Source: a virus | Length of the DNA stretch: 36,852 nt | Reading direction: 5' to 3' (one strand) | Virus record (IMG/VR): IMGVR_UViG_3300009537_001787 | Coordinates: 1-36,852 of that record | Shown here: in pieces, positions 1-36,852 of the stretch | How positions within the stretch are numbered: position 1 is the first letter of the stretch | How the letters are laid out: each line of letters opens with the position of its first letter | Translations under genes and position numbers: made by a program | Notes under the pieces: model-generated | Databases searched by the model: none | Seen by the model: the letters and a program-made list of their open reading frames with translations, nothing else | Told to the model about the DNA's origin: nothing

Positions 1-99
1 TACCGGGAGTTCAAGGCGAAGATGGCTGAGTCCACGAACAATAAAGTATTCTACCGTGGGGTCCGTTAGTGGCTCACTACAACACAAAGAACTTTGCAG
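1..99. repeat. Terminal overlap, copy 1 (identical to 36754-36852); the contig closes on itself
   Basis: nt 1-99 (taccgggagttcaagg...actttgcag) reappear identically at 36754-36852. ORF 36415-36822 and the GTG start of the tail-fibre gene read seamlessly through the junction. Confidence 0.95.
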
Positions 100-3000
100 A
101 GACCACCCTCTCATCGGGAGTAACGGCAGCAGCCACCACCATCCCTGTTGCTGATGCTACCCTGCTTCCTTCTGCTCCTTTTGTCCTGCTTCTGACTGAC
201 GGGAATAATGTAGAGCTATGCACTGTCTCTGCTGTATCGTCCAATAATCTGACAGCGGCTCGTGCTGCTTTTGGAACTTCTGCTGCTGCCTGGGACTCGG
301 GAGATACGGCGGCTGCTCCGATAGCAGCTACCCATATTGACCAGTTGCAGCACCCAGTTGAAGCTATTGTCTGGGATGCAGGCATTGCCGTTACCTCTAC
401 TGAGTACAGCTTCGGACGTGACGATTCTACTGTCATGCGCTCCAACGTACCAACAGGAGCTACCCACGTCTGGAGCATCAATGCTGTAACAGAGGTAACC
501 TTTGACACTGGAGGAGTGAACGTAGCTACTGGCAACGACTACGAGATAGGTGGCACTTCGGTGCTGAATGCCACTACTCTTGGGTCTGGGGTAGTCAACT
601 CTTCTCTGACTGGGGTAGGAATATTAGCCAGTCCAGTCCTGACCACTCCCCAGATTAATGATACATCTGCGGATCACCAGTACGTATTTGCTGTCAGCGA
701 GCTAACGGCTGATAGAACTGTGACCTTGCCTCTGCTGACTGGCAATGACGAGTTTGTATTCAAAGACTTCACCCAAACTCTGACTAACAAGACCCTTACC
801 AGTCCTACTCTAGTTACTCCAGCCTTGGGGACTCCTGCTTCTGGTGTAGCCACTAACTTAACAGGAACAGCCGCTGGGCTAACGGCTGGCAACGTAACCA
901 CTAACGCCAATCTTACTGGGCATGTAACCTCAGTAGGCAATGCGGCTGTATTGGGCTCATTCACCTCTGCCCAATTAGCAACTGCTCTGACCAACGAGAC
1001 CGGAACTGGGGTAGCAGTCTTTGATACTTCGCCCACTTTCACCACAGGAATAACCCTGACTGGTCGGTTTATAGCCAGCGCAGCAGCCTTCGCCTTCCAG
1101 GAAGCTACTACTATCTCTACCACCACCGGGGATCTGACTCTCAGTCCTACGGGGGAGCTTAAAGTTACTCAAACTAATACAGGGACTGGCGCATTTCAAT
1201 TAATAGAATCTAAGTTGACGTTAGATCCAGCATCTTCTCAGACAGGTAATGTCCGGGGGTTAACGTCAAGCCTATTGACAAAGAGTGGCAATGCCCAAAC
1301 ATTCACTACATTACGTGCGCTAGGCTTTTTGATTAATCATCAAGGAACAAACACAGTAGTAACAGCACAGGGGGTTAATGGAGAAGTTCAACTTAGTTCC
1401 ACTGGAAATATAACTACTGGATCAGCGGTTCAAGGCACTGTACTCTTCGGAAGCGGCTCAGCGGGCATCTTTTCCAATGCTAGAGCTTTTAGTGCTACTT
1501 TGAACTTTTCTAATATGGGTGCTGTTACGACTCCTACCGCTAGAGGGTTTTTCTCTTCGATAGTCGGACCAGGGAATGCTTCAGGCGTAGTAACTAACGC
1601 AAGGCATATTGAGGTATCAAATGCCTCTTCAGTAACAGGTACTATTACAAATCAATATGGACTTTATATCCCTACATTATCAGCAGCTACCAATGATTAT
1701 GGGATTTATATCCAGGGGGCAGATACTTACGCTTTATGGGTTGACTCGGGGACAGTAAGATTAGATGGCGCAGTAGTAGGAGCTACAGGAGCAGGTTACA
1801 TACTCTCGTCAGGAGCACAAGCCTTCCAGGAAGCTACTACTATCTCTACCACTGCGGGAGACTTAACTCTCAACCCTACAACTGATGTAGTTCTGCCAGA
1901 TAATAAGGCTGCTGCTTTCGGAACGGGCAGCGATTCCCGGATCTACTACGATGGCACGGATACTTTTTGGGACCTGAGAGCAACTGGCACCGGCGATCTG
2001 ATGATTGCTTTAGAAGCAAGCTTCCCTAGCCCTGATCCAGGAATTGTACATATCTGGGCAGGTAGCGCCGGAGCTGTTGCTTCGGCAACAGCCTCATTAT
2101 TAACTCTTGAAGATAACGGAAACACCTTCATCAATATGCTGACTCCGTCCAATGGATATAGTGGTACCAAGTTTGGTGACGTAGACGATAATGATACCGG
2201 GCAGTTTCGATACTTTCATACTAATGATCAGTTTCAGTGGCTTATGGGAGGAATTAATAGGCTCTTCTACTCCGCAAATTCATTAGCCTTCCAGGAAGCT
2301 ACCAATATCTCCACCACGGCAGGAGCCTTAACTCTCAGCCCTACAACTGACGTAGTTATTCCAGATAATAAGGCTGCTGCCTTCGGAACGGGCAGCGATT
2401 CCCGTATCTACTATGATGGTACGGATACTTTCTGGGATCTAAGAGCAGCCGGTACCGGCGATCTGATGATCGGGTTAGCTGCAAGCTTTCCTAGTCCTGA
2501 CCCCACCTCTGTGCATATCTGGGGAGGATCTGCTGGAACAGTAAACGCCCATGCGTCGGCAAAACTAATTATCGAACATTCTGCAACTACCTATTTGCAA
2601 TTGTTAGCGCCCACCGGATTTACTACAGGCATTCTTTTTGGAACCAACGCATCCAATTCACGTACATATATTGTTCATGATTCAGCAGGCGATAGATTAA
2701 AATTTTATATTGCAGGAGGATCTCGTTTATTCTACTCCGCAGCAGCCTTCGCCTTCCAGGAAGCAACCACTATCTCTACCACGACGGGGAACCTGACGCT
2801 GAGCCCTACTTCTAATGTTGTCCTATCTAATGGGACAAGCTTCAATATGGAAGAGGAGATTGTCTTTACTGCTGAAGGCCCGGCCATTACTGGCACCCAG
2901 CACTCCATTGGGCGGATTGGCGAGGATGCTCTTGCTATCAACGTGCCCTTGGATAAATTAATCGCTTTTTATGCCAACGGTGTGTATTTGGGAACTATTG

Positions 3001-3251
3001 GCAAGGATGCAACAACTGGTGGTTATATGGAGATTGAGAATATTGATGCCAGCAATACCCTCAATCCTCTGAACCTGACGGGGAATGCCAGTATCAATGC
3101 CAAGTCCGAATTGATTTGTGAAGCCCAACTGAGATTGTTGATTACCGACACTGACGGGACCACAGAAGGGCAGATCTGGTACGATGCGTCCGAAGATAAG
3201 CTCAAGTTCAAGACCGCCGCCGGAGTAGAAACCATAACCTCATCAGCATAA
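69..3251 (+). CDS. Tail fibre / receptor-binding protein with internal repeat modules
   Basis: 1060-aa ORF whose GTG start overlaps the previous stop (TAGTG). It is rich in G/T/S/A/N, like phage fibres. The motif AFQEATTISTTxGxLTLSPT occurs four times (nt 1092, 1821, 2286, 2751), and the gene sits beside other tail genes. Confidence 0.8.
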   Translation: MAHYNTKNFAETTLSSGVTAAATTIPVADATLLPSAPFVLLLTDGNNVELCTVSAVSSNNLTAARAAFGTSAAAWDSGDTAAAPIAATHIDQLQHPVEAIVWDAGIAVTSTEYSFGRDDSTVMRSNVPTGATHVWSINAVTEVTFDTGGVNVATGNDYEIGGTSVLNATTLGSGVVNSSLTGVGILASPVLTTPQINDTSADHQYVFAVSELTADRTVTLPLLTGNDEFVFKDFTQTLTNKTLTSPTLVTPALGTPASGVATNLTGTAAGLTAGNVTTNANLTGHVTSVGNAAVLGSFTSAQLATALTNETGTGVAVFDTSPTFTTGITLTGRFIASAAAFAFQEATTISTTTGDLTLSPTGELKVTQTNTGTGAFQLIESKLTLDPASSQTGNVRGLTSSLLTKSGNAQTFTTLRALGFLINHQGTNTVVTAQGVNGEVQLSSTGNITTGSAVQGTVLFGSGSAGIFSNARAFSATLNFSNMGAVTTPTARGFFSSIVGPGNASGVVTNARHIEVSNASSVTGTITNQYGLYIPTLSAATNDYGIYIQGADTYALWVDSGTVRLDGAVVGATGAGYILSSGAQAFQEATTISTTAGDLTLNPTTDVVLPDNKAAAFGTGSDSRIYYDGTDTFWDLRATGTGDLMIALEASFPSPDPGIVHIWAGSAGAVASATASLLTLEDNGNTFINMLTPSNGYSGTKFGDVDDNDTGQFRYFHTNDQFQWLMGGINRLFYSANSLAFQEATNISTTAGALTLSPTTDVVIPDNKAAAFGTGSDSRIYYDGTDTFWDLRAAGTGDLMIGLAASFPSPDPTSVHIWGGSAGTVNAHASAKLIIEHSATTYLQLLAPTGFTTGILFGTNASNSRTYIVHDSAGDRLKFYIAGGSRLFYSAAAFAFQEATTISTTTGNLTLSPTSNVVLSNGTSFNMEEEIVFTAEGPAITGTQHSIGRIGEDALAINVPLDKLIAFYANGVYLGTIGKDATTGGYMEIENIDASNTLNPLNLTGNASINAKSELICEAQLRLLITDTDGTTEGQIWYDASEDKLKFKTAAGVETITSSA
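1821..2750 (+). repeat. Two tandem 465-bp (155-aa) modules inside the tail-fibre gene
   Basis: gccttccaggaagc anchors lie at 1821, 2286 and 2751. The first ~225 nt of each module (AFQEAT..PDNKAAAFGTGSDSRIYYDGTDTFWDLRA.GTGDLMI..ASFPSPDP) are near-identical, and the rest has diverged. Confidence 0.85.
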
Positions 3252-3262
3252 GGAGATACTAT

Positions 3263-3463
3263 ATGGCCGTAACCGATACCCAGATCAAGAACGTATTCAA
3301 CATCAACGATGCCCAGCTAGCACGGGTGTATGCCTGGCTAGGGGATACCAGAGGCATCGAGGGCACCGTGACTGCTGATGATCTGATAGCTGCTATCAGG
3401 CAGACTCTTAAAGAGCAGGTCATTAGCTACGAACGCACCCAGGCATCCGTGGTATTTGATTAG
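3263..3463 (+). CDS. Hypothetical protein (66 aa)
   Basis: ATG preceded by AAGGAGA, co-oriented and tightly packed after the fibre gene. Confidence 0.6.
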   Translation: MAVTDTQIKNVFNINDAQLARVYAWLGDTRGIEGTVTADDLIAAIRQTLKEQVISYERTQASVVFD

Positions 3464-3473
3464 AGGTGGAAGT

Positions 3474-3665
3474 ATGGAACCGATGACACCGACTCCCGAG
3501 GATCTTAACCGGCTGTTGCAGGAGAATCCTATTGCAATGCAAGAGCTTCGTGCCATCATTGCTGAGAGGCTCTTGAGAGAGGCCATGGAAACGATAGCCA
3601 AGGGAACCAATGGGAAAGTCCCAGACGAAGAAGAGTGGGCTGAGACCATTGACGTAGGGAGTTAG
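3474..3665 (+). CDS. Hypothetical protein (63 aa)
   Basis: The ORF track starts at TTG 3456. ATG 3474 is preceded by GAGGTGGA and avoids overlap with the previous gene. Confidence 0.55.
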   Translation: MEPMTPTPEDLNRLLQENPIAMQELRAIIAERLLREAMETIAKGTNGKVPDEEEWAETIDVGS

Positions 3666-3669
3666 CCCT

Positions 3670-3933
3670 GTGGCTGCTGTCACTCCCACAATACTGGGCA
3701 CAGCTATCTATGGCAGGGCTCGTTACGCAGCGACACGTCCTCCCATAGCATCAGCTATCAGTGACATCGTTGCGTTTCTCGGAGTACGCACCTTTGAGGC
3801 TCTGTTGAGCGTGAGGTCCATGCTCATATTTTCACCAGACAGAACATTCCAGTCGGAGGCAGCAGAGCGGAGTATGCTTAACTTCTCTCCTGAAAGGACA
3901 ATCAAATCTGATTTAAGGCCACGCCGTAGATGA
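3670..3933 (+). CDS. Hypothetical protein (87 aa) with an internal duplicated motif
   Basis: GTG start with GGGAG upstream. It contains the duplicated RSMLIFSPDRTFQSE / RSMLNFSPERTIKSD and ends in an ATGA overlap with the next gene. An antisense ORF at 3723-3998 competes with it. Confidence 0.45.
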   Translation: MAAVTPTILGTAIYGRARYAATRPPIASAISDIVAFLGVRTFEALLSVRSMLIFSPDRTFQSEAAERSMLNFSPERTIKSDLRPRRR

Positions 3934-4247
3934 GTTCGATAGAAGCAAGATACCCTCAAGGGCCTCTGAAGCAGACTGCGACAGAGATACGTGCTCATGC
4001 TATTGACGTGAGCAACTGGACTCTGACACCCACCTCACCAGGGGTGACGGAGGTGATAGACGAGTCCGACGGGAGCGATGTCATAGGAACGGTGATGCCA
4101 GTCAACACTCCCACGGTCACCAATTCCATCATTACTCTGTCTCCTCTCAAGCTGCTGACTGCAGGCAAGTTCTACCGGGTGGAAGTGTACTTTACGGGGG
4201 ATAACTCAGACCGTCTGGAGTTCCATATCCGAGTGGAGGGGATCTAA
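3930..4247 (+). CDS. Hypothetical virion-module protein (105 aa)
   Basis: ATGA overlap with the upstream gene; its stop is immediately followed by the next ATG; the composition is beta-rich. Confidence 0.6.
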   Translation: MSSIEARYPQGPLKQTATEIRAHAIDVSNWTLTPTSPGVTEVIDESDGSDVIGTVMPVNTPTVTNSIITLSPLKLLTAGKFYRVEVYFTGDNSDRLEFHIRVEGI

Positions 4248-5501
4248 ATGCCTGTTATTGGACTGACATGGAAGCAGGTACGGACACAGGTTGCACGGAA
4301 CCTGATGGGGGAGAGCTTTGTGGCCTCGGCTCCTACCTATGCAGGTAGCACTACTACCATCATCGACAACAAGCTGCGCCATGTGGAGCCCGGCTCCTGG
4401 GTGCTGGGAACGGGCGGGACTATTGATGGTGACCTGGCGAGGGTGGACTCCTTTGAGCCATCGGGCCACACCATCAAGGTAGAGCCTGCCCTCTCTGCGG
4501 CCACAGCAACCAGCCATACCTACGAGATATACGACTCCCGGTATCCCCCTGCCTTGCTGATGGACTTTGCTAACCAGGCTATTGACCGTGCGGCTGGCAG
4601 GTTCTATGCCAGGGAGGAGAGCGTAGCTCTGCATGGGGACGGCGCCCAGTTGCGCTACGACCTGCCCTCCGAGTTTGCCATGGTAGATAAAATTGAATAT
4701 CGTAAAAGAGTTTCCAGTAAGGAGGTACACGCCTGTGATAAAGTTTTCGATGAAGCAACTGACAGTGACATTACAATCGCCATTGATACTGAAATTAAGA
4801 AAAGAGGCTCCTCGTCAATTCGTTTCACCGTTGGGGCTGGGGTATCGAACGGAGACCTGGTCTCAGACTCCATATCAAGCACGGACTATTCCTTCGGGGA
4901 CACTCTCGAAGGATGGGTAAAGTGCACTACTGCCCTGGCTAGTGGTGATCTGAATATTCTGCTGGACAACACAGCCAGTTGCGCCTCTCCGGTAGAGACT
5001 CTGACTGTGCCAGCCATTGCTGCTGATACCTGGACTTACTTCCGGGTATCCCTGGCCACGCCGGAACTTTGTACTGCCATCATCAGTGTGGGGCTGGAGT
5101 ATAACGCCAATGCCGGGGCCAACACTATCTGGCTGGACCGTCTGTCGGTAGTAGCCAATGACACCGCAGAGTGGGAGAAGTTATCCAAGCGGTCCTGGTC
5201 CCTGGACCGGGAGGGGAACGACATCATCTTCACCAGAGACGGGGCCAACCAGATCGGGTATGCCCTGCTCAAGATATCAGGAGGCAGCTATCCAACCAGG
5301 GTAACAGGGGACACGTCGGTGCTGGACATCCCAGAACAATACATAGTTAATGCCACCACTGCCTTTGCCTTGATGGGCAACTCAATGGGCCGGGAGAACG
5401 ACCCCGAGGATAGACGAGGGATGTCTGCCTACTGGGTCGGCGCCTTTGCAGAGGCAGAAAGGAAGTTCCCTAGAATGCAGAACGCCAGGAAGATTGACTA
5501 G
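4248..5501 (+). CDS. Tail/virion structural protein (417 aa) with a central beta-sandwich (carbohydrate-binding-like) insert
   Basis: Long ORF in the tail block. The central segment (SSSIRFTVGAGVSNGDL...LEGWVKCTTALASGDLNILLDN...WTYFRVSL...IWLDRLSVV) has the pattern of CBM/galactose-binding-like domains. The function is positional only. Confidence 0.6.
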   Translation: MPVIGLTWKQVRTQVARNLMGESFVASAPTYAGSTTTIIDNKLRHVEPGSWVLGTGGTIDGDLARVDSFEPSGHTIKVEPALSAATATSHTYEIYDSRYPPALLMDFANQAIDRAAGRFYAREESVALHGDGAQLRYDLPSEFAMVDKIEYRKRVSSKEVHACDKVFDEATDSDITIAIDTEIKKRGSSSIRFTVGAGVSNGDLVSDSISSTDYSFGDTLEGWVKCTTALASGDLNILLDNTASCASPVETLTVPAIAADTWTYFRVSLATPELCTAIISVGLEYNANAGANTIWLDRLSVVANDTAEWEKLSKRSWSLDREGNDIIFTRDGANQIGYALLKISGGSYPTRVTGDTSVLDIPEQYIVNATTAFALMGNSMGRENDPEDRRGMSAYWVGAFAEAERKFPRMQNARKID

Positions 5502-7372
5502 TGGTAACCAGAGTAGAGCGTCGCAACGAGATATTCCTGGGAGGCACCCGGTTCCATATCAAGGGTGCCATCCAGTCCGAGATGATATCCGTCTTTCCTG
5601 CCAAGGTCACGATTGGAGACATCACCAAAGACTCGCAGCCCAGAGCTTCTCTCCTGGGCCTGTCCGACTGGCGCAGCGGGATAGGTCTCTACAGGTCTGA
5701 GGCAGCAGCCACTGTTGATAGGGCATGGTGGTCTACCCTGGACCTCCGGCACAAGAATAACCTGGTCCTACAGAGGCTGGCTAACATTACCGCAGCGGGG
5801 CCAGCTACTGACATCGGCATTCTCGTAGAGTTTAACGATGCCATCTACGCCAGCTTCGGTAACAGTCTGAGGAAGTACGATAACGGGGGAGACAACTGGA
5901 CCACCGTAGCTCATACCCTGCCGGGGACAGCCACCGATGCTCTTGTGGTGAGGCTACAGGGGACTGTCTACTTTATTGTCGCCCATACCACAGGGTATTC
6001 GTACTCCTCTGACGGGACTACCTGGGTGGACGATACCGAGGACATGATTTACCTGGCCTACTGGGACGAGAAAGTTTGGGGCATCGACGAGACAGGGCAG
6101 TTGAAGTTCAGCACCTTCATTGATGTGGGAACCTGGGCTAATGACGCCCAGTTGCCCCTGCCCAATGGGTATGCTACCGACCTGTTCGAGGGGAAGGACA
6201 CCTCTGGCAACTCGATACTGCTCTGCATGACCAGGTCCGGGCTGTATGCCCACAACTTTGACACTGGCAAGTTCGAGGCCACCCAGTTCACGCTGCCCCG
6301 GCACCCCAACAACGGCAAGGGGACTACCAGGTGGCGAGACAACCTTTACATCCCTGCTGGCAACGCAGTGTACCGCTACACGGACGGTACCAGCAGTGCT
6401 GTGGTCAGTATTGTCGGGCCTGACAAGGATGATGGGCTGCCTTCGGCTGCCAGGGGGACCATCACGCAGCTTCTTTCGTCTCACAACGAACTGATAGCCC
6501 TGCTCGACACGACTACAGCGCCTGCTGCTGTGGATCTGTATGCAGGTGGCGAATCACCAGTAGTTGAGCCCAGCACCGGGATCAACTACGTGCTGGGGTG
6601 GGACGAGCTAGGCTGGCAGGTACTCTGGGATAGTGCCACGGCTGGGCAGGCTATGACCTACGGACTGGTAGCCTCTGCTTATGGCAGCACCTACCGTCTC
6701 TGGTGGGCTCACAACCAGCGGGTCTATTTTATGGACCTGGCTACGGACGTAACAAACCCTGACCAGCTAACCACCATTGACTATGCTGCATCCGGGACGC
6801 ACGAGACTCCCTGGTTCAACTTTGGTCAGGACGACATCGAGAAACTGGGTGCTGTACTTGACCTGGTGGTGGGGTCCATCACCACCACGGAGAAGATCAC
6901 CGTATCCTATGGGCTGGACTTGAGCACCACCTACACGGAAGCTGACGTGATTGATGTGCAGCCTACTGATGGGCACGTCAGGATCACCTTTCCCAGCGCT
7001 ACCCAGCCCAAGGGGATCAAGTTCCAATGGATCAGGTTCAAGTTTGACTTTGCCCGAGGGGGCACCACGACCTTGACCCCCAAGCTGCATGGGGCCAGCT
7101 TCACCTTCAGGAAGAAGCTCCCCCTGAAGTTGGGGTTTACCACCACCATTGACATGAACAACGACTCGGACGGGCTCAGCCCACAGGCTCAGCGATATGC
7201 TCTGCGTCGACTGATGGAAGAGGGGGAGTTGAAAGAGTTCACCTACCGGAGCGACACCATCGACAGTGACGAGTGGCGCACCTACTACGTGGACATCATC
7301 TCCGCCAGTAACATGGAGCGCACCGGGCTGGACGAGACAGGGGAGAGCCGCATCTCTCTGGCTGAGCTATGA
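5501..7372 (+). CDS. Large tail protein (623 aa), possibly nozzle/tail-tubular-B-like with a beta-propeller-like N-terminal half
   Basis: GTG start in a TAGTG overlap. W/Y/G-rich blade-like segments repeat. Size and position fit a podovirus tail hub protein, but no diagnostic motif was recognised. Confidence 0.6.
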   Translation: MVTRVERRNEIFLGGTRFHIKGAIQSEMISVFPAKVTIGDITKDSQPRASLLGLSDWRSGIGLYRSEAAATVDRAWWSTLDLRHKNNLVLQRLANITAAGPATDIGILVEFNDAIYASFGNSLRKYDNGGDNWTTVAHTLPGTATDALVVRLQGTVYFIVAHTTGYSYSSDGTTWVDDTEDMIYLAYWDEKVWGIDETGQLKFSTFIDVGTWANDAQLPLPNGYATDLFEGKDTSGNSILLCMTRSGLYAHNFDTGKFEATQFTLPRHPNNGKGTTRWRDNLYIPAGNAVYRYTDGTSSAVVSIVGPDKDDGLPSAARGTITQLLSSHNELIALLDTTTAPAAVDLYAGGESPVVEPSTGINYVLGWDELGWQVLWDSATAGQAMTYGLVASAYGSTYRLWWAHNQRVYFMDLATDVTNPDQLTTIDYAASGTHETPWFNFGQDDIEKLGAVLDLVVGSITTTEKITVSYGLDLSTTYTEADVIDVQPTDGHVRITFPSATQPKGIKFQWIRFKFDFARGGTTTLTPKLHGASFTFRKKLPLKLGFTTTIDMNNDSDGLSPQAQRYALRRLMEEGELKEFTYRSDTIDSDEWRTYYVDIISASNMERTGLDETGESRISLAEL

Positions 7373-7770
7373 CCATCCGGCAGATACCAGAACAGAGACC
7401 GCAGACAGCACCCGAGGGGTACGGTTCTGTCCCTGAGTACCTGGTGTATCAGGAGTTGCTGCGCCGGGGGAAGAAGCCTGGGGTAGACTTCATTTACCAA
7501 TCCAGGTTTTTTGGAATTAACGTAAAAGGGGCCATCGAGGTTGACTTTATCGTGAAGCCTGACCTGGCCCTGGCTGTGCAGGGCGTCTTCGTTCACTACA
7601 ACAGAGGGGCAGACCAGATAGGCAGGGACAAGTTCACTCGCATACAGCTAGCTGCCGAGGGACTCAAGGTAATCTTCCTGGACGAGGACCAGATCGAGGA
7701 GGATGTCCAGTTCTACGTTGGAGAGGCCCTGGCCTACCGTGATCATTCTAGAGCATCGAGGGGTTTGTAA
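7369..7770 (+). CDS. Small protein (133 aa) with a PD-(D/E)xK / Vsr-DUF559-like nuclease-fold pattern
   Basis: ATGA overlap upstream and TAATG downstream. The segment EVDFIVKPDLALAVQGVFVHYNRGADQIGRDKFTRIQLAAEGLKVIFLDED resembles the D..(A/V)xExDG..H...D..R...L...G..V core of DUF559/Vsr-type endonucleases, with Q in place of the usual E. Confidence 0.5.
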   Translation: MTIRQIPEQRPQTAPEGYGSVPEYLVYQELLRRGKKPGVDFIYQSRFFGINVKGAIEVDFIVKPDLALAVQGVFVHYNRGADQIGRDKFTRIQLAAEGLKVIFLDEDQIEEDVQFYVGEALAYRDHSRASRGL

Positions 7771-8339
7771 TGGCAGTCGCATTAGAGTACGCAGGTTTTC
7801 TTTATACCGATGCCGGGGTTGCGGTATCGGGAGCCACCGTAGAGCTTCTGGACAAGAACACGACCACCCCGGTCCGGGCCACCACAACCACTGACGCCAA
7901 CGGATACTGGGCTATCACCCATACCACGGCGGGGTCCTTTGATGTACGTATCACCAGCGGGGCCAGCATCCGGTGGATCAAGTTCGATGATGCCCGGCAG
8001 ATATCAAGCACCTTCGTGGGTAACTCCTTCAAAGTAGGGGCTGGCGATGAGCATGCCACCACAGCAGGGACGAACCTGGTGTCCATCTTTGATGGGACTG
8101 CTCCTGTCGGAACGCTGGCCAATGGGGTTTCTCTCTACTCCACCAGTGGGGAGTTGAGAGTGATGGACGCAGCAGGTAACGCTACCTTGCTGTCTCCTCA
8201 CGATGCTGAGACCAACGAGTGGATCTATCAGTCCAGGGATAACAACGGGAAAGTGTTGAGGGTGAACATGGAGAAGCTTGTCAAGAAGCTAGAGGAGGTA
8301 TTTGGCTGGGGCTTCGTCGAGGAGTTCCTTGATGATTGA
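7770..8339 (+). CDS. Tail-associated protein (189 aa) with an N-terminal carboxypeptidase-regulatory-like beta-sandwich
   Basis: YTDAGVAVSGATVELLDKNTTTPVRATTTTDANGYWAI matches the CarboxypepD_reg-like pattern common in phage tail/fibre proteins. It is the last gene of the + strand tail block. Confidence 0.6.
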   Translation: MAVALEYAGFLYTDAGVAVSGATVELLDKNTTTPVRATTTTDANGYWAITHTTAGSFDVRITSGASIRWIKFDDARQISSTFVGNSFKVGAGDEHATTAGTNLVSIFDGTAPVGTLANGVSLYSTSGELRVMDAAGNATLLSPHDAETNEWIYQSRDNNGKVLRVNMEKLVKKLEEVFGWGFVEEFLDD

Positions 8340-8557
8340 CCGTGAAGACGAGGTATTCTGCCATCATACTATGAAGTCTTCTCCCCGTCCGATGCCAACC
8401 TTGATGGACCCCTACAACTGTGCTCATTCCAGGTTCTGTACCGTGTGCGGCCTGGTCTTGTGCTGCGACTCCTGCAATACCCCACCCAGCAGTGCAGCGC
8501 CGGTGCTCCCCGTGAAGCTGCCGACGCCGCACCTGCTGGCTGAACTGGATCAGATTA

Positions 8558-9028
8558 TTATTGAGAAGCTGGAGCAGTCGGATCAGCAGTAATCTCAATT
8601 ACTCCATCGTTCGTCCAACTGTGCTCCTGAGCCCCGTACTCTTGGGTTAGGAGTATCGTCTCTACGCCCCTGATTGTGATGATGGTCGCTGCCTTCTTGT
8701 CATCAGCGTACCGGAAGCTATATTTCGGGAACCCGATGCACTCCAGGCAATCGTCCTTGATTACTCCGTGCCTGACCAGGGCATCCCAGATCGGCTTCAG
8801 GGTGGTCTGAAGGTTATCGGGATCACGGCGCCGCTTGTCGGGTAGAACGAACTCTACGGCCACTACAGCGCGTTCTAGAGGGGTTCCTGGTTTCCACCCG
8901 GCCTCCATCAATAGCATGTAGACATCATCATTGACCTGCTCCTGGACTTTATGGAGCACCATGTGGTGAGCCCGGCTGTTCCGGCTGAACTCCCTGGGCG
9001 GGAGGCCGGGGTAGATGAAGGTGACCAT
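8558..9028 (-). CDS. rusA: RusA-family Holliday-junction resolvase
   Basis: PDKRRRDPDNLQTTLKPIWDALVRHGVIKDDCLE matches the RusA catalytic-Asp signature (D.DN....K...D.L...G...DD). At 156 aa it carries a ~35-aa C-terminal extension. Confidence 0.85.
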   Translation of the reverse strand: MVTFIYPGLPPREFSRNSRAHHMVLHKVQEQVNDDVYMLLMEAGWKPGTPLERAVVAVEFVLPDKRRRDPDNLQTTLKPIWDALVRHGVIKDDCLECIGFPKYSFRYADDKKAATIITIRGVETILLTQEYGAQEHSWTNDGVIEITADPTAPASQ

Positions 9029-9285
9029 CAGAAAGGCCTGCTTGGTGTCCGAGGCCGGGGCAGCTTGAATGCGGCCCTCTTGCGGGAGATATCGCAGGCC
9101 TTGCAGACTCTCTGCTTCAGGTGGTCAGGGTTGTGCGATGCGTACCTCCCCGTTGAGATGGAAGTCCACCTCTCTCCCAGACAATCAGGGGATGTCTTGG
9201 AAGGACAGTCCACGTACCAGAACTTGGATGTGCTGGTCCTGCCTATCTTATCTCCGTAGGTGGAGTCACCCAGTTCAGGTTTCAT
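9028..9285 (-). CDS. Small Cys-containing (zinc-ribbon-like) protein (85 aa)
   Basis: ATG 9285 forms an ATGA overlap with the methyltransferase stop, whereas the track start 9327 would overlap it by 46 nt. The Cys pairs are YVDCP..PDC and VCKAC. Confidence 0.5.
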   Translation of the reverse strand: MKPELGDSTYGDKIGRTSTSKFWYVDCPSKTSPDCLGERWTSISTGRYASHNPDHLKQRVCKACDISRKRAAFKLPRPRTPSRPF

Positions 9286-9950
9286 AATAGCACTCCTTGA
9301 GCTAGTCGATTGACAGCAATCTCGCAATACTTCTCCTCGATCTCGATGCCTATGGCCTTACGCCTCAGGTCTTTGGCTGCACGGAGAGTGGTGCCGCTGC
9401 CCATGAACGGGTCCATGATTGTCTCACCATCCAGTGATCCTGCCAATATCAGGTTCTTCCATGCGTTTATTGGCTTAGCACATGGGTGAAGATTAGTTGA
9501 TGGGGGTTCAGTTAATATCCATGAAAGCTTTTGCCCAGGCAACCCTTGCCCAGCATGAGGGGATGTCCCGTAGTATAAGATGGGCTGTGAATCCGCACGT
9601 CCCCAACTTTGTAATCCGACAGATGCTGGTTGGTAAAAACAACCAAACGCATTACATGGGGGGTAACGTGTTACATTCTTATTTCCTGGCGTAAGAATAC
9701 ATCGTCCCCCCTTGGATGTTAAATAAGTTATAACCGATACGGCTATCTCTACAGCTTCTATACCGTCTTGTATAATACCGTAATCGTTTTTACGTCCAGC
9801 CTTTCGCTGCCCATTACGAGTATTGTTTTTACCGCTCACCCCGTACGGCGGGTCGGTCAGCACCAGATCCACCGGCCCGAGCAGGGGCAGTATCTCCCTA
9901 CAGTCGCCGTGGTAAATGGTGGAGAACTCATCCTGATAGTAGGGCTTCAT
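9282..9950 (-). CDS. DNA N6-adenine/N4-cytosine methyltransferase, beta class (N6_N4_Mtase type)
   Basis: Motif IV DLVLTDPPYGV is N-terminal, HPCAKPINAWKNLI is central, and motif I DPFMGSGTTLRAAKDLRRKAIGIEIE is C-terminal. This order defines the beta class. No partner endonuclease was recognised. Confidence 0.9.
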   Translation of the reverse strand: MKPYYQDEFSTIYHGDCREILPLLGPVDLVLTDPPYGVSGKNNTRNGQRKAGRKNDYGIIQDGIEAVEIAVSVITYLTSKGGRCILTPGNKNVTRYPPCNAFGCFYQPASVGLQSWGRADSQPILYYGTSPHAGQGLPGQKLSWILTEPPSTNLHPCAKPINAWKNLILAGSLDGETIMDPFMGSGTTLRAAKDLRRKAIGIEIEEKYCEIAVNRLAQGVLL

Positions 9951-10090
9951 GATAGTTCCGCCGTGCAGGTCTTGCAGGTAGCCACTCTCTGGGAAAAGTC
10001 CAGTTCGCTATGGTGCTTTCGCTTCTTGCAAAAATTACACAAAAAGTCTGGGACATTCAGTTGTCGTGCTTGCTGTTCTCTCTTGACCAT
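9947..10090 (-). CDS. Small zinc-ribbon protein (47 aa)
   Basis: ATG 10090 sits in a TAATG overlap with the upstream stop, whereas the track start 10156 would overlap by 67 nt. The motif is CNFC...CKTC. Confidence 0.45.
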   Translation of the reverse strand: MVKREQQARQLNVPDFLCNFCKKRKHHSELDFSQRVATCKTCTAELS

Positions 10091-10374
10091 TATCCTATTC
10101 TCCTCTTGGGCACATGAACGAAGTCGAACGTGCTGCTCCGGCCCTTGTAGTTGCAATCAGGGTAGGGGCAATCCCTCTCTGTGTTTCCGCCACACCACCA
10201 CCACTGTAGGTCAGGGTGCCGTGGGGCGAATCCCTCATTGGGGAACACGGCATGGCATGATGGGCAGATACGATGACGGGCTACTGGTCCTCCCGGTTTA
10301 TGGAAACTAACCGAGACATCCGATCCCAGCATCTGTAGGATTTCTTCTATGCTGAACTCATCCTCTAAATTCAT
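10090..10374 (-). CDS. Zinc-ribbon protein (94 aa) sharing an N-terminal motif with the prim-pol linker
   Basis: Its start overlaps the prim-pol stop by 4 nt. It has CPSC...CPYPDC, and its N-terminus EDEFSIEEILQMLGSDVSVSFHKPGGP parallels prim-pol aa 287-316. Confidence 0.6.
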   Translation of the reverse strand: MNLEDEFSIEEILQMLGSDVSVSFHKPGGPVARHRICPSCHAVFPNEGFAPRHPDLQWWWCGGNTERDCPYPDCNYKGRSSTFDFVHVPKRRIG

Positions 10375-12278
10375 ACAGCTATCGCTTCATGGAGGAACTC
10401 ATTCAGCAGTTCCTTCCCGAAGGCCATCAGTACCCAGGGCTCACCTCTGGCCTTGACCATCCAGAGCACTTCATGGAGGGTGATATAGGTGCCGGTCAAG
10501 TGCCCAGGTGTTGCCTGATCCCGCTTGAACATCTCTTCCGAGTACTCAGGGTGCAACCCTGCTGCCTGAGCGTCGATTTCCACTTCTGCCATAGTAAGTT
10601 CACTACTTTTCGCCTTGGCTACCAGACGATAGCGGTTCTCGTTCCGGTCTATCTCCTCCTTACGTCGTATCCAGCGGGTCCCCCGGATCGGGATGTGCTT
10701 TACCCCTTTCTCCTTGCAGCGAACACGGGCCAATCCAGTCACTACCAGGGCTTCTGGGGTGGCAGTGGGTAGGAATCCCTCGTACTGGGTGCTGCTGAGG
10801 AAATGGTAACAACCCGCAGCAGACAGGTTGTCGAATCTGATGACGTGTTCTCCCTTGCGCGTCGCTGTCTTTTGCAGCGATTCCAGATAGGATTCTGCCT
10901 CATCATGAGACATACCGTCGGCTGGGATATCTCTGGTGTACCAGTGATCGTAGCGCCGGATCTTCGGCATGATGCTGTAGTAATACAGCCGTCGCATGAA
11001 CTGCATGTTCTGCCGGTTATCCACCCAGGCGTGGCTGAACAACGTGGTCGCTTTCCATCGACGGCTATGCTCGTTGATCAGCAGGGACAGAACGCCGATG
11101 GGCTTTATACCGGGTACTTTCGGGAACACCTTCTCGGCCTCAGCCCAGAGGGTATCACCCGGTTTCTGCCGTTGTGTCGGAGATAACGTGTAAGGGGTTC
11201 CGCTACTAGTATTAGCTATACACGTTATCTCCGACAACGTGTCACGGTGTATCTGCTTTTCGGCTTGTTGTTGATCGACTTTCTTCTGATAGGCTTTCAT
11301 CTCCTCTGCTGAGATAGTCTCCTGGTAGACTGGCCCCGGAGTGTAGGGCTTGTGGAATGCTTTAGGTAGAGCCTTCCCGAGCATCCCCCTGATCTCGTCG
11401 ATGCTGAAGTGGTCGTCCTCTTTCTTGACGTACTCCCCTGCTTTGTTGGCTATCCGTGTGTATTCTTTGATGCCCCCATCGAAACGCTTACTGTACTTGT
11501 TATACCCCCGGTCAATGTCTATCTCCTGGAGTGTGGCAACCACGTCCTCGGGGGATGCGCCCGATTGAAAGAGGCGTACCCCCTCGGCATACAGGGCTGT
11601 GCTGCGGTCCCGTCCCCATTCTCGGTGGGACTGGATCAGGTCTTTCCTTATCTCGCCGGGCAGTAGAGGGGCCTCTATATTCGCAGCCTTCCCGCTAGCC
11701 TCCCACCTCTCCCGGATGGCCTGTATGGCCCACTCAGGAGCATCTGGGAGGTCTTCCGTGTCCATCCAGGGGTAGTTGGTTTCCCATTGGTATCTTTGCC
11801 CGGACTTGTGGAGAGACCCGACAGCTACGGCGTACCCTCGGGGCATGATGTCGTACTCGTTGGTCTTGTTGATGTTGATCAGGGGCAGATCGGCTGGTCT
11901 CTTGTAGTAGTAATGGAGGTGCCCATCTCCCCCGCCGGATCGTACTGTCACGGTGGGAGGGAGGCCACGATTGATAAAGGTCTGGTGCCATTCTGGGGAG
12001 TCAGGGGCAATATCGAGGATGCCTGACTTGCCCAGGTCGATGCCCCAGTTAGCCAGGGGCCACCTGTCCATCCATTCCCAGACTTGCTTGATGGAGTTGG
12101 AGCTATCGTTGACTCCGTTTCGGAGCAGGGGTGCCTTGCCGATGTCGTGCCCTTCGTGGCCCTTGCCACAAGCACAGGCTCCGTCAACAGGCCAGCAGAG
12201 GGGCAGAAGATAGAGGCCTTTCTTGACTAGATCAAGGGGGAATTGTGAAACTGATGTGGATGTGGTACTATGTGTCAT
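10371..12278 (-). CDS. Bifunctional DNA primase/polymerase (prim-pol, AEP superfamily) with an uncharacterised C-terminal half
   Basis: The N-terminal ~200 aa carry prim-pol-type motifs: HDIGKAPLL, SGILDIAPD, SGGGDGHLHYYYKRP and YDIMPRGYAVAVGSLHKSGQRYQW. The usual DxD reads DIA here. No Walker A or helicase domain was seen in aa 320-635. Confidence 0.8.
   Translation of the reverse strand: MTHSTTSTSVSQFPLDLVKKGLYLLPLCWPVDGACACGKGHEGHDIGKAPLLRNGVNDSSNSIKQVWEWMDRWPLANWGIDLGKSGILDIAPDSPEWHQTFINRGLPPTVTVRSGGGDGHLHYYYKRPADLPLININKTNEYDIMPRGYAVAVGSLHKSGQRYQWETNYPWMDTEDLPDAPEWAIQAIRERWEASGKAANIEAPLLPGEIRKDLIQSHREWGRDRSTALYAEGVRLFQSGASPEDVVATLQEIDIDRGYNKYSKRFDGGIKEYTRIANKAGEYVKKEDDHFSIDEIRGMLGKALPKAFHKPYTPGPVYQETISAEEMKAYQKKVDQQQAEKQIHRDTLSEITCIANTSSGTPYTLSPTQRQKPGDTLWAEAEKVFPKVPGIKPIGVLSLLINEHSRRWKATTLFSHAWVDNRQNMQFMRRLYYYSIMPKIRRYDHWYTRDIPADGMSHDEAESYLESLQKTATRKGEHVIRFDNLSAAGCYHFLSSTQYEGFLPTATPEALVVTGLARVRCKEKGVKHIPIRGTRWIRRKEEIDRNENRYRLVAKAKSSELTMAEVEIDAQAAGLHPEYSEEMFKRDQATPGHLTGTYITLHEVLWMVKARGEPWVLMAFGKELLNEFLHEAIAV
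11175..11236. repeat. Perfect 18-bp inverted repeat (TGTCGGAGATAACGTGTA / TACACGTTATCTCCGACA) with a 26-nt spacer, inside the prim-pol gene
   Basis: The arms are 11175-11192 and 11219-11236. The spacer contains the palindrome TACTAGTA (11204-11211). The element lies in the linker-coding region of prim-pol (about aa 348-368). Confidence 0.9.
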
Positions 12279-12313
12279 AGCTGATACTCCTGTTCGGTAT
12301 GGGTTAGTGGGGG

Positions 12314-12350
12314 CACCGGGTGAATCACTGGTTGCAAAACCAGGCCGGTG
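12314..12350 (-). promoter_or_regulatory. Nested stem-loop in the 87-nt gap upstream of prim-pol
   Basis: The outer stem is CACCGG (12314-19) / CCGGTG (12345-50). The inner stem is CTGGTT (12328-33) / AACCAG (12338-43) around a 4-nt loop. No U-run follows on the - strand, so it is not a classical terminator. Confidence 0.3.
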
Positions 12351-12365
12351 TCCCTCACGTTTGTA

Positions 12366-12773
12366 CTACTTTACTCCTTTTCTCTCCTCGATGCTAGCCT
12401 CTATCGCTGCTGCCATAGCCAGCAGGGGTGAGGGGCCTTCTCCCATATGGCACAGCCCGCCGTGCCACCACCCAACTAGATATATGCTCCCATTGTTTTC
12501 CAGCAAGTCGTAGTTTTCCTGTTTCGTTAGCCAGTGCAGCGCCTCTGCGGGGGAGACTGGCACAGCGACCTTAGTGTATGTGGGGTCGTTGGAAATCTCG
12601 GTCACGTAGCATTGCACCAGCCCTGGGAACCGCCGCCCGGTGCCACAGCAGCCCGTGCAGATCACCGGCCCTTCCTCCCCCGGATACAACGGACATCTCA
12701 TCCCGTCGTCATCGCACTCCCCGCACTCCATCGCCGCCAGCCGGGCCACGGCGGCTGTCTCCTGGTCGTTCAT
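12366..12773 (-). CDS. DnaJ-type zinc-finger (CxxCxGxG) protein, paralog B (135 aa)
   Basis: It has ECGECDDDG and ICTGCCGTGRRFPGL. Its C-terminal block VPVSPAEALHWL...GEGPSPLLAMAAAIEASI is shared with the upstream gene. Confidence 0.7.
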   Translation of the reverse strand: MNDQETAAVARLAAMECGECDDDGMRCPLYPGEEGPVICTGCCGTGRRFPGLVQCYVTEISNDPTYTKVAVPVSPAEALHWLTKQENYDLLENNGSIYLVGWWHGGLCHMGEGPSPLLAMAAAIEASIEERKGVK

Positions 12774-13198
12774 TCCTTCACCACCAGACTAGCCTCTATC
12801 GCTGCTGCCAGGGCCAGCAGTGGGGTGGGGCCTCTACCTGCTTGGGCTTCCTCTCCCCAGGTCGCCAGGTATCTCAGACCGATCATCACCTCTTCCACCA
12901 ATCTGAACTCTCGGCGGCCCATCAGCCAGTGCAGCGCACTTGCGGGAGAGACTGGGACAAGGCCGGTGCGATGGCAATACTCACATTTCCCTACACCCGG
13001 CGCCCACTGTTGGCACCCGCATGGCCGCACCAACCCCGGAAAATTACGCCCGGTGCCGTCGCAATCGGGGCAGGCCACCGGCCCTTCGTCGGTGGGGCGT
13101 ATCAGTCTGACCTCCTGCCGGCCAGCGCAAAACGGGCACTCCATTGCTGACAGCCGGGCCACGGCCTCTTGTTCCTGGATTGCGATGCTAGTCGTCAT
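12770..13198 (-). CDS. DnaJ-type zinc-finger (CxxCxGxG) protein, paralog A (142 aa)
   Basis: It has ECPFCAGRQ, ACPDCDGTGRNFPGL and KCEYCHRTG, plus VPVSPASALHWL...GRGPTPLLALAAAIEASL. It overlaps paralog B by 4 nt. Confidence 0.7.
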   Translation of the reverse strand: MTTSIAIQEQEAVARLSAMECPFCAGRQEVRLIRPTDEGPVACPDCDGTGRNFPGLVRPCGCQQWAPGVGKCEYCHRTGLVPVSPASALHWLMGRREFRLVEEVMIGLRYLATWGEEAQAGRGPTPLLALAAAIEASLVVKE

Positions 13199-13727
13199 CG
13201 TCGGCAGCCTCCGCTACCCCGGCCACTATCTGGTCCACTATCTCGGTGATGGTCGTGCCTTCTGGCCCTTCGTTGTTCAGCTCATAGAACATCTCAGCGA
13301 TACCCCGGACTGCTTTCTTCAGGTTAGCGATGTCGTCAAACTCCATGATGTTTGGGTCTCCGCTGAGGAGGGTAGCAGCCTGGTTGAGGCTGGCTCCCCA
13401 CTTGATCCCCTTGAGGTTGTCATCCATCCGGGGGGCTGCTACTGGTGCTGGGATATCACTGGCATTGGCATAGGATATGGACTTCGTGTTCCAAAAGTAA
13501 TCGCTCTCGTATGTCCCGTCCTTGTCCCTCTTCAGTCCTCCTCTTTCGATGAGGACGTTGACGGTATCGCCCCTGTCGAAGCCTTCGACCTCGTCCCCCT
13601 GTCCGTAGAGGACCAGGTCATACTTGGATCCGGGCAGCATCCAGTCCAGGGTCATAGCCCAGCCCCGGCCTGACCTCTGGTCTCCTATGGCTTTGATTTT
13701 GGTTACGATGTCGTGCTGTACTTCCAT
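13188..13727 (-). CDS. Putative ssDNA-binding protein (179 aa) with an acidic C-terminal tail
   Basis: ATG 13727 is preceded by AGGAGGGAACGTA (the track start 13745 is TTG). The N-terminal half is beta-rich and the protein ends in AEAADDDD, like the acidic tails of phage SSBs. No diagnostic motif was found, so the function is tentative. Confidence 0.5.
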   Translation of the reverse strand: MEVQHDIVTKIKAIGDQRSGRGWAMTLDWMLPGSKYDLVLYGQGDEVEGFDRGDTVNVLIERGGLKRDKDGTYESDYFWNTKSISYANASDIPAPVAAPRMDDNLKGIKWGASLNQAATLLSGDPNIMEFDDIANLKKAVRGIAEMFYELNNEGPEGTTITEIVDQIVAGVAEAADDDD

Positions 13728-13741
13728 TACGTTCCCTCCTA

Positions 13742-14026
13742 TCAAAAATACTTGTCGATTAGTTGCTTGTATGCCCTGGTGGCTTCTAGTTGTCCGTCCT
13801 TGAAACCTTCCCCGTACTCTTTGCCCAGAGCAAAGAAGATAGCGGCGTCTCGTTTATTGCTGGGTCCCCACCGTACTTTGTACCAGAAGTTCCGGGCCCA
13901 GCCAGCAATCCAGTTCAATGGTACTGGGAGGCAGATCATGGTTGCTTGCTCGGGGTTGTGCCAGGCGATCCCCATCCACCAGGGCAGGGGTAGTTCTATC
14001 AGATCTCGGTGAGTCTTTCGGATCAA
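13742..14026 (-). CDS. Hypothetical W-rich protein (94 aa)
   Basis: Co-oriented and tightly packed in the early block. Confidence 0.55.
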   Translation of the reverse strand: MIRKTHRDLIELPLPWWMGIAWHNPEQATMICLPVPLNWIAGWARNFWYKVRWGPSNKRDAAIFFALGKEYGEGFKDGQLEATRAYKQLIDKYF

Positions 14027-14027
14027 G

Positions 14028-14270
14028 CTACATTCTCTCCTGTAGTATTTCGTGCAGCTCTATACTTAGCTGCTTGACCCAGAGTCGGATATAGTTGACT
14101 ATCTCCTCGGGCAGAATCTCCTCGTCCTCGGTGGCCTGGTCTATCCCTCGGGAGAACTCTTCCAGTACGGATTGGAGCTCCCGGAAGGCATTGGATGTAA
14201 CGTCCAGGGCTTGTCTCATTCTGTCGTGCTGGCTGGCTAGCTCTTGCCACTGCTCCTGGTCTATATTCAT
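14028..14270 (-). CDS. Hypothetical acidic helical protein (80 aa)
   Basis: ATG 14270 (MNIDQEQWQ...) forms a TGATG junction with the small ORF upstream. The track start is 14285. Confidence 0.55.
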   Translation of the reverse strand: MNIDQEQWQELASQHDRMRQALDVTSNAFRELQSVLEEFSRGIDQATEDEEILPEEIVNYIRLWVKQLSIELHEILQERM

Positions 14271-14395
14271 CACCAGTAGCCCCATGATGGCTCAGGCCTA
14301 TCCAATCCCTGCCGGCGCTGCTGGTATCTCCACTGTCTGCACTTGTAGCAAGCACACTTTAGCTGGTCGTGGGGTAGTTCAAACTTTCTAACCAT
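14270..14395 (-). CDS. Possible micro-protein (41 aa, MVRKFELPHDQLKCACYKCRQW...), absent from the ORF track
   Basis: It exactly fills the 14286-14387 gap. Its ATG overlaps the upstream gene's end by 8 nt, and its TGA overlaps the next ATG (TGATG). Confidence 0.35.
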   Translation of the reverse strand: MVRKFELPHDQLKCACYKCRQWRYQQRRQGLDRPEPSWGYW

Positions 14396-14585
14396 TGTTC
14401 TCCTCCGGTGCCCAACTGGGCTTGAAGTTGGCTATCATCATGTCTATTTCGTCCCACCGTTTAGTCTTCCGGCAGTAGGCCAGGAACTTGGGGACGTCGT
14501 AGACGGTGACTCCCTCTTGCAGGGGTATCTCGGGCTGGCCTCTCTCTTCCCACTCTGCTATGAGCCTGTCATCTTCCCTATTCAT
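14388..14585 (-). CDS. Hypothetical protein (65 aa)
   Basis: Co-oriented; overlaps the upstream RHH gene by 8 nt. Confidence 0.55.
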   Translation of the reverse strand: MNREDDRLIAEWEERGQPEIPLQEGVTVYDVPKFLAYCRKTKRWDEIDMMIANFKPSWAPEENNG

Positions 14586-14742
14586 TGGTGCCCTTCTTGC
14601 TGGTGGCGATCTTGTCCATCAGTACATCGGATATCCACGAGTTAAAGCTGAGCTTGTGTGTGTGGCGTGTCATGGAGTGGAACTGCTTGAGCCTTTCCAG
14701 CAGGTCCTCCTCCAGTCTGAAGCTGTATGACTTAGTGCCCAT
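14578..14742 (-). CDS. Ribbon-helix-helix (Arc/MetJ/CopG-type) DNA-binding protein (54 aa)
   Basis: MGTKSYSFRLEEDLLERLKQFHSMT... has the RHH pattern: a beta-strand (SYSFRL) followed by helix LLERLKQ. ATG 14742 has GAGGAGG upstream. The longer track start at 14817 overlaps the upstream gene. Confidence 0.65.
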   Translation of the reverse strand: MGTKSYSFRLEEDLLERLKQFHSMTRHTHKLSFNSWISDVLMDKIATSKKGTNE

Positions 14743-15055
14743 GATGCAGTGCCTCCTCGGCTGTCCAGATATCCACCAGGGACTGGTGACCGGCCTGGGC
14801 TTCCTCCAGGGTGGCATAGACTGCCCAATCCAGGACCGTATCGTTGTACTTGTTGGATAGCACTTCTGTTTTGAAGATCATTGGCGGGTTGCTATTCCCG
14901 GAGGGAGACTGGTCCTCTCCCTCCCAGCGGGTGATTATCCATGGCCCTTCGGGGATCTTCGTGTATGCTACTCTGGCATACTCTGCCTCGTTGCGTAGGG
15001 TGATAGCCTCCCATACATCCTTGAGCCGGTTGCCCTCTTTGTCGTAGTAGATCAT
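14732..15055 (-). CDS. Hypothetical protein (107 aa)
   Basis: ATG 15055 is preceded by AGGAGGGAGCA. The track start 15169 would overlap the upstream ORF by 77 nt. Confidence 0.55.
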   Translation of the reverse strand: MIYYDKEGNRLKDVWEAITLRNEAEYARVAYTKIPEGPWIITRWEGEDQSPSGNSNPPMIFKTEVLSNKYNDTVLDWAVYATLEEAQAGHQSLVDIWTAEEALHHGH

Positions 15056-15092
15056 TGCTCCCTCCTGTTTTAGTGTACCGTGGTACAGTGTA

Positions 15093-15287
15093 TCATACAT
15101 CCTTGGGATAGTCAATCTGATTAACCCCGGCGATCTTGATATCCAGGGATATGGGGTTGTCGTGTTCAAACTGTTCGATGGTCAGTTGGGCAGCCATGAT
15201 AGGGGATGTGGCCCAGATGGTACGATTTCTGGGCCTGTCCTGCTGTCCCCTCTGCTGGACCAGGTATTGCACATGGTACTGGTTCAT
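15093..15287 (-). CDS. Hypothetical protein (64 aa)
   Basis: ATGA-type 4-nt overlap with the upstream gene; co-oriented. Confidence 0.5.
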   Translation of the reverse strand: MNQYHVQYLVQQRGQQDRPRNRTIWATSPIMAAQLTIEQFEHDNPISLDIKIAGVNQIDYPKDV

Positions 15288-15466
15288 TGTTCATCTGCCG
15301 GGGAGTAGCGGGCATCCAGTTCGGCCACGAGCTTATCGCTCTCGGCCAGGACTTCCTCGATAGATGCGTCGGCTATTTCTATGGTGCAATCGTAGGTGTG
15401 TTGTCCTTTTGCTCCGGTCTTGACGTTAATCCGTACTCTCCGGGCTGGTGCTTGTGTGCTATCCAT
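15284..15466 (-). CDS. Hypothetical protein (60 aa)
   Basis: ATG 15466 is preceded by AGGAG at 7-nt spacing (the track start 15472 is TTG). Confidence 0.55.
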   Translation of the reverse strand: MDSTQAPARRVRINVKTGAKGQHTYDCTIEIADASIEEVLAESDKLVAELDARYSPADEQ

Positions 15467-15529
15467 TATCAAACTCCTGTGCTATAGTAGGGTTGTTCTC
15501 TCCCGGTTTCCTGCCCACCTGGTGCTAGT

Positions 15530-15555
15530 GCCTGCCCTTCCTCCATGGGGCAGGC
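15530..15555 (-). promoter_or_regulatory. 8-bp GC-rich hairpin in the 92-nt gap between early genes
   Basis: GCCTGCCC (15530-37) pairs with GGGCAGGC (15548-55) around a 10-nt loop. There is no U-run on the transcribed (-) strand. Confidence 0.3.
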
Positions 15556-15564
15556 GCTTAGCTT

Positions 15565-15780
15565 TTACCCCTCGTGCTCCCACTCGGTACGTACCTGGTC
15601 CTTCCATGCTGTCAGGCGACGTTCTACTCTGACAAGCTCCCCTGCTTGCGTGTAATAGAAGCCCTGGTTCATAGACCGTTGCTTCCCTGAGTGGAACTCG
15701 CCAAGCTGTTTATCTCCCAGCCAGGCAGTCCAGATTCTCCCTGTTGCGTGTTGTTCGTCGTGGTGAAACTCTACTGTCAT
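15565..15780 (-). CDS. Hypothetical protein (71 aa)
   Basis: ATGA overlap with the small ORF upstream; co-oriented. Confidence 0.55.
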   Translation of the reverse strand: MTVEFHHDEQHATGRIWTAWLGDKQLGEFHSGKQRSMNQGFYYTQAGELVRVERRLTAWKDQVRTEWEHEG

Positions 15781-15947
15781 TCGTCCTTCTCCTTAGCTGG
15801 TGCTGATGGTATGTGTACAGATAGCCAGCCCAGAGGGGCGCACTTGTGGGCCCCGTCTGGTGCTGCTGGGCAGGGCTCAGTAAACCATTGGGCAAAGGTT
15901 ACCGGCTGGTTACAGAGCTTGCATTGCTGGGTTGGGATGTTCGGCAT
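15777..15947 (-). CDS. Small Cys-containing protein (56 aa, MPNIPTQQCKLCNQPVTF...), absent from the ORF track
   Basis: ATG 15947 is preceded by GGAGGTGTAACGA. The TGA forms an ATGA overlap with the next gene. It has CKLC plus two more Cys. Confidence 0.5.
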   Translation of the reverse strand: MPNIPTQQCKLCNQPVTFAQWFTEPCPAAPDGAHKCAPLGWLSVHIPSAPAKEKDE

Positions 15948-16012
15948 TCGTTACACCTCCACGTTATAAATAGATAGAGCGGCCATCTGTTTACGATTCA
16001 AGGTTTGGGGTT

Positions 16013-16180
16013 TTATTGATGTTGAGTACGCTCCTGGACATTCTGGCAATGTGGGCATTGCATGGGCACTCTCTGGCTCATTGGTGCCCGGACATAGAAT
16101 CCGGTCCGGCATTTTAGACAACGCCGGAAGTCCTGTGCTAGTGGCTCACGTTTGACCAAACCTTGCTCGATTGTTTGCAT
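16013..16180 (-). CDS. Zinc-ribbon protein (55 aa)
   Basis: ATG 16180 is preceded by GGAGGAACATC (the track start is 16219). The motif is CLKC...CPHC. Confidence 0.55.
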   Translation of the reverse strand: MQTIEQGLVKREPLAQDFRRCLKCRTGFYVRAPMSQRVPMQCPHCQNVQERTQHQ

Positions 16181-16212
16181 GATGTTCCTCCATTTATCTA
16201 TCCTGGGCATTA

Positions 16213-16240
16213 CTGCCAACTAGCCCAAGCTAGTTGGCAG
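16213..16240 (-). promoter_or_regulatory. Perfect 12-bp stem / 4-nt loop hairpin after the first early gene
   Basis: CTGCCAACTAGC (16213-24), loop ccaa, GCTAGTTGGCAG (16229-40). It sits between genes 16253-16465 and 16013-16180. No U-tract follows on the - strand, so it may be a processing site, attenuator or non-canonical terminator. Confidence 0.5.
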
Positions 16241-16252
16241 AGTATGGGCAGG

Positions 16253-16465
16253 CTAGTTAGTTAGTTCAATCAGATGCTCCAATTCTGCTACAGCTTCGGT
16301 AAAGGATTCGAGCATCCCCTGCACCTCTTTCATGCTGTTGAAAAAGAAGCTAACGCTGTTGTTCTTGGATTGAACGCTGACGGTATAGCAGGAAGGCAAG
16401 TCTCGGATTACTATTTTCGGGGTATCATTGTGAAGGTGGATCTCGGTCGAAGTGTAGTTAGCCAT
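16253..16465 (-). CDS. First early-leftward gene, hypothetical (70 aa)
   Basis: ATG 16465 is preceded by GGAGGTTCACCCG (the track start is 16480). It is the first ORF after the divergent intergenic region. Confidence 0.55.
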   Translation of the reverse strand: MANYTSTEIHLHNDTPKIVIRDLPSCYTVSVQSKNNSVSFFFNSMKEVQGMLESFTEAVAELEHLIELTN

Positions 16466-16716
16466 CGGGTGAACCTCCATTTCTTTGATATGCTTAGTAT
16501 ACTACACCATGCTACTGATGTATATACTTTTCAGGTGTGCTTCTGGTTCCAATATGGTGAACTTTTGGGGTCAGAATAGGGAAGGTTCGAAGGCTAGGGG
16601 GAACTAAGTAAGTTGAAGCGAAGCAGGGGAATTGATAGGATAAACCCATAGCGTATGAAACACCGGCCTGAGGGATGCACGTACAGCGCCCTCTGGCCGT
16701 TATCCGGGGGGGAAAG
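16466..16716. promoter_or_regulatory. Divergent control region between the - strand early block and the + strand block
   Basis: This 251-nt non-coding gap is flanked by diverging genes and contains the 10-bp palindrome TAGTATACTA (16495-16504). The leftward sigma70-like candidate is TATACA-N17-TATACT (the - strand of 16496-16524). The rightward candidate is TTGATA (16632-37)-N16-TATGAA (16654-59). Host promoter rules are unknown. Confidence 0.4.
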
Positions 16717-17193
16717 ATGCAAGACCAGCTAGGCGTAAGCTTGGAAAGTGACGGTTTCCCAGCAGGTGCTAATTCTGCTCAGCGGGAGATGTGGGCTAAC
16801 CAGGAATTGTTTCTCCGGGCCTATGCAATGTGCGGCAAGCGTACCAGGTCAGCGGATAGCGCAGGGGTTAGTGTCGAAGCTGTGGAAAGGTGGGTGTCAT
16901 CGGATGTGTATTCTTTCAAGAAAAGAATGGCAGCAAGTCATGCCCGTTACGTGGAGAAATTAGAGGCAGAAATGGACGCAACAATCGAGGCAAAACCGAC
17001 TAACGCAGCCATCCTGCAAATCTTCCGATTGAAGGCTGAACATCCAGAGAAATACCGGGAAGAAGTCAAGGTGATTAGCAATGAGGCGCCGGCATTAATG
17101 TGGATGAGATTGAGGGAACTGGCTGGTGATAAGGGTGCTGTGGTTGAGGGAGAAGTTACGGAGTTGAATTCTGGTGATAGTGATACAGTGTAG
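16717..17193 (+). CDS. HTH protein resembling small-terminase (Terminase_2-like) N-terminal domains (158 aa)
   Basis: NQELFLRAYAMCGKRTRSADSAGVSVEAVERWVSSDVYSFKKRM follows the pattern qe.F...Y...g....A...aGvs...v..W. The later LKAEHPEKYREE motif is also common in TerS-like proteins. However, the gene lies 3.7 kb upstream of terL. ATG 16717 is preceded by a G-rich SD. Confidence 0.5.
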   Translation: MQDQLGVSLESDGFPAGANSAQREMWANQELFLRAYAMCGKRTRSADSAGVSVEAVERWVSSDVYSFKKRMAASHARYVEKLEAEMDATIEAKPTNAAILQIFRLKAEHPEKYREEVKVISNEAPALMWMRLRELAGDKGAVVEGEVTELNSGDSDTV

Positions 17194-17210
17194 CTTGTTT
17201 CTGCTGTTCT

Positions 17211-17224
17211 AGTTACTAGTAACT
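17211..17224. promoter_or_regulatory. Perfect 14-bp palindrome AGTTACTAGTAACT
   Basis: Self-complementary on inspection. It begins 18 nt after the stop at 17193 and shares the TACTAGTA core with the loop of the prim-pol inverted repeat. Confidence 0.7.
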
Positions 17225-17244
17225 TGTATCTATATTATCTCTAT

Positions 17245-17259
17245 ACGTTATCGCCGACA
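17245..17259 (+). promoter_or_regulatory. Third copy of the 15-nt motif ACGTTATCNCCGACA
   Basis: ACGTTATCGCCGACA matches 14 of 15 positions of the arm of the 11175-11236 inverted repeat (ACGTTATCTCCGACA). The sub-motif CGCCGACAT recurs at 17329-17337. Confidence 0.7.
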
Positions 17260-17351
17260 TTATGATGTAGCTTACCTGGTTCTTGCTCTCTAATTAGGGG
17301 GGTGTTGAGCTATAAGCCACCGGATAAACGCCGACATAAAGTGAGGTAGTC

Positions 17352-17444
17352 ATGGATCGTGATAATGGTTGTTTCTTGTCTGGTTGTCTGTTACTGATTT
17401 GTCTGATTGCTGGTATTGCTGTTGGTCTGAGTATGCTCTGGTAA
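17352..17444 (+). CDS. Possible 30-aa single-TM micro-protein (MDRDNGCFLSGCLLLICLIAGIAVGLSMLW)
   Basis: ATG is preceded by GTGAGGTAGTC, followed by a hydrophobic stretch. It lies in an A-poor region where open frames are cheap, so support is weak. Confidence 0.3.
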   Translation: MDRDNGCFLSGCLLLICLIAGIAVGLSMLW

Positions 17445-17580
17445 GTGTTCTGCTGGTGTCTCAACAAGTGTTCTCCAAGTGTCTCAACAAGTGCATCTAA
17501 AGTGTTCTAACAAGTGTCTTGCTGGTGTTCTGCTGAGTGTATCTCTGGTGTCCTAGCAAGTGTCTCTGAGGTGGTTTCTT
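17443..17580. repeat. Six contiguous degenerate 23-bp tandem repeats; GTGT cores phased at alternating 11/12-nt spacing
   Basis: The units start at 17443, 17466, 17489, 17512, 17535 and 17558 (aagtgttctgctggtgtctcaac, aagtgttctccaagtgtctcaac, and so on). GTGT (once GTGC) begins at 17445, 17456, 17468, 17479, 17491, 17502, 17514, 17525, 17537, 17548 and 17560, and GTGG at 17571. Confidence 0.9.
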
Positions 17581-17995
17581 GCTGCATCGCTGGTTGTTGC
17601 TCTCTTGATCGTGCTGATTGGATGGCCCACTGTTCTTGGCTTGCTGGTCGTTTGTCTGCTGTCTCGCTGGTGGTCTGATCGATGATGTCTGCTCTGGTGG
17701 TCGTTGCCTTCCTGCTCTCTTTGCTTGTTGTGGCTGCTTCTCTGGTTCTCTTGCTCTTCTCTCGCTGCTACTCTGCCTCTCTGATCTGCTGGCTCGTTGC
17801 TCTACTGTCCTCTCTGCTTACTCTGGTCCTCTTCCTTCTTGCTATTCTGTCCTTCTGCTCTCTGTTCTCGTATGGCCTCTTGTCTCCTTGTTAGCTGCTG
17901 TCCTGGTTCTTGCTTCTCTGTCTTCTGCTTCTTTGTCTTCTGTTCTGGGCTGGTAGGGTGTCTCTCTTTTTTGTCTGTGTGCCTTGTTATGGGGG
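17571..17995 (+). other. Adenine-depleted tract on the + strand, with no stop codons in most frames
   Basis: By hand count there are 18 A in the 420 nt from 17581 to 18000 (about 4 percent), and none in 17701-17760. The remainder is T/C/G-rich, and overlapping L/S/C/V-rich ORFs appear in all three + frames. Confidence 0.9.
17682..17894 (+). CDS. Possible 70-aa two-TM hyper-hydrophobic protein (holin-like topology), inside the A-depleted tract
   Basis: Tandem ATG ATG start with GGTGG 9 nt upstream. In this frame 40 of 70 codons have T at position 2, a membrane-protein-like period-3 signal. Only 1 of 70 codons ends in A, which argues for a nucleotide-level constraint instead. Confidence 0.3.
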   Translation: MMSALVVVAFLLSLLVVAASLVLLLFSRCYSASLICWLVALLSSLLTLVLFLLAILSFCSLFSYGLLSPC

Positions 17996-18124
17996 TATGG
18001 CTTATGAATGTTGTGTTTTAGCTGGTGCCTACCCCCCTGACTGCTACTTTCAAGAAAAGAGCTTCTTGCTAAGATCTGGCAGGCTGATTACAATGGAGCG
18101 CAACACGTATGGATCTGAGGAGTA

Positions 18125-18421
18125 ATGTGGATCGGCTGGGCCAGTCCTGAGAGGTTAACACCGAGGCAGATGGAGTGTGCGGAGCTAGTAGCCATGGGAT
18201 GCTCTAATATGGAGATAGGGCGCCGCATGAAGATCAAGATCGAGTCGGTAGAGAACATGATCCATCAGATATTACAGAAGCTGGGATACGAGAGTGATTT
18301 ACGTTGGAATGTCCGGGTAAGGTTAGCGAACTGGGTAAACTTTGGGAGTGAAACAGATGAGATACATGTTTATAGTTATGTTGATGATGATGGGATGTGC
18401 CGGATCGAGTCAGCTTCCTGA
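18125..18421 (+). CDS. LuxR/GerE-type (sigma-70 region-4-like) HTH protein (98 aa)
   Basis: LTPRQMECAELVAMGCSNMEIGRRMKIKIESVENMIHQILQKLG matches the LuxR-C/GerE HTH signature. The SD is GAGGAG. Confidence 0.8.
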   Translation: MWIGWASPERLTPRQMECAELVAMGCSNMEIGRRMKIKIESVENMIHQILQKLGYESDLRWNVRVRLANWVNFGSETDEIHVYSYVDDDGMCRIESAS

Positions 18422-18797
18422 TGTGGTATTGGAGGATGACGCCCCTATTATGAGGATCCAGGCTGTGGAGGAGGGGTCCAGAAAGGTTGATGCTGAGGTA
18501 TCAGACAGGTCTGAGTGGTTGGACACCTGCCGGGAGTTGGTATTTATTCGGGAGGATGTAGAGGATAGGGGAAGTGGGCCTGACCATTCTCTGGGGGTTA
18601 CTGCGGAGGAGTTGAAGGATGCTGATGAATGGGTCTGGAACCTGGACAGCAGACCAGAGGAAGGGACATCGTTTTTAGCGGACGTGGAGGAGGAGGAAGC
18701 CTGGTTATGTGGGGTAGCAGGGGATTACCGCATTGAGGTTTCTGCTTACCGGGACGGTGTGGGGAGGGATTACTATATAGAGTTCGAGGTTAGGTAA
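18357..18797 (+). CDS. Acidic lipoprotein (146 aa)
   Basis: MRYMFIVMLMMMGCAGS is a signal peptide with a lipobox-like MMGC. GGGAG lies upstream. The mature part is rich in D/E. The gene overlaps the LuxR-type gene by 65 nt in another frame. Confidence 0.65.
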   Translation: MRYMFIVMLMMMGCAGSSQLPDVVLEDDAPIMRIQAVEEGSRKVDAEVSDRSEWLDTCRELVFIREDVEDRGSGPDHSLGVTAEELKDADEWVWNLDSRPEEGTSFLADVEEEEAWLCGVAGDYRIEVSAYRDGVGRDYYIEFEVR

Positions 18798-18897
18798 TAT
18801 CAAGACTCACTGTATCTGGGGTCATGAGTACACGGAGGAGAATACGGGCAGGTGTTCTCGAGATTCTCCCAGGTATTATTGCCGGATTTGCGCCCGG

Positions 18898-19233
18898 ATG
18901 CGGTGGCACGAGAGCAAGAGGAAGGAGATACCGGACAGGATGCCTGAGACTCCGCCCCAGTTGGGGAAGAATGGCAGGAAGTTGAAGACTCATTGCAAGA
19001 AGGGGCACCCGTTGAATCTGATCAGCACAGGGCAGAGCCCTCATCAGCGCCGGTGTCTTGTTTGTGTCTCGGAGAGGAACCGTCGTGCGTATCTGGCCAG
19101 GAAGGAAGCTGCCGGGACGAAAAAGAAGCCCAGAAAGACGTATTGTATCAGGGGGCATCGCTTTTCCAGGGATAACATTTACTGGGCTCGGACATGCAAG
19201 GAGTGTGTCAGGCTGAGGCAGGTAACGTTGTAG
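18898..19233 (+). CDS. Zinc-binding protein with repeated KT(H/Y)CxxGH...CxxC modules (111 aa from the first ATG; probably longer)
   Basis: The modules are KTHCKKGHPLN...RRCLVCVSERNRR and KTYCIRGHRFSRDNIYW.RTCKECVRLR. A third in-frame module, KTHCIWGHEYTEEN...YYCRICARMRW, lies upstream of the first ATG in an open frame that begins at 18781. Confidence 0.65.
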   Translation: MRWHESKRKEIPDRMPETPPQLGKNGRKLKTHCKKGHPLNLISTGQSPHQRRCLVCVSERNRRAYLARKEAAGTKKKPRKTYCIRGHRFSRDNIYWARTCKECVRLRQVTL

Positions 19234-19340
19234 TGAAGAAGTTAGAGAAGCTGTGTATACTGGGGGTTATATTCTCTGGATTGTCGATGATATCCAGTTT
19301 TATTGTGATGGGGATTCTACTTTCGTTGGTTAATCCATAG
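19233..19340 (+). CDS. Possible 35-aa single-TM protein (VKKLEKLCILGVIFSGLSMISSFIVMGILLSLVNP), absent from the ORF track
   Basis: The GTG start sits in a TAGTG overlap, the same junction used at 69 and 5501. The ORF fills the gap before the strong RBS of the next gene. Confidence 0.35.
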   Translation: MKKLEKLCILGVIFSGLSMISSFIVMGILLSLVNP

Positions 19341-19350
19341 AGGAGGAGAT

Positions 19351-19533
19351 ATGAAGACTCTGGTACGTAGCGCTTTTGACATGGCATTTGAGGGGTTGGA
19401 TGTAGCATTGAGGCTGCTGACCACGGCCTATGGGCTGGTAACTGGCTCTGGGGAGAATGTTCTGGAGACGGTACACCGGCAGGTATCTCTGTTGAGGAAG
19501 GCTGTTGACGATGCTGTGGACGGGCTGAACTAA
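19351..19533 (+). CDS. Hypothetical helical protein (60 aa)
   Basis: Strong RBS: GAGGAGGAGATATG. Confidence 0.65.
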   Translation: MKTLVRSAFDMAFEGLDVALRLLTTAYGLVTGSGENVLETVHRQVSLLRKAVDDAVDGLN

Positions 19534-19600
19534 TGCCGAAGAAGACGAAGCCCAACCGTTGAGCTAAAACCGGCAAGATTCTTCCTGGACGGAAGAAGTA

Positions 19601-19780
19601 ATGGTGGTCTCCTGGTGCCCTCTATGTGGCACTGGAATGCCTGAAGAAGAGTGGATTCTCAACTTCTGGCCTGCCTGTTCGCAGGACTGCTATACGAAGT
19701 ACCACACTCTGGTACAGGACTTGCTGGTAATGATGGGGCAGAAAGGCCGGGATGCCGAGGCCGAAGAACAACAAGGCTGA
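19601..19780 (+). CDS. Possible zinc-ribbon protein (59 aa, MVVSWCPLCGTGMPEEEW...CSQDC...), absent from the ORF track
   Basis: ATG follows TAA (TAATG). It has CPLC...C..DC and fills an otherwise non-coding stretch. Confidence 0.4.
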   Translation: MVVSWCPLCGTGMPEEEWILNFWPACSQDCYTKYHTLVQDLLVMMGQKGRDAEAEEQQG

Positions 19781-20003
19781 GACTCCCCGCAAGCCATCGA
19801 AGACCCGGTGGGTCCGGGCCCGGGCCGGGGATCACGCTGTGATGGAGTGGTTCCCTGCCGGGACTACCTGGAATGTGGTGGATGTGGTGATGAAGGGTGA
19901 CGGATATATCTTTGTCCACTTTGAGCAGGTAGAGACTCAGACCAATCTGCACTATGGGAAGACTTACGAAAGACGCAGCGAAGGTGGACGTCATCTTTCC
20001 TAG
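19752..20003 (+). CDS. Hypothetical protein with a basic N-terminus (83 aa)
   Basis: ORF-track entry, co-oriented. It overlaps the preceding small ORF by 29 nt, so the start is uncertain. Confidence 0.5.
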   Translation: MPRPKNNKAETPRKPSKTRWVRARAGDHAVMEWFPAGTTWNVVDVVMKGDGYIFVHFEQVETQTNLHYGKTYERRSEGGRHLS

Positions 20004-20042
20004 GTGATTGATATTAGTGGTGATTTTTGTCACGATTAGGGC

Positions 20043-20405
20043 ATGACAATAGAAGAGCGGGTAGCTCAGCTAGAATCTCGGCTAGACAGTTTAAGCTTAG
20101 AAATAACCCGCCGGGCCAAGGCGCATAACGAGATCCATGAACATCAGCAGGTTGCTATCGACACCGCCAAGTCAGATGTTGACCGCAGGCTGCACGATAT
20201 GAATAACATCAGAGCCCAGTTAATGACTCAGTCCAACACTTTTGTCAGCAGAGAGACCAGTGAAGTCTGGAGGTCTGCTTATGATACCCGTGTCCGTGCC
20301 CTGGAGAATCGCAACGCCAATTTGGATGGCAAGCTCTGGGCTGGTGGTGCGCTGGTTATTATTGTAGTGACCCTGATTTCGGGAGCTTTCAGGTTTATAG
20401 GATAG
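20043..20405 (+). CDS. Coiled-coil protein with a C-terminal TM anchor (120 aa)
   Basis: The N-terminal 95 aa are helical and heptad-like. The C-terminus WAGGALVIIVVTLISGAF is hydrophobic. Confidence 0.6.
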   Translation: MTIEERVAQLESRLDSLSLEITRRAKAHNEIHEHQQVAIDTAKSDVDRRLHDMNNIRAQLMTQSNTFVSRETSEVWRSAYDTRVRALENRNANLDGKLWAGGALVIIVVTLISGAFRFIG

Positions 20406-20414
20406 GAGGAAGAG

Positions 20415-20552
20415 ATGCCAAAGGGAATAGGGTACCCGGACAACAAGGGAACGGCCCGTAAGAACAAGCCCAAGAAGACGGGTCTGGACAGGGCGGCTGA
20501 CATGTCGGGTCGCACCTTTAGCAATAAGGGGAAGGCCAAGGGCAAGAAGTAA
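20415..20552 (+). CDS. Small highly basic protein (45 aa, K/R/G-rich), absent from the ORF track
   Basis: Strong RBS AGGAGGAAGAG. The stop forms a TAATG overlap with the next gene. Confidence 0.5.
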   Translation: MPKGIGYPDNKGTARKNKPKKTGLDRAADMSGRTFSNKGKAKGKK

Positions 20553-20956
20553 TGGTTACAAAACTGGCAGAGGAATGGGCCAGGTCCCGATCAGACCAGA
20601 ATGAGTTGGGTGTTCAGACAATGTTATCCGCATCTTTGCGTAATGGCATTACTGGAGAGATGGACAATCTCATCCTCAGACAGATGGATCATGCTATTGC
20701 CAAAAAATGCCTGACTGATGGGACAAGTCCCAGGTCTGCCATTATTGAGGAAGAGCGTGATGCTTCCAGGAGAGCGTGGGAATACACACTCCGGGTACAG
20801 ACAGAGAAAACCCCGACTCTGGCTGGATTCAGCATGGATCTTATCGAGGAATTAGCCGAGGCCAAGCGCATTTTGAGATTCCCCTGGTGGAAGCTGGCCT
20901 GGTGGCGAATAAGGGGACGCCCAATATCCGGTTACCCCTGGCAGTTGATCGAATAG
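20552..20956 (+). CDS. Hypothetical protein (134 aa); positional candidate for the small terminase subunit
   Basis: It lies immediately upstream of terL and overlaps it. No HTH was recognised by eye. Confidence 0.55.
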   Translation: MVTKLAEEWARSRSDQNELGVQTMLSASLRNGITGEMDNLILRQMDHAIAKKCLTDGTSPRSAIIEEERDASRRAWEYTLRVQTEKTPTLAGFSMDLIEELAEAKRILRFPWWKLAWWRIRGRPISGYPWQLIE

Positions 20957-22386
20957 TCACAGCAACGGCTCTCCCTCAGGTTCCTACCGCTGCCAAGCTG
21001 GTTTTTGATCAGATTGGATGGCAAGCTACCGGCATCGAGCAGACTCAGATTGTAGCCTGCCGGAAGCAGGGTATTCTTATTACTGGGGGAGAGAGTGGCG
21101 GCAAGTCGAATGTGACTGCCGCCCATGTGGTGGGCAGAATCCCCAGTGACGCTGCCAATAATCCGAGTATCGGCAACGGTGATGGTGAGCCCCTGATCTA
21201 CTGGCTGGTGGGGGATGACTACTCTCAGGTGACTGAGGAGTTCCATGGGATTGAGGAGCATCTGATATCTCAATGGGGAGAAACTCTGGTCCATGCCAGC
21301 AAGAGAGTGGACCCTGGTTTTATTGAGGTAAAGATCCCAGGTCACAGGTTCCCGATAATCCGTCTGGAGACCAAGTCGGGCCGTGATCCCAGCAAGATAT
21401 CCAGAGTCAGGCCCCAGGGCATTGTCCTCTGTGAGGCTGGTCAGATCGATCCGATGATCTTTGACCGATGTTACGGTAGGACCATTCAGGGGGGCGGCTG
21501 GATATTAATTGTTGGAACTTTGGAAGGCAGCATTGGCTGGTTTCCCCAGTTGGCCCAGGCCTGGTCCAGTGGATTTGGAAAGACAACCAGATTCAAGCTC
21601 CCGGCCTGGACCAACACTCATTTATATCCTGGTGGCAGGCAAGACCCCAAGATCCTGGAACTGGAGCGAGTCCAGAGCGACGAATATTTCATGGAGCGGA
21701 TTGCCGGTGAGGTAGTTCCTCCTAAAGGACTGGTCATCAGTGAGTTCCGTGCTGACATTCATGTCAGGGACGTGAAGTTTGATCCAGCCCATCCTGTGCA
21801 TTTATGGGAAGACCCTGGATATGGGCTAGGATCGGCTCATGCGCTGGAGGTAGCGCAGAATATTGATGGTCAGATCAGAATCTTTGATGAAATATATGAT
21901 CGAGGGTTACTGACCAATGATGTTATTGCAATCGCTCAAAAACGGCCTTGGTGGAAAGCCAAAAAATACCTCGTCTCAGATCCCCACTATAAAAACCAGC
22001 ATCACTCCGTACATTCTGTGCACGAAGTGTGGGAAAAGGAAGCTGGTCTCATTGCAGGTGGTGAGCCAGTTAGAGAAGGTCCTGGAAGAGAGCGAATCAA
22101 GACCTTTCTTAAAGTGGACCCTCTCACAGGACATCCTGGACTGGTTATCGCTCCACACTGCCAGGGAGTGCTCTCTGAGGCTGGTGCTGCCGTTGACCCC
22201 TTTGATAACCAGTCCTACCATCCCTGGCGGTGGAAGGTTGACCGTTATGGTAACGTGATCGGGGACACTCCCGAAGATAAATACAACCACGCCTGGAAAG
22301 CTATCAGCTATGGGCTGATATACAACTTTGGTTACACTGAGGCGCAGCAGAGGCGTGTTGTGAAAGTGACATATCGAGGTAGATAA
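20902..22386 (+). CDS. terL: Terminase large subunit
   Basis: It has Walker A ITGGESGGKS and Walker-B-like GIVLCEAG. The nuclease motifs are WEDPGYGLGSAHALEV..IDGQIRIFDEIY and EDKYNHAWKAISYGL. The start is uncertain: GTG 20902 (55-nt overlap), GTG 20887, or ATG 20776 (181-nt overlap). Confidence 0.9.
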   Translation: MANKGTPNIRLPLAVDRIVTATALPQVPTAAKLVFDQIGWQATGIEQTQIVACRKQGILITGGESGGKSNVTAAHVVGRIPSDAANNPSIGNGDGEPLIYWLVGDDYSQVTEEFHGIEEHLISQWGETLVHASKRVDPGFIEVKIPGHRFPIIRLETKSGRDPSKISRVRPQGIVLCEAGQIDPMIFDRCYGRTIQGGGWILIVGTLEGSIGWFPQLAQAWSSGFGKTTRFKLPAWTNTHLYPGGRQDPKILELERVQSDEYFMERIAGEVVPPKGLVISEFRADIHVRDVKFDPAHPVHLWEDPGYGLGSAHALEVAQNIDGQIRIFDEIYDRGLLTNDVIAIAQKRPWWKAKKYLVSDPHYKNQHHSVHSVHEVWEKEAGLIAGGEPVREGPGRERIKTFLKVDPLTGHPGLVIAPHCQGVLSEAGAAVDPFDNQSYHPWRWKVDRYGNVIGDTPEDKYNHAWKAISYGLIYNFGYTEAQQRRVVKVTYRGR

Positions 22387-24336
22387 TTGCCTGAAATGAC
22401 ACCGAGCGAGATCATTCGCATCGTAGACCTGATGGAGTCAGAGAACAGCGAGGTCCAGTCCCAGATGGACGAAGACCTGGACCGCTACCGTTTACTTCCT
22501 TATGTCGGTGATAAGTCTCTGAACGAGAGCAGAAAGTTCACCAGCAACGATCCCAAGAATATTGTCAATCTGGCTTTCCATCTGATCAGTACCGCTACGG
22601 TCAGGTATCAGATCAATCGGCCTCGTGCTCAGCGTCAGGAGCGGGGTCTGGACAACATGAAGGAACTGTACGTCATTGGCACGATGGTGCAGGCTGATGA
22701 ACGTAGGGCCAGGCGGTTAACCCCTTCGGTATATGATTCCATGGCGATGCAGTGCCTGGTCAGAGGACGCAGGGCTCACCGTGTTCTGCTGGTCAGGGAG
22801 GAACTTGAGGGCCCTGGCCCAGAAGCTACCGAGATAATGGCGGCATTCCTTGAGCTATCGTCCCAGGTGCCGAATATCACACCCCCTGAGTTACCCCCTA
22901 ATACCAGGACTTTCCCTGAGATTGATGACTGGGACCCTCGCAACGTTTACTACGAGGTGGGAAGGGATGGCCTCTTGTGGGCCTGTCACAAGACCAAGAA
23001 ATCAGCATCGTCTCTCAAAGACGAGTACGATCTGTCCGATGATGACCTGCCGGATCGGGGCTTGAATAACGATGACCCCGAGTACTGGGTCTATGATTAT
23101 CTGGACACAGAAGAGAATCAGGTCATTCTAGAGAACGGTCTCTTACTGAAGGAGCCCACGATTCATGGCATGACTCGTGTTCCTGTCAGTATTGGGATTG
23201 TAGGAGCACTGCCGGTATTTCAAGCTGAAGGGGAGGATTATACCGCTGAATATGGACAGAGCGTCTTCCATGCCAACCGAGCCATGTTCGACCAGAACAA
23301 CTTCATGTTGTCCATCATGCTCGAACTTGCAGCCCGAGCCATCAATCCCCCCGTTGTATACGAGTCCCGAGATGGTTCTCTGGCACTGGACAATGACCCA
23401 CGTATCAGCGGGGCAGAAGTTTCTCTATCAACCCAGAACGAGGAGCGGATCGTTCCCATTCCCTCAGTAGAGATGACTCGTGAGACAGGAGTATTCCTGG
23501 CTAATGTACAGCAGATGGTACAGCGTGGGGCCTTCTCTCATCTGGCTCATGGAGAGATTGGCGGGGCTATCCCTTCCGGGTTCGCTATTAACCAGCTACG
23601 GCAGGGGATGGAGATCCCCGTTATGCCCACTATCAAGTCGATGATGGTAGGTCTCAAGGATATTGGGGACTTACTGGCTGATGCTTATGCTACCGGCGAG
23701 TTTGACACTATGACCCTATCCGGGAAGACTCAAGACCCGACCAGATCTTACTTCTCGGAGGAAATCACTGCCGAGATGCTGAACGATGCTGGGAACCTGG
23801 AGGTTCTCATCGAGCCCACTCTGCCACAGGACAATGCTGCCAAGGTCCAGTTGGCCCGGATGGTTACGGACGGCGCCGTGCCGATGGTCAGCATGCGGTT
23901 TGCCAGGGAGAACTACCTGGGCTTACAGGACGTAGAGCAGATCGAACGAGAGGTATACGAGCAACTGGCTGACACCGCATCTCCTGTTGCGATGGCAATG
24001 AAGCTGATGAACGCTGCTGCTGAGCAGGGAGAGTACGAGAAGGCTGAGCTTTACTGGATGGAGTTCCAGACTCAGTTATACCAGAAGCTGCTGGACCTGG
24101 GCATGGTGCAGGGAGCCCTCAATCAGGCCAATAGTACTGGGGAGGCTCCTCTATCTGGTATGGACCAGGGGAATGGAGGTGGGGGATCCCCATCCATGTC
24201 TCCTGACGTGCTGCCTTCTCAAGCTCAGGGAGTTCCCCAGGTAGCTCCGACTCCTCAGCAGGGGCCGTTAGTGCCTCCGGGAACTCCCAGACCTGGTGGA
24301 CAGGCTGACCCGGCTGATTTTGCTGCTTTAGGATGA
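22387..24336 (+). CDS. Portal protein
   Basis: 649-aa ORF directly after terL, in the portal size range, with a disordered G/P/Q-rich C-terminus. TTG 22387 has GAGGT at good spacing; ATG 22396 is the alternative start. The call rests mainly on position and size. Confidence 0.7.
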   Translation: MPEMTPSEIIRIVDLMESENSEVQSQMDEDLDRYRLLPYVGDKSLNESRKFTSNDPKNIVNLAFHLISTATVRYQINRPRAQRQERGLDNMKELYVIGTMVQADERRARRLTPSVYDSMAMQCLVRGRRAHRVLLVREELEGPGPEATEIMAAFLELSSQVPNITPPELPPNTRTFPEIDDWDPRNVYYEVGRDGLLWACHKTKKSASSLKDEYDLSDDDLPDRGLNNDDPEYWVYDYLDTEENQVILENGLLLKEPTIHGMTRVPVSIGIVGALPVFQAEGEDYTAEYGQSVFHANRAMFDQNNFMLSIMLELAARAINPPVVYESRDGSLALDNDPRISGAEVSLSTQNEERIVPIPSVEMTRETGVFLANVQQMVQRGAFSHLAHGEIGGAIPSGFAINQLRQGMEIPVMPTIKSMMVGLKDIGDLLADAYATGEFDTMTLSGKTQDPTRSYFSEEITAEMLNDAGNLEVLIEPTLPQDNAAKVQLARMVTDGAVPMVSMRFARENYLGLQDVEQIEREVYEQLADTASPVAMAMKLMNAAAEQGEYEKAELYWMEFQTQLYQKLLDLGMVQGALNQANSTGEAPLSGMDQGNGGGGSPSMSPDVLPSQAQGVPQVAPTPQQGPLVPPGTPRPGGQADPADFAALG

Positions 24337-24383
24337 ATATAGCAGAATACTCTGTTACTATCTTCTTATAGTAGAGGGAAAGA

Positions 24384-26141
24384 ATGACTCAAGTTTCCAG
24401 TACAATGAGCCGCCCCATCATTCAGAACTTGCTTGCTGAATATGATGACCTGCTGAAATTCTCTCATAGTGCTATTAACAGCAGTCTTTCTGATAAGGGC
24501 ACTGTTGACCAGCAGATGGCTCTCGCTGAGCAGAGATTATCGCAACTAGCTGCTCCGTCTGTTTTCTCTGCTTCTATGGCAGAGATTGAAGATATCATTC
24601 AGCATGAAAAGGAGAAGCTATTTCGTCTCAAGAGAGACCTGGATTTCGCTGCTCCTGACAGGAAGGATATTTATCAACGTCAGGTAGACGCATCTCAGGC
24701 GAAGTTGTTCCGTAATCTGGAAACCCGCCGAGAGCTTCGTCGAGTCTCTAACGAGATGAAGGCCAATCTAGAAACTGACCAGCAGGCAATGCTAGGAGAT
24801 GCAGAAGAAAAGCTTATGCAACAGAGATCTACATCTGGTGGTACTAGCTTTACTATCAAAAAGGATGGCAAGGTTGTAGGTCATACAACCGACCCTCAGT
24901 CTGCTGACTATGCCGAGAAGATCGGTGGTTTTGAAGTTGAAGTTGATGGAACGGGAGGAAAGCAGACTCCTGGTCTTCTGGGCAGTCCATTGGGGGAGGC
25001 ATCTTCACCAGGGCTGGACTTGGGAGGCCATCCTGGAGGAAACGAAGCCCCTGTTTACATTGATCCAGGCCCAGGAAATGCAATAAATCCTGGTAATGAT
25101 ATTGGGCCAATAGTTGCTCCTCAGCCTCAGCCTCAGCCTCAACAACAACTGCCTGATCTGACTGTTGATGATGTACTGGACGAGTTTGCCAGAGATCCTA
25201 ACGCCGACTTTGGAGAGTTCTGGAATATCCTGATCCAGAACTTTGGGATGGAACCTAATGAAGCTGAGTGGGAACTGAAATATGCCCGAGATCAGTTCCT
25301 GGCTAGTGTTGGTGTAGGCAGTGGAGGGACCGGGGTTACTCCCGCAGGCAAGAATCAGATAAGTGGGGGTGGAGGGACTCTTCCTGGTACTGGAGTTGAT
25401 CCTGGAGGACACCCTGGAGGAAATGAAGATCCTGTTTACATTGATCCAGGCACTGGGGGTGGAGACTTCCCCGGTGGTGGTGGAGGAAATGCTGATGCTG
25501 CCCCTCCACCATTAGATGGAATAATCCCAGGAAGTGGTCTGGGGGTTAACCGTCCTCCGACGCTTGAGGATTTGTACTGGCAACAGGGCACTGGCATGGA
25601 CGCCCTGTATGGTAACTTTATCAATAAGAACTTTGGCACTGCCGGTGCTTACTCAGATTTCTTTAGCTCTCCAACTATGGACGCTAACTTGCAAACTGCT
25701 GGCTTGATGCAGACAATACTTGATCCAGCATCTATGAATGGGGGGATTGCTAATTTTCTAAATAATGGAGGGTTCAATCCTACTCCTACCAGTCTTGCCA
25801 TTGTCCCTGGGGCAGATCACTTGAATAAAATTGCTGATTTTATCAGTGGAAACATTGAGGGACCGATACCTCCAGGTTCTCCAGCGGCTCTTCAGGCTAT
25901 GGCTATTAATGATCTAATGAGTGCAGGGAATCAGGCTACTCAGTTTGCTATGGCAGCAATGCCCTATCTAAATAGTATTCCTTCTAGATTTAGGTCCACT
26001 ATGGCTAAATCCCTACAGAATGCTTTCAATTCTATAATAGCTCAACATGGGCTAGATACTCCAGATGATGGAAGCCCTGGTAGCTTCCAGATGCTTCCAT
26101 ATCTACAAAACCAAAACTTTAATATTCCTTTATATAGTTAA
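24384..26141 (+). CDS. Virion-module protein (585 aa): N-terminal coiled coil, G/P-rich middle, C-terminal domain paralogous to the next two genes
   Basis: It contains the internal duplication GGHPGGNE(A/D)PVYIDPG (about nt 25023 and 25404). Its C-terminal PPTLEDLY...SRFRSTMAKSLQNAFNSIIAQHGLD...FQMLPYLQNQNF aligns with ORFs 26180 and 26852. Confidence 0.7.
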   Translation: MTQVSSTMSRPIIQNLLAEYDDLLKFSHSAINSSLSDKGTVDQQMALAEQRLSQLAAPSVFSASMAEIEDIIQHEKEKLFRLKRDLDFAAPDRKDIYQRQVDASQAKLFRNLETRRELRRVSNEMKANLETDQQAMLGDAEEKLMQQRSTSGGTSFTIKKDGKVVGHTTDPQSADYAEKIGGFEVEVDGTGGKQTPGLLGSPLGEASSPGLDLGGHPGGNEAPVYIDPGPGNAINPGNDIGPIVAPQPQPQPQQQLPDLTVDDVLDEFARDPNADFGEFWNILIQNFGMEPNEAEWELKYARDQFLASVGVGSGGTGVTPAGKNQISGGGGTLPGTGVDPGGHPGGNEDPVYIDPGTGGGDFPGGGGGNADAAPPPLDGIIPGSGLGVNRPPTLEDLYWQQGTGMDALYGNFINKNFGTAGAYSDFFSSPTMDANLQTAGLMQTILDPASMNGGIANFLNNGGFNPTPTSLAIVPGADHLNKIADFISGNIEGPIPPGSPAALQAMAINDLMSAGNQATQFAMAAMPYLNSIPSRFRSTMAKSLQNAFNSIIAQHGLDTPDDGSPGSFQMLPYLQNQNFNIPLYS

Positions 26142-26179
26142 CCCTGTAGTAGAAAAAAGTAACGAGGTGAAAGAATACT

Positions 26180-26836
26180 ATGACACAGCAGCAATTTGAT
26201 CCCAATCAGCTTCGGCAAATAATGGGAGAGGATCTATCGAACCACTTTAATATAGGTACTGGCAATCTAAATACGGGCCGTCTGGGTGCTTCTGATGGCT
26301 TGAATAACTTCCGTCCCCCTTCTCTGGAAGAGTTGTTTGGGGCTAACCAGGCGAGGCAGGCTGAGTTTGGGAACTACTTGAACCAGAATGTGTCTGGTAT
26401 TAATGGTAACTACCGGGACTTTCTGGATAGACAGGTAGGCGCTACCAATCGGCTGATGCAGTTAAATGACCTGCTCGCAACAAATGCTTCTCCCACCTTT
26501 ACAGCATTCCTGAACAACAGGTTGGGCGGGTTCAATCAGGCAACAGCAAACACCAACCAATTAAATACTGCGGCTGAGATGCTGAGGGCCGGACAGAATG
26601 GAGGTTTCTCTCCCAGCCAGAATCTGGCGATTGATAATCTTTCTTCTAACCCTCGTGGGCAGTTTGATATGGTACTTGATTACCAGTTAGCAAACTTGCC
26701 TAGCAGGTTCCATGCGGCTGGTCGGTCGGCAGGGGATCGGCAGTATGACAGCATTCTGGCTCAGCAAGGTCTTGACCCGAACTTCAACTTCCTGCCGTTC
26801 TTACAGCAACGTGGCTTTAATGTGTTTGGATTCTAA
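26180..26836 (+). CDS. Q/N/G-rich paralog family member (218 aa)
   Basis: PPSLEELFGANQARQAEFGNYLNQ...SSNPRGQFDMVLD...SRFHAAGRSAGDRQYDSILAQQGLDPNFNFLPFLQQRGFNVFGF. Confidence 0.7.
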   Translation: MTQQQFDPNQLRQIMGEDLSNHFNIGTGNLNTGRLGASDGLNNFRPPSLEELFGANQARQAEFGNYLNQNVSGINGNYRDFLDRQVGATNRLMQLNDLLATNASPTFTAFLNNRLGGFNQATANTNQLNTAAEMLRAGQNGGFSPSQNLAIDNLSSNPRGQFDMVLDYQLANLPSRFHAAGRSAGDRQYDSILAQQGLDPNFNFLPFLQQRGFNVFGF

Positions 26837-26851
26837 TAGAGGAATAGACCT

Positions 26852-27397
26852 ATGACAACTAACTTTCAGCAGCCTACTCTGGAAGACTTGTTTGGTGCTC
26901 CTACTGCTAGACAAGCAGAGTTTGGGCAGCACCTGAATCAGAGGTTCCCTAATGTTAGTGGGAACTACAGAAGTTTCTTAGAGAATCAGGCTCCTGCTTT
27001 CAACCGGGCTTTTGGGTTGCAGGATGTTGCTTCCCGGAGCCCCACCAATACCTTTGGTGAGTTCTTGAATAGCAGAGGAGTGCAGAGCTTCCAGCCGGGA
27101 GGAGGAGCCAGCAATAGCTTGTTAGCAGTTACAGCTAACTTGCTGAGGGGTGGGCCTAATGCTCCTAACTTGACCAATAGTCAGAGGGCAGGGATAGAAG
27201 GACTCAGTTCCAATCCCAGGGCTCAGTTTGATATGGCTTTGGACCCTCAGATAAACTCTTTGGCGAGCCGGTTCCGGCCTTCGTTCAGGAATCTTGCTGA
27301 CCGGAGGTTTGACTCTATTCTGGCAGAGCAGGGAACCAGGCCAGACTTTCAGATGCTGCCCTTCCTGCAAAACCGTGGGTTCAACTTCTTCCAGTAG
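26852..27397 (+). CDS. Q/N/G-rich paralog family member (181 aa)
   Basis: QPTLEDLFGAPTARQAEFGQHLNQ...SSNPRAQFDMALD...SRFRPSFRNLADRRFDSILAEQGTRPDFQMLPFLQNRGFNFFQ. Confidence 0.7.
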   Translation: MTTNFQQPTLEDLFGAPTARQAEFGQHLNQRFPNVSGNYRSFLENQAPAFNRAFGLQDVASRSPTNTFGEFLNSRGVQSFQPGGGASNSLLAVTANLLRGGPNAPNLTNSQRAGIEGLSSNPRAQFDMALDPQINSLASRFRPSFRNLADRRFDSILAEQGTRPDFQMLPFLQNRGFNFFQ

Positions 27398-27406
27398 GAT
27401 AGAGCT

Positions 27407-27736
27407 ATGCAGAATAACATGACAGATCTGGGGAGAGCTTTCTTCTTAGAAGATCCCGAAGCTGGTTTTCTAGGTGCGCTGGGAAACCAGGATCTTCCCA
27501 GAAACATGCAGGACTTCTACCGCAAGAGGCCCGGTGAGATGTTGACTAAGTACAATCAGCAGTTGAGCCGAAATATTGTTATGGGAGGATTGCCTGATAC
27601 CAACCCCTTTGACTTCTTTGAAGGAACTTCCGGTGGGTTTGGAGGATTCCATAACGATTACTGGTCCAGGTCCCCCACTTCCAGGGGTAGCTTCTCTGGA
27701 CAGAGAAGCCCCAAGACATCCTTTATATTCAGGTAA
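27407..27736 (+). CDS. Hypothetical G/F/N-rich protein (109 aa), possibly a distant member of the same family
   Basis: Co-oriented; its stop abuts the giant gene's ATG (TAAATG). Its composition is similar to the paralogs, but no clear alignment was seen. Confidence 0.55.
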   Translation: MQNNMTDLGRAFFLEDPEAGFLGALGNQDLPRNMQDFYRKRPGEMLTKYNQQLSRNIVMGGLPDTNPFDFFEGTSGGFGGFHNDYWSRSPTSRGSFSGQRSPKTSFIFR

Positions 27737-30700
27737 ATGCCTACACCAGAAGAACGCAATCGAGCCTTGATAGAGGCAGGAAAGCTCCCCTTCCGATGGC
27801 CTGAGACGGAAGAAGAACAACGAGCTTTCAATACCAGACGGGTAACCAGAGGCAAGCCGCCTCTGGACTTCAGCCCGTCTGGTTCTGGTATTCCAAACCC
27901 TGTCCCCACAGCTATTCCTCAGAGAGTCCCGGAGCCCACTGCTGATAGTCGCCCTATTGGAGAGGAACTCAGCCCCTTCATGCGCGGTGTGCAGGATGAT
28001 GGGACACCTATCACGCCTCCATCTGGTGGCACCTCTGGCCCTCTAGCAATTCTTGGACGAGCAGCAGATATCTTTGACCCACTTCTGTACCTGCAATCGG
28101 AGGTGCGCCAGAGTCCTATTGGTGATCGGGCTAACCGACCTGGTGGCCTTGGTGATCAGGGAGGCCAAGTAGCCCACGGTATATCAGGATTAACTGCGGG
28201 AGCAGGTCCAATATCATGGATTGCCAAGGCTCTGGGCCAGGATAATCAGGATTTTGAGCCTCGTCCTGGTGCTAGTCGTTTCGAGAGGATGATAGAGCAA
28301 GAGAAGGGACAGCCTCTTCTGAACCAGATGGCTGGTGGGATCTTTGATATTACCAACTTCATTGGTGGCGGTGCCGCTGCCAGGGGTGCCGGTAGGCTTG
28401 CTAGCTTCTTGAACCGTGTTGATACTGCTGCTGATGTAGCCCGCCCTGTGAGCGGGATATCTGATCTGGAGAGGATTGCTCGTACCACTCCTGAAGTAGT
28501 GGATAATATCCCTGCCAATCAGATGAACCCAGTCTTTGAGAGATTCATGCGTGGGCAGGCTACTCCTCCTGTTGAGCCTGCTCCTCCTAGAGCTTTGCTT
28601 CCTGGTTCTACTCCACAACAACTTGATAGGATCCCAGACGAGCAGATCCCAGACGTTCTTGCTCGGTTATTGCAGGATCAGAATGTCTCTTTACCCAATG
28701 CTCCTACTCAAGCGCTGCAACCTGGTGTTGTACCCAGGCAAATAGATGCTATTTCTGATCAAGAAATGAGCGATGCCTTTGCTAGATTCCTCCGAGGTGA
28801 GACTAGACCTCCTGCTAATAATGCTCCTCCACAAGCTCTGCAACCTGGTGTTGCACCCAGGCAAATAGGTACTATCTCTGAGCAAGAAATGAATGATGCT
28901 TTTGCTCGTTTCATGCGAGGTGAGACTAGGCATCCTGCTAATAATGCTCCTATGCGATCTTTGCCTCCTGGATCTATTGAAGAGCCAGTAAGGAATACCA
29001 CTGTTTCTCCTTCTGGTCTGCCACCTAGAATCAAGATAGGCTCAAGAGGGGTCGAATCAACGATTGAGACTCTGCAGTACCCTATCAATAAGGGAGGATA
29101 CTGGATAAGTATCCCCGAGGATGGGACATTCCGATGGGTAGGCCGTGGGGAACCCATGCCTGATGCTCCTATCCTGAGTCCTATGAGGGAAGCTGCAACG
29201 CCGCCTCCACCTGCCATCCCAGACCTTCCTCCTCCCAGTACGGACTTCCCCAGAGATACTGGCTTTAGGCAGCCCATGAGTCCATTAATCTCTGAAGAAG
29301 CTGCTCTTAGAGAACCAACACGCCCGTTGATTCCAGATCGCCCTATTCCTCGTGGAAGAGGATTAACTCCTGAAGAAATTGAAAATATCAGGCGGAACGA
29401 GGCTCTATTTACACAGATAGATGTTGGCCCTGATCCTGTAAGAATGCTAGCATCTAGGATACGACCTCCTGGGACTGCTAGGGCTAGTAGTAGAACTGGG
29501 CCTGGTAATGAATTTCGACTTAGGACATCTCAAACTCCTCCTGGAGTTAGTAGCCCAGAAATTATTCCTCCTAGAGACCCTGCTCTATTACCTCCTGATA
29601 GACCTTTATTGCTTGATCAGCCTCTTCCTCGGGGAGAGGGGTTAAGCCCAGAGCAGCTTGCACAGATACGCCAGGAAGAAGCTCTATTTAAACAGATCAG
29701 TGTCGGTCCTGATCCTACAAGAAGGCTAGCAGCTAGCTTACGTCCTGATAGGGCTGCTAAAGATAGTGGATTAACTGGCCCTGGTAATGCTTACCGTCTC
29801 AGAACATCTCAGACTCCTCCTGGAGTTAGTAGCCCAGAAATTATTCCTCCTAGAGATCCTGCTCTATTGCCTCCCGACAGGCCTTTATTACTTGATCAGC
29901 CCCTTCCTCGTAGAGAGGGGTTAACCCCAGAACAGCTTGAACAGATACGTAAAGAGGAGGCTCTATTCAAGCAGATAGATGTTGGACCTGATCCAAAGAA
30001 TAGATTAGCAGCTAGCTTGCGTCCTGATAGGGCTGCTAGAGATAGTGGATTAACGGGTCCTGGTAATGCCTATCGGCTTAGAACATCTCAAACTCCTCCG
30101 GGGGTTAGTTCCCCAGAGATTATTCCTCCTAGAGATTCTGCGCTACTACCTCCTGAGAATCCATTGATTCTAGATCAGCCACTCCCGGAAGGCAGACCCT
30201 TCCCTACTCCCGAGGAGCTTGAGCAAGCCAGGATAAGAAACCGGGGATTTACGCAGCCTGATTCTGGGCCCAGTGCCGCTGGCACTCTTAGCGCCAGACT
30301 CCAGGCCATGACTGCTGCCCAGGATAGTGGCAGGACAGCGGCTGGAAATAGATACCGGCTGGAAACTTCCGAGACACCTCCTGGTGTTACAGGGCCGGGA
30401 GGTGTTCTTACCGGAGATGCTCCTCGTCCAGATAGAAACCCTCTTATTACTGATCCATTAGATGTTGATACTCAAGTAGGTATAGCATTCTCCCCAAATA
30501 ATGCTCGCAAGGTTGGGAATACTTTGCGTCATATTCCGGGCGTAAGACAGATGCTTCAGGCTGGGAATCCATCTATTGTGGCAGAAAGGCCTGTGCAAAA
30601 AGCTGTCATTGCTAGGGCCCAGATGTTGGATGAAGGTGCCAATAAAGTACAGTCGATGATGTCGCATCCATGGTCTATTGGCATTCAAGAGGACTTATTC

Positions 30701-33298
30701 GGTAAGACAAATCCTCAGACTGGGCTCTTGCGTAGTGGCCGTTTGGCTGGTCATTCTACCAGTGAGATCGCTGCTAATCCTGGTAGGTTTGCAGATAGGT
30801 TAACGCCTCAACAGAGTGAATGGTTCCGTCGCATGGCTGAGGTAGAGGATGCTACTATAGATCTATTTGCTAGGAATGGGCTGGATGTTAAGGATGTTCC
30901 TGGCATTTACACTGAACGGTACGGTGGGCTGGTAGTTCTAGAAAAACTTACCCCGGATAAGGAAGTTGTTGAGACAGCTTTCCTCACAGGGATGAGCCCT
31001 CTTGATGTCAAGACTGGTACTAATAAGGCTCGTGAATTTACAACTATTGCAGAAGCCCAGAAGGAAGGATTCGTCTTTCGTCCCTATGAAGAAGCGGTTA
31101 TCTCTAAAGTAGAGAGGGCATGGAATAGAGTTGTTGATGAGCGTATCTCTGACTGGATACTGCACAATCTACCAGATGATGTAACCAGACGTCCTGGCAG
31201 GGCTAGAGATGCTTCAGCTTTTGGAGAAGTGCAATCTGAGTTTAGTTCTTCGATGTTGCCAGGCCAGATATTTGAGGGAGAAGGAGCCAGAGAATTTATT
31301 GATGACCTCAATCATCTGACTAGAAATACTGAAGTTAGCGGCATCTTGAAAGGCATTAACAATCTGAATGCTGTTGGGCGTATCTTTCAATTAGCGGGTG
31401 ATGCCAGTCTATTTACGATTCAGTTGATTGCAATGCCAGTGAGACATCCTATCGGGTATGGAGCTACTGCTGCTAGATTTGGTCAGATATTCTTCACGGC
31501 GTTGGCCAAGCCTGGATATGCTCGAAAGATACGCTCTACCAGAATAGCTGAGAATGCTGACCTGCTCCAGAGAATCCCCATTATCATGTCCAATAGTGGC
31601 CTGGAAGCTACAGACGCTTTTGCCAGAGGGGGTCTCTTTCATTCCCAAGGACTTTTTGGCAAGATGGCTGCTCCTTTGAGACCATTTCAGCAAGCATACG
31701 AGGCTGCCCTTGATGAGGCTGGCATCCACATGGCCAGAGGGTTGGAGCATCTAGCTGAAGGCGATCCTCAAAAACTGATGGAACTCAAGGACTATATAGA
31801 TAGTATGCGAGGGCTTGCTTCTTCCAAGAGGCTGGGAGTTGGGCCTAACCATGCTGCTGCTGAAGCTTCATTCTTTCTTGCTCCTAGATATCGTAGAGCC
31901 ACAGCAGCAATGTACATGAGTGCTTTCCAGGGTGGATTACGGGGGAAGCTAGCTAAAGAAGCTCTCTTGTCTTTTGCAGTTGGCACTGTATTTGCCCATG
32001 TTGCTCTTACTATTGGCAAGGGCTGGCGTGAGTACGGTAATTTGCCAGATACCTTAAAAGCTGAAAAGATACAGGAAGAATTGGTGCAAGGGCTAAATCC
32101 TGCCTCGCCTAGATTTTTAATGTGGCAAGTTGGCAAAAATATGTATGGGGTAGGGTCCAAGTTTACCAGTGATCTTAAGATGCTAGGTAGATTAGCAACC
32201 AGACGAGGGGACTTTCTAAGTTTAGAAGATGGACTCAATGCTAATCCAGGGGTTAGATGGCTCAGATCCCAATCTGCTGGTTTTCCATCTACTGCATGGG
32301 ATATTATCTCTGGTGAAAAATATATGGGAGAACCAATTACCAGAGATATTATTGGTGATCCGATTGGAACTTTCCGAGATGTGGGGAGTCGAATAGGCGA
32401 AAACTTCGTCCCCCTATGGGCCTGGTCTGTTGCCTTTGAAGGAGGCACGATAGGGGAAAGAGAAGCCAGGGGTGCAGTAGAATTTTTGGGTAGCAGGTCT
32501 CGGCCCCTGTACAAGTCAGAAATGAAGGAATATCTAGCTAAAGAAACTAAGGATAGAACTTTTGAATCTCTCTGGCCTGATGAGCAACGTGCTATTTCCC
32601 AGCAGGCCCAGGATGAAAGCCGAAGGCACCCTTCTGATTATCAGATTGAGCTTGATAGGATAGATGCGGAAGAAGCGGCAGACGTTGAATTATTTAGAAA
32701 GGAAGCTGCCAGTCTTAGCCCTATTGTTCCTTACGTACCTTATTCCCAGAGGCCGGGAAGCCAGCAAGAGTCTCAATCTACTGGCAGGTTCATCCCCGGG
32801 CTGGGCCTTGTAAGTACCAGAATCCCTGGATCCAGACGGAGTGATCCCAACTATGAGGCTATCCATGGAGAGGAAGGGAGTAATGCTAAGACTAAAGACT
32901 TCCAGAAGCGGTGGCAAGACACTCGCTTAAAGTATGCCCGTGACAGAGAGAGGGCTCGCATTGAGGCCTTTGGTCCCGATGATGAGGAAAGAGAGGATCT
33001 GGGAGGTGGAACCGAGCCGCAGAGACGAGCGCTACGTCAGTATTATATGGCAGCTAAGAAGGCCAGTAGTGGCAATAATATCTTCAGTGGCAAGATCTGG
33101 GGTGAGGAGATAAAAAGACTCAGGGAAACAGTTTGGACTAAAGATCAGTTAGAGTATGTTGATGCCAGCACTAATTTCCGTGAGATACCTCCAGAAATTC
33201 TGAAGCTTCTTTCTGAAGATACTCGTGCCCGTTATGAGGCTTCCATTGCAGCACGAGACCCTGAAAAAGTTAAGCGGAGGTTCCGGGTTACAGAATAG
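27737..33298 (+). CDS. Giant virion-module protein (1853 aa) with two Pro-rich tandem repeat arrays and a large C-terminal globular region
   Basis: Single uninterrupted ORF between the portal-proximal genes and the scaffold. It may be an internal/ejection or MuF-like head protein by position, but no enzymatic motif was recognised. Confidence 0.8.
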   Translation: MPTPEERNRALIEAGKLPFRWPETEEEQRAFNTRRVTRGKPPLDFSPSGSGIPNPVPTAIPQRVPEPTADSRPIGEELSPFMRGVQDDGTPITPPSGGTSGPLAILGRAADIFDPLLYLQSEVRQSPIGDRANRPGGLGDQGGQVAHGISGLTAGAGPISWIAKALGQDNQDFEPRPGASRFERMIEQEKGQPLLNQMAGGIFDITNFIGGGAAARGAGRLASFLNRVDTAADVARPVSGISDLERIARTTPEVVDNIPANQMNPVFERFMRGQATPPVEPAPPRALLPGSTPQQLDRIPDEQIPDVLARLLQDQNVSLPNAPTQALQPGVVPRQIDAISDQEMSDAFARFLRGETRPPANNAPPQALQPGVAPRQIGTISEQEMNDAFARFMRGETRHPANNAPMRSLPPGSIEEPVRNTTVSPSGLPPRIKIGSRGVESTIETLQYPINKGGYWISIPEDGTFRWVGRGEPMPDAPILSPMREAATPPPPAIPDLPPPSTDFPRDTGFRQPMSPLISEEAALREPTRPLIPDRPIPRGRGLTPEEIENIRRNEALFTQIDVGPDPVRMLASRIRPPGTARASSRTGPGNEFRLRTSQTPPGVSSPEIIPPRDPALLPPDRPLLLDQPLPRGEGLSPEQLAQIRQEEALFKQISVGPDPTRRLAASLRPDRAAKDSGLTGPGNAYRLRTSQTPPGVSSPEIIPPRDPALLPPDRPLLLDQPLPRREGLTPEQLEQIRKEEALFKQIDVGPDPKNRLAASLRPDRAARDSGLTGPGNAYRLRTSQTPPGVSSPEIIPPRDSALLPPENPLILDQPLPEGRPFPTPEELEQARIRNRGFTQPDSGPSAAGTLSARLQAMTAAQDSGRTAAGNRYRLETSETPPGVTGPGGVLTGDAPRPDRNPLITDPLDVDTQVGIAFSPNNARKVGNTLRHIPGVRQMLQAGNPSIVAERPVQKAVIARAQMLDEGANKVQSMMSHPWSIGIQEDLFGKTNPQTGLLRSGRLAGHSTSEIAANPGRFADRLTPQQSEWFRRMAEVEDATIDLFARNGLDVKDVPGIYTERYGGLVVLEKLTPDKEVVETAFLTGMSPLDVKTGTNKAREFTTIAEAQKEGFVFRPYEEAVISKVERAWNRVVDERISDWILHNLPDDVTRRPGRARDASAFGEVQSEFSSSMLPGQIFEGEGAREFIDDLNHLTRNTEVSGILKGINNLNAVGRIFQLAGDASLFTIQLIAMPVRHPIGYGATAARFGQIFFTALAKPGYARKIRSTRIAENADLLQRIPIIMSNSGLEATDAFARGGLFHSQGLFGKMAAPLRPFQQAYEAALDEAGIHMARGLEHLAEGDPQKLMELKDYIDSMRGLASSKRLGVGPNHAAAEASFFLAPRYRRATAAMYMSAFQGGLRGKLAKEALLSFAVGTVFAHVALTIGKGWREYGNLPDTLKAEKIQEELVQGLNPASPRFLMWQVGKNMYGVGSKFTSDLKMLGRLATRRGDFLSLEDGLNANPGVRWLRSQSAGFPSTAWDIISGEKYMGEPITRDIIGDPIGTFRDVGSRIGENFVPLWAWSVAFEGGTIGEREARGAVEFLGSRSRPLYKSEMKEYLAKETKDRTFESLWPDEQRAISQQAQDESRRHPSDYQIELDRIDAEEAADVELFRKEAASLSPIVPYVPYSQRPGSQQESQSTGRFIPGLGLVSTRIPGSRRSDPNYEAIHGEEGSNAKTKDFQKRWQDTRLKYARDRERARIEAFGPDDEEREDLGGGTEPQRRALRQYYMAAKKASSGNNIFSGKIWGEEIKRLRETVWTKDQLEYVDASTNFREIPPEILKLLSEDTRARYEASIAARDPEKVKRRFRVTE
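28510..28975 (+). repeat. About 3.5 copies of a 120-123-bp (40-41-aa) tandem repeat in the giant gene
   Basis: The unit is QALQPGV.PRQI..IS.QEM.DAFARF.RGETR.PANNAP. The ctgcaacctggtgtt anchors lie at 28715 and 28838, and older copies upstream are degenerate. Confidence 0.85.
29323..30438 (+). repeat. Four copies of a 279-bp (93-aa) tandem repeat in the giant gene
   Basis: The acatct anchors lie at 29525, 29804 and 30083, 279 nt apart, with a diverged fourth unit at about 30362. The unit is PLLLDQPLPR.EGL.PEQL.QIR.EEALFKQI.VGPDP..RLAASLRPDRAA.DSGLTGPGNAYRLRTSQTPPGVSSPEIIPPRDPALLPPDR. Confidence 0.9.
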
Positions 33299-33339
33299 AA
33301 TGCTTGTACATAAGCTAAGGAGTTAATAAAGTAGGTGAT

Positions 33340-34155
33340 ATGACTACTCAACAATTAGGTGGGCCCCAGACCGAAGAAGTCTTTTTTGATGATATAGATA
33401 GTGTAATTCTAGATCAGAATAAAGAGACCGTTGGCACTGGTGAGCCCGAGAATGTCACAATATATGGTGGTGAAGAAGCTACCCTGGGAGACCAGACAGG
33501 GGAAGCTGATGAGGTGGGGTGGCAGGAGCCGATAGTTCCGTCTCTGGACTACATCCCGCCAGCACCCCCGCCTCCTCCTCAGCCTTCTCAGACTGAGTAC
33601 GAGCTTCACGAAACCCTGATGGCAGAACGCAAGGCTGCGATGAACGAGAGGCTCAATGCCTCTGTCAATCAGCAATCTGCGGAGGTTGCTCAAGCTTTCT
33701 ATCAGCATCTGATAGAGAATGAGGGGTACGACAGGGCTCAAGCCAAGGATATGACTGAGTCTCAGGTAGGAATCTACCATCAGGCTCTGACCAACACCAT
33801 CAAGGACCACATCCAGAAGCGTACCCTGGACAACAAGGCCAAGGTCATCGTTGCTCAGCGCATTGGTCAGGCTTTCAGCGTCAATCCTAACATGCTGATG
33901 ATGTTTGACTCTCCTGAAAAGATGTACCAGGGAGCGGTACAGTTCGCCAGTGGTGTGCATAGCACCAGGGCTGAGAACTACCGGCTCCGTCAGGAAAACC
34001 AGACCATGCGTAGAGGCCGTGTCCCTGTCCAGAGATATGACCGAGGGGGCCGGGTCAGAGGGGGTTCTAACGACGATCAACTAATTGACCAGTACAACAA
34101 TGGGATAGAAAATGCCCAGACTCTGGCCGCTGTCAAGAAACGTTACGGTATTTAA
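33340..34155 (+). CDS. Putative scaffolding protein (271 aa)
   Basis: Acidic N-terminus, Q/E/A-rich helical core, and a position immediately upstream of the major capsid gene. Confidence 0.55.
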   Translation: MTTQQLGGPQTEEVFFDDIDSVILDQNKETVGTGEPENVTIYGGEEATLGDQTGEADEVGWQEPIVPSLDYIPPAPPPPPQPSQTEYELHETLMAERKAAMNERLNASVNQQSAEVAQAFYQHLIENEGYDRAQAKDMTESQVGIYHQALTNTIKDHIQKRTLDNKAKVIVAQRIGQAFSVNPNMLMMFDSPEKMYQGAVQFASGVHSTRAENYRLRQENQTMRRGRVPVQRYDRGGRVRGGSNDDQLIDQYNNGIENAQTLAAVKKRYGI

Positions 34156-34165
34156 GGAGGTCTAA

Positions 34166-35038
34166 ATGACACAGATTGCTACCACTGCTGGGTTGGCTGA
34201 TGCTCAGCGCACGATTATCGCAGTAACCCGATATACGGAACAGCACAACACTCCCAGCTATCAACTGATTGAGCACATGAAGCTCAAACAGGGTGAGAAG
34301 CAACTAGATGTCCCCAAGATTGGGAACATGACCATGTCGGACCTGGTTGATGGTCAGGACATGGTAGACTCGGAAGAGATTGGGATGTCCACCGTCTCTC
34401 TGACCGTGTCCGAGACAGGTATGAAGGTCATTGTGACCGACCAACTGGTAGCCCAGTCTCAGCCAGCCATCTTTACCATGATCGGCAGGCAGATGGGTGA
34501 GGGTAACGCCAGGAAGAAAGACACCGACGTACAGGCCCTGTACACCAACCTGAACGGCGGGACTTCTCTTGGTGCTGCTGCCAAGTCCATGTCGGTTGCC
34601 AACTTTGCTGGGGCTATTGCTACTGGCAAGGGACGGGCTGCCAACCCATGCAACCCAACCTATGCTGTGCACCACCCCTGGTGCGTATATGACTTCGTAT
34701 CCTCAGCCACAGCTATCGGGTCGAGCAACTACTGGCCTGAGAGTATGCAGAAGGACAAGCTCCAGAAGTTCTACAGCAACAAGACCTTTAACGGGGTCAT
34801 GCTCTTTGAGTCCGGTCTGATTACTATCGACTCGTCCGACGATGCTATTGGATGTCTTGCCGAGAAAGGGGCTATGGTGGCCCTGGAAAGCGTAAGTCAG
34901 AAGGTGGAGCGCCAGCGGGACGCCTCTCTCCGGGGTACTGAGGTAGTGATGACTGCTCGGTACGGGGTGTTTGAACTGGATGATACTCGTGGCTATCCGT
35001 TGACCTTTGATGCCACGACCCCAGCGACTGATGCCTGA
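34166..35038 (+). CDS. Major capsid protein, HK97-fold type (290 aa)
   Basis: Strongest RBS in the window (TAAGGAGGTCTAAATG). The N-terminal pattern (ADAQRTIIAVTRYTEQHNTPSYQLIEHMKLKQGEKQLDVPKIGNMTMSDLVDGQDM...VSLTVSETGMKVIVTDQL) is typical of HK97-like capsid proteins. The gene follows the scaffold. Confidence 0.8.
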   Translation: MTQIATTAGLADAQRTIIAVTRYTEQHNTPSYQLIEHMKLKQGEKQLDVPKIGNMTMSDLVDGQDMVDSEEIGMSTVSLTVSETGMKVIVTDQLVAQSQPAIFTMIGRQMGEGNARKKDTDVQALYTNLNGGTSLGAAAKSMSVANFAGAIATGKGRAANPCNPTYAVHHPWCVYDFVSSATAIGSSNYWPESMQKDKLQKFYSNKTFNGVMLFESGLITIDSSDDAIGCLAEKGAMVALESVSQKVERQRDASLRGTEVVMTARYGVFELDDTRGYPLTFDATTPATDA

Positions 35039-35553
35039 TGACTAGTTACAAAAATATCAGAGAGTACGAGGCTGAGGCCAGGTCTCGTGGTTGGGCCTGG
35101 TCTAGCCTGGAAAATACCGGCCAGCCGAAGATCACTACCTGGTATCATCGTGACAAGTTATATGTTGACGGATCGGTGTGGCAGAAAGCGCCGGTTGAGG
35201 TCCCCAATCAGGCTAATACCCTGCATAATAAGATGGTGATGGCTCGGAGGGGGCAACTGCCCTATCCTCCCTCCGAGTTGTGTATGTGTGAGTGGTGCTG
35301 TGCCAAGAGAGGCAAAACGTACGAGCCCGTGACGTATGCCCAGATCTTGGAATCACCTAAAGCGGAGGCCCCGGAGGTGGAGTCACCACCTCTGGAGGTC
35401 TCTCCATCGCCTAACATGCTCCGTTGCACCGAGCTTAACTGCGAGTGGCAGGCCAAGTTCGGCAGCGAGGCACAACAAAGGAATGCGTTGCGGCTCCACT
35501 TGCGCAAGCATATAGCGGAGGCGTTACGTGCGGAGAAGGCTGTCAAGGTGTAA
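35038..35553 (+). CDS. Cys-rich protein (171 aa) with a C2H2-like zinc-finger motif
   Basis: TGATG overlap with the capsid gene. It has a CMCEWCC cluster and LRCTELNCEWQAKFGSEAQQRNALRLHLRKH (C-x4-C-x18-H-x3-H). Confidence 0.6.
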   Translation: MTSYKNIREYEAEARSRGWAWSSLENTGQPKITTWYHRDKLYVDGSVWQKAPVEVPNQANTLHNKMVMARRGQLPYPPSELCMCEWCCAKRGKTYEPVTYAQILESPKAEAPEVESPPLEVSPSPNMLRCTELNCEWQAKFGSEAQQRNALRLHLRKHIAEALRAEKAVKV

Positions 35554-35613
35554 CCGAGGCCTTAATATCGGTGCCGCAGGACTGTGAGCCTGTATTAAAA
35601 AGGAGAAAAAGAG

Positions 35614-36351
35614 ATGGCATATCCAACAAGGCATTACGGAAGTTTCGGGGAAGAGAAGGTAGTCCAGACTGCTCAGCGAGGCAAGTACGGCAGGCTAATG
35701 GAACTGCCTGACGGGTCTCTCTATCGGTACGGCAAAGCTGGTGAGGCTATTGGAGCCGGTCAGCTTGCTCAGAATATTCTGGCGATTGCAAACCATGACA
35801 TGGACCTGGTCTGTCAGGCTAGTTCCGCAGTTGGAGCTACCTCTGTAACGTTCACTCTGGGTGCTACTGCTGCCACGGCGAACCAGTACCAGGACGGATG
35901 GCTCTATATCAATGATGGCCCTGGCGAAGGTCATCGTTACAGGATCAAAGACCACCTGGCCGTTGCTTCGGCTGGTGTTATTACTGTTAATCTTGACGAG
36001 CCCAACGGAATTCGAGAGGCCATTACCGTGACCACCACTCTAGGTGGCTTGATGGCCAATCCTTATAGCAGCGCCCTGCTGTATAATACTACCCCGGACG
36101 GTATCCCGATTGGTTTTGCTGCTACTGAGCTTGCTTCTGGTGAGTTCGGATGGTTCCAGACCAGGGGCTATGCTGCTGTCTGGATGCAGGGGACCGGGGT
36201 ACTGGGTAAAGTCCACGTACCGGGGCTTACTACCTCTGGATCGGTGGATGTCCATGTATCTACCGGGGATGCCGCTCAGGGCGTGTTCGTAGCGGATGCT
36301 CCTCTGGCTGTTACTACTGACTACCAGTGGGGTCGGATCATCATAGAGTAA
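35614..36351 (+). CDS. Virion protein (245 aa), possibly a capsid decoration or auxiliary capsid protein
   Basis: RBS AAGGAGAAAAAGAG, G/A/T-rich beta-type composition, and a hairpin terminator directly downstream. The function is positional only. Confidence 0.6.
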   Translation: MAYPTRHYGSFGEEKVVQTAQRGKYGRLMELPDGSLYRYGKAGEAIGAGQLAQNILAIANHDMDLVCQASSAVGATSVTFTLGATAATANQYQDGWLYINDGPGEGHRYRIKDHLAVASAGVITVNLDEPNGIREAITVTTTLGGLMANPYSSALLYNTTPDGIPIGFAATELASGEFGWFQTRGYAAVWMQGTGVLGKVHVPGLTTSGSVDVHVSTGDAAQGVFVADAPLAVTTDYQWGRIIIE

Positions 36352-36375
36352 CTCTTATCTTTCCTGGAGGAATGT

Positions 36376-36413
36376 GGCCCAGCCTGCGGCAAAACCTGGG
36401 CTGGGCCTTTCAT
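36376..36413 (+). terminator. Rho-independent-like terminator after the capsid-module genes
   Basis: GGCCCAGCC (36376-84) pairs with GGCTGGGCC (36399-407) around a 14-nt loop and is followed by TTTCATT. Confidence 0.55.
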
Positions 36414-36414
36414 T

Positions 36415-36822
36415 ATGGTAACTTTACTAAATGCTCCAAAAGAACCCTCTGTTCTGTACGTGCCTGAGCATGTCAAAGCCCCTGAGCCAGAGCCTGTTCT
36501 GCTGGGAGGTATTGATAACGCCAAGAAGGACGTGCAGGGACGATGGATTAGCACCCGGACCTGGGTGCTGACCAACAAGAAGAACGGCAGGAAGCAGACC
36601 ATCTGTCTGTTGGACAACCAGATGTCAGATGATGCCATAGCTACCGCTTATGGGGAGGCTGTGGAGAACTTTTATCGTGACACCAACGATCTCCCCCGGC
36701 TGGCTACCTACACTGTCGAGCAGAGAAAGGAGGTTGGTGCTGCTATCAGGCGATACCGGGAGTTCAAGGCGAAGATGGCTGAGTCCACGAACAATAAAGT
36801 ATTCTACCGTGGGGTCCGTTAG
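36415..36822 (+). CDS. Hypothetical protein (135 aa), possibly head-tail joining by position
   Basis: The ORF runs into the terminal overlap. Its TAG overlaps the tail-fibre GTG (TAGTG) across the circular junction. Confidence 0.6.
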   Translation: MVTLLNAPKEPSVLYVPEHVKAPEPEPVLLGGIDNAKKDVQGRWISTRTWVLTNKKNGRKQTICLLDNQMSDDAIATAYGEAVENFYRDTNDLPRLATYTVEQRKEVGAAIRRYREFKAKMAESTNNKVFYRGVR

Positions 36823-36852
36823 TGGCTCACTACAACACAAAGAACTTTGCAG
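36754..36852. repeat. Terminal overlap, copy 2 (identical to 1-99)
   Basis: Direct comparison of the two window ends. It is either a 99-nt assembly overlap of a circular or circularly permuted genome, or a short direct terminal repeat. Confidence 0.95.

Follow-up and report, generated by a model that had tools for sequence, protein, structure and literature searches.

A conserved palindrome within the prim-pol gene of an uncultured phage, a putative replication-origin core or initiator-assembly site

The prim-pol gene and its palindrome

The window (the whole stretch of 36,852 nt analysed here) is a complete phage genome with a 99-bp terminal overlap, corresponding to a circular molecule of 36.75 kb. 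Most of its ORFs have no Pfam or PHROG annotation, and those that were scanned against these two collections include no recognisable helicase or integrase. The minus-strand ORF at 10371–12278 encodes a protein of 635 aa with an N-terminal Prim-Pol (AEP) catalytic domain (aa 16–183; 11730–12233, minus strand; Pfam PF09250, E-value 3.8e-20). The conserved prim-pol and helical region is followed by a linker of about aa 286–369 (11172–11423, minus strand), which cannot be aligned between close homologues, and then by an uncharacterised alpha/beta C-terminal domain (aa 370–635; 10374–11171, minus strand). The palindrome described here lies in the linker-coding region, where it encodes aa 348–369 (LSEITCIANTSSGTPYTLSPTQ), and the segment that bears it sits between the prim-pol/helical region and the C-terminal domain; the first-pass annotation was right to place here a linker joining the prim-pol domain to a C-terminal half of unknown nature. 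The two halves of the protein are separate genes in some relatives, and relatives encode a PIF1-type helicase in the adjacent gene. No similarity to the gene was found among the INPHARED phages, and similarity searches of IMG/VR with the protein and with its C-terminal domain gave nothing.

The palindrome is a perfect 18-bp inverted repeat, and a recheck showed its coordinates, spacer and internal palindrome to be exactly as first annotated. Arm 1, TGTCGGAGATAACGTGTA on the plus strand, occupies positions 11175–11192 (in the gene sense this is the 3′ arm, coding ..PYTLSPT), and its exact reverse complement, TACACGTTATCTCCGACA on the plus strand, forms arm 2 at 11219–11236. The 26-nt centre between them (11193–11218) is low in G+C relative to the gene and contains the near-central 8-bp palindrome TACTAGTA at 11204–11211. 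The G+C fraction is 0.45 for the whole element, 0.40 for its centre and 0.55 for the gene, which places the element at the sixth percentile among windows of the same size in the gene. A repeat search of the window found 11175–11236 to be the sole inverted repeat of such size with 100 % complementarity, and in 200 dinucleotide-preserving shuffles of the window (perfect inverted repeats, spacer up to 60) the longest inverted repeat averaged 10.4 bp and never exceeded 14 bp, against the 18 bp observed. An intrinsic terminator was considered and rejected, as there is no terminator-like site on either strand of 10900–11500 and the loop is 26 nt long.

The C-terminal domain has 36 representative relatives but no sequence match in Pfam, PHROG or the PDB, including a PDB profile search. 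Its structure is predicted with confidence by alignment-based AF2 (pLDDT 89, pTM 0.84), whereas single-sequence AF2 gave a pLDDT of only 36. Foldseek searches with the model returned no significant match (best E-value 7e-3, TM ≤0.37): the top BFVD matches are G2P-domain and microvirus initiators (E-values 7e-3 to 0.2, not significant), and the PDB search gave RepB of pMV158 (probability 0.69 over 66 aa, not significant), such that the only fold likeness is a faint one to rolling-circle Rep, G2P and microvirus initiators. The domain is not an HUH nickase, as a 17-sequence alignment has no invariant His or Tyr column and there are no Pfam Rep matches; likewise, neither sequence nor Foldseek searches detected a resemblance to any known DNA-binding domain.

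Conservation of the palindrome with the C-terminal domain

The C-terminal domain is constantly accompanied by a palindrome. All 13 distinct loci with it that were examined have exactly one palindrome of 47–62 nt just upstream of the domain, and all 13 palindromes share the ends TGTCSN…NSGACA, seen in the window and in L120/L160, L161, L162, L163, L164, L165, L166, L157 and L154. Two blocks are invariant in each arm, TGTC at positions 1–4 and GT at positions 14–15, and the GT lies 10 bp inward of the TGTC, or about one helical turn. The family as we define it here comprises single-copy dyads of 47–62 nt with TGTC/GACA termini and GT/AC at positions 14–15, located no more than about 100 nt upstream of the start of C-domain coding; the window element belongs to it, as do the elements of 12 other loci. 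A covariance model of the family (R1) scores the window element at 41.6 bits (E-value 4e-9) over 11175–11236, finds one full element in the complete circular genome, and has a single match at each related locus. Three Chloroflexota MAG loci that were found via the protein domain, and that were absent from the set used to build the model, also have one match each (51, 50 and 37 bits), 30–90 nt upstream of the domain as predicted.

The palindrome is at the same position in the window and in its closest homologue, although the local protein sequence cannot be aligned between the two, and it occupies the same site in lineages with only 20–35 % protein identity, whose arms have diverged; it is thus ancient and has been inherited vertically with the domain. 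A comparison of relatives P0002 and P0029 separates the domain from the primase module. Their first ~320 aa are about 20 % identical, whereas beyond a point ~105 nt upstream of the palindrome the two are about 93 % identical, with identical arms. The palindrome is therefore inherited with the C-terminal domain rather than with the primase domain, and an exchange of the N-terminal primase module leaves it in place.

The arms (15–23 nt) pair with each other, and no arm has a hairpin within it. Compensatory double changes have occurred in ten of the 16 stem pairs (10 lineages), with a one-sided, G-U-type change in none of the 16. Paired cells amount to 86 %, as compared with 67 % in shuffles (0 of 500) and 34–43 % in slid controls, and positions 7 and 13 have each been occupied by four types of pair with complementarity kept. 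The 27 mismatches comprise three G.T on the sense strand, seven G.T on the antisense strand and 17 others. Three reading frames are used at the end of the left arm and two at that of the right arm, which argues that selection acts on the DNA and not on the protein. The comparison of homologues proposed in the first-pass annotation thus shows the DNA repeat to be kept well beyond what the protein requires. All of the elements fold as hairpins with z-scores of −4.2 to −7.6, and in L161 and L162 the dyad symmetry reaches the centre, leaving loops of 4–5 nt; the arm centres are spaced between about 30 and 44 bp apart. At seven of 11 loci the element ranks with the lowest-G+C windows of its gene, and at the other four it is not low. 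In a marine clade, RNAalifold shows conservation, but its consensus stems are without covariation and provide only weak parallel support. In sum, the palindrome is a DNA-level signal, present once per genome or locus and conserved over great evolutionary distances, that at all loci examined goes with one uncharacterised domain.

Arm-like sites elsewhere in the genome

The first-pass annotation had also pointed to a copy of the arm core matching at 14 of 15 positions near a second TACTAGTA palindrome, and this copy is real and longer than was stated. The copy, ACGTTATCgCCGACA at 17245–17259, has one mismatch, and the longer match TATACGTTATCGCCGACA (17242–17259, plus strand) is identical to the whole arm at 16 of 18 positions, the family-invariant positions included. 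This solitary arm-like site lies downstream of a TerS-like ORF in a non-coding, T-rich island (17.2–17.6 kb) with phased GTGT repeats. TACTAGTA occurs only twice in the genome, its other occurrence being within a perfect 14-bp palindrome, AGTTACTAGTAACT (17211–17224), 17 nt upstream of the solitary arm, and a second CGCCGACAT core is found 77 nt downstream of the first in direct orientation (17329–17337, plus strand). The island does not seem to contain a second, degenerate full palindrome, no hairpin being predicted there (z −1.0) and the left half aligning only weakly.

The sequence TTATCNCCGACA has four exact occurrences (11175 minus, 11225 plus, 17248 plus and 22503 minus), where 0.39 is expected at up to one mismatch and where four were reached in none of 100 shuffles. 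The third site with an exact match (TTATCACCGACA; 22503–22514, minus strand) is inside the ORF at 22387–24336 and corresponds to only the outer 12 nt of the arm; its significance is uncertain. The motif is thus not scattered through the genome, which has one full element and only one or two extra half-sites, and a single model copy here and at each related locus argues against a MITE, an IS-derived sequence or a REP-like dispersed element. Extra arm copies were detected in this genome alone and not in the related contigs, which are shorter. Counts of the hexamers TGTCSG/CSGACA show no enrichment at any locus, and the short core alone is not dispersed; a scan of IMG/VR with a motif of 14 specified bases gave single chance matches only. 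An 11/12 arm-like match at the marine locus L130 falls within the ORF of a small Zn protein and appears fortuitous.

Possible roles of the palindrome

We propose, with a probability of about 0.5, that the 62-bp palindrome acts in cis as a replication-origin core, or at least as an initiator-assembly site, within the initiator gene; most likely, the replication protein binds here to its own gene when replication of the genome begins. Two copies of the C-terminal domain (aa ~370–635), the proposed palindrome-binding module, would read the two arms, whether these lie in duplex DNA or form the stem of a hairpin or cruciform that has been extruded. Melting of the centre would follow, perhaps aided by transcription through the gene, and the primase-polymerase domain, tethered by the flexible linker that the palindrome encodes, would then begin DNA synthesis on the exposed strands. 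A helicase would be recruited, which in this phage, having none recognisable, would be that of the host, and the solitary arm and TACTAGTA palindrome at 17.2 kb would provide a further, secondary site to which the same protein or proteins bind. The G+C content of the centre is below that of the gene at seven of 11 loci and not at four, and a separate long AT tract is absent; neither iterons nor repeats resembling DnaA boxes occur beside the palindrome (only two-copy direct repeats at chance level in 10700–11700), and the GC skew follows the direction of transcription and gives no origin signal at 11.2 kb. The island at 17.2–17.6 kb, with its phased repeats and arm copy, could be the true origin.

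Origins within initiator genes have several precedents. The ori of phage lambda is inside gene O (and that of P22 likewise in gene 18), in the segment encoding the interdomain linker, and consists of four ~19-bp iterons and an AT-rich tract, to which O binds through its N-terminal domain. Here too the site is in the linker-coding part of the initiator's gene, and origin and binding specificity would travel as a module, but there is one long palindrome and no iterons, the C-terminal domain would be the part that binds, and the putative initiator doubles as a primase-polymerase. The analogy with lambda that was drawn at first is apt for the topology of the site, in its linker-coding location, but does not extend to an array of three or more direct-repeat iterons. 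The alpha protein of P4, with ori and crr, works with an additional cis site at a distance, reminiscent of the solitary arm that lies 6 kb from the palindrome in this genome. The ori of phiX174 lies inside gene A. The dso of pT181 is similarly inside the initiator gene repC (PMC5703833), and both share with the palindrome a hairpin-forming site within the gene of the initiator, although the C-domain here has neither an HUH motif nor a conserved tyrosine and its structural matches are not significant. In pSK41, a RepA_N plasmid, the ori lies in the central linker-coding part of rep and contains four directly repeated Rep boxes that are bound by the N-terminal RepA_N domain, with the host primase being recruited (PMC5703833); the mid-gene location of the cis site, and the encoding by it of a dispensable linker between two functional domains, are as seen here, but the site here is a palindrome rather than Rep boxes and the proteins are not homologous. 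RepA of N15 is a multifunctional priming protein that starts bidirectional replication within repA (PMC2847241), so that one phage protein both primes and selects an origin inside its own gene, as we propose here, although the primase and helicase domains and the site architecture of N15 and P4 differ, the window protein is without a helicase domain, and no sequence relationship was detected. Finally, C-terminal winged-helix or lambda-O-like domains have been proposed to act in origin recognition or recruitment in AEP primases of mobile genetic elements (Kazlauskas et al., 2018; PMC5862659), in which a primase, a helical PriCT/HBD region and a putative C-terminal origin-recognition module are shuffled much as they are here; by any search made, however, the C-domain is neither winged-helix nor lambda-O-like, and a term search of that paper (PMC5862659) found no mention of an inverted repeat or linker in the context of AEP origin recognition.

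The main rival to the origin reading is that the palindrome is an autoregulatory operator or roadblock, bound by the dimeric replicase through its C-domain, or by a small phage regulator, so as to throttle transcription of the C-terminal half and the downstream early genes, with the origin elsewhere, for example in the island at 17.2–17.6 kb. Plasmid Rep proteins provide a model, in that dimers bind an inverted repeat and monomers bind the origin iterons. The dyad symmetry and invariant blocks do suggest a dimeric, sequence-specific binder, the solitary arm and phased GTGT repeats in T-rich non-coding DNA are in keeping with it, and co-inheritance of palindrome and C-domain suits a protein and its own operator equally well. 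Operators normally overlap promoters, however, and there is no sigma-70-like promoter within 300 bp of the palindrome; moreover, the complementarity kept at the freely varying positions 7 and 13 is not needed by a pure half-site model, the variable spacing of the arms is awkward for a fixed dimer, and related contigs are without island-like extra sites. We consider an operator rather unlikely.

A more doubtful alternative is a single-strand initiation signal, in which the hairpin would fold once the DNA becomes single-stranded during rolling-circle or strand-displacement replication and the protein, with its primase and C-domain, would prime the complementary strand, the palindrome not being a site of duplex opening. 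Plasmid sso sites and ssiA and ssiB of RSF1010 are the models. The AEP-like primase RepB′ of RSF1010, with its helix-bundle domain, primes on inverted 40-nt sites that contain hairpins; the two sites, each with its own hairpin, are exposed by separate proteins, RepC/RepA, and recognised by the catalytic domain (PMC8567376). An AEP-like primase with a helix-bundle domain and inverted repeats involving hairpins are thus common to both systems, and the strong pair covariation and the dyads that often reach the centre, with the short loops of L161 and L162, are as in a true hairpin. In the window, by contrast, there is one palindrome whose arms pair together, not two hairpins on opposite strands, the specificity follows the C-domain and not the primase or helix-bundle module, and the solitary duplex arm in the island is unable to form a hairpin. 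Sites of the RSF1010 type proper (two of ~40 nt on opposite strands, with an internal hairpin and a conserved 5′ single-stranded hexamer) are rejected, as the arms here are 15–23 nt and contain no hairpin.

It is improbable that the element acts as an mRNA hairpin controlling translation of the replicase (through interdomain pausing or the proportion of N-terminal relative to full-length protein) or processing of the RNA, for example by RNase III. As part of the transcribed sense strand, it sits precisely between two domains that some relatives encode as separate genes, and an 18-bp stem would be very stable, but the lack of any one-sided G-C to G-U change and of a wobble signature among the mismatches speaks against an RNA, and recognition at the DNA level is indicated by the invariant blocks of the two arms and by the recurrence of an arm in non-coding sequence; a terminator-like tail is absent, and a structured RNA of the Rfam type is opposed by the covariation pattern and by the absence of an Rfam match at E-values up to 1. 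Least probable of all is a selfish or mechanistic by-product with no phage function (a small mobile element, a recombination hotspot for primase modules, or hairpin-templated gene conversion), for despite TG..CA-type termini resembling transposon ends and a position near the junction of shuffled modules, the element is single copy in each genome, is constant in position among highly diverged proteins, lies about 105 nt away from the P0002/P0029 crossover and, on inspection that was not systematic, has no apparent target-site duplication in the flanking bases.

The origin reading may be extended, more tentatively, to the domain itself. The C-domain might be a previously unrecognised class of origin-recognition module that reads a hairpin or cruciform coded in its own linker, perhaps one derived from the rolling-circle Rep fold with loss of catalysis, and domain and palindrome together might form a portable 'origin plus initiator' cassette which, joined to any type of primase, gives a self-contained replicon. 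The partners seen with it comprise an AEP PrimPol, PrimPol with PriCT-1, and possibly DnaG-like and RepB′-like modules, and it is carried by phages and integrated elements of uncultured bacteria, Chloroflexota among them.

To our knowledge, replication origins are unknown for almost all uncultured phages. The TGTC-N-GT … AC-N-GACA dyad, detectable in sequences by means of covariance model R1, is a short marker of a probable origin and also of its probable reader domain, a family that is without annotation yet has a confident predicted structure. The element is also an unusually clear overlap of DNA-level and protein-level coding, with one dyad read in three frames. If confirmed, the origin reading would assign a function to the C-terminal domain family, would give a rule for locating origins in the replicons of phages, satellites and integrative elements, including those of Chloroflexota, and would provide a clean example of a cis site and its binding domain travelling together while the catalytic primase module is exchanged.

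The palindrome and its gene

The prim-pol gene contains a perfect 18-bp inverted repeat, the arms of which, TGTCGGAGATAACGTGTA (11175-11192) and its exact reverse complement (11219-11236), are separated by a 26-nt spacer that holds the 8-bp palindrome TACTAGTA (11204-11211); the first-pass annotation had reported these sequences and positions exactly, and its observation is confirmed. This is the sole 100 %-complementary inverted repeat of such size in the window, and 200 dinucleotide-preserving shuffles (spacer allowed ≤60 nt) gave a mean of 10.4 bp and a maximum of 14 bp for the longest perfect inverted repeat. The host ORF (10371-12278, minus strand, 635 aa) has a Pfam Prim-Pol domain at its N-terminus (aa 16-183, E-value 4e-20), and the palindrome encodes aa 348-369. 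The start of the source gene call, P0001 (566 aa), is placed 69 codons too far downstream in this ORF: alignment with homologues begins at residue 15 of the 635-aa product and takes in the CxC/GKAP motif region. We note also a direct repeat, GA(T/C)AACGTGT(A/C)A(G/C)GG, at 11182-11196 and 11233-11247, 51 nt apart, with AACGTGT lying at the inner end of one palindrome arm and recurring directly outside the other.

The C-terminal domain and the palindromes of its relatives

Nothing similar to the window prim-pol was found in INPHARED and IMG/VR, and a set of 5.8 billion proteins yielded a single full-length homologue, P0002 (44 % identity), the linker segments of the two proteins being left unaligned by BLASTP. 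When 1.84 billion representatives were scanned by HMMER with the C-terminal domain (C-domain, aa 370-635), 36 relatives were found, mostly as the C-termini of ~600-aa proteins with varied N-termini; these are Prim-Pol alone or Prim-Pol with PriCT_1 (P0029), or have weak likeness to a DnaG zinc ribbon (P0032) or a RepB' primase (P0034), and at locus L161 the weakly RepB'-primase-like part is a separate gene upstream of the C-domain gene. Sequence searches of Pfam, PHROG and PDB with the C-domain gave no match. AlphaFold2, with a 17-sequence alignment, produced a confident alpha/beta model (pLDDT 89, pTM 0.84) for which Foldseek returned no significant match; the faint best ones in BFVD are to a G2P-domain protein (E-value 7e-3), microvirus initiators and parvovirus NS1, with a faint PDB match to RepB of pMV158 over 66 residues, and these give only a hint that the modelled domain may have a Rep-like binding fold. 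An HUH nickase is unlikely because the C-domain alignment has no invariant His or Tyr column.

Among the relatives, the primase-C-domain gene has a PIF1/AAA_30-type helicase gene immediately after it at L163 (4508-5788), at L165 (6845-8113) and on the P0007 contig, and is often preceded by an HTH_17 (AlpA/Xis-like) gene. Satellites and integrative elements typically have this arrangement, whereas neither gene is recognizable in the window phage and no helicase was recognized among the ORFs scanned there. Members also occur on large chromosomal contigs of Chloroflexota, 474 kb and 228 kb in length (loci L167-L169, from Dehalococcoidia/Chloroflexota MAGs), which points to integrated elements and indicates a host range for some of the family.

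DNA was retrieved for all reachable relatives, and each one examined has one imperfect palindrome of 47-62 nt in its linker, directly upstream of the first helix of the C-domain (xLW motif). The window element is 62 nt long; on the P0002 contig, L120, a 19-nt inverted repeat (TGTCGGCGTTTGAGTAGTA/TACTACTGAAACGCCGACA, 19-nt spacer, 57 nt in total, as also at L160, the P0029 locus) occupies the equivalent gene position. The others, with left arm, centre and total length, are L161 (TGTCCGAGTTCCGGTA, 21 and 53 nt), L162 (TGTCGGAAATAAGGTTAAGGG, 10 and 52 nt), L163 (TGTCGTTTTTACGGT, 20 and 50 nt), L164 (TGTCCGGGAGACGGTTAG, 14 and 50 nt), L165 (TGTCCCAAATACGGTAAGT, 12 and 50 nt), L157 (TGTCCCAAAAATAGTAA, 16 and 50 nt), L166 (imperfect arm TGTCGC..GGTA, 50 nt in total) and L154 (TGTCCCTTTTACTGTAGA, 47 nt in total). 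As single strands they all fold much better than shuffles (z −4.2 to −7.6). In 7 of 11 loci the GC content of the element ranks with the lowest of all windows in its gene (percentile ≤0.09).

With ten distinct palindromes anchored at both ends and 16 outer pairs counted, standard pairs occupy 86 % of cells, compared with 67 % when partners are shuffled (0/500 shuffles reach the observed value) and 34-43 % with the partner shifted 1-3 columns. Two-sided changes occur in 10 of the 16 pairs: at position 5, five sequences have G-C and the other five C-G, and all four pair types are present at positions 7 and 13. Two blocks are invariant, positions 1-4 (TGTC/GACA) and 14-15 (GT/AC), with 10 bp or roughly a helical turn between them. 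Across lineages, all three frames are used at the left-arm end, and the right-arm end is read as CCG-ACA in some and xxG-GAC-A in others. The left arms of the window and L120 are themselves in different frames (cTG TCG GAG and TGT CGG CGT) because the elements differ in length, and the protein cannot explain the TGTCGG that they have in common. The repeat is thus conserved in homologues beyond the need of the protein, as the first-pass annotation had proposed to check; copies scattered through the genome, which it had held to be contrary evidence, were not seen.

A covariance model built from the ten palindromes finds one match in the whole window (41.6 bits, E-value 4e-9; next best 14.6 bits, E-value ~0.1) and one per related locus. 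In an out-of-sample test, 185,579 species genomes were scanned with the protein C-domain, giving three Chloroflexota/Dehalococcoidia MAG loci; the model finds exactly one element in each (51, 50 and 37 bits), 30-90 nt upstream of the C-domain match, one with 16/16 perfect pairs.

P0002 and P0029 are only ~20 % identical over their first ~320 residues and ~93 % identical from 'EFTF(N/D)EI' on, a switch ~105 nt upstream of the palindrome, and the arms are identical in the two genes; the palindrome therefore co-travels with the C-domain module and not with the primase. These comparisons show a real, single-copy, anciently conserved DNA dyad, with selection on pairing and on two sequence blocks per arm, and in obligate association with one uncharacterized domain through module shuffling. 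The two mosaic replicases represent a recent primase-module swap in two samples of one project. L160 also has a perfect 22-bp palindrome, CCGACACCCCG|CGGGGTGTCGG, at 5203-5224, just downstream of the replicase gene, and four CCGACACC sites in 7 kb (also at 184 and 5011), which reuse the terminal hexamer of the linker palindrome.

Inverted repeats in other prim-pol clades

A metagenome scan with the N-terminal domain recovered a marine clade (L122-L130) with a different, Zn-ribbon-rich C-terminus, in which eight sequences have a ATGCGACG...CGTCGCAT hairpin with an AT-rich centre of 44-47 nt; its distance from the end of the conserved N-terminal region, ~200 nt, matches that in the window. All eight keep the 8-bp core unchanged, four synonymous positions included, while adjacent codons vary freely, and an inner stem alternates between ACCA/TGGT and ACTA/TAGT. 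RNAalifold finds the consensus stems conserved but without covariation, and this clade is therefore supportive only; comparable inverted repeats occur at a background of 0.58 per kb across all these loci. At L140, where the prim-pol gene is fused to a P-loop (RepA-like) helicase, two identical 45-bp palindromes (915-959 and 1876-1920; AACCTCACCTCCGCT-N15-AGCGGAGGTGAGGTT, with differing spacers) flank the helicase-coding part.

Possible functions of the palindrome

We infer that the palindrome serves as an origin of replication inside the linker-coding part of the initiator gene. The C-domain would bind the arms, and the replicase would assemble there on its own gene, open the DNA and prime. 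The first-pass annotation had called an origin or autoregulatory site plausible, and the comparative evidence strengthens that hedged reading, with function still a matter of interpretation.

The window ends share an identical 99-bp overlap (1-99 and 36754-36852), and it is therefore a complete circular phage genome of 36,753 bp; genes for capsid, TerS-like, RusA-like and methyltransferase proteins are recognizable, and a TerL-like one weakly. GC skew is uninformative on origin position. The arm core had been noted again at 17245-17259 (14/15); we find it there with one mismatch, and the similarity extends to 16/18 positions over TATACGTTATCGCCGACA (17242-17259). The 12-mer TTATCNCCGACA has four exact copies (both palindrome arms, 17248 on the plus and 22503 on the minus strand), compared with 0.39 expected at ≤1 mismatch, and 0/100 shuffles gave four.

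It is rather improbable, though the strongest of the alternatives, that the palindrome is an autoregulatory operator or roadblock and that the real origin lies in the non-coding island at 17.2-17.6 kb, which holds the solitary arm at 17242-17259, a second CGCCGACAT core, the 14-bp palindrome AGTTACTAGTAACT 17 nt upstream of the arm (its core being the second of just two genome-wide copies of TACTAGTA) and, in T-rich DNA at 17434-17580, ~12 phased GTGT-starting units of 11-12 nt with a 23-nt super-period. The units, which may represent iterons or else a terminase site of pac type, come after the TerS-like ORF (16675-17193) and a 30-aa hydrophobic ORF (17353-17445). At 16213-16240, two minus-strand early ORFs are separated by a possible terminator or operator, a perfect 12-bp inverted repeat (CTGCCAACTAGC/GCTAGTTGGCAG) that has a 4-nt loop. 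Somewhat less probable than the autoregulatory reading is a single-strand priming signal, itself a version of the origin model with another mechanism.

The data count against an mRNA hairpin. In none of the 16 pairs has one side alone changed, as in a shift from G-C to G-U, and the 27 mismatched cells at positions 1-18 (3 sense-strand G.T, 7 other-strand G.T, 17 neither) are near random expectation; an Rfam search with the palindrome gave no match, and neither a terminator-like tail nor a sigma-70-like promoter lies near it. Because of these results, the invariant blocks and the reuse of the arm in non-coding DNA, the evidence favours a DNA element read by a protein. The single copy number and conserved position speak against a selfish palindrome.

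The candidate origin resembles those of phage lambda O, a further case of an origin inside the initiator gene, pSK41 Rep, pT181 repC and N15 RepA in this topology. In pSK41 the Rep boxes lie in central rep, where the DNA encodes a dispensable linker, and the pT181 dso is within repC (PMC5703833), while N15 RepA acts in priming and also starts replication from within its own gene, repA (PMC2847241). It has been proposed that C-terminal WH or O-like domains recruit the AEP primases of mobile elements to origins (PMC5862659), and RSF1010 RepB' is an example of how such a primase, here an AEP-like one, may require sites that are inverted and form hairpins (PMC8567376). Unlike the known origin-in-gene systems, the window phage has a single long hairpin-type palindrome and not an iteron set, and the presumed reader is a new domain. 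The topology of an origin within its initiator gene is already well established; here it would come with an unusually clean comparative signature and a candidate partner domain.

Follow-up and report, generated by a model that had tools for sequence, protein, structure and literature searches.

An adenine-starved DNA strand ending at a conserved site near the small terminase gene in uncultivated tailed phages

Introduction

Why would a phage keep several hundred nucleotides of DNA in which one strand is almost free of adenine? This question is raised by a stretch of metagenomic virus DNA of 36,852 nucleotides (IMG/VR record IMGVR_UViG_3300009537_001787, positions 1 to 36,852; hereafter the window). 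An earlier note on its letters had drawn attention to an A-poor tract on the + strand, and had proposed for it a priming zone, a structured or sponge RNA, an R-loop element attached to the adjacent repeats, or overprinted membrane micro-proteins. We have analyzed the composition, coding capacity, conservation and folding of the tract, together with the genes around it.

Results and Discussion

Composition of the A-starved tract

The tract and a repeat within it are located as follows.

~17560-17996 (natural limits), + strand: A-starved, T-rich tract with A ~4%, T 44%, C 27% and G 25%
17911-17946, inside the tract: 15-nt tandem repeat TGCTTCTCTGTCTTC, 2.5 copies

A recount of the 420 nt from 17581 to 18000 on the + strand gave 18 A, 185 T, 113 C and 104 G, the same number of A as first noted. 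The 60 nt at 17701-17760 indeed contain no A, and belong to a longer A-free run of 84 nt (17686-17769); a second A-free run, of 61 nt, extends from 17894 on. The GATC sites at 17607, 17677 and 17783 (all inside TGATC), the location of 7 of the 18 A in GAT, and the overlapping + strand ORFs at 17618-17956, 17682-17894, 17797-18021 and 17910-18125 were likewise reproduced. Sliding-window composition, a check that the earlier note had suggested, placed the A minimum of the genome in the tract, the lowest count per 420 nt being 17 versus a median of 101 (binomial P ~4e-27). When 100-nt windows were used, the tract was the sole place in the window where any base fell below 8% over more than a few positions. 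Its G+C content is ~51%, its GC skew is 0, and all three + frames are stop-free over 96-336 nt. The triplet CTG is over-represented relative to composition (34 observed vs 12.3 expected, z 6.9, 2.8-fold).

The tandem repeat TGCTTCTCTGTCTTC is also kept, with a different copy number, at positions 1722-1766 of L001, one of the related loci described below. Short internal repeats and a lag-3 autocorrelation were present in the tract, and no helical-phase (10-11 nt) periodicity was found in its autocorrelation.

The skew was also observed in independent assemblies of relatives, which rules out an assembly artefact. Near-identical contig pairs from different samples (L002/L003 and L183/L184) had 0 differences within their tracts, and in the absence of excess variation in these pairs hypermutability of the tract was rejected. 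H-DNA or triplex formation was rejected because the purine/pyrimidine asymmetry is not common to the G/T-type relatives (see below).

Open reading frames within the tract

Two open frames of the tract were considered as possible genes.

17560-17685, + strand: 41-aa ORF MSLRWFLAASLVVALLIVLIGWPTVLGLLVVCLLSRWWSDR, a probable small membrane-protein gene, with its stop codon overlapping the start codon of the ORF that follows (ATGA)
17682-17894, + strand: 70-aa open frame, the best frame of the earlier note, not conserved as a protein overall

Judged by the codon usage of this genome for the residues concerned, the best frame is indeed nearly without A-ending codons: the 70-aa frame has 1 in 69, versus 11.3 expected (P<1e-4), and the 41-aa ORF has 3 versus 7.4 expected. 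The tract aligns to positions 1390-1857 of L001 (local alignment z ~5-10 over shuffles), where 17682-17996 is kept at the DNA level without codon-position bias and with frame-breaking indels. For the 70-aa frame, mismatches to L001 by codon position were 18/14/16, indels were of 1, 6 and 11 nt, and only the last ~12 codons and the stop are common to both. This purging of synonymous A, together with conservation of DNA without codon bias, bears out the view that the constraint is on nucleotides rather than being that of ordinary coding.

The 41-aa ORF has a counterpart at 909-1049 of L001, in which 21 of 39 residues are identical. Mismatches by codon position were 12/10/26 in a protein-guided alignment and 5/5/14 in a DNA-only alignment, with pS 0.71 and pN 0.30. 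On this evidence ORF 17560-17685 is probably a genuine gene for a 41-aa membrane protein, with a weak coding signature relative to L001. The suggestion of membrane micro-proteins thus finds partial support, in this ORF (5/5/14; pN below pS) but not in the 70-aa frame (18/14/16, frame-breaking indels). No other homologue of the 41-aa ORF was found among 5.8 billion proteins, the 70-aa ORF had a single low-complexity match among 1.84 billion representatives, and no PHROG family was assigned to the tract ORFs.

One could read the whole region as an odd cluster of small membrane-protein genes (holin-like, superinfection-exclusion or moron), in which hydrophobicity requires T at codon position 2 and the rest is drift. 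Codon position 2 is enriched in T in both ORFs, the remaining A sits mostly at the first positions of Ile and Met codons, and successive ORFs are joined by ATGA and TAATG overlaps; the third-position bias and pN<pS of the 41-aa ORF fit as well, and T-rich DNA can spawn transmembrane ORFs (PMC7005711). Such a cluster leaves unexplained the synonymous loss of A (1 vs 11.3) and the missing codon-position bias of the 70-aa frame with its frame-breaking indels, and it has neither homologues in the two protein searches (5.8 billion clusters and 1.84 billion representatives) nor a PHROG family. The Cys and Ser content of the tract is that imposed by an A-free alphabet (Cys makes up 0.6% in the genome), and in other relatives the skew and the boundary persist at this locus even though it is stop-ridden and without a conserved ORF. 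We consider a gene cluster quite unlikely. Coding on the minus strand was rejected, as the T-free strand has no start codons, relatives have no conserved ORF and indels are not in threes.

Conservation of the tract in terS relatives

The distal edge of the tract and its constant neighbor are the following.

16675-17193, + strand: small terminase subunit gene terS (phrog_4044, E 3e-13)
17443-17573, distal edge of the tract: degenerate direct-repeat array, period ~23 or 11.5, unit AAGTGT(T)CT..., 4-6 copies

The gene terS, for whose product 40 metagenomic homologues were found, is next to the module in all relatives. Every terS relative with the motif GTATGGCTTAGG has a T-rich, A-poor tract of 200-1100 nt that ends at this motif. 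These comprise 10 independent loci (the window, L001, L002/3, L004, L005, L010, L183/4, L185, L186 and L187) plus two distant IMG/VR lineages (L017 and L032/39/22/42). In all of them the tract lies on the terS-sense strand, at most ~1 kb from terS and co-oriented with it. Most loci have the module upstream of terS, but in the window, L001 and L017 it lies downstream; terL follows in L039 and L017. No module was found within the available flanks of the terS relatives L007-L009 (42-48% identity). A single IMG/VR match to DNA patterns specific to the window and L001 (L182) was dismissed as chance since it has no skew. The skew is therefore present in relatives, where the earlier note would have taken its absence as a sign of drift or artefact.

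The mean A fraction of the 10 loci is 0.22 at -700 nt, declines to 0.07 at -50 nt and then jumps to 0.36 immediately beyond the motif. What anchors this gradient is the site at the end of the tract, which we call the R-box site, and AT skew changes sign there. The way in which A is avoided differs between loci. Only A is depleted in the window and L001, in which C makes up 25-33% of the tract, i.e., these tracts are not G/T-rich. The relatives are mostly poor in both A and C (G/T-rich), and have a very high GC skew on the non-template strand. These G/T-type tracts have no conserved ORF and many stops, and the skew and boundary are kept regardless. Indels between the tracts of alignable relatives are not multiples of 3.

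The repeat array at 17443-17573 contains two GCTGGTGT words. Relatives have TCGTTG(CTGGTG) boxes with a spacing of ~33 nt, located 300-550 nt from the motif, which is the same relative distance. As a matter of architecture, the proposed tie between tract and adjacent repeat array is upheld.

The property, its polarity, the gradient and the exact boundary persist through terS divergence to ~40% identity and through changes in gene order. Sequence islands within the tracts are conserved, and the tract diverges no faster than terS (mismatch ~0.24, versus 0.46 at terS third positions). All of this speaks against non-adaptive filler, that is, slippage-built T/G(C)-rich low-complexity DNA, perhaps a genome-length stuffer, whose skew would be due to local mutation bias. 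The 0 differences between near-identical contigs and the convergence of two compositions on one folding property (see below) also count against it. What filler would account for are the short internal repeats and lag-3 autocorrelation, the variation in length (200-1100 nt), the differing copy number of the 15-nt repeat in the window and L001, and a strand poor in A and C, which matches the deamination spectrum of exposed single strands. On balance we regard filler as very unlikely.

We estimate a probability of roughly three in four that the tract belongs, as its A-starved arm, to a conserved cis-acting module of two parts that is found in a family of uncultivated tailed phages. The module would consist of a distal short-repeat array and 200-1100 bp of strand-skewed DNA with an abrupt end at a single-copy site. 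The same estimate covers the tract as a whole not being protein-coding, and its other open frames being by-products of a sequence incapable of forming stops.

The R-box site and neighboring genes

The site at the end of the tract and the remaining features of the region are listed below.

17352-17444, + strand: 30-aa hydrophobic ORF with a GAGG Shine-Dalgarno-like sequence upstream, possibly a small membrane protein
17976-18065, + strand: R-box site, conserved in an alignment of 8 loci; the skew stops here
18066-18094, + strand: sigma-70-like promoter match
18125-18421, + strand: LuxR/GerE, sigma-region-4-like gene (98 aa), the first gene past the R-box site
18898-19233, + strand: HNH endonuclease gene (phrog_826 and phrog_1492), between the R-box site and terL
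20776-22386, + strand: large terminase subunit gene terL (weak phrog_6672 match; 22-25% identity to annotated actinophage terminases)

The tract stops abruptly at a conserved motif that begins near 17994. The R-box site is ~70 bp long and is built of 11-12-bp direct repeats, in the order R1 (GTGTGCCTTGTTATGG), R2 (GGTATGGCTTATG, with the invariant core ATGGCTTA at 17997), a T-rich spacer, R3 (GGTGCCTACC), CTGAC and an A-rich box (TTTCAAGAAAAGAGC). The three direct repeats are GTATGSCTTRGG-like boxes that are kept across the 8 aligned loci. With at most one mismatch GTATGSCTTRGG has one match in the genome; with two mismatches it occurs at chance level (13 vs 10.9). All module-bearing loci contain the R-box site, in every case 0.17-0.8 kb from terS, either up- or downstream of it and always co-oriented.

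The R-box site has several features of a packaging site: it adjoins terS, is single copy and has short repeated boxes, which are candidate TerS targets. We infer from these features that it is a putative terminase recognition or cleavage site (cos/pac). An HNH gene lies between it and terL, and HNH-plus-terminase sets are typical of cos-type packaging. That the tract stops at a single-copy site, and that the module travels with terS, points to packaging and not to replication. Alternatively, the R-box site could have a regulatory role or act as an origin; its occurring only once in the genome led us to reject a multi-copy promoter element. None of the contigs ends at the motif, and three IMG/VR contigs stop 111-165 nt upstream of it. 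Scanning genomes with a 16-nt motif produced chance matches only, and a search of the literature yielded no relevant report on the motif or on GT-rich tracts close to terminase genes.

The 30-aa ORF aligns weakly to the C-terminal part of L001 ORF 1149-1328. PHROG scans showed that the genome has genes for HNH, TerS, TerL and a RusA resolvase, and a Prim-Pol gene is present in the window. Among the ~20 ORFs that were PHROG-scanned, many of which had no family, no recombinase and no Gam-like or anti-RecBCD gene was recognized. No tRNA or tmRNA was found. Searches for a host and for cultured relatives were negative: DNA similarity to cultured phages gave no match, TerS and its 151-aa neighbor identified no close relatives in IMG/VR, and a TerS profile scan of GTDB genomes gave no match and hence no host. 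An ABC-transporter gene on L002 (32% identity) pointed to no host, and TerS and TerL had only remote actinophage or Bordetella matches among cultured phages.

Single-strand folding and Chi-like words

As single-stranded DNA, 300 nt of the tract folds with only -3.0 kcal/mol in the window and -2.8 kcal/mol in L187, versus -32 kcal/mol for an ordinary segment. The tract windows were the two least structured of 367 on both strands, and the native + strand folded worse than 195-196 of 200 shuffles. Whether A only or both A and C are starved, the resulting DNA has single strands with hardly any tendency to fold. A structured or sponge RNA, one of the earlier proposals, was discarded because both strands fold worse than shuffles; in addition, Rfam 15 at the gathering threshold gave 0 matches in the window and 6 related loci.

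Selection might still act on RNA of a different kind, i.e., a long transcribed, mostly untranslated segment of a late or packaging operon whose composition avoids termination and RNA cutting. In the relatives the sense RNA would be G-rich and C-poor, and so a poor Rho loading site; in the window C/U-rich RNA that is stop-free in every frame would let ribosomes keep it covered; and A-free RNA would escape A-dependent endoribonucleases such as ACA- and AAAU-specific toxins. In all loci the tract runs in the direction of terS and the genes around it, no intrinsic terminator was predicted in 16400-18500, and the compositions and the stop-free + frames (96-336 nt) are as this explanation describes. 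It nevertheless constrains a spacer, and leaves unexplained why up to 1.1 kb of it is kept in a 37-kb genome, as well as the gradient that leads up to the site. Folding energy is ordinary for the sense RNA of G/T-type tracts, there is no Rfam match, and no property of the sense RNA is common to both types; the common property is at the level of single-stranded DNA. An RNA-level spacer is, in our opinion, improbable.

The tracts are enriched in GCTGGTG, seven bases of the E. coli Chi octamer (18 vs 2.8 in dinucleotide shuffles). The strand distribution of this word within tracts (32 vs 0) is a trivial outcome of composition. It is followed by T 11, A 8, G 7 and C 6 times, i.e., with no preference for G, and sits inside a longer repeated box, TCGTTGCTGGTG. 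L001 has no GCTGGTG. Chi with at most one mismatch occurs 7 times in the window's tract versus 1.3 expected (P 0.002), although this Chi is that of E. coli and may not be that of the host. GCTGGTGG occurs once in the tract (the strict A-poor core has one exact octamer) and 5 times in the genome (5 on the + strand, 0 on the - strand); its 4 occurrences outside the tract compare with 3.2 expected (Markov-3). Many (8 or more) genome-enriched exact Chi octamers, as in LLS-type phages, were not found. Chi as a full explanation was dropped after four more tracts and Markov expectations had been considered.

Possible functions of the tract

A tract that barely folds and has iteron-like arrays at its distal edge (23-nt period in the window, TCGTTG boxes ~33 nt apart in relatives) could serve replication initiation. 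The array would then be iterons for a prim-pol or helicase, the tract an unwinding, R-loop or priming platform, and the R-box site an RNA-to-DNA transition or loading point. The 2.8-fold enrichment of CTG, the template triplet of DnaG-type primases, is in keeping with this, as are the Prim-Pol gene of the window, the SSB gene located directly upstream of the tract in L005 and the P0006 contig, and the very high GC skew of the non-template strand in G/T-type relatives, which is a hallmark of R-loop-prone DNA (ColE1 RNA II, T4 oriF/G, mitochondrial CSBs). In the window, however, the GC skew of 0 speaks against an R-loop element, as had been proposed earlier, and a U-rich RNA would form weak hybrids. 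With G+C at ~51% there is no AT-rich unwinding element. The skew peaks at the terS-linked site and not at the arrays, it is terS and no replication gene that remains the neighbor through rearrangements, and the change in sign of AT skew at the site is opposite to the expectation for a bidirectional origin. We think that a replication-initiation zone is unlikely.

We tentatively propose instead, by analogy with end-clustered Chi sites, that the tract may be a cis-acting arm of the packaging region, exposed as a 3'-ended strand after terminase cutting; of the explanations considered this one agrees best with the data, although we regard it as less likely than not. Terminase would recognize and cut the DNA at the R-box site (cos or pac), and packaging would run away from the tract. 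If so, the tract is the end-proximal DNA of the end that the terminase does not hold, and would be the last DNA packaged and the first injected. The T/G-rich, A-poor strand would be the 3'-ended strand at this unheld end, and the tract would act as single-stranded DNA. Loss of A (and C) would leave this strand unable to fold on itself, and retention of T (and G) would load it with G/T-rich, Chi-like words. Resection by a RecBCD/AddAB-type helicase-nuclease, or by a 5'-3' exonuclease, would then produce a long structure-free 3' tail, which would slow degradation and offer RecA-type strand invasion an optimal substrate. As an outcome, the concatemer would be protected and recombination-dependent replication re-primed. 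The cos/pac identity, packaging direction, exposure of single strands, and the role in nuclease attenuation and strand invasion are all conjectural elements of this proposal.

Part of the skew may not be adaptive, and may be a scar left by mutation in DNA that is repeatedly single-stranded (deamination, C to T and A to G). Both this scar and the idea of GT-rich DNA preferred by RecA fit the relatives better than the genome studied here. More broadly, and more doubtfully, the phage family might carry a non-coding end buffer of 0.2-1.1 kb, telomere-like and encoded by composition rather than by a motif, in which the loss of one or two bases from one strand would be the sole conserved feature. 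Once the terminase-made end is resected, its fold-free 3' tail would resist or redirect host helicase-nucleases and prime recombination-dependent replication. Such a buffer would have been attained in two ways (A-less here, A-and-C-less in relatives) and would double as a cradle for membrane micro-genes.

If the module is as it seems, it represents a previously undescribed class of cis-acting phage DNA, in which selection acts on a bulk property of a strand, the lack of partner bases and so of folding, rather than on a sequence motif. It would also extend the recent finding of Chi sites at the exposed packaging end of some phages, and graded starvation for a single base, ending at a conserved site beside terS, would be a simple signature of the packaging site and its polarity in uncultivated phage contigs. 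In addition, it is a natural example of a constrained, stop-free, T-rich region that has, as it seems, given rise to a small membrane-protein gene. Should the proposed mechanism be wrong, a conserved property, polarity and sharp boundary across at least 10 independent loci would still need explaining.

Comparison with known systems

The R-box site resembles lambda cosQ-cosN-cosB, SPP1 pacL/pacC/pacR and the P1 pac hexamer clusters in being a single-copy site with short direct repeats that adjoins terS and has an extended region beside it, required in cis at those sites and putatively so here. Those packaging sites span ~100-300 bp and have no base-starved strand, whereas here there are 400-1100 bp with 4-10% A and the cleavage is putative; no comparable description of such a tract at a packaging site was found in a literature search.

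In lambdoid phages without recombination modules, Chi sites are clustered at the right end, the one that terminase exposes, and in P1 they are clustered near packaging ends. Such clusters are known from phage LLS and 60-odd relatives without Rec modules, from Pseudomonas phage MD8, and from P1 around pac (PMC12315714; bioRxiv 10.1101/2021.07.08.451572). As in these phages, the tract adjoins what we infer to be the packaging cut, on the side that the terminase would not hold; it has a strictly single polarity, with a G/T-rich, Chi-like strand whose 3' direction is that of the putative end; its relatives and it are enriched in GCTGGTG as a group of tracts; and we propose that it curbs a helicase-nuclease and promotes recombination. 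The Chi phages differ in having 8-32 exact host octamers over several kb of ordinary coding DNA. The tracts described here each have at most one exact octamer, with the eighth base unconstrained and no genome-wide enrichment, and what is conserved is not a word but the bulk composition of a dedicated non-coding block.

Like ColE1 RNA II, T4 oriF/oriG and mitochondrial CSBs, the module is a strand-asymmetric region of several hundred nucleotides that ends at a defined site, and the non-template strand of the relatives is G-rich, as in those R-loop origins. Unlike them, the window's tract has no GC skew, the module is tied to terS rather than to replication genes, and a hybrid is only hypothetical. 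Yeast TG1-3 telomeres are likewise a few hundred bp of degenerate G/T-rich, A/C-poor repeats with the G/T strand running 5' to 3' toward the end. Here there is no telomerase, the end is hypothetical and the window's variant contains C, so that the likeness would be one of resemblance, not homology.

Lastly, transmembrane ORFs have been described as arising de novo from thymine-rich, neutral intergenic DNA in yeast (PMC7005711). An origin of this type, in which T-rich, stop-poor DNA gives rise to hydrophobic ORFs, may account for the emergence of the 41-aa gene within the tract. The difference from that model is that the T-rich DNA here is itself under a conserved constraint at the nucleotide level.

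Adenine Depletion in the Late Arm of the Genome

The window carries an exact 99-nt direct repeat at its ends (1-99 and 36754-36852), which indicates that it is a circular assembly of a complete phage genome of 36,753 unique bp. The A-starved tract (~17560-17996) sits in the rightward (late) arm.

Features of the window
8558-13198, minus strand: early leftward arm, with a RusA-like resolvase, an N6/N4 DNA methyltransferase, a 635-aa Prim-Pol and a weak Q-like antiterminator
16675-17193: terS (phrog_4044), followed directly by a 158-nt intergenic stretch
17352-17444: hydrophobic 30-aa ORF with a Shine-Dalgarno-like sequence
17443-17573: degenerate 23-nt repeat array, preceding the tract
17976-18065: R-box site, the conserved direct-repeat site at which the tract ends
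18125-18421: first gene after the R-box site, for a 98-aa LuxR/GerE, sigma-region-4-like protein
18342-18797: lipoprotein-like gene (151 aa, acidic), with the N-terminal lipobox MLMMMGC
18898-19233: HNH endonuclease gene
20776-22386: terL

No recombinase or anti-RecBCD gene was recognised among the ORFs scanned in the early arm (8558-13198), and no intrinsic terminator was predicted from terS to 18500. The repeat unit of the array (AAGTGTTCTC..., 17443-17573) may be similar to the TGTTCACC iterons to which the P4 alpha primase-helicase binds. Directly past the R-box site, in the region 18066-18421, lies a sigma-70-like promoter match (TTGCTA-17-TACAAT), and the ATG of the LuxR/GerE-like gene overlaps the stop of ORF 17910-18125 (TAATG). 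No family match was obtained for the 151-aa protein, a possible lipoprotein moron or exclusion protein. Coding-strand GC skew is unusually strong over the first late genes (+0.15 to +0.37, 16500-21500), and the A-poor tract, with a skew of 0, is its sole break.

The depletion described in the earlier note was confirmed in full. Our recount of 17581-18000 gave the same 18 A, with 185 T, 113 C and 104 G, and we reproduced its GATC and TGATC positions, its four overlapping + strand ORFs and its finding that 1 of 70 codons ends in A in the frame of the 70-aa ORF (17682-17894), where 11.3 are expected from the genome's own codon usage. The lowest A count per 420 nt was 17, against a genome median of 101 (binomial P ~4e-27), and depletion this low was found for no other base anywhere in the window genome. 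A is missing altogether from runs of 84 nt (17686-17769) and 61 nt (from 17894), and CTG is 2.8-fold above compositional expectation. The remaining A are mostly at first positions of Ile/Met codons or within GAT, which is the pattern expected if strong anti-A pressure overlies a small amount of coding.

Relatives Carrying the Tract

No DNA or close protein relatives of the window were found among cultured phages, IMG/VR or GTDB genomes; TerS homologues were present in metagenomic data. An equivalent A-poor tract, sought in these, was found in the closest locus, L001 (TerS identity 70%), which has A-poor tracts downstream of terS. Loci with TerS identities of 36-62% (L002/L003, L004, L005, L010, L183/L184, L185, L186 and L187) have their tract upstream of terS; it is 500-1100 nt long and depleted of A as well as C (G/T-type: G ~0.39, T 0.31-0.43, A 0.11-0.16, C 0.07-0.15). 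Two further distant lineages with the same layout were recovered by an IMG/VR pattern scan. The order is tract-site-terS-terL in L032, L039, L022 and L042 (~40% G+C; 200-nt tract with 50% G, 6-10% A and 8% C) and terS-tract-site-methyltransferase-terL in L017. These differing orders show that the module keeps to terS and is co-oriented, though on a changed side. It was absent from the short available flanks of three terS relatives (L007-L009).

Several features of individual loci were also noted. In L001 a short A- and C-poor segment of G/T type (803-905) lies directly past terS, ahead of its copy of the 41-aa ORF discussed below, so both skew flavours coexist within one genome. The tract of the low-G+C lineage (L032 1150-1345 and relatives) is built of G runs (GGGG-GGGGGG) and is thus G-quadruplex-prone, unlike that of the window. 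Three independent IMG/VR contigs (L039, L022, L042) stop in the G/T tract, 111-165 nt upstream of the motif, either through assembly breakdown in low-complexity or G-rich DNA or as a hint of a real discontinuity. ABC-transporter genes or integrases adjoin or occur in some members (L002 1-2452; L184 1-1611), which suggests that at least part of the family is temperate or integrated.

Coding Capacity of the Tract

A homologue of the 41-aa ORF (17560-17685) lies elsewhere in L001, at 909-1049, and matches it at 21 of 39 residues. Mismatches by codon position were 12/10/26 in a protein-guided alignment and 5/5/14 in a DNA-only alignment (P ~0.03), with pS 0.71 and pN 0.30; the ORF probably encodes a genuine small membrane protein. 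Identity to L001 over the 70-aa ORF region is 75% (local score 102 vs 36.5 +/- 6.7 for shuffles), with mismatches spread 18/14/16 over the codon positions (terS, for comparison: 0.20/0.15/0.46) and eleven indels, most not multiples of 3; DNA past its stop codon is equally conserved (77%). Neither ORF had database homologues.

In the G/T-type relatives the + strand of the tract is full of stops, and no conserved ORF was found on either strand. The alignable tracts of L185, L187 and L004 have conserved islands in common (e.g., TTATCGTTGCTGG) and differ by indels of 3, 5, 9, 11, 13, 14, 16, 18 and 22 nt, because of which the lag-3 autocorrelation present in G/T-type tracts is best read as triplet-scale slippage, not coding. 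One segment within the G/T tract of L004 (660-840) has strong 3-nt periodicity (chi2 30-37) with one phase G, and a minus-strand ORF called there by JGI; it could be a local coding remnant or small gene. Together, the L001 comparison and the relatives indicate that nucleotide-level constraint acts on most of the tract, and that its open frames are a side effect of an alphabet unable to form stop codons. Membrane micro-genes are very unlikely to be the whole story: the synonymous sites, the 70-aa frame and the relatives all speak against it.

A Conserved Site Where the Tract Ends

In all module-bearing loci the tract ends at one shared motif, (G/C run)GTATGGCTTAGG; beyond it lie, in this order, a T-rich spacer, a second box (GGTATGCC/GGTGCCTA), CTGAC and an A-rich box (TTTCAGAAAAAAGGG). 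This R-box site is single-copy in the window genome, and the literature searched gave no mention of its motif in a phage context. Over ten loci, mean A declines smoothly between -700 nt (0.22) and -50 nt (0.07) and rises to 0.36 immediately past the motif; a weak mirror-image skew lies just past the site. An R-loop, priming or iteron origin would fit the repeat arrays, the CTG richness and the G skew of the relatives. We consider it unlikely, since GC skew is zero in the window tract, there is no AT-rich element, the gradient is anchored on a terS-linked site and the module itself is linked to terS.

Other conserved elements occur nearby. The window has a perfect 12-bp hairpin and, after it, AGAGTATGGGC at 16213-16250, ~430 nt upstream of terS, and one or two hairpins followed by AGAGTATACC, with compensatory base changes, lie between the R-box site and terS in L002 (9712-9791), L004 (1090-1170) and L005 (1665-1745). 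This element could serve as a conserved operator, as a terminator or as a further packaging element. A second element, AAATTTTTTGAAA...CTAAAAGGNCTTTCCAC, just upstream of terS in relatives (L002 9655-9700, L004 1005-1050, L185 5640-5700, L183 4440-4490, L186 1425-1470, L187 745-785), is reminiscent of the A-rich box (AAAAGGGCTTT) in the R-box site.

When k-mers were screened without bias in six tracts, GCTGGTG and GCTGGT (the E. coli Chi core) came out on top, with 18 GCTGGTG vs 2.8 in dinucleotide shuffles, and the window tract has 7 Chi-like octamers (<=1 mismatch) vs 1.3 expected. With ten tracts and Markov expectations, GCTGGTG proved to lie within a longer box, TCGTTGCTGGTG, repeated about every 33 nt, and the eighth base was not preferentially G. 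GCTGGTG is absent from L001 and, outside the window tract, occurs at the Markov-3 expectation. Chi-like content is therefore a supporting detail at best.

Single-Strand Folding

Both compositions leave either DNA strand, when single-stranded, with hardly any pairing partners, and this is the trait they share. Folding energies for 300 nt were -3.0 kcal/mol (window tract) and -2.8 (L187), compared with -32 in an ordinary segment. The minus strand of each tract is nearly unfolded as RNA, at -3 to -20 kcal/mol per 200 nt (genome mean -56); two folding windows of the window tract were the least structured of 367, both strands counted, and the native + strand folded worse than 195-196 of 200 dinucleotide shuffles. 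Polarity is also common to all tracts, with the T(G)-rich strand running 5' to 3' into the R-box site. Purine/pyrimidine asymmetry and sense-RNA folding were ruled out as common properties, as neither is shared by both tract types, as was GC skew (0 in the window, ~+0.6 in relatives).

An RNA-level spacer shaped for avoidance of Rho or RNases would account for the sequence constraints, but it leaves the existence of the spacer unexplained and lacks a property common to both tract types; we regard it as quite improbable. Neutral slippage filler is highly improbable, as it conflicts with the conserved polarity, boundary, islands and folding property.

A Possible Packaging End

We conclude, with a probability of roughly 0.75, that the tract is a conserved cis element, for the most part non-coding, that belongs to a terS-linked module. 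Its linkage to terS across rearrangements, the single-copy site of direct repeats in a genome with HNH, TerS and TerL, the skew gradient anchored on that site with its abrupt end and weak mirror image, and a property relevant only in single-stranded DNA all point to a cis-acting element tied to packaging. We hypothesize that the R-box site is cos or pac and that the tract would be the DNA adjoining the end left free by terminase, with the A-poor strand as the 3'-ended strand. A fold-free G/T- or T-rich 3' tail would be ideal for RecA-type filaments and a poor substrate for continued degradation. This full end-buffer mechanism is our preferred reading but tentative, and less likely than not to be right as a whole.

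If one strand were habitually exposed, its deamination (C to T, A to G) would shift composition in this same direction in the G/T-type relatives, and may contribute there. It fails to account for the window tract, which contains C. Near-identical contigs showed no excess change in the tract.

In lambda, the orientation of Chi relative to cos follows the same exposed-end logic. Phages whose Chi sites cluster at the exposed end have lately been added to it (PMC12315714), and Chi sites near the packaging ends of P1 are a further case (bioRxiv 10.1101/2021.07.08.451572). The literature searched contained no account of a base-starved tract next to a packaging site; the systems closest to it are end-clustered Chi sites, cos/pac accessory regions and R-loop origins.
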